Below, piece after piece: positions 1 through 64,000 of a stretch of DNA of 64,000 nucleotides. Under the pieces are notes generated by a model, which worked only from the letters and a program-made list of their open reading frames with translations, ran no database searches and was not told where the DNA came from. The first letter of the stretch is position 1; each line of letters begins with the position of its first letter. A program made the translations under genes and the position numbers. Source of the stretch: Sphagnum compactum (taxonomy: Eukaryota). The stretch is taken from positions 16,916,213-16,980,212 of the forward strand of contig OZ234493.1 of the NCBI GenBank assembly GCA_965153455.1, written 5' to 3'.

Positions 1-3000
1 GATAAGTCCCATAGCATAACCTAAAACACTATGGTTTGGGAAATATCATTATGAGAAAACAAAACAAATTACCTTCCTTCATGGATAGATAACGTAACAT
101 CTATTGTTGGCCACAAGTGTGAACACACTCAACTCATTTTCCTTTCTAATCCCAATTTTTTGTAATTTGTTTGAATTTTTGACAACAAAATTCATTCAAA
201 ATTCAATATCATCCACACCTTAAGTATGAAAATTATGAAATAAACTTCATTAAAATTGATTCGGCAACTATTTCCCAACAACACCATGTACACCTTTGGA
301 TTCGAATACAATTTTTATTTATGATTTTATTAATGTTTACTAAGAAAATGGTTCAATAATCAATAGCCTTTGCATCAACGCACCCCTACTCATTGTTAGG
401 TTTTCAAATACATCAATAGCATTGCATGAAGCAATTTCAACATGATAAAACAAAACAAGATTAAGTAACTACATTCATAAATAGATTACATTACATGTTT
501 TTTTCTTGTATCAAATGCATGGTTATTTATGATGCAATTTTTTTTGTGCATATAAATAATAAAATTTGATTTTAAAATAAAATTTAAGAAAAATTTGAAC
601 TATAAGTTTGTAATAATGTGCATGTTCAATACACTTAACTATTATTTATACGTAGACTGAATTTAAGTTTACAACATATCAAATAATGATACATAATCAA
701 TACTTCTATGGAACTTTAATGTTTATTCATTTTTATTCAGATGATATTTGAATATTTTCTTTAAATTGTAATAAAATTTCATTAAATATTAAACTACATG
801 TAAATTATATTTGTGTAAATGAATGGTTATGTATGATGCAAATATTATTTGTGCATATAAATATTAAATTTAATTTCAAAGTAAAATTTAAAGAAAATCT
901 GAAATTTGAGTTTGTAATAATGTATGTTCAATATATGTAATTTATTATTTATTTTTATTCAAATCCTAGTATACAACAAATAAACTAATTATGCATAACT
1001 AATAATTTTGTGGAACCTTAATGTTTATTCAGTTTTATACATATAATGATGTCTTGATATATATTTTAGATTACAATAAAAAGTCATTCATTATTAATAT
1101 ACATGTAAACGTTTCTCTATACGTGAATGGTTCATTGGTTATGTATGATGGATTTTTTTTGGTGTGTAAAAATATTACACTTTAATTTGAAAATAAAATT
1201 TAAGGAAATTTTGAAATATAATTCAACTTAATAATGTTTATGTTCAATACATGCATAATTTAGTTTACAACAAATGCTTTTTGGAATAGGTTGAATACAT
1301 TTGTAATTATTATTTCCATGTAGATTAATTTTAGTTTGCAACACATCATGTAATGATACATAATTAATATTTTTTAGAAATTTATTTTTTATTCTAGTTT
1401 TGGCTATTAGTTCCAATAAGTTTTTCATTTTTCCATTTTATTATCAATATTTTATTATTTACTTAGTTATTTATGATTAAATTATAATAATGATTGGAAT
1501 AATTAGCAATATATATTTAGTCAATTATCATATAATTTTAGAGATTCTTTTCATTTAACATTACTATACTTTGAGATATATTTTTTATATATATTTCTTA
1601 TTTAATAGCTATTATACTAGTTCATAAAAGTTCCAACAAGTTAGATAAAAATATGAATAATAATAATTAAATAACTAGCCTAGCCTAACTACTCGCTACA
1701 ATTATTAATAATGTTTTTGTTGTATTTATAGCCAACTATTAATTGTCACAATATTTTAATAACTAATTTGATAAAAATATCATTTAAATTTGATTATTGA
1801 TTATTTAAATTTTAGTGAATTCATTGTTTTATGAAATGTTAATAAAAAGTTATAAGGGGTTTGGAATTTTTAAAAATTTCAGTAATCACTATTAATTAAT
1901 TAGTTAATAGATAATTACATTTAATTTCTGGTTTTCTTTAAAATTAACTAATCACCATATTATTTAATAAATGACGATAATATGTTAATTGTTTAAATCA
2001 TACAATTATACTATTAAAATATTTGATAAATAATTATTTATAAGTAATTAAGGTAAGTAGCTAAACTTAGGTTAGGTATATTATTAGTTTAGGTCTAGGC
2101 CTAACTAAATTTAAACTAACTTATACAACTAGACTACAACTAAAATTTTCATCCCATATTGTTTGGCTTCCATTCCATGAATCCAAGTTATATAAATGAG
2201 TGCATTTCAGGAGTCCTTCCTCCCACTCGACCTGTATCAACAGGACCCCGTCAGCAATAAGGTTTTAGGGTATAAGGTTTATGGCTCATTGCCCTTTGTT
2301 CACTTCCAAGTTGTAAGAATAAATGTTGAGTTTCAGAGATGCAGTAGCTCCAAGTAATTTGATTGCATAAGGCAGACTATCCCCCTTTCAAGGCTACCTC
2401 CTCTTAGACTGGCACTGATACCAGTATCTCAAGGGTGGACCCTAAGGCTGCTCATCTCAAAAAATATGCCTAACCTACATACAGTTGGCAGTTCAGGTTC
2501 CCCTAGACCTTCACCAGTCTGTACCTTCTGTTAAAAAACACAATAAACATGAAAATGTAATAGCCATTTGGGATGAACCAATAAAAAAGGTTCAACCTTG
2601 AAGGTTAAACCAAATGAAATAAGATTTCATTTATTATTTGCCAAATGGCCTAGGTTTAGGCCTAACATAGGTGCCTAGGTCTAGCCCTAACTTAAGCCTA
2701 AATTAAATGGCCTATGTTTAAGTTTAGCCTAAATGCCTAGGTTTCGACCTAATCTATGCTCATGCACCATATGGCCTAGCTTATTGATGTGGATGTGCCA
2801 CGTGTCATTTAATTATTTGTTGACCCCAAACTTTGTGAACATGCCACGTGCTATTTTACTATTTGTTGACCTCAAACTTTATGAGCATGCCACGTGTCAT
2901 TTAACTATTTGTTGACCCCAAAATTTGTGAATGTGCCATGTATCAACATTGTGACTATGTCACGCGTCACCAACCATCTGGCCAAATGTTCAACTTACAT

Positions 3001-3352
3001 AGTTGCAACCTAATTGAAATTGTAATTATATTTTTGGGTGACATCATGCTTAGTCGATGGACGAAGTTCATCCACTAATTGAATCTAGTTGACAACATCC
3101 CTTGACTAGATTAGTAGAACAATTTTCAACTAAATTGGCAAGTAGTGACATGTAATGGTTATTGTTGTGGTGTTGACATGTGGCATACACTTTTGACTGT
3201 AATTTCATTCTTAACTTGTACTTGTCAACATTACGAGTTAATAGTTGCAAAAAATATTTCCAAGTCGCAAAAAACAACTTGCAACTATATTTGTAGTTTT
3301 CAACTTGGTTTGTAGTTGAACACTATTTGAAAACATAGTTGCAAAAGCAGGT

Positions 3353-3366
3353 GTTTTCTACTAATG
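3353..3366 (-). mobile_element. Probable CACTA terminal inverted repeat (one end only; paralog 53816-53829)
   Basis: GTTTTCTACTAATG / GTTTTCTACTAGTA approximates the reverse complement of CACTAGTAGAAAAC, preceded by many GTTGCAA subterminal motifs; matching other end not found. Confidence 0.45.
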
Positions 3367-4186
3367 TTTTAGTTTTACGGGGACTAGCACAATTGGTATC
3401 TGTAGATAATTATTGTGGTGTTTACAATCTTATAGATGTGGATGCATTGTTGCACTCACATCCACAATTCAACCTCTTGGGGTTGAATATCTATTTTGCG
3501 GAGTCAAAATCAGACTTTTAAGAAAATTTTCCTTCAAAATTAGAATCCGTATTTCCAAAATTTGAACTTTCCAACATTGTGGTTCTCTTCTTTTTTAATT
3601 ATATTTTGTTGACATGGAGGTGCAAATATAATATTTAAAGGATATAATTGTAAGTTCCATAATGTAATGTAGCAATGGCCCATTTGTATCATAACCTCTA
3701 ACATTTGTTGGTATGTGGTTGGATAGTGGGTCAAGTGGCATCCAAGGGGTACAATACAAGTAGTAAGAACTGAGGATTTCACAACTTGACTTTGGAATGT
3801 TAAAATTGCTTATTGTAAGGCAGTACTACATTAGGCCATGGTGGGTCAATCACTTGCAAAGATTTTACTTCTAATGGTACCTTATGTTTTCCTTCAAAAA
3901 CATAGAAAGAAAAAAAGACACAAAAACACTTATTTGAAAGCATTTGATAATCCTATGTATACTATTATGAAAATTCAAGTGTTGAAGTATTGACACAATT
4001 TGAACATAGTCCATAGACAATGGGAACAATTATAAACAAGGCTTCACATAGAAACACTCATAGCACACTTAAACAAGCTCCTTGATCAAGTTGAACGCAT
4101 TAGCACTAAGATTTGTGTGAATTTGCATTTATATCCATACATGCCTACAAAATGAAGAATTGTTCATGCATTAGGTTAATTTGAAT

Positions 4187-5676
4187 TCATAATTCATTGC
4201 ACACAAAAAGATCAAATCTAATTTCCTTGAGACGCCTACAAATAATTGAGAATTTTGGGCGTTCATGTGGATTAGGTGCCCAACACTCCTTGATCAAGGA
4301 GAGTAATTGTGCAAGGTCACTATTGTTGGAAGGCAAAGATGGCCTTTCATGTTGCGGGGAACTAATTCTTTCAAGCACTCTTACCGGGGGGTTACCAAAA
4401 GGGTGCAAATTTCCAGATAAAATTTGTGAACACATGATTCCAAAGCTATAAACATCAGCCTTTCGTGCGGAATAATTTTCCCCAAAAGCCTCTGGGGCCC
4501 TCCATGAAGCTGCTCCACAAATCTGGGACTGCAACATTGATGCAGAAGTATTGACCTTTGTCTTTGCCAAACCAAAATCTGCCAACTTCACCTCGGCATA
4601 CCCATCTGCAAATAACTCAGGGTTTGTGTTGGGACAAACTAAGATGTTATTAGGTTTGAGGTCACGATGTACAACATCTCGTCCATGCAAATATTCCATA
4701 CCTAAAGCAATTTGTAACATAATGTCAATGGCTGCTTGAGGTGTGAATGGATAACGGCGTGAAACCTTTCGTTCCTTGATGTGCCTTTCTAGATTTGTGG
4801 GCATGAGCTCCATCAAAATTGAACACTTGGTAGAATCTTGATGGCAACATATCAATTGCACAATATGTGGATGGTTCAGGTTAGCCATGATTCCAACTTC
4901 ATTTGCAAAATCACGCTTTTGATCCTCATTATCAAAAGGATTAAAGGATTTTTTAGCACAAACCATCCCAAACCATGTGCATTCAGAAACTGCTCCAAAT
5001 GTGCCTAGCCCCAAAAAGTTTCCTGGCTGTGTTTCCAAATCGGTGGTCCAAAGAAACCATGGAAGTGGACCATCTTGTGGGTTGTTGGCACTCATAACAT
5101 TTTGAACCTTTTTCTGGAAATAATCTGCAAGCTTGATTTTTGTTCTTGTTTTCGAATCACCAGTAAGTCCATTCATTGGTTGATGTTGAAGCTCCGCAAT
5201 GTGTGCATTCCAAAACTGTTCATTATTACTTAGATCTTGCCTTTTGAGTTGTTCAAATCTCAAATGAACAAATTCCCATGTACAATCTTCATCCTTCTTT
5301 AACAACCTTGTGCACCATTGCCAATCAACAACAATAGCAACAAATGCATGTACATTGTTCATTTGTGCCAATAATGATTTGAGTTTCCTTGACACATCAC
5401 TGCACTCTTGCACAATCAAGTCTGCTTTCTTCACGATGCGAAACAACTCTTTATATATTGGTGTTGCCCAAGTCTTGTCCATGAGATAAGATTTGTCGGC
5501 CAATATTGTGTCCACCATGCACTTGCACTGTAAGACATTCACATGTAGTTTTGAATTTTGGTTCGATGCTCGATCATCCAAGTCATGTATGGCGGTTAAA
5601 ATCTTTTCTTTGAGAACTTCTATGTTGGCAAAGTTCAATGAAGTTGTTCTGAAGGTGACCTCAATGTCATTGGGAC
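4187..5676 (-). CDS. Terminal exon: MLKL/DUF1221-like helical (4HB/HeLo-like) domain plus TKL-type Ser/Thr protein kinase, copy A
   Basis: ORF 4187-5734 has GLGTFG, CAKK, HRDLKPNN, DFG, APE, DVYSFG and CW..P..RP.F. The N-terminal VNVLQC...KELFRIVKKADLIVQEC resembles the INQRQC...RELYRVFKEGE..V..C pattern of plant MLKL/DUF1221 kinases. Acceptor TTGTAG|GT at 5677/5676 suggests the first 19 ORF codons are intronic. Confidence 0.9.
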
Positions 5677-6755
5677 CTACAAGAACACAATTCAAAATAT
5701 ATGAAAGATGTAATGTCACATCTATGTGAAACATGCATCACAATTATGCTTAGTTCAACAATGTAATTTAGGGTGTGACTACGCATCTAAAAGCCAAAAA
5801 CCATGTTGGATAATGGTGAAAACTATGAATTTTTTCAGATATGTTTTTTTCTTGACATTTTAAAGATATTTTAATCATTCAAAATTGTGTTAAATGACTA
5901 ATAACAATATTCAGGAATTCAAATTAAAAATTCATTAAATTAAATTTTGTGTTTTGGGTTTAGTAAATGACGTTTGAACTTGAGCTAGTGCTATGTCAGA
6001 TTATGGTTAATTTTACAAAGGATTATAAGAAAGACTATTTTTATAAAATAATTTTGATGGCAATTGTTTTTTAATGATAATAAGCTACTACTCACATTTT
6101 TAAAAAATCACAATTTGAAAGATATGGAATTTGAAATTCAAAGTATTTTTAAAATTTTTAATTTGCAAAAGTCCTTTACCACATGTAAATGGGGTGTAAT
6201 GTGCATGACATACAAAACAAAGTTGTAGTTTATGATAAAAGAAACAAAAACCTAAAGTAGTTAACATATTTTGGTATGATTCAAAATTATGATAAATTTT
6301 CAAAATGAAATGCAAAATCTGGCAAAATCTACACACTTTGAAATTTTCATATTTAGTCAAAAATGAATAACAAAAAAAATTTGATCTATTGGGATAACTA
6401 TATGTATTTTTAATAACAAGTTGAAAAATATTTCATTCAAAAAATATTTCATATGAAAAAGTGATAAAAAAACAAAAAGGATTCATAGTCCTTTTGTAAC
6501 GTTATCACGTTGGCTCCTTTGTGTGTACTCACACCCTTCAACAAACTTTTGCATGTGCTAGACTTGTATGTTAGCCCCTAACAACTTGTGTGTGTTTGTG
6601 AAGTCCTCCTTAGTGAAGGAATGACAAAAACAAAATCTACTAATTATGATCCATGACTATCATTTTTACTATTTTATTTTGTATCATCTTCATTTGTGTT
6701 ATTTCATGCATGGACCATGAACATGAAACTTGCAACAAGAGTGTAGGTAGAATAC

Positions 6756-6908
6756 CTTTTAACTTAAAATGATAACCATTTGAAGCATCTTCTAGTGTAG
6801 ACTCATCACCATCCAAAGCATCCTCTAACTCAAAGTGCATGTCTTCCACCTCCTCCTCTGTCGTGCAACTCAAGTAACAATTTGAACTTTCATTGACACC
6901 ATCATTCT
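6756..6908 (-). CDS. Predicted internal exon encoding an acidic 51-aa linker, copy A
   Basis: 153 bp, phase 1 at both ends (TAG| ... AAAG|GTATTC), CTAAC branch-like motif upstream, reads ENDGVNESSNCYLSCTTEEEVEDMHFELEDALDGDESTLEDASNGYHFKLK; same length and open frame in the paralog. Acceptor context is purine-rich, so it is weak. Confidence 0.6.
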
Positions 6909-7103
6909 CTACTCCATTTCATGCACATAATAGAAATGTTAGGATCCAAATATGACATATTTAAACAAAAATGACCACAATACCAACCGATGGCATAAAC
7001 CAAGGCATTTGTTATAAGAACAAATGCTTAAGCGAAAATCTCACAGACGTTGAAGGCATCCTTCATTATTACTTTGAAGGACGAAAAATGATTATAGAAT
7101 CAC

Positions 7104-9513
7104 CTGTCATGAGAAGATTTTTAAAGGCACTCGGTTGACTGCAAATTGATGAGAAATTTGGCGTGTTACTTGCCTCCACATCCCAACACTGCTCTATCAA
7201 AAACGAATTTTGAATATGAACATCAACCTTGTCAAGGTCCTCAAAGGCTCTAAGATAATCCTCCAAGTCCTTTTTGACATCTCCACGAATCCTCAAAGTG
7301 GATGCATTGTTTGGTTCAAGAACATCAACCTTGTCAAGGTCCTCCAAGGCTCCAGCATAATCCTCCAAGTTTTTTTTTACATCTCCACGAATCATCAAAG
7401 TGAAGGCATTGTTTGGCTCAAGAACATCAGCCTTGTTAAGGTCCTCTAAGGCTCCAACATAGTCCTCCAAGTTCAATTTGACATTTCCACGAGTCCTTAA
7501 AGTGAAGGCATTGTTTGGTTCAAGAACATCAGCCTTGTTAAGGTCCTCCAAGGCTCCAACATAATCTTGCAAGTTCCTTTTGACATCTCCATGAATCCTC
7601 AAAATGAAAGCATTGTTTGGTTCAAGAACATCAGCTTTGTCAAGGTCCTCCAAGGCTCCAACATAGTCCTCCAAGTTCAATTTGACATTTCCACGAGTCC
7701 TCAAAATGAAGGCATTGTTTGGTACAAGAAAATCAGCCGTGTTAAGGTCCTCCAAGGCTACAACATAGTCCTTCAACATATATTTGACATTTCCACGAAT
7801 CATCAAAGTGAAAGCACTGTTTGGGTCAAGAACATTAGCCTTGTCAAGGTCCTCTAAGGCTCCAACATAATCCTCCAAGTTCCTTTTAACATCTCCACGA
7901 ATCATCAAAGTGGATGGATTGTTTGGTTCAAGAACATCAACCTTGTCAAGGTCCTCCAAGGTTCCAACATAGTCTTTCAACATATATTTGACATTTCCAC
8001 GAGTCTTCAAAATGAAAGCATTGTTTGGTTCAAGAACATTAGCCTTGTTAAGGTCCTCCAAGGCTACAACATAGTCCTTCAACATACATTTGACATTTCC
8101 ACGAATCATCAAAATGAAGGCACTGTTTGGGTCAAGAACATCAGCATTGTTAAGGTCCTCCAAGGCTCCAACATAATCCTCCAAATTCCTTTTGACATCT
8201 CCACGAATCTTCAAAGTGAAGGCATTGTTTGGTTTAAGAACATCAGCCTTGTCAAGGTCCTCCAAGGCTCCAACATAGTCCTCCAAGTTCAATTTGACAT
8301 TTCCCCAAGTCCTCAAAATGAAGGCATTGTTTGGTTCAAGAACATCAGCTTTGTCAAGGTCCTTCAAGGCTACAACATAGTCTTTTAACATACATTTGAC
8401 ATTTCCACGAATCATCAAAATGAAGGCATTGTTTGGGTCAAGAACATCAGCCTTGTCAAGGTCTTCCAAGGCTCCAACATAGTCCTCCAAGTTCCTTTTG
8501 ACATCTCCACGAATCATCAAAGTGAAAGCATTGTTTGGGTCAAGAACATCAGCCTTGTCAAGGTCCTTTAAGGCTCTAACATAATCCTGCAAGTTCCTTT
8601 TGACATCTCCACAAATCATGAAAGTGAAGGCATCGTTTAGTTCAAGAACATCAGCTTTGTCAAGGTCCTCCAAGGCTCCAACATAATCATGCAAGTTCCT
8701 TTTGACATCTCCACGAATGCTCAAAGTGAAGGGATTGTTTGGTTTAAGAATATCAGCTTTGTCAAGGTCCTCCAAGGCTCCAACATAATCCTCCAAGTTC
8801 CTTTTGACATCTCCACGAATCATCAAAGTGAAAGCATTATTTGGTTCAAGAACATCAGCCTTGTCAAGCTCCTCCAAGGCCCCAACATAGTCCTCCAAGT
8901 TCCTTTTGACATCTCCATGAATCCTAAAAGTGAAGGCATTGTTTGGTTCAAGAACATCAGCGTTGTCAAGGTCTTCCAAGGCTCCAACATAATCCTCCAA
9001 GTTCAATTTGACATTTCCACGAGTCCTCAACGTGAAAGCATTGTTTGGTTCAAAACCATCAGCCTTGTCAAGGTCCTCCAAGGCTCCAACATAGTCTTGC
9101 AAGTTCCTTTTGACATCTCCACAAATCATCAAAGTGAAGGCATTATTTGGTTCAAGAACATCAGCATTGTCAAGGTCCTCCAAGGCTCCAACATAGTCCT
9201 CCAAGTTCCTTTTGACATCTCCACGAATCCTCAAAGTGGAAGCATTGTTTGGTTCAAGAGCATCAGCCTTGTCAAGGTCCTCCAAGGCTCCAACATAGTC
9301 CTTCAACATATATTTGACATTTCCACGAATCATCAAATTGAAGGCATTATTTGGGTCAAGATCATCAGCCTTGTCAAGGTCCTCCAAAGCTCCAACATAA
9401 TCTTGCAAGTTCCATTTGACATCCCCATGAATCATCAAAGTGGATGCATTCTTTGGTTCAAGAATGTCAACCTTGTTAAGACTATCCAAGGCCCCTTGAT
9501 AGTCCTTCAACAT
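7104..9513 (-). CDS. TPR array exon (23 x 34-aa repeats) ending in a kinase subdomain XI-like remnant, copy A
   Basis: ORF 7069-9540, first ATG at 9513; repeat consensus AFTLMIRGDVKRNLEDYVGALEDLDKADVLEPNN fits TPR positions G8, Y17, A20, A27, P32; donor ACAG|GTGATT at 7104/7103. True start uncertain. Confidence 0.88.
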
Positions 9514-9725
9514 CTCTTTGAGTCTTTCACGAATCTTCAAAGTGAATGCATTGTTTGGTTCAAAAACATCAACGTTATCAAGGTCCTTCGAAGCTCCAAA
9601 GCTCCTTGATAGTCTTTCAACATCTATTTCACATTTCCACGTGTGTTATTTAAATGACTCCATTGTTTAATTCATGAACACTAGCCTTGTGAAGGTCCTC
9701 CATGGCTTTTTCGTAAGCCTTTCAT
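7205..9725 (-). repeat. 102-bp tandem repeat array (23 intact plus about 2 degenerate units)
   Basis: CCTTGTCAAGGTCCTCCAAGGCTCCAACATA recurs every 102 bp; units at 9541-9725 contain stops and frameshifts. Confidence 0.97.
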
Positions 9726-10016
9726 TTTTCAAAGACATGAAATAATGGAAATACAATATATATATACATAATTATCAATAGATTGAACATTGTGATAAAG
9801 AATTTTTTTGGGAATTTTCCACCAAGCCTATGTCATCTTACTTTCATATAGATTTGAAATGTAATCGTTATTTGCACAATGATTGGTATACATAATTCTT
9901 ATCCTTGATGATTATTCCACCACTTGTTTTAAAAATGTGGTTTGTTAATAAACATCTCATTACATTATGCAATTTGTTCAATTTAGTAAATGTGAACTAA
10001 TGATGTGCATCTTAAT

Positions 10017-10243
10017 CATTTTTTTTTTTCAATTTCCTGATGAAGCTAGGGTGGCAAACACCCTTAGGCAAATTCTGATTTAACTAAAAACACCATTTCA
10101 AAGAACTCTTAAAATTGTAACCAACAGGCATAAATGTAACAACACCTTCACCCAAAAAATATTTTAAAGTCATTTTTAAGCAAAAAAAACTTCCAAATAA
10201 AAGGAATTTGTAACAAAATAATTAGTATGCAAAAAATTGATTG
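10017..10243. mobile_element. hAT-type MITE (paralog 61828-62054)
   Basis: Short CA(A/T)T...ATTG termini with T-run/A-run; 8-bp flanks ATCTTAAT / ATCATAAT (7/8); similar layout to the element at 31009-31245. Confidence 0.6.
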
Positions 10244-11872
10244 ATCATAATTTTGTAGCATGTCTTATTATTGAAATTTTTCTTCCCATTCCCCTGTCAT
10301 GTAGCTTGAATGTATATAAAATCTATTTGGTCCAAACATAAATGGGCAAATGATTAATACAAAGAAAAAATTGTTGAATCATTTAGAACATGCACTAATG
10401 TAGTTAGTTCTTTTGTTGATATTCCATTTCAACATGATTTGAAGGACAAACTTAATCATTGCCGAACAATATTGGTGCACAATTCCATCACGTGCATAAT
10501 TACATGCATATGCACAAACCTTGTCCAACATTATTGTTGCCTTATTCCATCAGTTGAATGGAATTATTTCCTTGGCAAACATCATTATTGTAACATTTTA
10601 TTTATATGAAATTCATGACTTTTAACTGTTGTAAAACTACTTGGAGTAGCTAAATGATGCAAGTCCCACTTTTGTTTAAATGAAACTCTTTAATATAATC
10701 TCGTTTGAAACCTAAGAATATGGTGTTCATGTTTTAATTAATCACTACTTGAGTTTTGAAACAAACTCCATTCATCACATCCTTCATACCCTTGAATAAG
10801 AACACAAACTTAGTTTTGACGTTGCAAAACATATTAAATTCAAGATGATAAATGTTTGTGTGTGAAACACATACCTACAAGTTTTGAAAAGTTGCAAAAG
10901 AGGTGATGTTTGAATGACGCTGATAGTTTTTGTTATGCTTTTGTGTTGGTTGCTAGCCCAATGAAGTGGATGTGAGCATTGGGGCAATGAAGAAAAGCAC
11001 GAAGTTAACCCACCTGAATCAAAAATCATGGTAAGTGAACATTTGTGCAAATTTGAATCATTATACAATTGTTATTCGAGGTCAAATATTCATGACACTA
11101 TTAATGCTTTCAAGGACATGGAACCAAAGTTTTGGTGTTTGAGACATACCAGGTTTGACATTAAAGACGTGATGATATGTGAGAAGCATTCACACGTGGT
11201 GATTGGATGATGAACACTTTTCTTGTTGTTGCATTGAGCCACAAAGCCATATAAACATATGCGAGGAGATTGACGGCAATAGCACAACAAAGGAACCAAC
11301 CTTGATAAAAATTTGTAGCAAACTCCTGGATGCAAATTTGAGCCAAGGGTGACTTAGTCCATTGGATTCCTTGCATTTATGCCAGACTAGCGAACATCTT
11401 GGAAGGTGGTTCTGATTAGAGGTTGAGAGAAAGGATCCAAGTGGTCCTTCTAGGATGGTGGATACCATGTGCCATAATTTAGGCTGGTTAAAGTTTTCTG
11501 TGCTACCCGCTCAGAACTTTACTCAGGAATATATTATTGCAGCTGGATGCTTTTCTGTCTTTTCTCTTGTCGTCTTGTGCTTTCACATGGCTCACGATTG
11601 GAAGTCTCTAATAAAGTGATGCAATCCGTGGGTGCGTACTAGACCTGCAACTTCCTGTGACCACTGATTTTTTTGGCTATAAGACAATGGATGCAAGTGA
11701 TGGATTGCGCCGACCATGTGTCAGCAAAGAAAAGTGAGGCCCGTTCCAAGTCCTTTGTCAGAACTTTCCTCTTACCATATAAATCATATCAACTCTTTGC
11801 TTTGTGTAGCTTTTTCTCCCCTCGTTACCTGCTGGGAAACATTGTTCATAATTTCATTTCCCATAAAGTCAT

Positions 11873-11882
11873 GGCACGTGCC
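11873..11882. promoter_or_regulatory. G-box palindrome GGCACGTGCC upstream of the TPR-kinase gene (paralog 63672-63681)
   Basis: Perfect 10-bp palindrome with CACGTG core in both copies; function unverified. Confidence 0.3.
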
Positions 11883-12047
11883 CCATGTTGGTGCTTGGCC
11901 CCAAACTGGAGCATGTGTAGGTTTTAGACTTGAAAATCTTCCTGTGACCGGTGCTTTTCAGGCGTTACAGAATTGATGTATTTGGTCATTGTTTGATAAT
12001 GCACAGCCTGTGTCAGGAGATATAATTGGGATTGTTAGAGCTGGAAC

Positions 12048-12399
12048 TAGTGAATTTTTTTGTGGCTGAAATTCGCCATTTTGCTATTAAAAAAAGTCCC
12101 AAGCAACCTAGTCAAGGGAACTTTTTGAAACAAATCCAAAAAACTCAGCACATTTTGAGGACGAAGAGAGTTATGAAATAGCCAAGATTTTATTTTTTTT
12201 GGAGGGTTTGAGTAGAGTTCTAGCTTTCTTCTTTTGAAATCCGCATATTTAGTCAATATGTTCTAGTGGTTTGCCAACATGTAATAAGATTCCTAGAATT
12301 CTACTTCTTTATTTGTCTTGTAGACAGATCTGACTAAATCCCCTTGTGGGTGATCGCCACTTTTGATGCAACATGAGAAGATTGAAAAAAACAACACTG
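12048..12399. mobile_element. hAT-type MITE upstream of copy A (paralog starts at 63846, with an internal deletion of about 120 bp)
   Basis: TAGTG...CACTG termini with 8-bp TSD GCTGGAAC / GCTGGAAT. Confidence 0.75.
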
Positions 12400-15300
12400 G
12401 CTGGAATCTCTGAATTGTGTGTCAGCAAAGAGAACTTATTGGCCATTTTTGGTCTTCTCCAAGTAAAGTGGCCCATTTGAGAACTTCCATTGGAATACAT
12501 ACAATATTAAGGCTACAGAAGTGATTTGCTAACGTGTCGGCTGTTTAGTGTTCATCACATGCTCGCTGGTCATGCGTGTAGTGGAGTTGGACATACATTA
12601 GAGAAATCCGTAAATTTACCAGGAGTTTCACAGGGTGTCTCATACCCTATTAAATTTTGCGCCCTGAGTTCCAGTGGTCCATAAAGTCACCTGACTGTGG
12701 ACGGGGCCCAGGTTTTGGAAAAACCGACTGTGGGCGGTTTTGGAAAAAGATGGGGTTGACCACGTGGGTACGCCTTTAACTGGCTTCAAAAGGTGAAGAT
12801 TCCAAGACTGGCTTAAATAGGTGGACAGTTCAAGAAGTTGACAATATCAACTTTTGGATTGGAAAGGTGAGGGGAGTGGAGGGGAGGGTGTCGGGGAGGC
12901 ATTTTAGTGATTTTGACAGTGGGAGAGGGGATTTGGGGGCTGGAGTGACCCATGACTGCATCAGTTCCGTTTGGGATGAACTAGCGTTCATCCCAGTTAT
13001 TGAACCTCCCGCAGTCAGAAACGTTGAGTTAAAAAAGTTTTTTGCTCACCCTCCAACAGTTTTTTTTTTTTCACCTCGTATTACCCCTGCTCACCCAACT
13101 ACCCCATTTATCCACATACCCCACTCATTTTGCAATGGCAAAACCTATATCTCTTCTCAACTAAACTTATAATTCTTGGAAAAACCTATACCTTTTTTTG
13201 ATTAAACTTTTCAAATTATATATAATAAAAAAATTATTTTAATTCTGAAAAGTAGGTTAGATTTTACTTTATGCCTTTATTTAATAAAGGTTCAAATATG
13301 TTTATAACAAAACAAAATCAATATTCACTATTTTTAACATAAAAATATATAATAAATAGATTATAATATATCATATGTATATAAGAAATAAAATACATAA
13401 CATATTATATATAAGTTTTTCTAAACTAAATAGTATTTTATTGTGGGCCTCATTTGGTAAAAATGTAAAACATAATATTCATCCATGAAAATATTATTTT
13501 TTGATCCAATAGTTTTATCATATAAGATCACTTATATTTAATATATGAAAATATTTATTTATTATATAATATATTAATAAAAAAATTTGTGAATAAAATG
13601 AATATAATAGAAGTTACTTATAATTTATAATAATTTATTAATTTCTTTAAGTATTTCTATTTATAATGATATAATCAAATTCATATTAAATATAAAAATT
13701 AAATTGTATTTATTTAATATACATCTTTAAATATATTCTATTTCTTAAATACATTATGTAACATTGAATGGTTTTGAGAATAATGTTATTATATGTTCAT
13801 ACATCATATTTTATGCACTATTTTTATTAAATTTCATAATTAAAATGTACTATGTAATACAAAAAAAATCATATTTTTAATATTTTCTTTCATTTGGACA
13901 AAGTATGAAAAAGACAATGATGGTTAAAGAAAAAAAATGTCTTGTTGAAATGTATTGAAATGCAAGATTTACATGAATTTTTCTTCAATTCAAGTATTGT
14001 TTTAATTATTTTTATAATTTTTGTACATAGATTTTGGAAAAAAATTCAGAATGAAGTTTAAATCATTTCATCTGGACATAATATGATAAAGATATTAGTA
14101 ATTAAAGTTTGCTTTTTGAAAAGTTTTAGTTGCATTTCAATTTAAAATTCAAATGCAAGTAAAAGGTTTAACCCATATGTTTTGTTTTTGAATCTCGTTT
14201 CATAAGCTATATAAAGAACATGTTCTCCCTTCATTACTCACACTAAAATGCATATGCCAATATGGGATGAGTGAAAAAATGCTTGACCTTAAATGAAAAT
14301 TGTGACATGAATGAAATGTTTTTAGGCTATTCATTATGTTTACATTTTCTCTTTCCTACCTATTTGCCTACCTACACAAGTAAATAGGTGCTAGTTTTCT
14401 ACCTACATAGGTAGACGGGTTCAAATCTTCTTAAAACCTTCAATTTTAAAAAAACTGAATGAATGAAATAATTAATATTGGATTATTTGGATTAAAGAAC
14501 TAAAATATTCCCAAAAAAAAGTTGTTCATATGTTAGTGAATTTACTAGTGCATTTACTTCTTCGTATCAACTCATCATTGATCACTAAGCAATTGATGAA
14601 TTTGCTAAGCATTCACTAGAACTAAAATTCACTTAATTCATTACAAAACCTAGTGAATTCATTAGTGGATTTGGACTCTTTATGTACTAGTAACACCATA
14701 CTAGTTCAAACAATTAATGTATAATAATTTAGGGTTAATGAGCAAGCTTTCCCATATTGCATACAATTTCACATATTACATGGGACACAATGACTTTTTG
14801 TTGTGATATATGAGGGTATTGCCCATCCCATAACCTTTCTAGTGAGGGATTTGTCATTTTGATGTAGGTATTGTCTTTTTTCTTGTTCTCATAGTGAAGA
14901 CTTCCTTTAGTGGATATAGGTAATGTAGCATGGGGTTATAGATTCAAGTATTGCCAATGAGTTCATTTTCATAGCAAGGAAGTGTGTTTTTGGATGAAGG
15001 TGATGCAATATCAACACATTTCAAAATATGATGAGAGTATTTGTTTTGTTGGTGTACGCAATGAATAATCACAATTGAATATGTAGGAATTACATTCACC
15101 CATACTTCAAATTTGTATTGGACATTGACAGTGTAGGTATTGTAGATTTTGGACTTTCTAGTAACCCTAACCTAAGTGATGGAGGGGTCCATATTTGTAA
15201 TACCCGCATATTAAAACCTTTGGGTAGAACCAAGCTAATAGGATGCAATTTTGGCGTCCTTGGTTTTGATGTTCATAAGTCTCATACATTAAGTTAATGT

Positions 15301-16569
15301 TGAAAATATATGTTGTATCTATGTGAAGCCCTTTTTAATATGTTAATTTAGCATCTAATTAAAATCAAAAGTAATCCAAAATACCTTTCAACACTTTTTA
15401 AAGCCCATAACCAATGCTTTTCAACAAAACGAAATAGTGTAAAAACATTGTTTAAGCAGCATTGTTTAACACTACCTCAACACATTTCATCCAATCATGT
15501 GCTGCCACATCATCTTTTCAAGACTAGTCATAGTGATTCAAGAGGTTGTCGTTGGCTCCTATTAGCTTGTTTTTACCCCTTTACATAAATGAAATGTAAT
15601 TGGTAGTAAAAATTATATGGGAATTGCATGGACTTGGTTTTTCTGCATTTCAATTCCAAAGGGGCCCCAATTTTATTATGAGGGTATTGCAAAATTTGGG
15701 TCCATTTTCATTCAAGTTCCACCATAGTATGATTGGTCCATTATATGCAATACCTTCATTTTTCATTTTTTACGTTGTGATGAGAAATATTTAAAAGAAG
15801 AAATGAAATAAAACTATGTAATATTCGCATCTAAGGCATAGAATGTTTACTAGATTTTTTCATGCTTCACATAATACCTAAATGTTGGGCATAAAATATG
15901 CATATTTAATGATAAATAAAAATTAACGAAGAAAATTTTGAATTTTTTTAAAAATTAAAAATTAAAAATTCATTATGAAGAAGAAATAGAAAAAAAAAAT
16001 CATTTAGAACAAGAAAAAAAATAAAGAAAATTCTAGAATAAAAAATAAAAGTACAAGAAATTTTTTTTACATCTAAAAGAAGCCAAAAGAAAATTCAAAT
16101 TTTATTTTTTCATTTCAATCACAAATGGCATTGTTTTTATGTGGATATTACATGTTGGTATTAAATTTTCAACTATTATTAGTATTTGCCATAATAAACA
16201 ATATATGTGTGTTACCCATACAATAGGTGTTAGTTTTGGGAACTCCAAACCATTATAAACATGGTGTTAAAACTTAAAGTTGACACGAGTATTGTAATGC
16301 CCAAAACCTCAACCCTCAACCTTTATATGAAAATTCAACCCTTTTTTAAAAACCATATGTTTTACATTAATTTTCTTATGATTTAAGTGATTGAATTAAA
16401 TAATCATTGAAAATACAATTTTTTTTCTTACCTCCTTAATTATTTGTTCTAACTAAAATCAACATTATTTTGTATGTCCTTGATTGATTTTTATAAAAAA
16501 ATGCATTGAAGTTCATTTTACACCTTGTGGATTCCATTATTATTTTTTCCCTCTAGAAAAGTAAAGGTT

Positions 16570-17370
16570 TAACTATGAAATAAAAAGGTTTACCCAAAAT
16601 ATAAAAAGGTTTTGTTGAAAGGTCGAAGTTTAGCCAAACAAATATATAGGTTTTGCCAATAGTTAAAAATTTAGCCAAGAAGAAATATAAGTTTTACTAA
16701 GAGAGAAAAAAATGGCCAAAAAGAAATATAAATGTTGGCAAGAGTTAGAAGTTTTGCCAAAAATTAAAAGTTTAGCAAAGAATAGAAATAGGTTTTGCCA
16801 AAAGAGAAAAGTTTAACCAAAGGATATAAGTTTTACTAAAAGAAAAGTTTAACCAAGAAGAGATATAGGTTTTGCCAAGAGATAAATTTTTTTACCAAAA
16901 GATAAAAATTAACCAAGAAGGGATATAGGTTTATGCAAAGAGAGAAAATTTTAGCCAAAAATATATATAAGTTTTGCCAAGAGATAAAAGTTTAGCTAAG
17001 AAAAAATATAGGTTTTGCCAAAAGAAAAAAAATAAACCAAGAATAGATATAATTTTTGCCAAAAAGAAAAAGTTTAACTGAAGAAAATATATAGTTTTGC
17101 CAATAGAGAAAAGTTTAGCCAAAAAAGGTACAGGTTTTGCCAATAGAAAAAAGTTTAACCAAAAAGAAATATAAGTTTTATCAAGAGAAAAAAAATTAGC
17201 CAAGAAAATATATAAGTTTTGCCAAGAGATAAAAATTTTGCCAAGAAAAAATTTAATTTTTGCCAAGAAAGAAAAGTTTACCGAAAAAAAGATATAAGTT
17301 TTGCTAAAAGATAGAAGTCTAGCCAAGAATAGATATAGGTTTAGCCAAGAAAAGATATAGGTTTTGCTAG
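16570..17370. repeat. Degenerate ~40-bp tandem array (AAGTTTAGCCAAGAAAAGATATAGGTTTTGCC-like)
   Basis: Motifs TTTAGCCAA and ATATAGGTTTTGCCAA recur throughout; an inverted copy of the motif lies at about 13137-13195. Confidence 0.8.
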
Positions 17371-17683
17371 GAAAATATAGAAAGGGTAGGTAAGCGATTG
17401 GTTGTTAGTTGGTTCAGTTTAGGGTTTAGGCTAAGAGGTAGGTCAGTAGAGTAGGTAGGTTAGCAGGGTAACTAGGTGGGAGGGAGTATGGAGGGTTACG
17501 GTTGGGAAAAATTTGGCCCCAAAAAACAAAGGTCAACAGGCAAAAACATGGATTGTTTTAAAATGTTGGTTAATGTTGGGTGAAGAGGCGGATAAAAACA
17601 CAGCCCATCCTGTGGATAGAACGGCCAACTGGTGCAGTCATGGAGGTTGGTTCACTCTGGTCGGATTTGGGTGGGGTTTTTTT

Positions 17684-20600
17684 TAATGTTAGGTGATTCT
17701 CACCCGTCGGTTGAAAATCGGAGCCGGTTTTCCATCCGGTTCTCAATGAGAATCGGCAGTGAAAATTGCCATGAGAACCTACATGGCAGTTCTCATTCGA
17801 AATGAAATCCGCCTAGTGAGAACCGCCCATGGGCATTAAATCTGAAAACCGGACCAGTTTTCATGGTTTTAAAAAAAAAGTAAATAATAAGTAATATTAT
17901 TAAATAGTGAGTGAGAAATAAAAGTAATAGTAAAATAATTAGTAAATAAATAAATAAAAGTAGTAGTAATAGTAAAATAGTGAATAATAAATAATAGTAA
18001 GTAAAAAGTAAGAGTAATTTTTTTAAAAATTAAACTTACCGTTTATGAAAGTAAAAAATAAAAAGTCAAAGTTAAAAAAACTAAACTTATTATTTATGAA
18101 CGCAACTGTCACATTAGGGTTAGGAGTTAGGGGTTAGGACTCCAACCCTAACCCTAATGTGACGGTGGCCACGCTTTGGGGTTATAATTTAAGTTTAATT
18201 ATAAAAAAAGTCCAAACTCCCTATTGAGTCACCTTTGCTCCTACTCATTATTACACATCCAAATCTTTGTTTTCTTCTATCATCAAGCACTCTTGTTCCA
18301 TTTAGATTTTAAAAACTTCTTAATTGGTTTATGTTTTGTGTTATTCTTGGTTCTAGTCTTGGTTTTTAGTTGTGTTTTGCAAGGTTTGTAATTTGTAATT
18401 TCTAAGTTTTCTTTTTTTTTTTCTTCTAATTTTTTTTTTAGGGTTTTGGCTTGCTCCCTCCCCCCTCTTTGCTTTTGTAGGTAATCTTTGGAGCTACAAG
18501 TAGCAAGCAAAAGTCAATAAACAAAGTAAGTTATTTTTAATTTCATTTTTTATTTGATCATTTATAAAGTTTTTTATTTTTAGCCTCTCAATTTTTTGTA
18601 CAATGCAATAGGGATAAACTAGCCCATCACCAAACATAGGTCGGTAACCAAACATTTGTTTAGATTTTCTTCATTTTTGCTTCATTTTGAGTGATTCAAA
18701 ATGTTATGGGAGCGCAACCTGAAGCTCTATAAATCATCTAAATCATCTCTAAAGTGTAAATGAAAAGGAATAATGAAAAATAACAAGAAGAAAAATAAGT
18801 TTTTCAATCTATAAAACACATTTTTCTTTTGTTTTGACCCTGATTACTTTCAAAGTTCATAACTTTCTCATTTTTTGTTCATTTTAAACGATTTAAAGTA
18901 CTACAAAAATGTCACCTTAAGTTCTACTAATCGTCTTTGAACTTTAGTAACAACAAGCAATATACAAAGAAATTTTTGGGTTTTCAAGAGCCAACTTTGT
19001 AATGTTTTGTGGTCTGTTTTATTGAGTTCTTGACCCCCTACTTTGGGGGGTAGTAACTTTCTCATTTCTAATATGTTTTTGACAATTTTTAATGCCTCAA
19101 TTGCACCAAAAGGAGGGGTTCAAGTTTGTTTGCACACCATAAACAAATGAGCCCTTCCCTAAGTGTTGTTTGAATTCGAATAACACCAAGTGCTTAAGTG
19201 TACTATGACACGCCTCTCTCTACCCTTGCAATTTATTTTTGTTTTGATTTTGTAGGAAAGGGAAAGAAGACAAGAAATTGTTTCTAAAAGTTGTAAGTTC
19301 TATTTCTTTAAATTTTTTCCTTATAATTAGAATTAATCCATTAAGTTATTTTCCTCTTTTTTTTGTTTGATCTTATTCTTTTTAAACATTCCTTTCCATT
19401 TGATTTGAAATTTTGTAGATAGTTTGTTTTATTAATTTGTTTGAACTTATTTTTAACATTCCATTTATTTTATTTGCAAGTTAGCCTTGAATATTGTTGG
19501 AAGGAGATTAGTGTTTGTTTGAAGGGGCAATAATAGTTTCCATTCAGTTTTTATTCTTTGCATTAAGCTTAAAAGTGAGTTATTGTTGTTATCTTTGCAA
19601 ATGTTCTCTCCCCTTGACCCTTGATTTATCTTTTTACCTTTGCCTTTTTGATCATTAATTTTATAATTTGCAAATAGAAAACATATATAAAATTTTATAG
19701 AAACCTTTTGATTTAAAGGAAATAACTTGTAGTATTTTAGATTTTGGTTGTTGGAAGTTGAAATTTTGCATTACTTGTTGTTTTTTTTGACATTACTTCT
19801 AATGGAACAATCAAGTGCAAGTGAAAATACTAAAAAGAAAATTAAGATTGAACCTTTTAAAAATGAAGAATTGATGGATGATATACATGTAACAAAAACA
19901 TCAGTTGAGAATTTGAGGTTGGAAACTTAAGCAAGCAAGGCTTCTAAAAATAATGATGGAAGATTCATCTTAAACTTACAAAAATTTCATGTTCAAAGAT
20001 TGTTCTAGAAGCCTAAAGGGAGAAATGCCATTTGTTGGGCTTTCTATGCAATTAATGATAATAAACCAATGGATGGCAAAATTATTTACATATCGTGAGA
20101 TGTCATTTGTGTTACAAAAGACATGTGTTATTTAATCCAAGAACAAAATTAAGGAAGGGACTAATTTCATATTATAAGATTAATGGGATATCAACTTTAA
20201 AAAAACATGTGGATGCAGAACATGGTCTACTTGCAAAAAAACCTGATGAGGAAATGAATAGTTCAGTGAGAACTCAAGTTGAAAGAAAATTAGTTAAAAA
20301 GAGGTAAAATGTATTTTCATCTAAAATTTCTAAATTTTTTTTGCAAAACTTCCTTACGAGAAAGATGGAGTGTAGTAGAAACAAATTTTGAAAATCTAAC
20401 CTTGCTGATTGTTAAGATTCATTTGTCTATACATTTTTTGGAGAGTCCGCAATTGAAGCAATTTGCTTTGCAATTGAATCCTCACATTGTCTTTCTTTCC
20501 AGAAAAAAACATTTTCATGGTGTGGTTTAGAAAACAAAAAATGTTAATGTTTTACTATAACTTTTTTAATGTATGTCAAGTACTACATGTTTTGATTTAT

Positions 20601-22616
20601 GGATGTCAAAAGGTGCTTATGACATTTTTTCCATGGTCATTAACTTTCTAGATGAAAATTGGCAACCTAAGAAGGTGATAATTAGTTTTTTTGAAACAAT
20701 AGAAACAACAAGTCAAGCCTTAGCTAGAAATTTGAGAGAGCTCTTGGATTCATATGGGTTAAACAAAAAGATCATTGCTTATGTTAAAGATGAAGGGGTA
20801 GACTTAAACTTTATGACCACAATTTTCAAATTAATTATTAATCATGAGGTTTTGGGATTAGAAGAAAGTTTCAATGGCACTTGTTTTGGTCATGCATTTT
20901 CCAAAACCTATCAATATGCTATTACTGAAGAGAGGGTATTCAAAAATCTTAAGTATGTCTCAATCAAGTTTGTGTAGTTTAATATCCATAAATGTTTAAC
21001 ATGGCCAAAAAAATCTAGAAATGGAAGACAAGAATGGACAAAAACTTATATTGAGTCTAGATTTCAACTAAGGAAATTAAATACACCGGTTAAGACAAGG
21101 TAAATGTTTCTTTGTTCATATTTTTATGTTGAGTTCTTTGTATTTTTGAAAAAATATTTTTTTCTAATTTTTTTATTAATTGTCTGAAATTTTTTATAGG
21201 TTTGTAAGCAGGGTAATATTATTCCAGGACGTGTTTTTTTTTGTGTGGAGCTATTATCATGTGTTACAACAAACAAACTAATGAACTCGAGTGTTTGGCC
21301 ATGTTCCTCCTCCTATTACATGGTTCATTTGTTAAACAATAGTTGATTGTTTGAATGTTGTTGTCTTTGCTTACATCTTGAACCAATCTACTAAACATTG
21401 GTTATTATCAGATGCCTTAAATTTTGCCATACTATGAGTTTTAAAGCCAAGGATGAAATGCATTTGAGACTTTCTTTTGAGTCCCTCATGGATGATGACA
21501 CTAAACTCTCTTTAGAGTTGACAACTATTGCCTCTAACGTTAAATCATAATTGTTTAGGGTTTTAGATTCTTTTGATTCATTAATCTTGAAGACATATGA
21601 AGAGAAGAAAACACACAACATGTTTTTGATGCTTGACCCTAGGTTCAAGAATCTTCATTTGTTTCTTCATATGTTGGTAAAAAACAAGGAATGTTTATTG
21701 TGGAGTAGTATGATAGGAGAATGTTGTATCCCATGTTGGTCAAATCATACAATCACTTACATCCTATTGGAGATGTTGATTCTACTTTTACAAATCAAGA
21801 TGTTGATAAGGACTATGGACTAGATGTTTTCCAAATGACTAGTAATAACATTGAAACTGTAAAGGAAATTATAACAAGGGAGTTATTGGATTTCAAGAGG
21901 TTTCATGTGGATGTGAAAGATATAAAAAAAACCCTCTCCAATGGTGGGAGAAACATGAGTCTAAATTCCCTACAATTGGCTTTCTTGCAAAACAAATATA
22001 AAAAATTACAGGTTTCCAAATTGAGATTAAACACATTTTTTCTTTTGTTGTAATTTTGACAAGCCTTAGGAGATGTTAGTTACAATCCGAAATTTTATAC
22101 AAATTAATTTTTGTTAGTCAAAATTTGCCCAATGATCCTAAGGTAGGATGTAATATGCCATTAACCTTGGTGGAGTTCATACAGAAGGATGAAATTGTAG
22201 AGGAGGAGTTGGAGGAATTTGAAAGGGAATTTGAAAAGTAGAAATTGAAAATATGAAATTTTTATATTAAAAATTTATTTTCCATCATTTATTAATTTAT
22301 TTAGTTCATCATTTATTATGATTATAAGCAAAGAAACACAAAAAACCCCAAAACAAAGTAAAATATAAAAAACCAAAAACCTTCATTGATAACCAATTTG
22401 TGAGAACTATTTTTGAAAATTGGCAATTTGAAATTTTGTGAAACCCACCAACCCCAAAAACCACCTAACCAATTTTATTTTTTTAATTTTGAAAATTGGG
22501 GTGGTTTTCAAAATGGGAAATTTAAATAAAAGAAAAAGAATCGATGTGGTTCTTGAAACCTACCCCACAAACTGAAACGATAGTTCTCACAAAAAAATCA
22601 AAACCGCCCAACATTA
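17684..22616 (+). mobile_element. Degenerate hAT DNA transposon
   Basis: Imperfect TIRs TAATGTTAGGTGATTCT / AAAACCGCCCAACATTA, 8-bp flanks GTTTTTTT / GTGTTTTC, subterminal GAGAAC/GTTCTC motifs at both ends, internal transposase relic. Confidence 0.8.
19801..22240 (+). pseudogene. hAT transposase pseudogene (BED finger, DDE core, dimerisation domain)
   Basis: Fragments CHLC...STLKKHVDAEH, CFDLWMS, KDEG, CFGH, KTR|F split by a GT-AG intron at about 21100-21200, MLDPRFK, PLQWWEKHESKFP; many stops and frameshifts. Confidence 0.88.
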
Positions 22617-24872
22617 GTGTTTTCTTTCCTAAAGGCTGGGTGGGCTAAAGGTTTAGGAGGGTCATGATTTTTTTTAATTCATTTATTGGGGGGGGGGGTG
22701 GATTGTTCTAGGGGCCTTAATAAATGGAGGTAAGGAAAGATTTGTTTTTCTTCCAGAGTGGGTAAGCTCGATCCTTTAAATTATTTTTTTGGTTGTTGGA
22801 GGTGTGGGGGATACTTGGATTTATCCCAAGTTTTGTATTTTTAAAAATTGGGTGTGGGTTCATGTTCTAGGGTTAGGGTCTATGGGATTGGGGGAGGTTT
22901 TCATTTAATGCCCTTGATGTTATATAAATGGGAGGGGTTCCATTTTAACATGTTTTTTCCAATCTCATTTCACTTGAAAGTTCCAAGTCTTCCATTTCAT
23001 TTGGGAGTGTCAAGTTATTTGCATTTTTTTTAGGGTTACTGGGAGTCCCATTTCATTTTTCTTTTTGAAGGTTTGTTCCACTTGTCATCTGCGGAATTTA
23101 TTTTACCACATCTTGACTCAAGTTCCTTCAATAGTGATGAAGAGTTGCTCAAGGAAATTGTGGCAAATGATTAGATTGTGCTACAAGTGGCAATTGCTTG
23201 TGGTGACACTTGAAAATATTTCATTTCAACAAAGCGAGATGAAAAAAGTGGACAATTGGTCAAAGGTGAACTCATCCTTGGGTGGTACCACTAGAAACCA
23301 CCTCAAGGAATGGTTAAGGAACCAATTCATTTTTCTAGGCCTTTTTTTCTTAAATGTTTTCATAATTATAAATTATTATTTTTTCATGTTTATCAATTGC
23401 ATGTTTTAATATATGGCTTGAAGTTTATTTGGGAATTTCAAAATTTGGAAAATTTTAAAATTTTATATTCCTAATTAAAATGGCCCCTTAAAAAATCAAT
23501 GGACTCAACTTTGGAAATTCATAACTAAATCATATTTAACCAATTTATTGCCAAATAAAAACCTAAAAATATAATTACTTCCAAATTAACTTTTTAAAAA
23601 ATCATTAAAAGAATCATGAATCATATTCCAAATTTGTGTTCCTAACCAAAAAGTTCAAGGAAATAAAGAAGTGTTACGTTCCTAAAACTTTTTTTTAATG
23701 CAATGATTAGGAACATCAAAATACACAATATTCTTGATATGATTGAAATTTCAAAATCTATGGAACCTAATAAATGTATTCAAAAAAACTTATGAAAATG
23801 TTCATTTAAGTGTTTCCTATGATTTTGCAAAGTTCAATGGTTCCAAGAAAATCAAGGTGAGATGTTCCTAATGGTACCACCCAAGGATAGGACTGCCCAA
23901 CCTTGATATAGATGTGTGGGACATCCCAGTGACCATGTGGGATACACCAAGTTTTTTTAAATCTCTCACCAACTTCACTCTTGGAGAATTTGAAAAATTG
24001 GCACAACTTGTGGTCCCAACCATTACTAGTCATGCAAGGTCCACATGGGAATCACATTGCACTTCTAGGTGACCATCCAAGTTGGCCTCGGAACAATGTT
24101 TGTTTAGTTTCATCTTGTTCATGAAACATGATGTGATTAAATATGATGTCTTCATGTGGAATTAGAACAAGAATGCAATAAATGATGATGGCATATTTAT
24201 TGCATCTTGCATCAAATATGTCATTGTCGACAATATTCAATGGCCCACTATTGAACAATGACAAGTTTTAGTGACACAATTTCCATAATTTTAGGGCTAC
24301 ATTGGATTTATTGATGGGACCCTCATCAAAATCTATAAGCCTTGAACAATATGTCCCACCATAAGCAACTTCATGGGCGAAAAAAAAAATATTGCATGTA
24401 CAACATGGTTATGGTGGACCACCATGGGTTGTTCATATATTTGGACCTCAAGTACCCAAGGTCATACCATGACATTAGTATCTTTTGCCAATCGAACATC
24501 CACAATTTATGGTGTTAATTTTGTCCACATAGATTAATATTTTCAATACTTATTGGGTGACCCTAGTTATTTGGGCAAAGGAATGTTTGTGATGTGTTAC
24601 ATTGGGAGGCTTGAGTTGGCACCTAGAGTTCATATGGATGTTATTGAGGTGTACAACAAGATGCATCAGGGGTGACATCTCATTCTAATTCGAGGTTAGG
24701 TTTTAAAGTTTAAGGTTTAAATTTTAGGTTTATGTTAGGGTTTTAGGTTTAACACTTAGGCTTAGGTTTAAAGTTCATTTTAAAGGTTTTACATATAGGT
24801 TTTACGGGGTAGGTTTAGGTTTTTTAGTTTTTTAAAAATATAATTTTTTTGGGTTTGGGTTTGGTGTTTAAG

Positions 24873-26406
24873 CATTATAAGAAAACATGATTTTTTATAA
24901 AGTCCAACTTGACTAAAATGTTCACATTGACCAAGGGTGATGGTCGTTTTGACTAAAAGCATGGGGCATGAAAAACACAAGTTACTTTTGACCAAAACAT
25001 TTGGCTTAAATGACCTTTTTGACCATGTGACAAACCAAACATCTGGTCAAAAGGTTAAAGGTCCATCAAGATGACCAAAGCTTAGTCAAATCAACCATAC
25101 TCAATGGCCATTGTGATTTACAATTAGTCAAATTTGACATTTAACCAAATCAACCATACTAATTTGATTATTTAACTTACACATTAATTTTGTTTAGGTA
25201 CATACCAAACCTAAGTTCATAACTAGTAGGCCATAGGTTAAGCATATTACACCTAGTAAGTATTTATAAACTTTAATAGGTTGCCTACATGTTACTTTTA
25301 ATACCTAGAATTGATAGTAATTTATAATAATTAATAGTAGTCAATATATAATTATTGACAAGTGATTATTTTAAACTAATTTGTTAGTTAATAATAATTC
25401 ATAATTAATAATAAATAGTATTATTAAATAACCAATAATCAGTAATTAATACTAAATAATCAATAAATAATAATAAATATTAGATAAATATTTATCAATA
25501 ATCAGCCATTTATATTGAAAATGTATCAAATAATAATAGATAATCACTAATCAATTTTTAATATTTAGTAATTGATAGGAAATAATAAACTATTAATCAT
25601 TGATATTATTTATTTATAATTGATAATAATTAATCATTCATTGCTATTTATTTTAATTAATTAATTATTAATTAAATTAATAATATGTAGTAGCCTATTA
25701 GGCATAGATACTTCCATGTTATCTAGGTAGATATTTGGTACATGGTATAACGTCCTGCTTAAATAAGTAATACAAAAATATTGAAATTCATTGATGAATG
25801 TTATAATATGTACATCAAAACAAAAAAATTCAATCAAACTTATTACAATATGATGACAAAAGTTTTCAACTTTTGAAGTGGTAGTTCAATGGTAAGGACT
25901 TGATTTCTCAAAGTGAAGGTGAAGAGTTCAAGTCCTCACACATACAACATCGATTACCTAGGCTACCTTGGTTTTAGATGGTTTAGATAACTAGACTAGG
26001 CCACCTCGGCAAGTAGGTCTAAAGTTGGCCACCTAGCTTAGGCTACATAGTTTAAGGGGCCTTGGCTTAAATAAGGTAGGTAGGTAACTTATTTTATTTT
26101 ATTTTGTACATTAATTATTGGGTAATGTAGGTAGTTAAATTTATTAACTAATAGATAAATCAATATGATTATAATACATTATATATTATATTATATTATA
26201 CATTAAAACTAAATAATATATAGTTGCTTTCAAATATTGTTTACTAGTAAAAAATACAATAAAAAACCAACCAAAAAGACTTAGTCAAAATGGCTAGGTC
26301 CAAAATGACTTGTCCAAGATGCCACCTTGGTCAAGTTGAATGGGGGCCATTTGTGGTACCTTTTGACCAATTTTCCCATTCAAAAAACCTTTGTTTTCTT
26401 GTAGTG
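24873..26406. mobile_element. Non-autonomous CACTA element nested in the Harbinger relic
   Basis: CATTATAAGAAAAC ... GTTTTCTTGTAGTG (12/14 inverted match), 3-bp TSD AAG/AAG, subterminal TGACC/GGTCA motifs, AT-rich core. Confidence 0.8.
25878..25940 (+). other. tRNA-derived relic (Pol III A-box and B-box like)
   Basis: GTGGTAGTTCAATGGTAAG (A-box like) and GAGTTCAAGTCC (B-box like) at tRNA-like spacing; no intact cloverleaf evident. Confidence 0.5.
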
Positions 26407-27485
26407 AAGGTTAAGGTTTATGTCTAAGGTTTTAGGTTTAATGTTTAGGTCATATACAAACCCAATTGTTTAGGATTTTAAGTTTAGGTTTAGGGTTGTG
26501 CATAAAATTTTAAGGTTTTGGTTTTTTCGAAAGGTGGTTAAACTGATTTGCAATAAAATCATGCATGTTTTCAAATTAAAATGGAATGGGGCATTGGAGG
26601 ATTGAAATCCAAGTGGAGAAGGCTAATGAAATGTTTTGAGTCAATAAAGGAAAAGTATAATCATTTGTTTATGACTACTACATTATTGATTAACCTTTTA
26701 CACGTGCATTGCCAAGATTTCACAATTGAAATTTTTGGCAAACACCATAATGACTTAACAAAACATGGTTGGGATGGTGACTATTGACTAAAGGTTTAAC
26801 AAATCCTTGACCCTAGCCTTGAATTTTGCATTTGTAATGATTTCATACTCTCTAATAGCCCTCAAATTGGCTATTTTGAATGCATATTTTTTCTGCCTTA
26901 ACATCTACCTTTGCCCTTAACAAAGTTTTTCATCCCTCCACACTGGCTTCTAATTTGTTGGCGATAGTGGCAAGGCTCTTTGATTATGGTTACAACATCT
27001 CCGATGTGGTCATTGGCCTTTCAATTGATGTGCTTTTAGATGTGGTAGGACGTATAGATGATGACCATGTTATCTCACTTGATGTATGGTTAAGAGTAGG
27101 GTTAAGAAAGGAGTGATGAGATGGACCAATTGTACCTTCCATCAAATTCTACTACCTTTTCAATACATTCCATGTTGCAGGTCCATCAATTGATTTGAGT
27201 TGTGCCAAAACCTAATCATTTTGCAAATAACCATTTATGCACCTTCTTCATTAGTTGTGCATGTCTTTAGCTCTTTCAATGTATCTCATAGTTTATCTTT
27301 TAAGCTCACTTCTTGGAAAGAAAAATTATGGAATTCCAACATGTAATTTGCATAGACGACCTTCCAAACTTGGCTAGGTACAAATTGTGTCACATTTTTA
27401 AAAATCTCAATTATAAAACATAGAGTGACGGTTGTAGGAGCTAGTTAGGTACCTCAAATGAAAATAATCCACAATGCACCTAGGG

Positions 27486-28303
27486 TGTCGCAACCCCACT
27501 TTGGGCAAAGTGTGAGGATACAACTCACGCTCCCAAAGTTGGGGACTTGGAGTCCTCCGGGACTCCTGAAAACTTGGAGTTCGATTATAGGGGTCAAAAC
27601 ACCTTGCACTGAGGAGTTATTTATATCAATGGAAAGGTCTTGAAGTGTAGATGTCGAAAATGGCCTCGCATGAGCCATTTGGACATTTGCAGCCCAAGTT
27701 ATGGGCAAAAGAAAGGCCGGGAGTCAAACTGGCAGTTTGACTTCCGACCACTAAAAGTCGGGAATTGACTTGATTCCGGTGTGTGCAGGTAAAGTGCAAC
27801 ACACCATTGGAAAGATCTCAAGGAGAGATACAACTTTGGTTTAGACCTCACTTCAATCGAAGGTCGGAGCCGGGAGATATTTGCTCCCACAGTCCCGGGA
27901 GTCCAAACCGGGACAATTTTGGGACTCCTCCTTGGGAATCCCGGGAAAAAGTGCCATTCGGACGTAGCCTCGATAGAAAGCTGCAGAGAATACTATATGG
28001 GGGAAGGTGGTGGCTTCCCCCGAGTCCGGGCCGTGGTGAGTCAAGTGAGTCCAAGGTTGCCCGTGGCTTGTCCTAGCACCAAAGTGATCCAGAAAGTGGT
28101 ATAACCAACTTGTGGTTGGTTTTGATGCAGATTTGAGTAGGTGAAAAGCTTCTCACTCTTCTTAGTCCACCCCGAGGCTTCAGCACGACCCTCTACCCCT
28201 CTTAATGCTGAAGGCTAGGAGCGTGCCCCGAGTCTTTCCCTTTTCCGCAACTTGAAACAAGTTAACCCAACTTGGGGCTAACTAGGGACTTGGGAGCGCG
28301 TCA
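27486..28303 (+). mobile_element. Solo LTR (TGTCGCAACC...GCGTCA family)
   Basis: TG...CA termini with perfect 5-bp TSD TAGGG/TAGGG; homologous to 40883-41356, 46937-47711 and 47712-48620. Confidence 0.9.
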
Positions 28304-29209
28304 TAGGGGCTTTGTCTTTATGAGGTGCCTTTGTGGGCCTTTTACTAGTTAGTATTTCATAATCATTTTGTTGGGTCATGAGTGGGTCAAGGTCAAATCC
28401 CTCCACACTTAGTTGACCTTGAAATGTGCTTAAATCAATGGAAATAGTTAACATAATTTGTAGCTTTATACAAAGGAAAAATATTTAGGGTTTGACAAAA
28501 ATTGAAAGAGACCAAGTTTAGGGTTAAGGTTTTGAAACCAAAATTTATAGCTGCCAACAAGCATAAAAATGTGTTACATAAGTAAAAAAACATAAACAAA
28601 AAACATATAGTCCAAAATATACATAAAATAAAACAAAGGAAAAGGTTTTAGGGTTTGGTAGCTTCAAGATTTTGCAAAAACTAAAAGAGACCAGGTTTAA
28701 GGTTAATCAATTGAGACTAAAATCTATAGTTGCCAACATGCAAATATAGGATGTCTTATCGAATTAAAAGGACAAAGACAGAAAGTCATATAACCAAAAT
28801 TATACATAAAAGAAAACAAAGGATAGGGGTTGAAGGTTTGATGACTTTAAGGTTTGACAACAACTTAATGAAGTGAGGTTTAGGGTTTACATTTTGAGAC
28901 CAGATTTGTAGCTTTAGGGTTTGACAAAAAATGAAAGAGATAAGGTTTAGGGTAGTGATTTTGAAAGTAAGTTTGTAGTTGCCAATAGGCATAGAAAGGA
29001 TGTGTGACAAAATTACAAAAATGAAAAAACGAAATTTTATTTCCATTCAACGTTGTAAAGAATTTATGCCCGTTTAAAACTAGAAAATTATAATTCAACA
29101 CATGGATGTAGCAAGGAGGTTATTCCACATTATATAGAGTACATCCAAAGAATCACTTTTTGCATCATAAATGTGGGAATAAACTAGATCAATTGGATCC
29201 AAACACATC

Positions 29210-29455
29210 TTCAAAGGTTGAAGCTCAACAATTCAAAGCACATTTGGAATGATTGCCTTAGGGTACCACTAGTGGCAAGGTGTTGGAAGTAGGACCTATG
29301 GTTAATTCTCACTACCTCCAATGCATTCCAAGGAAGGCTCTTGCCTACAATTGTTACCCATGCCTTATTCACTCAATGAAAATGCCAAAGCATTGAAGGC
29401 ATCAAGGGCAATCGGGTGAAAATGTGTTGCATAACAATAAAATCTAGGAGAGATA
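29210..29455 (-). pseudogene. F-box-like gene fragment
   Basis: Translates SLLDFIVMQHIFTRLPLMPSMLWHFH*VNKAWVTIV..., matching the LP-----IF-RLP----L----V-K-W F-box pattern, with an in-frame stop. Confidence 0.5.
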
Positions 29456-31008
29456 CTAGAAGAAAAAGGGCAAAATGTAACCAATTGATTTATGACTATG
29501 TGCGACTAAGTGTCACATACAACTAACCCCAGTAAGTTTTGCAATTATTTTTTTAAATTGATACATTTGGGTAACTTTTACAACTAATCTACAACTTATG
29601 ATTTGTAGCAATATTTTCATCCTAGATGGGTGGTGTATGGCCCATTAGTTGCAAAAGTAACCAAAAATTGGTAGCACTCATAAGCTTAATGGGCAAAAAC
29701 CCAATCAAAGGAGCCACCCAAGTGAGTGGACATTCCTTAAAACCGCATGTTTGAAAGATCACAAGTGAAACATAATAGTTTGGATTGTCATAATTTTTTT
29801 CGGAATATTTTCTATTAATTGCAAAGTTTACATGCTCAAATTTTGACACAAATCAAAAATGTTTTAGCATGTTCAAAGCACTCAAACCTTTGTTTTTTTC
29901 AAATGTTTTTGTTTTTTGCCAAATGTCCACCACTCCTTCTGAAAATTAAAGAGGATCTTAACATTAACAACTAAAAGGGAAAAAGGATTTGAACTAATGA
30001 AAATTATTTATGCCTCCTACACAAATGTGCCAATGATGTGGCACCTATGTGGCACTTACATGGTAGTTAATAACACATTGGGAACGTACATTCCTTTGTT
30101 TTGGAACTTTCCATGTTCTCACATGGGAACATGAGGAATGTGGGGAACCTGTGAACAGGCAAAATGAGGGGAATGGGGGAATGTGCAAACATACAAATAG
30201 TTCAGAACATTTTGGGGACATGGGAAATGAGAACTGAACAAACTAAAACATATTGGGCACATGGGAAAATCACATATTTATCCAACCTAGACAAACTAGG
30301 CCCATGTTCAAACCATGGTTAGTTGGGTGTAACCGCTAGTTCCTAGCTCATTAACAATTCAAAATCAAAGAATCACCAGTTGCAGTCATTTCAAAATCCT
30401 CAAATCCTGTCTAGTTTGCAATAAAGAATTGGCAATTTTTGTACCAAATTTTTGGCCACATTAAATGTTTTTATCAACAATTATTCAAAACCAAGTCCAT
30501 CATTTTTCTTCTTCTAATTGCATTTCAAATACCTTGCCAAACGGTGGTTTAGAATTAAAGGTATAGGAGAAAGGTCTGAAAATAGACCCTTCCAGATTTG
30601 AAATTTCAACCCTAAAAGCTAATAGGCCAAGGGAATGAGTCAAAAATCTGGAAGGGTCTTTTTTTCAGACCTTCACCTACATAAAGGCCAGCTTGATTTT
30701 TCTTTCTCCTTCCTTTTACAAATTCAGATATATTTTTTTAAATGGAACAAGATGTAGATAAGTAAAAGATAAAGGAATGAGTTTGAAAACTTACCTTCCA
30801 AAATGTGGAAGGTCCAGTACATTTCAAAAGGTACAATGCAAAATTCAGGGCAGTGAGTGTCCTGAAAATACAAAAGAAAAAATCAAGCTGAAATTTACGG
30901 AACAACAAAGGGATGGTTCATGGAACTTGCAGGAATAATTTCAAGTAAACTTGCAAATACATTTTAAATGATAATGCTCATGGTACAAACTATTTAAAAA
31001 GGTGATAA

Positions 31009-31245
31009 CAATGTTTTTTGTTCAATTCGCGATGTTGCTCAAGTGGTGACAGTCAATAAATATATATAATAAAATTTGGAAATATTCAAAATTTGAAAGT
31101 ATAAAATATTAAATCACCCTTTCACATATTGTAGGCACTTATGGTGACTTTTTGTGATTTTTTTTAAAATGAGAGAATTCTTAATAGATTTTTTTTTGAA
31201 AATGTTTTTCACAAAATGGAAAAAATAAACCCAAAAAAATCATTG
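31009..31245. mobile_element. hAT-type MITE
   Basis: CAATGTTTTTT ... AAAAAAATCATTG termini with 8-bp TSD GGTGATAA / GGTGGTAA. Confidence 0.75.
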
Positions 31246-32941
31246 GGTGGTAAGTTAGAATTTCACTTGCACGAAATTATATCTTGCAAAACCAACTATT
31301 TTTCCCAAATAACTATTACTTTTTGCAACTAATGATTTGCCTACCAGGACACTGAAGATTTGAAACATGGGAAACAATTTTCAACTAATAATCTAAATAG
31401 AAGCATGTGCATTTCATAACATGAAATCATGATGAATAAAAATTATAAACATAAAATTATCATCACATTATTAAAAAACACAAATAGGCATCGACATGAT
31501 AAAAAATTATTCATAACATGATATCATAGGTAAACATAAATTGCCATGTGACATGATCTTTGACATCACAAGTTGTTGCGTATCATTTTGGTGGGTATCA
31601 ACTAGTTTCAAGATTTTAAAATTGTAGGTGGATCACCCATCTCACAAATAATAGATAATTTTTTTAATAAATTAAAATATGGAATCTACATTAATGAAAA
31701 TTGAAATGATTTCATGGAAACCTATAGGATCAAAGAATTTATTTTAATATTTTAGAATTTAAAAAAGAATGAAAATATATTAATATTTCACTCTTATATC
31801 AATTTGATAATCATTGGTAGCATAAAATAATGCAAAGTTAAAATAAATTAATTTTAATGATGACAGTTCATTAAAGTTACCCTATTAGATACCCTAATTT
31901 TGGCAAGACAACCTTAGATTTCATAAGTTGTGATTCTAGAGGTTGTCATTTCAACTATTCCAAATTGGAATATGTTTAGCTTATTCTCAAGTAAAGAAGC
32001 ATAGAAGAAATCTTTTTGGCTTTGTGCTTTTTCAAAAGTGTTTTTTTCAACATCATGCTCATCAACAAATTTTCAATACCTTTTCCACCAACATGCATCC
32101 CATTTTTAAAAATTGAATTAAGTTCAGTTTTAATCTAATTTATTGAATTGAATTAAAATTAAAATTAAAATTCATTGAAATTTCAATTCAATGAATTTGA
32201 ATTAAATTTTTTAATTCAATTAATTTAAATTTTTTGAATCCAATTCAATTCAAGTTGTATGCAATGTCATTGGATATTTTGATTCAAATGGAACTTACTT
32301 TCCACAAAATCAAAATTTTAATTTATCAATCGATCATCCCTAGTAAAACACAACAATGTGGAGGCCAAGTTAATAATAATGCATTTTTTGTTGCATTTGT
32401 TGGCCTTGCCTACCAATGCAAGGATATTATGTTTAGATTCATTATAGAATATAGTAGTTTGATCATCATATGGAAAAAAAACTCGAGGCTTCAAGACCTG
32501 GGGTGTTTGTTGCGTGGGCAAGGAGAAACTCAAAGGCCTTGCGCCCCCGATTCTTGAACATTTGAACAAAAGAAACCCAAGGCTTGCAAGCTTCGGGTGC
32601 TTTTTGTTTTCTCAAGAAGAAAATTGGGGGTGCAAGGCCCCCAGTTGCTTAAGGAAAAGAAGAAAACAAAATCCTAGGGCTTGAGACCCCAAGTGCTTTT
32701 GAAAGTTTGGGAAAAACTTTCAAAAGCTTAAAAGAAAAGTTTTTTACACCCTAAAAAAAACTTAAAAAAAGTTTCTAACACCTCAAGAAAGTAAATAAGA
32801 AAGAAACACAAAGGTTAAGGGAAGAAGAAACTTACCTCTTCATTAGAGTGTGTTTGGTTTGGGGAAGCCTCTTCTTACAAAATGCAAAACACATTCATTT
32901 ATACATCACAAAACCCTAAAGGAGTTCGTTTTGGGAACATG

Positions 32942-34837
32942 TGTCATGGCCTAGGATATTTTGGGATACTTTTGACAATGTCATGTCCTAAGATATTTTG
33001 GGATACTTTTGGCAATATCATGGCCTAGGATACTTTTAGATACTTTTGGCAATATCATGGCCTAGGAAATTTTGGGATTAGTATGGCTCAGGGTTATAAA
33101 AGGAGATAGTCTGGGGAACAACCCTTCAGCAGATCAACACCAGTTGATGGGTCAATAAAGCTTGTCTTGTCTTGTAATTCTCCACTTGTTTGTAATCGGT
33201 CCATAACAGTTTGATCTGCTCCTTCTTCTTGTTTGTTTGTTTTGTTGTTTCAGTAAGTAACTAGAGGTATCTTGGAGTGAAACTTGGAAAGGTTATAGAA
33301 GACTATAGGACGCTTCTACTCTCAAAGTTTCAAAAGAAAAGGATATATTTTGTGAGAGTTAAGAGCTTTTGAAAACTTTGTGCCAGATCTGGTTTTTTGG
33401 TCATATCTCCTTTGTTTAAGCTTTTTTGGGCTTGTAACTTTGTGATCTTATAGATCATATAAGAATATATGTGTGAGAGAAATTTCATGTCATTTGGCCT
33501 TGTATTGAGAGAGATCCAAGCATCTGAAGTTTCAAGTGTAGATCTGGTTTTTTGGTGATATCTCCTTTGTTTAAGCTTTTTTGGGTCTGTAACTTTGTGA
33601 TCTTATAGATCATGTAGGAATATATGTGTGAGAGAAATTTCATGTCATTTGGACTTGTATTGAGAGAGATCCAAGCATCTGAAGTTTCAAGTGCAGATCT
33701 GGTTTTTTGGTCATATCTCCTTTGTTTAAGCTTTTTTGGGTCTGTAACTTTGTGATCTTATAGATCATATAGGAATATATGTGTGAGAGAAATTTCATGT
33801 CATTTGGACTTGTATTGAGAGAGATCCAAGCATCTGAAGTTTCAAGTGCAGATCTGATTTTTTGGTCATATCTCCTTTGTTTAAGTTTTTTTGGGTCTGT
33901 AACTTTGTGATCTTATAGATCATGTAGGAACATATGTGTGAGAGAAATTTCATGTCATTTGGACTTGTATTGAGAGAGATCCAAGCATCTGAAGTTTCAA
34001 GTTTGAAGATTGAAAGCGCAAAAGTGTGAGAACTACCACCATGGACAACTCAGAATCAAACATCGATCTCACTCAAATCCTCGCCGCCCTTCAGCACCTT
34101 CAACAAGAAAATGTCGTGCTTAGAGACTCGGTGACCCGCCTCCAAAATCAGCCACCACCTCCTGCCCCAGTACTTCCTGCTCTTGCAATGGCCGCCCCAG
34201 AACCCAAGATCAATCTGCCAGAAAAGTTTGATGGAACGCGCCTCAAATTTTGAGGCTTTGTCAGCCAGGTACGCCTGATCATGCAACTACACCCCCGTCA
34301 TTATTTTGATGACACCACTCGTGTAGGATTCGTTGGAACCCTACTCACTGGGATAGCAGCAGCATGGTTTGCTCCCATCCTGGAAACATCATCCCCTCTC
34401 CTACAAGATTTCAACGCCTTTATGGCGGAATTTGAAGCAGTATTTGGGGACAGTGACAAGGCCAGGACTTCAGCCAACAAGTTGCGTCGCCTCCAGCAAG
34501 GGACACGTTCGGCCATCGTTTACGCCTTAGAATTCAGGCAGTTTGCCTGCGACGTCAATTGGGGAGAAGCTGCCTTGATTGATCAGTTTCGCTGTGGGTT
34601 TCGTGATGATGTTCAAGATCTTTTGTTGACACTCGCAGACCCTTCTTCCTTCAGTGAAGCCATCACCCATGCAATTCGGTGCGATAATCGTCTGTTCGAA
34701 CGTCGCTAGGAAAAGAAAGTCACCTCCAACGCCCAGCTTTGGAACAATCGGCCTACTACGCTCCCCTTAGTTCCCTAAACAACACCAGTTGCGCAACCTG
34801 CCTCTTTTGGACCTGCTCCGATGCAGATCGACACATC
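32942..34837 (+). mobile_element. Inverted partial copy of the chromovirus (5' LTR 32942-33208, 5' UTR, truncated gag)
   Basis: Near-identical reverse complement of about 38990-40882; gag ORF translations are identical, including the same premature stops. Confidence 0.95.
33385..34002 (+). repeat. 4 x 155-bp tandem repeat in the retrotransposon 5' UTR (mirror at about 39824-40441)
   Basis: AGATCTG unit starts at 33385, 33540, 33695 and 33850. Confidence 0.95.
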
Positions 34838-35104
34838 TGTTATGGACCGACTACAAACAAGTGGAGAATTACAAGACAAGACAAGCTTTATTGACTCATC
34901 AACTGGTGTTGATCTGCTGAAGGGTTGTTCCCCAGACTATCTCCTTTTATAACCCTGAGCCATACTAGTCCCAAAATATCCTAGGCCATGATATTGCCGA
35001 AAGTATCCCAAAATATCCTAGGCCATGATATTGCCAAAAGTAACCCAAAATATCCTAGGACATGACATTGTCAAAAGTATCCCAAAATAGCCTAGGCCAT
35101 GACA

Positions 35105-38100
35105 TTATCCTCTCCTCAAGCGACATCTTCCAGATGGAGCCGGTTTGTTAGGATACCGTTGGTGAAACCGATTAACTAAGTCTTGGGCATGAACTAGGTT
35201 TCCAACAGGCTCCCAAGTAGCTTCAGAAGGAGGATAACCTCCCCAAGAGACAAGGTACAGGAGCTTTCCACGAATCTTCTTGGAATCCAAGACCTCCTGA
35301 ACTTCAAACTCTTCTTGGCCTTCAATTTCGATTGGAGCTGGAGGTTCTTGATGACGTTTTGGGATCGAGTTTTCATGATAGGGTTCAAGCAGGGAGACAT
35401 GGAAAACATTGTGGATTTTGAATTGGGGTGGAAGCTCCAACTGGCAAGCCACTAGACCAACCAATTTGGCGATTTTGAAAGGTCCGAGGCGCTTGTAATC
35501 CAACTTGGCACATGGGCGAGTGGTAGCAATGTTCTTTCTGAGAAGCCAGACCTTGTCTCCAACCTTGAAGTTTGGATGGTCCTTGCGTCGGCGGTCTGCT
35601 TGCTTCTTTTGCCACTCCTGTGTTAGCTTGAGTTCTGCCATAAGGTTTTGTTGAACCTGTCCAAGCCTCGTGGCCCTTTCTTCAGCCGAGGGGTTTACGG
35701 AGTCTCCAGGAATTTCAAGGCTGAACCTGGGATGAAAACCGTAATTGGCAAAGAATGGAGTAATCCCGGTCGATGCATGTGTTGTGTTATTATAAGCAAA
35801 CTCTGCTTGAGATAGTAAGTCCAGCCAGTCGTCCTGTTGGTAGTTCACAGTGCAGCGAAGGTATTGTTCGAGTGTCTGGTTTGTCCATCTGTCTCAGGGT
35901 GGAAAGCTGAAGATAGCCGAATGTCAACTCCAAGAAGCTCAAATAAACGATGCCAGAACTTGGATGCAAACTGAGGACCTCTGTCGGACACAATTTCCTT
36001 GGGGAGTCCATGCAGTTGGACGATCCCGTCCAGAATTAACTAAGCTGTCTCTTCTGCCATGATTGACTTGGAACAAGGGGTGAAATGGGCCATTTTGGTG
36101 AATCGATCGACCACAACCAGTATTGAATTCTTGGTTCTAACAGTAGGGAGGTCCGTGATGAAGTCCATTGCAATAGATCCCCAAGGTCGGCTAGGAATCG
36201 ACAGAGGCTGTAGGAGTCCAAACGGGCGATGCCTGGGAGCCTTGGATCAAGCACATGTATCACAAGACTTGACATACTCTCGTAGCATCTTGTTCATTTT
36301 GGGCCACCAGTAAGTCCTTGACACTAGTTCGTGAGTCCGTGCCATTCCAAAGTAACCCGCCAGGGTGTTGTCGTGGCATTCTCTCAGGATTTTTAGGCGT
36401 ATAGGTCCTTCGGGTACATAAATTAGGTTATTTCGAAGGAGAAGTTCGTCTTGCTGCTCAAACTGATCCAAGCCATCATGATTTGGGTTTCTTGGTCATT
36501 CCTGGAGTTCCTTCTTGATGTTGGTAGCCCAGGTGTCTTCCTCAGTTGCCATTTTGATGTCCTTGACAAGGTATGAGTCTGGGAGGGTGCTGATTGTTGC
36601 TGCAACTCGAAATTGCTCGGGGTTGAGTAAAGTCTGGTTCTGCTGGCCGTAGGCCTCATCCCTCGCTCGAAGTTCATATTCTGAACGACGAGATAACGCG
36701 TTAGCTTTCCCTTGTTGGGTGCCGGGTTGATACTGAATCTCAAAGTCGAAATCAGCTAGGAAGATAGACCAGCGTGCATGGCGACGATTTAAGATCCGAG
36801 TAGTTGTGAAATAAAGGAGATTCTTGTGATCTGTCAAAACTTGGACTCGATGTTGAGCTCTAGCAAGATACGGTGTCCACTGCTCGAATGCCGTGATGAT
36901 TGCCAGGAGTTCCTTATCGTAGACCTGATAGTTGATTTCGGCACTGGTTAACTTCCGTGAATAGAAAGCAACTGGATGCACCAACCCATCTATTCCAAGT
37001 TGAGATAGAATAGCTCCCAAGGCAAAATCTGAAGCGTCCGTTTCCACAATGAATGGCTTGGCAGGATCGGGATGTATCAGGATGGGTGCAGAGGTGAATG
37101 CCATCTTGAGAGTATCAAAAGCAGCCTGAGCCGTTAGATTCCACGAGAAGGGCTTGTCTTTGCAAGTCAGGGTTATTAACGGTGTTGTGATCTTGGAGTA
37201 GCCTTTGATAAACCGACGATAGAAGTTGGCAAACCTTAGGAAGCGTTGAACGTCCTTGACCGAGGATGGAGTAGCCCAACATTGGATGATCTCGACCTTT
37301 GACTTGTCCATGAAAATGCCATCTGGAGAGATCACGTAGCCAAAGAACGCCACTGAAGATTTGTCGAATTCACATTTTTCCAACTTGGCGTATAAGCCAT
37401 GCTCCCGGAGCGTCGCAAGCACCAATCGTACATGTTTGTCATGGGTTTCCTGGTCCTTGGAAAAGATTAAAATGTCATCCAAATAGACCACGACAAATTC
37501 GTCCATGTAATCCCGGAAGATATCATTCATCAGATGCTGAAAGACTGCGGGTGCATTGGTGAGGCCGAAGGGCATGACCGTGTATTCGAAGTGGCCGTAG
37601 CGTGTGCGGAAAGCTGTCTTCCATTCATCACCGGGGCGAATCCTGAGTAAGTTGTAGGCTCCACGGAGGTCAAGCTTGGTGAAGATCTTTCCGGTACGTA
37701 GTCGATCTAGGAGACTTGAAATCAAAGGCAAGGGATATCGATTCTTTTTGGTTATTTTGTTGAGTCCACGATAATCCACACAGAGTCGAAGGGAGCCATC
37801 CTTCTTCTTAACAAACAAAATTGGGGCGCCGGCTGGAGACTTGGAATGCTGAATGAACCCCTTGGCAAGATTTTCAGTAAGGTAATCACGCAGGGCTTGG
37901 AGTTCCGGTTCCGATAGGCCATAGATAGGACCAAAAGGTGGTGAGTGTCCTTCTTCTAGATCAATCGGGCAGTCATATGGACTATGGGCGAGGAGCTGAT
38001 CAACATTCATCTTTTCAAAAACATCAACAAAGTCCTTGTACTTCTCGGGGAGTTTGACAGGTGTTGGTTCTGATTGGGGGTTTGTGGTGTTGGCTGGGTT

Positions 38101-38934
38101 GACATGGATGGCGAAGACTTGAAGATTCTTAGCAGCCCGATAGAAAGGGACAGCTCTATCAACGAAGATCTGGACAGGGTTGGTTTTTTAGGCAAGATTC
38201 TTGACAGGACAAGGTTTAATTCTGACCAACCGGGGGTTCTTGACTGCAGGACTTGACATAACAGACTTGATAAAACTGAAATTGGTTCCGACCCTCTTTG
38301 GGTTCTCGACCACAGGGTTCTCGGCAGGACTAAACAAAGTGTTTTTCTGAGCGTGGGGTTCTTGAGAGGTGCACCGTTGTGCGCTAAAGGTGAGGGTTCT
38401 AGATCGCCAATCAATGATAGGGTTGTGTGCTTCTAGCCAAGGCAGACCAAGGATGATGGGATGGTGAGGGGTGGAGATGATGTTGAGAACAATCTTCTCC
38501 GTGTGCTTGCCGATACAAAGTTCTAGAGGGGTTGTCTCGTGTGTGATTGCACCAGAAGTAATGGTTCTCCCATCAATAACCTCTACCGGAACAGGGGTTG
38601 ATTTCTTGACCACAGGGATGTTGTGTTGGACGACAAATGTTTGGTCGATGAAAGAAGAGGTGGCGCCGGAATCCACCAAAGCTGACAGTTGTGCTATGTC
38701 TTCTGGAATACGAATGATGTCCACATACTGAGTGAAACTGGGACTGGGACCAACAGCAGAACAGGAGCCTTTGCAAAGGTGGTGTTGGGTGAGATCCAGT
38801 CGCACGGCTCCTACTATGACTGGATGTTCTTGTTTTCCAACTCTTGGGGAGTTTCCACAGCTTGTACTTGAAGTTTGACAAGCTTTTGAGGGCACTGACG
38901 AGCTATATGCCCTGGGTTGCCATAGTAAAGACAT
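35105..38934 (-). pseudogene. pol: pol: protease, RT, RNase H, integrase and chromodomain, broken by frameshifts
   Basis: LVDSGAT, YLDDILI, ETDASD, integrase fragments, GPF motif, FEVQEVLDSKKIRGKLLYLVSWGGY...TWEP chromodomain; split over several ORFs. Confidence 0.93.
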
Positions 38935-39785
38935 AGATTGTTTGTCCTTCGACGAAGTTTCTCGGCTTCTGTCAAAGATTTAAACTTAGCTGTGTCGATC
39001 TGCATCGGAGCAGGTCCAAAAGAGGCAGGTTGCGCAACTGGTGCTGTTTGGGGAACTAAGGGGAGCGTAGTAGGCCGATTGTTCCAAAGCTGGGCGTTGG
39101 AGGTGACTTTCTTTTCCTAGCGACGTTCGAACAGACGATTATCGCACCGAATTGCATGGGTGATGGCTTCACTGAAGGAAGAAGGGTCTGCGAGTGTCAA
39201 CAAAAGATCTTGAACATCATCACGAAACCCACAGCGAAACTGATCAATCAAGGCAGCTTCTCCCCAATTGACGTCGCAGGCAAACTGCCTGAATTCTAAG
39301 GCGTAAACGATGGCCGAACGTGTCCCTTGCTGGAGGCGACGCAACTTGTTGGCTGAAGTCCTGGCCTTGTCACTGTCCCCAAATACTGCTTCAAATTCCG
39401 CCATAAAGGCGTTGAAATCTTGTAGGAGAGGGGATGATGTTTCCAGGATGGGAGCAAACCATGCTGCTGCTATCCCAGTGAGTAGGGTTCCAACGAATCC
39501 TACACGAGTGGTGTCATCAAAATAATGACGGGGGTGTAGTTGCATGATCAGGCGTACCTGGCTGACAAAGCCTCAAAATTTGAGGCGCGTTCCATCAAAC
39601 TTTTCTGGCAGATTGATCTTGGGTTCTGGGGCGGCCATTGCAAGAGCAGGAAGTACTGGGGCAGGAGGTGGTGGCTGATTTTGGAGGCGGGTCACCGAGT
39701 CTCTAAGCACGACATTTTCTTGTTGAAGGTGCTGAAGGGCGGCGAGGATTTGAGTGAGATCGATGTTTGATTCTGAGTTGTCCAT
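38814..39785 (-). pseudogene. gag: gag (capsid plus zinc knuckle) with two premature stops
   Basis: PKINLPEKFDG, LRRLQQG...Y..EF, PMQID, CLYYGNPGHIARQC (degenerate CCHC); TGA after GTRLKF and TAG after FERR. Confidence 0.9.
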
Positions 39786-40882
39786 GGTGGTAGTTCTCAC
39801 ACTTTTGCGCTTTCAATCTTCAAACTTGAAACTTCAGATGCTTGGATCTCTCTCAATACAAGTCCAAATGACATGAAATTTCTCTCACACATATGTTCCT
39901 ACATGATCTATAAGATCACAAAGTTACAGACCCAAAAAAACTTAAACAAAGGAGATATGACCAAAAAATCAGATCTGCACTTGAAACTTCAGATGCTTGG
40001 ATCTCTCTCAATACAAGTCCAAATGACATGAAATTTCTCTCACACATATATTCCTACATGATCTATAAGATCACAAAGTTACAGACCCAAAAAAGCTTAA
40101 ACAAAGGAGATATGACCAAAAAACCAGATCTGCACTTGAAACTTCAGATGCTTGGATCTCTCTCAATACAAGTCCAAATGACATGAAATTTCTCTCACAT
40201 ATATTCTTATATGATCTATAAGATCACAAAGTTACAGACCCAAAAAAGCTTAAACAAAGGAGATATCACCAAAAAACCAGATCTACACTTGAAACTTCAG
40301 ATGCTTGGATCTCTCTCAATACAAGGCCAAATGACATGAAATTTCTCTCACACATATATTCTTATATGATCTATAAGATCACAAAGTTACAAGCCCAAAA
40401 AAGCTTAAACAAAGGAGATATGACCAAAAAACCAGATCTGGCACAAAGTTTTCAAAAGCTCTTAACTCTCACAAAATATATCCTTTTCTTTTGAAACTTT
40501 GAGAGTAGAAGCGTCCTATAGTCTTCTATAACCTTTCCAAGTTTCACTCCAAGATACCTCTAGTTACTTACTGAAACAACAAAACAAACAAACAAGAAGA
40601 AGGAGCAGATCAAACTGTTATGGACCGATTACAAACAAGTGGAGAATTACAAGACAAGACAAACTTTATTGACCCATCAACTGGTGTTGATCTGCTGAAG
40701 GGTTGTTCCCCAGACTATCTCCTTTTATAACCCTGAGCCATACTAATCCCAAAATTTCCTAGGCCATAATATTGCCAAAAGTATCCAAAAATATCCTAGG
40801 CCATGATATTGCCAAAAGTATCCCAAAATATCTTAGGACATGACATTGTCAAAAGTATCCCAAAATATCCTAGGCCATGACA

Positions 40883-41356
40883 CATACCTTGAAAAACTCT
40901 CGATGAAGGCTACAACTTTGCTTCAGACCTCATTTCAATTGGAGGACTACACAAAGAGTTATGGGCTTCCAAAGTTGTAGGAGTCTCAATTTCAGGACAA
41001 AATGACATTTAGGTGTAGGCCCCATGGCCAAACATAAAAAATACTACAAGGGGGAAGGTCGTGGCTTTGCCAAGTCCAGGCCGTGATGAGTCTTGTGAGT
41101 CCGTGCATGTCGGTGACTCGTCTATGCACCAAAAATGCTCCAATTACGCTCTAACCAACTTGTTATTTGGTTTGTGTAGATCCGTGTGAATAATTGATCC
41201 GCTTGTCACTCGTCCTAGTCCCCATCCCAGAGCTCTAGCACGCCCCTCTACCCCCAAAGTGTTGCGAGCTAGGGAGCATACCCCAACTCCTTTTCCTTTT
41301 GATGTTTTCACCTTTGGATTCGTAGTTGATTTATCCAGGAGTTTGGGGGTGCGTCA
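40883..41356 (+). mobile_element. 3' portion of a solo LTR of the TGTCGCAACC family, abutting the chromovirus
   Basis: Aligns with the 3' half of 27486-28303 and ends GGGGTGCGTCA; 5' half absent. Confidence 0.85.
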
Positions 41357-43148
41357 TGTTCACTTCTTGGTTTCCAAGTTGTACATTTGAATAATCAACT
41401 TCCTACATAATTAAAAATACCTCTTATGTACATGAAAAAAAAAAATGTCACCACAAATTAGAACGTAAAGAAGGTTCATATTCCGAATGCAGGTTTTAGT
41501 AGTTCGCTAATGTTTCCATGCCATTTAGCTCTTGCATCTCTCTAATGGTAAATAATTTTATTGTTCCTCGAATGGTTCTTCTTCATCACCTCTACTTGGG
41601 ATTTGTCCACATGAAGTTGCCCCTCTTCCTCACATGCACCTTCCACCTTTCCTCCATGTTTTTGTCATCATGCATCTACTTCTATTAAATGATTGAATTC
41701 ATTCGTCAACAACAACCCTTATATCAATTGATCTTGTTAATTTGCCATTCATTGTCCCTGAAAACATGTAATTTTAGGGTTTTAGCTCTTTAAGTGTTAA
41801 TGCCGATAATCCTTTGAATGACATGAAGATCCACCTTGTTTTATAACTAATTTATTGTTGATGACACTATTAGCAGCTCATAGTTTACCCCCGTTGTCAA
41901 CTTTAAATGTTGTTAGTTTTTACTTTCTACCATTGCCATTTATTGTGTTTATTAACTCTGGAAATGATAAATGTTATCTTTCACTTCACCAAATCTTCAT
42001 GCTAGGCAACAACCTTTTATTATCTATCCAAAGGAGTTTTAATCTGCAGAATGTGCAAATACAAATTCAACTAAAGTTATTCAATAGGAAGATAATAAAA
42101 TAATATATTGGCTATCAAGATGGGTTGTATCACTTCCCCATATCAAGTAGGTTCCCAAACTTTATCCAAGCATTTGAAATCAAATATGTGTTCCACAAAA
42201 TGTCAAGGACATGTCATTTTCAACAACATATATTTTTTCCATACATATATGTTTGAATTTGATAATAGTACATCATCCCAATGAAATGTATTCATGAAAA
42301 AAATAGTTAATCCAATCTTTCTAGTTATGATGTTATCAAATCTTTCAAGGAGGTTATCATTTATCTTTGTAGAAAAATCTCAAGTACATGTTATTCTTTA
42401 TCACCAACACATAGAATATATATCCAAACATTCATATATGGAAAACTACATTTCTTTCATGCATATATGCTTCAAATAATTAATATTTCACCTTGCCAAT
42501 AAGTTCATGAAAATGCAAGTACTAGGCATTCTTCACATCAAAATTTCCAATTCCAAATATCTTAGGTATGTCCTTAGAAACATCCTCATATCAAATTTCT
42601 ACCTTATTTTGAAAAAAAGGCATTATTTCCCATGAAAAATTACATTCCTTTCATAGTTATGTGTATGGTTACCATTATTTCAATAACATCTTTCATTAAT
42701 TCAAATTTGCTTGGACGTTACACTTCTTTTTCTTTTCACATTGAAATAAATCTATGGACCCTAGAATTACTATACTTAACAATTTAAATTGATTATTGTT
42801 GTTTGTTGCATTCATCCAAAATAATATCACCATATATGATAGATTTGATATTCACCCTGTCATATTGTGATAAATAAATTTCTCAACTACTATTATTTTG
42901 CAAATAAAAAACCAAAATAATCAATTATTGTTCACTTTTGCCTCCTACTGTTATTGTTTTTGTGCATCAAAATAGAAAGGAAATAATTGAAAGCAAAAAA
43001 ATTCTTGGAAATACTGTTTGTTGTGGTCATATTTTCCATTGTTGATGATTAAAACTTGCACGAACTCCATTTTTACGCTTATTATTGTAGAGAATAACAA
43101 GGAATCAACATCCTAATAACATTTGTAAAATGTGAATATGGATTTTAG

Positions 43149-43278
43149 GGTTCACAAATTCAGTTGCAACATTGCCGTTTAGCTCAAATGGACATTTGTT
43201 GGCATTAGAAAGTCTTGATGGAATATTAAATGTGTGGGAGAGCTCCATTGGCAAATTGAGACACAAGCTAGAAGGACT
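43149..43278 (+). pseudogene. Isolated WD40-repeat exon fragment (AAMP/Sqt1-like)
   Basis: After TTTTAG| it reads GFTNSVATLPFSSNGHLLALESLDGILNVWESSIGKLRHKLEG, a degenerate GH.DSV..LAFS.DG.LLASGS.DG.V.VW repeat. Confidence 0.65.
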
Positions 43279-46200
43279 TAATTAGAAATGCCATTGAGGT
43301 CAACATTCAAGAGACTAATGATGATTGGATAAATGTGTAATGGTTAGGTGTGTAGTTTATTCTCGATGAGAGGTTGCCCAAGCTAGTCCTTTACTAGCAT
43401 GTTCCATTCTAGGGTCATCATTGTAAAACTTCTAGCATGCAAACTTCATTTAATTCTAGATGAAACACTGGAGCAATGGAAGGAGGATTAATAAAGGAGA
43501 AACAGACAAAAAATAAAAGAGACAAAGATATAAAGGAATGGGAAAAGAGAATCGTTGATAGGAGGGGGAGAAGAAGGATTAAATAATAATCTTAGGATTA
43601 AGAAGTCATGAGTGACTTACTGATCTAGAAACTTTTAATAGCTACTAAGAGAGAAAGAAAGACAAAGGAGTGAGCAAATTGAACATAATTCAGTCAAGGG
43701 ATGAAAGTAGACTATGATTCCATCACCCCCCCTCAACCCTAAACGAACAAAGTTCAACCTAAATTCTAGATGAGATGGACAAAAGATAAAAGGATCCCAT
43801 ATGTTCCCCTAACTTTTCTTGTTTACATTTTTTTTTTGCAATGGCGAAGCTAGTGTTCTTTTGATTTGTTGAATCAAAAGGAGGTTGATTGGTCAAGGCC
43901 GAGAACAAAATCTTGATCTTCTTGAATGTGAACTTTTCATTTTGTTATCCTTATTTGTTCCAGGGATTAATATACCAACAATTTTTAGCTATGTGGGCTA
44001 TTGAGGATTTAAAATGGAAGGAATTTTTAGCATACAACACACCTGGGTCCGTTTGCGTGCGAGCGGGTTTGCAGGGCTTGCCACCCAACCTTTGAGGGGA
44101 GACATGTTGGCTACGGACCCGACCATCACAGCCGTGCTTGTGTGTCAGTGTTGACTAGCTATTGAGATCGTGAAGCGTCAGGTCAAAATCGGTTCCTACA
44201 ACTTGCGAAGCTGTGCTGGGGGCGAGGAGGGGCACCTGCAATTGAATGTGCTGGCTGGGGAGCTGGAGGGTGTGGGCATTAGGCTTTGTGAGGTACAAGA
44301 GCTGTGCCGGCCGCGTGCTGGGGAATGCGACATTGTCGTACCATCTAACGTACGACGACACCAAGGGGAAGGGGACTCGAAGCTTGTGTGGTCTAGGGCT
44401 GACCAGCAACGTGAACAGGGTGCGGGCCTGTTGATGGCTCCTGCCTAGAAGGATGCCTTATTGTCGTTTCGCCAACTGGGCCCCAGGCTTATGTTTGCTC
44501 GCTTCCAGGCCAACACAAGGCAGCACCTGACTATGGTGACAGCCTATGCACCCATGGATATGGGGGAGGATGCGGCCAAGGATGTTTTTTATCTTATGTT
44601 GTTTGCCTGCCTAAAGGAGGCCCCTACCAGCAACAAGGTGGTTGTCCTAGGGGACTTCAATGCGGAGTTGGGTAGTGTTTGGTAGGAATAGCGCGGTGTT
44701 ACTGGCAAATTCCACCGGCACTGGGGTGGTGCTGAGCCATCTGACAATGGTGCCCACTTGCTTGACTTGGCTGCAGCTTCTCACCTTCGAGAGGCCAACA
44801 CCTTTTTCAAGCACCGCTTGGGCCATTTGGCGACATGGTAGCACGTCGGCACCCATCGCTAGTATGTCAAAGACTACATTTTGGTTTCTGGCAGTGTTAT
44901 GCAAGGGGTGAGCGATTGCTGCGTGTTTTCCAGCGTGAACCACGTGCCCAGCGACCACCGCCTGCTGGTTGTGTCACTGCAATTGCACCTCAAGGCACTC
45001 AAGCATGACGCTCCCGCACGCCGAGGGCTGTGGGATGGGGCTTTGTTACGAGAGCCTAACCACCAGGCCACTTTTGGGTGGGAGGTGGGCAATTGCTTTG
45101 CTGTTTTACCCCTTCGGAAGACCTTGAAGAGGAATGGGGCCGCTTTGTGACGGCAATGTTTACAGTTATTGCCAAGACGGTTGGGACCCGAGGCCCAGTG
45201 TGGCGGAACCGCTTGGGGCTGTCCCTAAGCACGCTTGAGCTCTTTGCACCCAAGCGGGCTGCCCATTTGGCTCGGCTTTCCCGTCCGCACTCCGCGGCTG
45301 CACAAGCAACTTTTTGCCTGGCAAACAAGAGGGTCAAGGCTGTTATAAGTCGTGACGCCCAAACCTATGTGAAGCAACAGGCTGACCAAGCTTAACGGCT
45401 GCAGCGGATCGGCCGTGTTTCTGCATGGGCACAGCAAATCCAACACATGGTGGCAGCCAGTGCTACCAGGGCCCGGGCCCGGGGCCAAGGTTCTGTTGGA
45501 CAGCAAAGGGGAACATGTTTACTGTCGATGCTACCAGGGCCCGGGGCCCCCCAAGGTTCTGTTGGACAACAAAAGGGAACATGTCTACAGCCCTAAGGCT
45601 ATTTTGGCTCACTTTTCTGAGCACTTTGTGGGGGTTTTGGGGGGTGGTAAGGACCCCATTGATGAGGTGTGGGAACAGCTGGATGCTACCGTGAGGAACG
45701 TTGAGGGGGTGCTGTCGGCACAAGGGGACGGCACAGGGGTTGCGGAAGAGCCTACACTTGCAGAGGTGCAGGTATGTGTGCAATGTCTTTGCAATGCTGC
45801 TATACTGGGTGAGGATGGCATTACTGCCCCCTTACTCAAGGCTTGCCCCGAGGGAAGTGAGTGGTTGCACCGGGTTATTCTGGTGGTTTGGCATGTGGGT
45901 CGGGCATCAGTGGCTTGGAAGCGGGCCTTGGTGGTGCCCCTCTATAAGGGCAAGGGCTCACAACAATCCATAGACAATTATCGAGGGATTAGCCTCCTCA
46001 ACATTCCTGGCAAGGTTTACGCCATGCTACTCATGCATCGGGTGAGCCAGGTGGTGGGGGCCAATTTACACAAGGCCCAGTGCGGCTTCCGCTTTGGCTG
46101 AAGCACTATGGACGCCATGTTTGTGATGCGCCAACTATCGAGCGCGGTGCAACGCAACAAGGACACGCAGCTCCACTTTGCGTTCATTGATTTGACAAAG

Positions 46201-46936
46201 GCTACGATTGGATAAATTGGCAAGCAATATTGCATATTCTACGTACATACTGGGTGCCCTCCAAAATTGTTGAGCTTTTGGAAGATTTGCACATAGGAAC
46301 GCTTGCGACAATCAAGCTAGGGGCTAGCCTTGGCCAGGAGTTCTCTGTCACTAGTGGGGTGCAACAGGGTTGCATTGCAGCACCACTTTTGTTCAACGTA
46401 TTCCTTGACTTTGTGGTTAGGCATGCCCTCGTCAACATGCGGCCAGATTCCGGGGTATCGATGCACTTTCGAGCGAACGACAACCTACTTTATCTGCATT
46501 GCATGGTGAGGGCTTTTTGCTGCACCAGATTGCCCTGTTGCTTTATGCGAACGACATGGTCTTGTTTTCCACCAACCCAGAAAACCTGGTATTGATGCTA
46601 CAATGCATGGATACCGCTGCAGAGCGGTTTGCCATGAGGATTAATGCGGCAAAGACCAAGGTCATGTCGGTGGGTAAGGGGGACTCACAGCTACCGACCA
46701 CCGTCACCATTAGTGGGGGCTAGGTAGAGTAGGTTGGTAGTTTCAAGTACTTGAGGGGTATCCTAACCTCCATTGCTAACTTGGAGGACGACGTGAACGC
46801 CCATAAAGGCCAGGGGTTAGGTGCCTTTGCTTAGTTCTCGCATTTGTGGGGGAATTGGCACCTAGGGGTCCCAGCGAAGGTGCAGGTCTTCAACACCTTT
46901 GTACTACCGCACTTTGTTTATGGGGCCAAAACCTAG

Positions 46937-47711
46937 TGTCGCAACCCTAGCCTTGGGCTCGCAACCAAGGCAAGGGCTTGCAAGGCTACGGGCCAAGAGG
47001 GAAGCCCGGGAGTCACATCTCGTGCTCCCGGGAGTGTAGGAAAGTGTGAGGGAATGACCCCTCACACTCCCAAAGGAATTCCCACTTTGGGAGTTGGAGT
47101 CCCGGTGGACTCCCGAATCTTAAAAAAATAATTGTAGGGGTCAGAACCCAATGGATTGAAGAGTTCCTTATATCATTGGAAAGCTATTAGAACTTATATG
47201 TTCAAAATGGGCTCGCATGACTCATTTGAACACTTTAAACACAAGTCATGGCCAAAAGAAGGTCTGGGAGTCAAATTGACAATTTGATTCTTGACCACTA
47301 AAAGTCGGGAATCGCCCCATTTTCCTTGCGTGTAGGTGGTGTGCAACATACCATTGGAAAGCTCTAGACGGGGCCTATAACTTTACTTCAGACCTCAGCT
47401 CAATCGAAGGTTTGCACGCAAAGTTATAGGCCCCCAAAGTTGCGGGAGTCCTAATTCTGGGAATTTTGGGACTCCCACTTGGGAGTTCGAGGACAAAATG
47501 CCATTTGGGTGCTAGTCCCATGGCCAAGCATAGAGTATACTATAAAGGGGAAGGTGGTGGCTTCCCCCAAGTCCGTGTCATGGTGAGTCTTGTGAATCCG
47601 AATTTGCCCGTGGCTCGTCCTAGCACCAAAAGTGCTCAAGCTATGCACTAACCAACTTGTTATTTGGTTTGTGCAGGTCCGTGTGAGTGATTGATTGCTT
47701 GTCATTCTTTC
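46937..47711 (+). mobile_element. 3'-truncated solo LTR inserted in the LINE
   Basis: Starts TGTCGCAACCCTAG; homologous to 27486-28303; breaks off after GTCATTCTTTC. Confidence 0.85.
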
Positions 47712-48620
47712 TTACATGCTCCCAAGCTCCTTGATAGACTCAAATATGAGTCTGGTTTGAAACAACGGAAGGGTAAAGAGTTTGGGCACATTCCCTGGCT
47801 CGTAGCACTTTGGGGGGTGGTGTAGAGGGGTGTGCTGGAGCTCCGGAATGAGACTAGGTAGAATTGAAAAATAATTAATCATTCACATAAATCTGCACAA
47901 AACCAAACAACAAGTTGGTTAGTGCATAGTGATAGCACTTTTGGTGCTAGGACGAGCTACGGGCAACTTGGATTCACAAGACTCACCATGGCCCGAACTC
48001 GGGGGAAGCCACCACCTTCCTCCATATAGTATGCTCTGTGCTTGGGCACGGGGCCTGCACCTAAATGGCGTTTAGTCCTAGGACTCCCACCCGAAATTCC
48101 CACCATTGGGACTCTCGCTATTTTGGGGCCCATAACTTTGCATGTAGACCTTCGATTGAGCTAAATTTTGAAGCAAAGTTATAGCCCTTGTCAAGAGCTT
48201 TTCGATAGTATGCCACATGCCACCTACACGCAAGGAAATTGGGGCGATTCCTGACTTTTAGTGGTCGGGAGTCAAATTGTCAATTTGACTCCCCACCCTT
48301 CTTTTGACTATAACTTGTGCTATAAGTGTCCAAATGGGTCATGCAAGCCCACATTGGGCATCTACGTTCCAAGAGCTTTCCAATTATATGAAGAACTCCT
48401 CAATCCATTGGGTTTTGACCCCTGCAATTACTCTCTGAAGATTCGGGAATCCACTGGGACTCCAACTCCCAAAGTGGGAGTTTCCTTGGGAGTGTGGGGG
48501 ACATTCCCTCACATTCTCCTACACTCCTGGGAGCACGAGATGTGGCTCCCAAGCCTCCTCTTTGGCCCGCACCCTTGTAAGCCTTCGCATTGGTCACGAA
48601 CCCAAGGTTAGGGTTACACA
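47712..48620 (-). mobile_element. Solo LTR of the same family in opposite orientation
   Basis: Ends GGGTTACACA (reverse complement of the family start) and begins TTACATGCTCCCAAG (reverse complement of the family end); flanks CTTTC / TTTGG do not match. Confidence 0.85.
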
Positions 48621-51600
48621 TTTGGAGCACCTATAAGGTCAAGCCGTTGGCTTACCTACTTGCTCAACGCAAGCTAAGTTGGTTAGGGCATGTGGCCAGA
48701 CTGTCAGAAACCAGGTACTCGCACATTGCGCTATTTGAACAACTAAAGGGCGCCACGTATGGCTATGGCAGGTCGCCACAAACCTTTAGGTCTATTGTGT
48801 GCAAGGATCTCGAGGCAACTGGCATACCATTTTGGGGTGGGGAATGGTATGTGCAAGCGAAAGACAAACCACTTTGGCGCCAACTAGTTCAGGGCATACC
48901 GCCTATAAAGGCGGCGCCCGCGCCAATGCGCAAACAACCGGCTCACGCATGCAAATGTTAGGGGCTTGGGCTTTTGGTTTGGTCTGTGTGAGGGTTGGCA
49001 CCATCTAGTTCAAGCTAGAAGCCTTTGGCCTATGGGCAGAACCAGTAACATGCAACTGATACTGATCCAATCTGCTATTAAATTCAATACCACTAACCAC
49101 AAGGGTATGGAGTACTTAAATTTGAGGTAGGTTGCATGGGACTTTATGCTTTAAAATATTATTGTTGACTAGAGTATGATTATGAAGAGTACTACCATTG
49201 GCATGGATCGCAACCTCCAGCAAACCAACCTTTATTATGATGCGCATGGAACGACAAGCTTATCCTTGGGTGTTACCACTAAGAACTTCACACCCCAAAT
49301 TTATGAAACCCATTCAACTTCAGGACAACATAGGACTCACATAAAGAAACCTTTTCATTCCAAAAAATTTATCAAAAGGTTACCCAAATCATGTGGAATC
49401 AAAACTCTAATTAAATTTACAAAAGAATATGTTTTGATGTGGAATATGAATGCATAAGGAAAAAGTTTCAAGACTGTCACACCACGGATTTTTTTGACTA
49501 GGAACACAAAAGGAATCTATTTTTTGGAATTTTTTCTTAGATGTTAATTTTTTAAAATACTTCAAATGCCAACCTACTTGATGTCTTTATAGATAATTGA
49601 TTGAATCAATTTTCATTTAGTTATGAATTTTTGAAGTCAAAATTATGAAGTCCTACATGGCCATTGATGTCAAGAACACAAATAATAACTATTTTCGTGA
49701 CTAGTTTGGATCATTCCCTTGTGCATGTACTAAATGAACAAGAAAAAATATCTAATGTGTAAGTGTAGGGACATTAAAAGAAAAAAGTCAAGAACTAGGT
49801 CAGGAATGGTAAGGAATGGTTTAGGAATCAAAATGTTAATGCATATTAAAGGTTTTTGGGTGTTCATTATTTTTCATGAGTGTGTGCATAGGTGGGGAAA
49901 ACATAGCCCACCTAGTCCAATCAAATAAACCAATGTATAAGTAAATGGAATCTTTTTTTAAAAATTGGGTCCAACTTTCCTGTGATTTTGGCAAGGTGGT
50001 TCCTAATAGTACCACCCTAGGAAAAATGTTATTGGAAACTATTCCAAACCATGTGGCAAGTCAAGTTCAAGTTGAACCTAGGCAATGGAAGTAATTGACA
50101 CACCATTGTTAAGAATTGGCTTGTTTCACAGATTTGGGTGATCACATGATGGAGGCGATTACTTGGAAAATCAACTATGAATACATGAATTTTCAAGCAA
50201 ATGATGTTCATTAAGGAAAATCTAAAATAAATGCTACTAATAATGTTTATGTTCAATACATATGTCATTTACTATTTTTATGTAGATCATTACAACCTAT
50301 CAAGAAATGATACATAATTAATAATATAGTGCAACTTTAATGTTTATTCATTTTTATACAAATAATTTTTAAAAAATAAATTAGGATAAAAACTCATTAA
50401 ACACTAATGTACCCTATGTCATTGGCCCAAGTTTGAATGCATTCAATTGAATTTTCCTTCCAAACCTTTTTTTGCAATTTGTTTGAATTTCCAATAACAA
50501 TACCCACTAATACTTCAATAATATTGTTCACATTTTAGGTATCAAAATTATAAAATCAATGTTGTTAAATCAAACTTGGTGTGGGCTTTCCAATAATACC
50601 AAGAATGCCCCCATATTCTAATAATTTTTTTAATCTTGGTTTTATTTTTTAATTCAATGAAAAAATGGTTCAACAATCAATAGAATCCACACCATAACTC
50701 CAAATATTCTAAACCAAGTTAGCGCACCCCTATCCATTGAGAACATTTTTATGATAAGTCCTATGGCATAACCTAAAACATTATGGTTTGGGAGATATCA
50801 TTATGAAAAAACAAAACAAATTACCTTCCTTCATGGATAGATAACGTAACATGTGTTGCCCGCCACAAGTGTGGACACACTCAGCTCATTTTCCCTTTTA
50901 ATCCCAATTTTTTTCTAATTTGTATAAATTTTCAACAACAAAATTCATTCAAAATTCAATATCTTCCACACCTTAAATATGAAAATTATGAAACAAATTT
51001 CATTAAATTTGACTCCGCAACTATTTTCCAACAACGTACACCAAATACACCTTTGGATTCAAATACAATTTTTATTTATGATTTTATTAATGATTACTAA
51101 GAAAATGGTTCAATAATCAATAACCTTTGCATCGTAGCTCCAAAAAATTTCAACTTAAGTCAATGCACCCCTACTGATTGTTAGGTTTTCAAAGACATCA
51201 ATAGCATTGCATGAAACAATTTGGTTTGGGAAATTTCAACTTGATAAAACAAAACAAAATTAACCAACTACATTCATAAATAGATTAAATTACATGTAAA
51301 TTTTTTTTGTATTAAATGAATGGTTATTTATGATGCAATTTTTTTGTGTATATAAATAATAAACTTTGATTTTAAAATAAAATTTAAGAAAATTTTGAAC
51401 TATAAGTTTGTAATATTGTGCATGTTCAATACACCTAATTATTATTTATATGTAACTGAATTTTTTTTTACAATATATCAAATAATGATACGTAATTAAT
51501 ACTTTTGTGGAACTCTAATGTTTATTCATTTTTCTAGACATGATATTTGAATATTTGCTTTAAATTGTAATAAATTTTCTTTAAACATTAAACTACATGT

Positions 51601-54600
51601 AAATTATATTTGTGTACATGAATGGTTATGTATAATGCAAATATTATTTGTGCATATAAATATATAAATTTAATTTCGAAATAAATTTTAAGGAAATTCT
51701 GAAATATGAATTTGTAATAATGTATGTTCAATATATGTAATTTATTATTTATTTTTAAATCAAATGTTAATATACAACAAATCAAGTAATTATGCATAAT
51801 TAATAATTTTGTGGAACTTAAATTTTTATTCATTTTTATACATATGATGTCTTAATTTTTTTTTAATTAAAATAAAAATTCATTGATTGTTAAGGTACAA
51901 TAAATGTTTTTTTTATAGATGAATGGGTCATTGGTTATGTATGATGATTTTTTTGTAGGCGTATAAATATTAAAATTTAATTTGAAAATAAATTTTAAGG
52001 AAATTTTGAAATATAAGTCAACTTAATAATGTGTATGCTCAATACATGCATAATTTATTATTTCTATGTAAGTTCAATTTCAGTTTACAACATATCAAAT
52101 AATGATACCTAATTAAAAAAATTTCGAATATGTTCAATACATTTGTAATTTATTACTTTCATGCAGATTAATTTTAATTTACAACATATCATGTAATGAT
52201 ACATAATTAATATTTTTTAGAAATTTAATTTTTATTCTAGTGTTGGCTATTAGTTCCAATAAGTTTTCATTCTTTCGTTTTATTATCATTCTATATTTAT
52301 TTGTTTATGATTAAATTATAATAATTATTGGAATATTTAGAAAATATATTTAGTAAATTATTATATAATTTCAGAGATTATTTTCATTTAACACTACTAT
52401 ACTTTGAGATATATTTTCTATATATTTTTCTTGTTTAATATCTATTATACTAGTTCATAAAAGTTCTGAAAGGTTAGATAAAAAGATGAATAATAATAGT
52501 TAAATAACTAGCCTAGCCTAACTACTAGTTACAATATTATTATTAATGTTGTTGTTGTATTTATAGCTAATTATTAATTATCACTACAATTTAATAATTA
52601 ATTTAATTAAAATATCATTTAAATTTTATTATTGAATATTTATATTTGAGTTAATTAATTGTTTTATGAAATGTTAATAAGAAGTTATAAAAGATTTGGA
52701 AATTCTAAAAATTTCAGTAATAATTAATAAATAAATAGATAATTACATTTCATTACTGATTTTCTTTAAAATAACTAATAACCATATTACTTGATAAATG
52801 ATGATAATATGTTTAATTGTTTAACTTACATAACTATACTTTTAAAATACTCATTAAACAATTACTATAAGTAATTAAAGTAAGTAGCTAAATCTAGGCT
52901 AGGTAGATTATTAGTTTAAGTCTAGGCCTAACTAAGCTTAGCCTAGCTTATACAATTATATTACAACTATTTGAGTTGCAATTAGGTTACAATTGTATTA
53001 CAACTAGATTACAACTAAGTTTTTTATCCCATATTGTTTGGCTTCCATTCCAAGAATCCAAACTATATAGAGGAGTGCACTAAGATTGTTAAAGAACACA
53101 ATAAACATGAAAATGTAATAGCCATTTGGGATGAGCCAATAAAAAAGGTTCAACCCTAAAGGTTAAACCAAATGAAATAGGATTTCATTTATTAATTGCC
53201 AAATGGCCGAGGTCTAGGCCTAACATAGGTGTTTAAGTCCAACCCTAACTTAAGCCTAAATTAAATGGCCTATTTAATATTAGCCTAAATGCCTAGGTTT
53301 CGACGTAACTTATGCTTAGGCACCATGTGGCCTAGCCTATTGATGTGGATGTACCATGTGTCATCTAACTATTTGTTGACCCCAAAATTTGTGAATGTGC
53401 CATGTATCAACATTGTGACTATGCCATGCGTCACCAAACAATTGGCCAAATGTTCAACTTACATAGTTGCAACCTAATTGAAATTGTAATTATATTTTTG
53501 GGTGACGTCATGCTTAATCAATGGATGAAGTTCATCCATGAGTCAAATCTAGTTGACAACATCCCTTGACTAGATTGGTATAACAATTTTCAACTAAATT
53601 GGCAAGTAGTGGCATGTAATGGTTATTGTTGTGGTGTTGACACGTGGCATACACTTTCGACTATAATTTCATTCTTGACTTGTACTTGTCGACATTACTA
53701 GTTAATAGTTGTACAAAATATTTCCCAGTTGCAAAAAACAAGTTGCAACTATATGTGTAGTTTTTGACTTGGTTTATAGTTGAACACTAGTTGAAAACAT
53801 AATTGCAAAAGGGGGGTTTTCTACTAGTATTTTAGTTTTACAGGGATTAGCACAATTCGTATCTCCCAAGAATTATTGTGGTGTTTTCTTTACAATCTTA
53901 TAGATGTGGATGCACTACTGCACTCACATCCACAATTCAACCTCTTAGGGTTGAATATTTATTTTGTAGAGTCAAGATCAAACTCTTAAGAAATTTTCCT
54001 TAAGAATAGAACATGTATTTCCAAAATTTGAACTTTCCAGCATTGTGGTTCTCTTCTTTTTTAATTAAATTTTGTTTGACATGGAGGTGCAAATATAATA
54101 GTTAAAGGATATAATTGTAAGCTCCATAATGTAATGTAGCAATGCCCCATTTGTATCATAACATCTAACAATTGTTGATATGTGGTTGGATAGTGGGTCA
54201 AGTGGCATCCAAGGGGTACAATATTATTAGTAGGAACTGAAGATTTCATAATTTGGCTTTGGAATGTTAAAACTGTTTCTTACAAGGCAGTGCTACATTA
54301 GGCCATGGTGGATCAATCACTTACATAGATTTTACTTCTAATGGTACCTTATGTTTTCCTTCAAAAACATTAAAAAAAAAAGACAAAAAAAATAAATTGA
54401 AAACATTTGATGATCCTTTGTATACTATTATGAAAATTCAAATGTTGAGGTATTGACACAATCTAAACATAGTCCATAGACAATGGGAACAATTGTAGAA
54501 AAGGCTTCACATAAAAACATTCATAGCATGTTTAAACAAGTTCCTTGATCATGTTGAGCACATTAGCACTAAGATTTGTGTGAGGTTGCATTTGCATCCA

Positions 54601-54648
54601 TATATGCCTACAAATGAAGAATTGTTCATGCATTAGTTTAATTTTAAT

Positions 54649-56138
54649 TCACAATTCATTGCACAACAAAAGATCAAGTCTAATTTCTTTGAGACACCTA
54701 CAAATAATTGAGAATTTTGGGCGTTCATGTGGATTAGGTGCCCAACACTCCTTGATCAACGAGAGTAATTGTGCAAGGTCACTGTTGTTGGAAGGCAAAG
54801 ATGGCCTTTCATGTTGTGGGGAACTAATTCTTTCAAGCACTCTTATTGGGGGGTTACCAAAAGGGTGCAAATTTCCAGATAAAATTTGTGAGCACATGAT
54901 TCCAAAGCTATAAACATCAGCCTTTTGTGCAGAATAATTTTCCCCAAAAGCCTCCGGTGCCCTCCATGGAGCTGCTCCACAAATCTTGGATTGCAACATT
55001 GATGCAGAGGTATTGACCTTTGTCTTTGCCAAACCAAAATCTGCCAACTTCACCTCAGCATACCCAGCTGCAGATAATTCAGGGTTTGTGTTGGGAGAAA
55101 CCAAGATGTTATTAGGTTTGAGGTCACGATGTACAACATCTTGTCCATGCAAGTATTCCATACCTAAAGTAATTTGTAACATAATGTCAATGGCTGCTTG
55201 AGGTGTGAATGGATAACGGCGTGAAACCTTTCGTTCCTTGATGTGTCTTTCTAGATTTCTGGGCATGAGCTCCATCAAAATTGAACACTTGGTAGAATCT
55301 TGATGGCAACATATCAATTGCACAATATGTGGATGGTTCAAGTTAGCCATGATTCCAACTTCATTTGCAAAATCACGGATTTGATCCTCATTATCAAAAG
55401 GATTAAAGGATTTTTCAGCACATACCATCCCAAACCATGTGCATTCAGAAACTGCTCCAAATGTGCCTAGCCCCAAAAAATTTCCTGGCTGTGTTTCCAA
55501 ATTGGTGGTCCACATAAACCATGGAAGTGGACCCTCTTGTGGGTTGTTGGCACTCATAACATTTTGAACCCTTTTTTGCAAATAATTTGCAAGCTTGATT
55601 TTTGCTCTTGTTTTAGAATCACCAGTAAGTCCATCCATTGGTTGCTGATGAAGCTCCACAATGTGCGCATTCCAAAACTGTTCATTATTACTTAGATCTT
55701 GCCTTTTGAGTTGTTCAAATCTCAAATGAACAGATTCCCATGTATAATCTTCATCCTTCTTTAACAACCTTGTGCACCATTGCCAATCAACAACAACAGC
55801 AACAAATGCATGCACATTGTTCATTTGTGCCAATAATGATTTGAGTTTCCTTGACACATCACTGCACTCTTGCACAATCAAGTCTGCTTTCTTCACAATG
55901 CGAAACAACTCTTTATATATTGGTGTTGCCCAAGTCTTGTTCATGAGATAAGACTTGCTGGCCACTATTGTGTCCACCATGCACTTGCACTGCAAGACAT
56001 TCACCTGTAGTTTTGAATTTTGGCTCGATGCTCGATCATCCAAGTCATGTATGGCTATTAAAGTCCTTTCTTTGAGAACTTCTCTGCTAGCAGAGTTTAG
56101 TGAAGTTGTTGTGAAGGTGACCTCAATATCATTGGCAC
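54649..56138 (-). CDS. Terminal exon: MLKL/DUF1221-like helical domain plus kinase, copy B
   Basis: Intact ORF, roughly 90% amino-acid identity to copy A by manual count; CAEK, HRDLKPNN, DFG and APE retained; acceptor CTGTAG|GT at 56139/56138. Confidence 0.88.
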
Positions 56139-57225
56139 CTACAGGAACACAATTCAAAGTATATGAAAGATGTAATGTCACATCTATGTGAAACATGAAT
56201 CACAATTATGCTTAGTTCAACAATATAATTCAAGGTACAAATATGCATCTAAGAGCAAAAAACCATGTTGAATAGTGGTGAAAACTATGGATTTTTTCAC
56301 ATATGTTTTTGTTTTGACATTTTAAAGATATGTTAATCATTTAAAGTTGTGTTAAATGACTAATATGAATGTTGAGGAAGTCATAATATAAGTTCATTCA
56401 ATTAAATTTTGGGTTTTGGGTTTAGTAAGTGACGTTTAAACTTGAACATGTGTTACGTGAGATTATGGTTTATTTTTCAAAGGACTATATGAAGGACTAT
56501 TTTAATAAAATAATTTTGATGGTAAAAAAAATTGGATGATAATAACCTACTACTCACATTCAAAAAAATATTCACAATTTAAAAGATATGGAATTTGAAA
56601 CTTTTAGAAATTCAAAGTATTTTTTAAAAATTTAAATTTGCAAAAGTCTTTTACACATGTAAATGGGGTGTAATGTGCATGACATAAAAAAAAAGTTGTA
56701 GTTTATGAAAAAGAAACAAAAACCTAAAGTAGTTAACATATTTTGATATGATTCAAAATTATGTTAAATTTACAAGATGAAATGCAAATCTTGGCAAATT
56801 TTACACACTTCAAAAATTTCATATTTATTCAACAATGATTAACACAAAAAATGTGATCTATTGGGGCAACTATATATGTATTTAATAACAAGTTGAAAAA
56901 TATTTCATTCAAAAATTATTTCATATGAAAAAGTGATAAAGGAACAAAAATGATTCATAGTCCTTTTATAATGTAATCTTGTTGGCTCTTTTGTGTGTAC
57001 TTGCACCTTTCAACAAACTTTTGCATGTGCAAGACTTGTATGTTAGCCCATGACAATATGTGTGTGTTTGTGAAGTCCTTTTTAATGAAGGTATGACAAA
57101 AACCAAATCTACTAATTATGATCCATGACTATCCTTTTCACTACTCTATTTTGTATCAGCTTCATTTGTGTTACTTCATGTAGACCATGAACATGGAACC
57201 TACAACAAGAGTGTAAGTAGAATAC

Positions 57226-57378
57226 CTTTTAGCTTAGCCTGATAACCATTTGAAGCATCTTCTAATGTGGACTCATCACCATCCAAAACATCCTTTAGCT
57301 CGAAGTGCATGTCTTCCACCTCTTCCTCTATTGTGCAACTCAAGTAATGGTTTGAACTTTCATTGACACCATCATTAT
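57226..57378 (-). CDS. Predicted acidic linker exon, copy B
   Basis: 153 bp, open, same splice dinucleotides as 6756-6908. Confidence 0.58.
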
Positions 57379-57686
57379 CTACTCCATTCCATGCACAGAA
57401 TAAATATGTTAGGATCCAAATATGACATATCTAGACGAAAAATGACCGCAATACCAACCGATGGCACAAACCAAGGCATTTGTTTATAAAAAAAAAATGT
57501 TTAAGTGAAAATATCATAGACATTGAAGGCTTCTTTTAGTATTATTTTGAATGACAAAAAATGTTTTTTTTCAGAATTAACAAAACCAAGGTCAATCAAA
57601 AGTGAGTGAGACATGGTGAATTAGGATAATAAATCATCTCATGAATGTTACTTGATTAGTGTGTTGTAAATTGGTTATTGAATCGC

Positions 57687-60600
57687 CTGTCATGAGAAGA
57701 TGTTTAAGAACACTTGGTTGGCTGTAAATTGATGAGAAATTTGGCCAGTTACTTGCCTCCACATCCCAACATTGCTCTATCAAGAATGGGTTTTCAATAT
57801 GAACATCAACCTTATCAAGGTCCTTAAAGCCTCCAACATAATCTTGCATGTTCCTTTTAACGTCTTCATGACTCTTCAAAGTGGATGCATTGTTTGGTTC
57901 AAGAACATCAGCCTTGTCAAGGTCCTCCAAGGCTCCAACATAGTCCTCCAAGTTCCTTTTGATTCTTCCACGAGTCTTCAAAGTGAAGGCATTGTCTGGT
58001 TCAAGAACACTAGCCTTCTCAAGGTCCTCCAAGGCTCCTTCATAATCTTTCAACACATATTTGACATTTCCACGAGTCCTCAAAATGAAGGCATTGTTTG
58101 GTTCAAAAACGTCAGCCTTGTCAAGGTCCTCCAAAGCTCCAACATAGTCCTCCAAATTCCTTTTGACTCTTCCACGAGTCTTCAAAGTGAAGGCATTGTT
58201 TGGTTCAAGAACATTAGCCTTCTCAAGGTCCTCCAAGGCTCCTTCATAGTCCTTCAACACATATTTGACATTTCCACGAGTGCTCAAAGTGAAGGCATTG
58301 TTTGGTTCAAGAACATCAGCCTTCTCAAGGTCCTCCAAGGCTCCAACATAATCCTGCAAGTTCATTTTGACATTTCCACGAGTCTTCAAAGTGAAGGCAT
58401 TGTTTGGTTCAAAAACATCAGCCTTGTCAAGGTCTTCCAAGGCTCCTTCATAGTCCTCCAAGTTCCTTTTGACTCTTCCACGAGTGCTCAAAGTGAAAAC
58501 ATTGTTTGGTTGAAAACCATCAGCCTTGTCAAGGTCCTCCAAGGCTCCTTCATAATCCTTCAACACATATTTGACATTTCCACGAGTGCTCAAAGTGAAG
58601 GCATTGTTTGGTTCAAGAACATTAGCCTTGTCAAGGTCCTCCAAGGCTCCAACATAATCTTCCAAGTTCCTTTTTACTCTTCCACGAGTGCTCAAAGTGA
58701 AGGCATTGTTTGGTTCAAGAACATCAGCCTTGTCAAGGTCCTCCAAGGCTCCAACATAATCCTCCAAATTTCTTTTGACATTTCCACGAATCATCAAAGT
58801 GGATGCATTGTTTGGGTCAAGAACATCAGCCATGTCAAAGTCCTTCAAGGCTCCAAACATAATCCTGCAAGTTCCTTCTGACATTTCCACGAATCATCAA
58901 AATGGATGCATTGTTTGGGTCAAGAACATCAGCCTTGTCAAGGTCCTCCAAGGCTCCAACATAATCCTCCAAGTTCCTTTTGACATTTCCACGAGTCCTC
59001 AAAGTGGATGCATTGTTTGGTTCAAGAACATCAACCTTATCAAGGTCCTCCAAGGCTCCAACATAATCCTCCAAGTTCCTTTTGACTCTTCCACGAGTCT
59101 TCAAAGTGAAAACATTGTTTGGTTCAAGAACATTAGCCTTCTCAAGGTCCTCCAAGGCTCCTTCATAGTCTTTCACCACATATTTAACATTTCCACGAGT
59201 GCTCAAAGTGAAAGCATTGTTTGGTTCAAAAACATCAGCCTTGTCCAGGTTCTCCAAGGCTCCAACATAGTCCTGTAAATTCATTTTAACATTTCCACGA
59301 GTCTTCAAAGTGAAGGCATTGTTTGGTTCAAGAACATCAGCTTTGTCAAGGTCCTCCAAGGCTCCTTCATAGTCCTTCAATACATATTTGACATTTCCAC
59401 GAGTGCTGAAAGTGAAAGCATTGTTTGGTTCAAGAACATTAGCCTTGTCAAGGTCCTCCAAGGCTCCAACATAGTCCTCCAAGTTTTTTTTGACATTTCC
59501 ACGAATCATCAAAGTGGATGCATTGTTTGGTTCAAGAACATCAGCTTTGTCAAGGTCTTCCAAGGCTCCAACATAATCCTCCGAGTTCCTTTTGACATCT
59601 CCACGAATCATCAAAGTGAAGGCATTGTTTGGGTCAAGAACATTAGCCTTGTCAAGGCCCTCCAAGGCTCCAACATAATGCTCTAAATTCTTTTTGACAT
59701 CTCCACAAATCATCAAAATGGATGCATTGTTTGGATCAAGAACATTAGCCTTGTCAAGGTCCTCCAAGGCTCCAATATAGCCCTTCAAATTCCTTTTGAC
59801 ATCTCCACGAATCATCAACGTGAAGGCATTGTTTGGTTCAAGAACATCGGCCTTGTCAAGGTCCTGCAAGGCTCCAACATAGTCTTCCAAGTTCCTTTTG
59901 ACATTTCCACGAATCATCAAAGTGAAGGCATTGTTTGGGTCAAGAACATCGGTCATGTCAAGGTCTTCCAAGGCTCCAACATAGTCTTACAAGTTCCTTT
60001 TGACATTTCCACGAATCATCAAAATTGATGCATTGTTTGGGTCAAGAACATTAGCCTTCTCAAGGTCCTCCAAGGCTCCAACATAATTCTGCAAGTTCCT
60101 TTTGACTCTTCCACGAGTTTTCAAAATGAAGGCATTGTTTGGTTCAAGAAAATTAGCTTTCTCAAGGTCCTCCAAGGCTCCTTCATAGTCCTTCAACACG
60201 TATTTGACATTTCCACGAGTGCTCAAAGTGAAGGCATTGTTTGGTTCAAGAACATCAACCTTTTCAAGGTCCTCCAAGGCTCCTACATAGTCTTGCAAGT
60301 TCATTTTGACATTTCCACGAGTCTTCAAAGTGAAGGCCTTGTTTGGGTCAAGAATATCAGCCGTGTCAAGGTCTTCCAAGGCTCCTTCATAGTCCTTCAA
60401 CACATATTTAACATTTCCACGAGTGCTCAAAGTGAAGGCATTGTTTGGGTCAAGAACATCAGCCGTGTCAAGGTCCTCCATGGCTCCAACATAGTCCTCC
60501 AAGTTCATTTTGACATTTCCACGAGTGCTCAAAATGAAGGCATTGTTTGGATCAAGAACATCAACCGTGTCAAGGTCCTCCAAGGTTCCAACATAGTCTT

Positions 60601-61220
60601 GCAAGTTGATTTTGACATTTCCACGAGTGCTCAAAATGAAGGCATTGTTTGGTTCAAGAGCATCAGCCTTGTCAAGGTCTTGCAAGGCTCCAACATAGTC
60701 TTCCAAGTTCCTTTTGACATTTCCACGAATCTTCAAAGTGAAAACATTGTTTGATTGAAGAACATCAGCCTTGTCAAGGTCCTCCAAGCCTCCAACATAG
60801 TCCTCCAAGTTCATTTTGACATCTCCACGAATCATTAAAATGGATGCATTGTTTGGTTCAAGAACATCAGCCTTGTCAAGGTCCTCCAAGGCTCCAACAT
60901 AATCTTGCAAGTTCCTTTTGACATTTCCACGAATAATCAAAGTGGATGCATTGTTTGGTTCAAGAACATCAACCTTGTTAAGGTCTTCCAAGGCCCTTTG
61001 ATAGTCCTTCAACATCTTTTTTGACTCTTCCATGAGTCTTCAAAGTGAATGCATTGTTTGGTTCAAGAACATTAACCTTGTCAAGGTCCTCCAAAGCTCC
61101 AACACAGTCCTGCAAGTTCCTTTTGACATCTCCATGAATCATCAAAATGGATGCATTGTTTAGTTCAAGAACATGAACCTTGTCAAGGTCCTCTAAAGGT
61201 CCTTCATAAATTTTCAACAC
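57687..61220 (-). pseudogene. TPR array exon, copy B: 34 units, disrupted
   Basis: +1 insertion in a T run (61017-61022), TAA at 59987-59989, +1 insertion at about 58857; donor is GC rather than GT at 57686; further degenerate units extend to about 61525. Confidence 0.8.
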
Positions 61221-64000
61221 AATTTTGATATATCAATAAATCTTTAACATATGTGCAATGTTTGGTTTAATAACGTCATGTTTATCAAGGTTTTCAAAGG
61301 TTCTTTCATCTTCCTCAAAGATGTTTTTTCATGTGCACAAGTTCTTAAACTTATTGAACTTTTGGTTCATTAAACTTAAACCTTGTCAAGGTCCTCCAAG
61401 ACTCCTTCATAGTCTTTCAACACCCTTTTCACATTTCCACATGTGTTATTTAAACGACTCCATTGTTTAATTCATGAACACTAGCCTTGTGAAGGTCTTC
61501 CATGGTTTTTTCGTAAGCCTTTCATTTTTCAAAAACATGAAATAATGGAAATACAAAAATATATGTAATTATCAATAGATTGAACATGAAACAAAACATT
61601 TGTGATAGAGATTTTTTTTTTGGAATTTTCTACCAAGCCTATGTCATCTTACTTTCATATAGATTTGAAATGTAATCATTATTGCACAATGATTGGCATA
61701 CATAATTCTTATCATTGATGATTATTCCACCACTTGGCTTTAAAAATGTGGTTTGCTAATAAACATCTCATTACATTATGCAATTTGCTCAATTCAGTAA
61801 ATGTAGATAAATGATGTGCATTTTAATCAATGTTTTTTTTAAAAATTCTTGATGAAGCTAGGTTGGCAAGCACCCCTAGGCAAATTTTGATTTAACTAGA
61901 GACATTTTTTCAAGGAACTTTTAAAATTGTAACCAACAAGCATAAATGTAACAACACTTTCACCCAAAAAATATTTTTAAATCACTTTTAGGCAAAAAAA
62001 AATTCCAATAAAAGGAATTTGTAGCGAAATAATTCATATGCAAAAAATTGATTGATCATAATTTTGTAGCATGTCTTACTATTGAAATTTCTCTTCCCAT
62101 TCCCTTGTCATGCAACTTGAATGTATATAAAATTGATTTGGTCCAAACATAAATGGGCAAATGATAAATTACAAAGAAAAAATTGTTGAATCATTTAGAA
62201 CATGCACTAATGTAGTTTAATTCGTTTGTTGATATTCCATTTCAATGTGATTTGAATGACAAACTTAATCATTGCCAAACAACATTGCTACACAACTCCT
62301 TCATGTGCATAATTACATGCATATGCACAAACCTTGTCCAACATTATTGTTGTTTTATTCCATTAGTTGAATGGAATTATTTCCTTGGCAAACATTATTG
62401 TAATACTTTACTTATGCAAAATTCATGACTTTTAATTGTTGTAAAACTACTTGGAGTAGCTAGAGGATGCAAGTACCATTTTTGTTTAAATTAAACTCTC
62501 TAATATAATCTTGTTTGAAATGTAAGAATATGGTGTTCGTGTTTTAATTACTCACCACTTGAATTTTGAAACAAACTCCATTCATCACAACCTTCATACC
62601 CTTGAATAAGAACACAAACTTAGTTTTGATGTTGCAAAACATATTAAATTCAAGATGATAAATGTTTGTGTGTGAAACACATACCTACAAGTTTTGAGAA
62701 ATTGCAAAAGAGGTGATGTTTGAATGATGTTGATAGATTTTGTTGTCCTTTTGTGTTGGTTGCTAGCTCAATGAAGTGCATGTGAGCATTGTGGCAATTT
62801 AGAAAACACCAAGTTAACCCACCTTAATAACAAATCATGGTAAATGAGCCTTTGTGCAAATTTGAATCATTATACAATTGTTATTCTAGGTCAAATATTC
62901 ATGACACTACTAATGCTTTCAAGGACATGGAACCAAAGTTTTGGTGTTTGAGACATACTAGGTTTGACATAAAAGATGTGATGGTATGTGAGAAGCATTC
63001 GCATGTGGCAATTGGATGATGAACACTCTTCTTGTTGTTGCATTGAGCCACAAAGCCCTATAAATGTATGGGAGGAGATTGACGACAATAGTGCAACAAG
63101 GCAACCAACCTTGATAAAAATTGGTAGCAAACTCCTGAATGAAAATATGAGCCAAGGGAGAATTAGTCCATTGGATTTCTTGCATTTATGCCAGACTAGC
63201 GAACAACTTGGAAGGTGGTTGTGATTAGAGGTTGAGAGAACGGATCCACATGCTCCTTCTAGGATGGTCATAACGTGTGCCATAATTTAGGCTGGTTAAA
63301 GTTTTCCGTGCGACCCGTTCAGAACTTTACTGGGGAATATATGCTGTGCTGTCTTTTCTCTTGTTGTCTTGTGCTTTCACATTGCTCAAGATTGGAAGTC
63401 TTTAATAAAATGATGCAATCCGTGTGTAAGTACTAGACCTGCAACTTCCTGTGATCACTATTTTTTTGGCTATAAGATTATGGATGCAAGTGGTCATCGA
63501 TGGATTGCGCCACCCATGTGTCAGCAAAGAAAAGTGAGGCCCGTTAGCAGTCCTTAGTCAGAACTTTCCTCTTACCATATGGTTCATGTCAACTCTTTGC
63601 TTTGTGTAGCTTTTTCTCCCCTCCTTACCTGCTGGGAAACATTGTCATAATTTCATTTCCCATAAAGTCATGGCACGTGCCCCATTTGGTGCTAGGCCCC
63701 AAACTTGAGCATGTGTAGGTTTTAGACTTGAAAATTTTCCTGCGACCGGTGCTTTTCAGGCGTTACAGAATTGATGTATTTGGTCATTGTTTGATGATGC
63801 ACGGGCTGTGTCAGGAGATATAATTGGGGTTGTTAGAGCTGGAACTAGTGAATTTTTTGTGGCTGAAATTCGCCATTTTGCTATTAAAAAGAGTCCCAAG
63901 CAACATGGTCAAGGGAACTTAAATCCTCGTATTTAGTTAATATGTTCTAGTGGTTTGCCAACATGTAATAAGATTCCTGGAATTTCTACTTCTTTATTTG

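Follow-up and report, generated by a model that had tools for sequence, protein, structure and literature searches.

The locus described here, a tandem array of TPR units, lies in a window of 64,000 nucleotides of Sphagnum compactum (contig OZ234493.1). An earlier reading made from the sequence alone proposed that the variation is concentrated at the concave-groove positions of an otherwise constant unit, that the order of the unit types sets binding specificity, and that the groove is under diversifying selection. These proposals were examined by way of the gene that carries the array, the distribution of the variation along the unit, the selection acting on it, and the comparison with related systems. 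The gene proved to be an expressed one from a Sphagnum-like moss, and the array makes up its large first coding exon.

Gene structure and expression

The features of the locus are collected in Table 1, and the best named relatives of the region are Sphagnum proteins. The joint 7104->6908 is carried by five X22 reads together with X15 and X16 contigs, its GT..AG borders having been verified, while the joint 6756->5676 is carried by seven reads with six start points. Both joints come from polyA RNA reads with the same species label, and the first mates all lie on the plus strand, which fits an RNA of the minus strand. After splicing, the frame stays open from the ATG over 1350 codons through three confirmed exons, and the expressed gene encodes a protein of 1350 aa in which about 22-23 TPR repeats are followed by an acidic linker and then by a module homologous to MLKL. 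The apparent 823-aa ORF was rejected as a TPR protein in its own right, because its stop codon lies within the first confirmed intron. Reads of paralogues dominate the depth over the array; at position 7328, for example, another base is present in 183 of 237 reads.

The start of the TPR exon is shared by four Sphagnum or metagenome proteins (P0004, P0013, P0014 and P0026), and the candidate mini-exon further upstream resembles the N-terminus of the Sphagnum fallax protein P0001. The tail of the TPR exon was compared with motifs near the C-terminus of the downstream kinase and of the related protein P0002; its resemblance to a kinase subdomain suggests that it is probably the relic of an older kinase fusion.

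Table 1. Features of the two array copies (positions within the 64,000-nucleotide window)
Feature	Positions	Strand	Remarks
Possible 5' mini-exon	11195..11233	-	'MQQQEKCSSSNHH', then GTGTGA; would splice to AG 9515-9514; inferred only
Copy A TPR array	7204..9549	-	23 units of 102 bp (34 aa)
Large TPR-coding exon	7104..9513	-	ATG 9513 ('MLKDYQGAL') to GT donor after 7104
Tail of TPR exon	7104..7203	-	like kinase subdomain XI ('LIEQCWDVEASNTPNFSSI')
Intron	6909..7103	-	GT..AG; the apparent 823-aa ORF ends inside it, at stop codon 7069-7071
Short exon, acidic linker	6756..6908	-	RNA joints, splice sites, open frame
Intron	5677..6755	-	GT..AG after 2-base shift of joint (+2)
Last coding exon	4187..5676	-	helical bundle, brace and protein kinase; stop 4187-4189
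Copy B TPR array	57787..61154	-	33 units
Copy B MLKL-like kinase ORF	54649..56196	-	515 aa, open

Repeat units and their register

TRF reported 23.4 copies of period 102 at 7218-9599 with 0% indels for the array of this gene (copy A), which was cut into 23 in-frame units running from A01 (9549-9448) to A23 (7305-7204). Helix A of A01 is degenerate and the ATG falls inside this unit; in A23 the end of the unit is degenerate. A second array (copy B) spans 33.2 copies of the same period at 57801-61193. Upstream of each array stands one degenerate relic unit, the relics containing stops and lying upstream of both start codons. The mean pairwise amino-acid identity of the units is 0.757 in copy A and 0.748 in copy B, with maxima of 0.94-0.97.

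The TPR ORF is matched by Pfam TPR_2 (E 8e-48, 157 bits; cut-off 27) and by TPR_1 (120 bits; cut-off 27.8), and profile positions 4-34 coincide with unit positions 4-34, so that the position numbers of the earlier reading are those of the canonical TPR numbering. In a PDB sequence search, designed CTPR chains aligned with the array in the exact 34-residue register, gapless over 4-6 repeats. The register is common to HOP TPR1/TPR2A, CTPR3, CTPR390 and CTPR-rv4, with which the array shares G8, A20, A27 and P32 as well as the 'DPNNA' inter-repeat turn. TALE chains gave only summed weak matches with no significant stretch in the PDB search, and homology to TALE repeats was discarded. Canonical TPR domains have three repeats, in contrast with the 22-23 or so found here. 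The TPR consensus has Leu at position 7 and Tyr at position 11, whereas the array carries Arg and Lys, respectively. The 814-aa TPR exon, predicted by AF2 from the single sequence and with no alignment, reached a pLDDT of 44 with helix A not helical; by their sequence register with solved CTPR chains, the repeats may form a long solenoid.

Variation across the unit

The 23 units of copy A and 33 of copy B make 56; the 57 counted earlier come close, since the addition of the one degenerate relic per array brings the total to 57-58. Residue counts and entropies were obtained from 52 units, the degenerate A01, A23, B02 and B33 being left out. The scaffold described as nearly invariant is so, with G8 in all 52 units, V10, K11 and Y17 in 51 each, P32 in 50, and D16 and A20 in 49 each, while the further TPR signature residue A27 is present in 45. 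Every residue alternative that had been listed was recovered, namely F/S at position 2, M/R/K/S at 5, I/T at 6, D/N at 9, R/Y/L/C/W/K at 12 and N/M at 13, along with those peculiar to copy B (R at 9, M/I at 12 and V at 13). The named types recur as well: STRGNVKYV six times, MIRGDVKRN five, RTRGNVKLN and KTRGRVKRN three each, and MIRGNVKYM twice.

The proposed concentration at positions 2, 5, 6, 9, 12 and 13 is likewise upheld: mean entropy is 1.39 bits over these six and 0.56 bits over the remaining 28. A mean as high as that of the six is reached by 853 of the 1,344,904 possible six-position sets, and the corresponding comparisons within copy A (1.14 vs 0.49 bits; 10,705 sets) and within copy B (1.28 vs 0.52 bits; 724 sets) agree, although none of these three counts is a true probability because the units are related by descent. 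Ranked by entropy, the positions run 12, 5, 15, 31, 9, 29, 13, 25, 6 and 3. Position 15 (E/K/Q) thus stands third and 31 (E/D) fourth, whereas position 2 is only about fifteenth; 15, 31, 3, 7 and 18 are variable positions absent from the earlier account. Positions 12, 13, 15 and 18 co-vary, for instance as Y-M/V-K-(E). Among homologous proteins, the 11 in which six or more units were detected give a within-protein entropy order of 9, 5, 6, 15, 13, 29 and 12.

Plotted on a helical wheel with 100 degrees per residue, the six lie at 20-140 degrees and the other eight positions of helix A at 180-360. The premise that these six line the ligand groove is correct by Magliery & Regan (2005, PMC1261162), according to whom HOP TPR1 and TPR2A touch their peptides via positions 2, 5, 6, 9, 12 and 13, and the most variable TPR positions are 2, 5, 9, 12, 13, 33 and 34, all on the concave side. 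Positions 33 and 34, variable among TPRs generally in that account (PMC1261162), are nearly fixed as N-N here. The differences between units cluster along one side of helix A, at positions which by the canonical register are concave ligand contacts; the concave assignment rests on register homology. Variation at groove positions is a general property of TPRs and was already known, having been reported for the TPR arrays of fungal NLRs and of Ectocarpus as well.

Selection at the groove positions

Pairwise comparison of the units (NG86) gave for the six codons a dN of 0.444 against a dS of 0.154, a ratio of 2.89 (bootstrap over units, 2.07-4.37), or of 2.33 (1.93-2.79) when dN was set against the dS of all codons; elsewhere the ratio was 0.76 (0.59-0.96) in the outer helix B, 0.67 in the loops and 0.37 at packing positions. 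The second and third measures came from our own MG94-type/FEL-type fit on a unit tree. When the six codons were left out of tree building, their omega was 2.48 (p 7e-4), compared with 0.82 in the outer helix B, whereas the all-site tree gave 0.96 (p 0.9) for the six. On the latter tree none of the six sites was individually significantly positive, site 13 was significantly negative, and the nonsynonymous rates of sites 2, 6, 9 and 13 (0.29-0.50) fell short of the average. The other 28 codons had an omega of 0.61 (p 8e-4), the non-groove values ranging from 0.49 to 0.66 over the pairwise and tree measures, and omega over all units was 0.66.

The diversifying selection claimed earlier is thus found as an excess of nonsynonymous change in two measures and is lost in the third, so the evidence for it is mixed, and whether omega exceeds 1 depends on how the genealogy and the recombination of the units are handled. 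The pairwise and tree measures together robustly place the six sites as less constrained than every other class of site, and the packing scaffold is under purifying selection.

Given the omega of 0.96 and the lack of any significantly positive site, the variation could be simple lack of constraint. In its full form, this explanation regards the six positions as exposed and non-packing and the unit types as accidents of duplication, with neither selection by a ligand nor a code, and we consider it unlikely. It accommodates the low nonsynonymous rates at four of the six sites, the overall omega among the units, and the replacements on the tips of the tree, which per codon are no commoner in the groove (17 over six codons vs 108 over 28). 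It accords poorly with the outer helix B, likewise exposed, which stays well below the concave set both pairwise and on the tree without the six codons, and with the homologous proteins, in which the same positions lead.

The opposite view, that an arms race is under way and that the array is a positional code in which each unit type reads one element of the ligand and the order spells specificity, is improbable to a greater degree. Codes of this kind are those of the TALE or PPR type, where one or two specificity residues per repeat do the reading. It draws on the pairwise ratios of 2.3-2.9 at a contact set fixed a priori, on the omega from the independent tree, on the private types and different unit numbers of the two copies, and on the similar behaviour reported for the TPR arrays of fungal NLRs (PMC4986451). 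Against it stand the absence of an excess of recent (tip) groove replacements, the value near unity on the all-site tree, the inflation of both positive measures by recombination, and the disabled state of copy B, from which 31 of the 52 units come. No sign of a current arms race was seen, and no TPR is known to read its ligand one repeat per element.

On the all-site tree, internal branches carry 20 of the 37 groove replacements but only 10 of the 83 synonymous changes, which favours a spread of the types by duplication, although the excess is partly circular because groove replacements help to define the tree. In the same direction, the alternation of YV-type and K/S-type units recurs seven times in copy B. 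The helix-A type was not tied to how far the units differ in the nucleotides of codons 19-34 (Mantel r 0.05, reached by 355 of 2000 permutations), which implies that whole-unit descent alone does not account for the types and that recombination or convergence must be added.

A disabled duplicate of the array

Copy B, which lies 50 kb from copy A, duplicates the TPR part and is in decay. Its unit B12 contains an in-frame TAA (59989-59987), unit B23 a frameshift through one additional base (about 58857), and another additional base is found upstream of the copy B ATG (61015). Splice sites are kept, except for a GC donor after the TPR exon. The kinase ORF remains open, and its comparison with that of copy A gave a dS of 0.109 and a dN of 0.040, with an omega of 0.22 for the attached kinase. 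Positional orthology between the arrays was sought, and no low-distance diagonal appeared among the units; the only collinear nearest pairs are the scattered A02-B03, A05-B13, A08-B16, A17-B22 and A22-B24.

That the array as such is a non-functional remnant, with a pattern inherited from functional ancestors of the family and meaningless for this locus, is very unlikely, for although the lesions of copy B, the relic units upstream of both start codons and the kinase-like relic at the exon end would suit it, the frame of copy A is open for 2.4 kb and on through two confirmed splices, the non-groove codons are under purifying selection, and the attached kinase is conserved between the copies.

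The MLKL-like half

Ahead of the kinase domain, a helical bundle and brace are encoded at about 5676-5030, and the kinase keeps all of its motifs, including GxGxxG, the beta-3 Lys, HRD (HRDLKPNN), DFG and APE; Pfam Pkinase matches the ORF at E 2e-49. The best PDB sequence matches (phmmer) were 6lba_A (E 4e-36) and 6ka4_A (E 3e-34), which cover brace and kinase. The AF2 model of the C-terminal half reached a pLDDT of 80.6, with helices at 15-195 preceding the kinase, where plant MLKL has its four-helix (HeLo) bundle and brace, and Foldseek ranked 6ka4_A first (544 columns, TMq 0.62), a structure identified as AtMLKL3 in bioRxiv 10.1101/681015; all other Foldseek matches listed span only about 280-325 columns, that is, the kinase domain. 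Residues 1-215 of the helical part yielded no Pfam family, only chance-level matches at E up to 1.

The C-terminal module is homologous to plant MLKL (AtMLKL1-3; PDB 6KA4 and 6LBA), its 495 aa matching AtMLKL3 over bundle, brace and kinase fold. Plant MLKL, described for seed plants (bioRxiv 10.1101/681015), is a pseudokinase, with HGDLNPMN and GFG in 6lba, whereas the Sphagnum module retains intact HRD and DFG and with them all catalytic motifs. Plant MLKL further carries a serine-rich C-terminal extension, which is lacking in the Sphagnum protein, whose ORF ends a few residues past the last kinase helix (475-491 of 495 aa), and has no N-terminal TPR array, which the Sphagnum protein possesses.

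Comparison with related systems

The same TPR unit family precedes a kinase in two annotated hypothetical proteins, S. fallax BDL97_05G115300 (P0001; 65% identity over the repeats) and C. purpureus KC19_1G295400 (P0019), although the kinase of P0001 is a different one of receptor-like-kinase type and its units number only about 9-11. In P0002 the order is reversed, the MLKL-like half coming first and units of the same TPR family standing C-terminal (30% identity over query residues 25-482). The order of TPR followed by MLKL-like was found in none of the proteins listed, and among 120 listed relatives of the kinase half no close relative had TPR families, which is weak evidence.

Fungal NLR arrays, as described by Dyrka et al. 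(2014, PMC4986451), consist of near-identical tandem units that differ in repeat number and have variable or selected sites on the concave face, and were proposed to be a diversifiable recognition module joined to a cell-death or signalling domain. Near-identical tandem units, differences in repeat number and concave variable sites are also present in the moss arrays. The two systems differ in that the host here is a plant, that the evidence for selection is mixed, with a concave-site omega of 2.3-2.9 pairwise and of 2.48 or 0.96 by tree, and that the mean identity of 76% lies below the threshold for highly conserved repeats in that source (at least 85% over at least 100 aa; PMC4986451). Searched with Pfam, the moss TPR ORF, helical part and kinase ORF gave only TPR and kinase families, with neither NACHT nor NB-ARC. 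The NB-ARC-TPR genes of Ectocarpus, according to Zambounis et al. (2012, PMC3341825), have repetitive TPR modules in which active units stand next to inactivated relics, show signs of diversifying selection, and have a repeat order scrambled between recent paralogues. Repetitive modules with relic units are likewise seen at the moss locus; in Ectocarpus, by contrast, each repeat has its own exon and the partner is NB-ARC, while here one exon holds the whole array and the partner is an MLKL-like kinase.

Proposed explanation and significance

The protein is probably a TPR sensor joined to an MLKL-like part, in which the unit types arose early and were then duplicated. The complete reading, towards which we lean with modest confidence, takes the array as the main coding exon of an expressed TPR/MLKL-like gene, the types as spread by duplication, and the product as a sensor-executor controlled by a groove ligand. 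A handful of unit types would have arisen via early replacements at positions 5, 6, 9, 12 and 13 and would have spread as single units and pairs of units were duplicated and as exchange took place inside an array and from one array to another, the packing scaffold being held meanwhile by purifying selection. The groove would then bind a putative protein or peptide ligand, and this binding would control the MLKL-like kinase/executor half, making the protein a single-chain sensor-executor, most plausibly, by analogy, an immune one.

As a pattern of variation this is what textbooks describe for TPRs, and it adds little; the surrounding gene is of greater interest. What is new is the presence of a TPR array and an MLKL-like module with an intact kinase in one expressed transcript. 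Plant MLKLs have been described as seed-plant pseudokinases needing upstream sensors. Related proteins join the two parts the other way round, and no description of a TPR/MLKL-like fusion was found in the literature searched; supplementary tables of MLKL and NLR surveys may list such genes. If the array is a recognition module, it would offer a simple means of studying what turns on an MLKL-type executor and would show repeat-array diversification in a haploid-dominant plant. A tentative and rather doubtful extension holds that mosses of the Sphagnum lineage possess NLR-independent single-chain immune receptors, in which the sensor, a long TPR solenoid whose scaffold is conserved between units and whose groove is diversified, is fused directly to an executor made of an MLKL-like helical bundle and an active kinase, and the arrays diversify by duplication and exchange of units among many expressed paralogues. 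Should this single-chain receptor reading be true, these proteins would be an independent plant counterpart to the receptors that shuffle their repeats in fungi and brown algae.

TPR Arrays and Gene Structure

Two arrays of 102-bp period were detected by Tandem Repeats Finder in the two minus-strand TPR-kinase gene copies, with 23.4 repeats at 7218-9599 (copy A) and 33.2 at 57801-61193 (copy B). The minus strand of copy A holds a single open frame of 823 codons (7069-9540) built of 34-residue units, which Pfam identified as TPR (TPR_2, E 8e-48; TPR_1, E 1e-35) in the same register as the position numbering of the sequence-only reading. The nearest PDB sequences belong to designed consensus TPR proteins (9qhb, 7obi CTPR-rv4, 8bu0, 3kd7 CTPR390 and 1na0 CTPR3), matched gaplessly in the identical register. 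TALE repeat proteins (Hax3, AvrBs3) reached E of about 1e-7 against 8734-9447 (-) with no single significant stretch, which most likely reflects the common 34-residue helical periodicity rather than homology.

Coordinates of features in the window
Feature	Position	Strand	Remark
Copy A units A01 to A23	9549-9448 (A01) to 7305-7204 (A23)	-	cut by 34-residue register
Copy B units, n=33	61154-57787	-	
Possible 5' exon, 13 codons, 'MQQQEKCSSSNHH'	11233-11195	-	GT donor
Intron 1	7103-6909	-	GT..AG; 5 reads of polyA RNA run X22 (same species label) and two metatranscriptome contigs
Intron 2	6755-5677	-	GT..AG; 7 X22 polyA reads
Ty3/gypsy LTR retrotransposon, chromovirus-type	33384-40880	-	between gene copies
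Retrotransposon protease	38188-38934	-	
Retrotransposon RT/RNase H	36496-38010	-	
Retrotransposon integrase SH3 and chromodomain	35105-35848	-	

The copy A gene is spliced and expressed. The stop closing the 823-codon frame falls inside intron 1, and the spliced frame remains open for 1350 codons, from the ATG at 9513 through to the stop codon closing the 515-codon kinase ORF downstream, giving a TPR plus MLKL-like kinase architecture. The start 'MLKDYQGAL' is common to four database proteins, and for both ORFs the closest named relatives come from Sphagnum. An AG acceptor lies immediately ahead of the ATG (9514-9515), and the 13-codon stretch, a possible first exon, is similar to the N-terminus of P0001 (Sphagnum fallax BDL97_05G115300).

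Many RNA reads map partly at 7270-7360 and run on into other unit variants ('MLDDYQ'-type), and at position 7328 the base is G rather than A in 183 of 237 reads, so the organism expresses several paralogous TPR arrays. A low RNA depth of 0.4-1.0 extends upstream of the acceptor at 5676 into the intron (5710-6051), and coverage of the kinase exon is 2-4 times that of the linker exon; an internally started transcript of the kinase alone, or copy B reads that cross-map, are possible causes.

The flanks of the two copies are 87-91% identical, and between their kinase ORFs dS is 0.109 and dN 0.040 (overall omega 0.37; kinase domain 0.22). The TPR exon of copy B contains an in-frame TAA in unit B12 and one additional base in unit B23, and is followed by a GC donor; AT replaces GT at its putative first donor. 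Some unit types are common to both arrays and others private, and no clean positional orthology between the units of A and B was found.

In both copies, relic TPR units with stop codons directly precede the start codon (9550-9651 and 61052-61256, minus strand), resembling the inactivated repeat exons reported beside Ectocarpus TPR genes (PMC3341825). The TPR exon closes with 33 codons (7104-7203, minus strand) that resemble a kinase domain end, with the subdomain XI motif 'CW....RP.F..I', which suggests that the array may once have sat behind, or been inserted into, a kinase gene. Each duplicated segment starts with an AT-rich tandem repeat of ~300 bp (513-1221 and 51321-52116), tandem-repeat blocks with 155-bp and 37-bp units flank the Ty3/gypsy element, and about 0.7 kb at 16626-17350 consists of an A-rich tandem repeat (41/82 bp).

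Variation at the Predicted Concave Face

The sequence-only reading placed the unit variation of 7205-9513 at positions 2, 5, 6, 9, 12 and 13, upon a nearly invariant scaffold. Among 52 units (degenerate end units A01, A23, B02 and B33 left out), that scaffold is indeed near-fixed (G8 52/52, V10, K11 and Y17 51/52 each, P32 50/52, D16 and A20 49/52), every listed residue alternative was found, and the named types recur. Mean entropy is 1.39 bits at the six positions versus 0.56 at the other 28, a value reached by only 853 of 1,344,904 six-position sets for both copies together; sets as good number 10,705 in copy A alone and 724 in copy B alone. The list of variable sites was nevertheless incomplete, as positions 15 and 31 rank third and fourth, and position 2 ranks only about 15th. 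Positions 3, 7, 18, 25, 28 and 29 also vary, and positions 12, 13, 15 and 18 co-vary among units.

The six positions match exactly the peptide contacts given for HOP TPR1 and TPR2A in PMC1261162, and thus constitute an a-priori contact set. The same paper (Magliery & Regan 2005) gives 2, 5, 9, 12, 13, 33 and 34, on the concave face, as the most variable TPR positions, whereas 33 and 34 are a nearly invariant N-N in the Sphagnum array. On a helical wheel, the six span 20-140 degrees and the remaining eight helix-A positions 180-360 degrees; a single-sequence AlphaFold model of the TPR exon reached pLDDT 44. The scaffold is constrained, and it is at the canonical contact positions that unit variation concentrates. 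Since positions 9, 5, 6, 15, 13, 29 and 12, in that order, lead the within-protein entropy across 11 homologues in each of which six or more units were detected, the pattern is a property of the family rather than of this locus.

Selection on the Groove Codons

Diversifying selection, proposed from sequence along with a hypothetical recognition code set by unit order, fared less uniformly. Pairwise Nei-Gojobori estimates favored it: dN 0.444 and dS 0.154 in the six codons (ratio 2.89; bootstrap over units 2.07-4.37) versus a dN/dS of 0.49 in the other 28. Taken over all-codon dS, the ratio is 2.33 (1.93-2.79) in the contact set, 0.76 (0.59-0.96) in outer helix B, 0.67 in turn and loop and 0.37 at packing positions. 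FEL-type MG94 fits were run on two unit trees. When the six codons are left out of tree building, their omega reaches 2.48 (p 7e-4), compared with 0.66 at the remaining codons and 0.82 in outer helix B. The maximum-likelihood tree from all sites instead yields 0.96 (p 0.9) at the six codons and 0.61 (p 8e-4) elsewhere; there, no groove site is individually positive and site 13 is significantly negative.

This disagreement among the three measures is informative. Parsimony on the all-site tree accounts for the gap: it places 20 of 37 groove replacements on internal branches but, among 83 synonymous changes, only 10 (Fisher p 5e-6), a partly circular test, as these replacements themselves shape that tree. 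At the tips, 17 replacements lie in the six groove codons versus 108 in the 28 others. The helix-A type of a unit shows no association with nucleotide distance across codons 19-34 (r 0.05 in a Mantel test, reached by 355 of 2000 permutations), so that exchange within units, or convergence, must also occur, which would inflate the pairwise measure and the omega on the tree without the six codons. Constraint is robustly weakest at the positions assigned to the concave face, and clearly weaker than on the other exposed face; we read the type-defining replacements as old and spread through duplication, and the data do not demonstrate a continuing arms race. Similar variation is described for TPR arrays of fungal NLRs (PMC4986451) and for Ectocarpus NB-ARC-TPR genes (PMC3341825).

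The MLKL-like Half and Proposed Function

The C-terminal 495 residues best match 6lba_A (E 4e-36) and 6ka4_A (E 3e-34) among PDB sequences, the latter being AtMLKL3 (bioRxiv 10.1101/681015). Their AlphaFold model (51 sequences, pLDDT 80.6) had 6ka4_A as top Foldseek match over 544 columns, while the other listed matches covered only the kinase domain. Unlike AtMLKL, the Sphagnum kinase retains GxGxxG, beta-3 Lys, HRD, DFG and APE, and the protein is without a tail rich in serine. The order is reversed in the metagenome protein P0002, with the MLKL-like half first and the common TPR unit family last, whereas P0001 and P0019 (Ceratodon purpureus KC19_1G295400) carry the array ahead of other kinases. 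No close relative of the kinase half with TPR families occurs among the 120 longer relatives listed, which is weak evidence. Full-text literature searches found no bryophyte protein described as TPR-MLKL-like, supplementary gene lists lying outside those searches.

The array would form a long solenoid whose groove would bind a protein or peptide, and ligand binding would regulate the half that holds the helical bundle and kinase. In Sphagnum such a protein would act in immunity, if AtMLKL and repeat-bearing receptors are taken as analogues.
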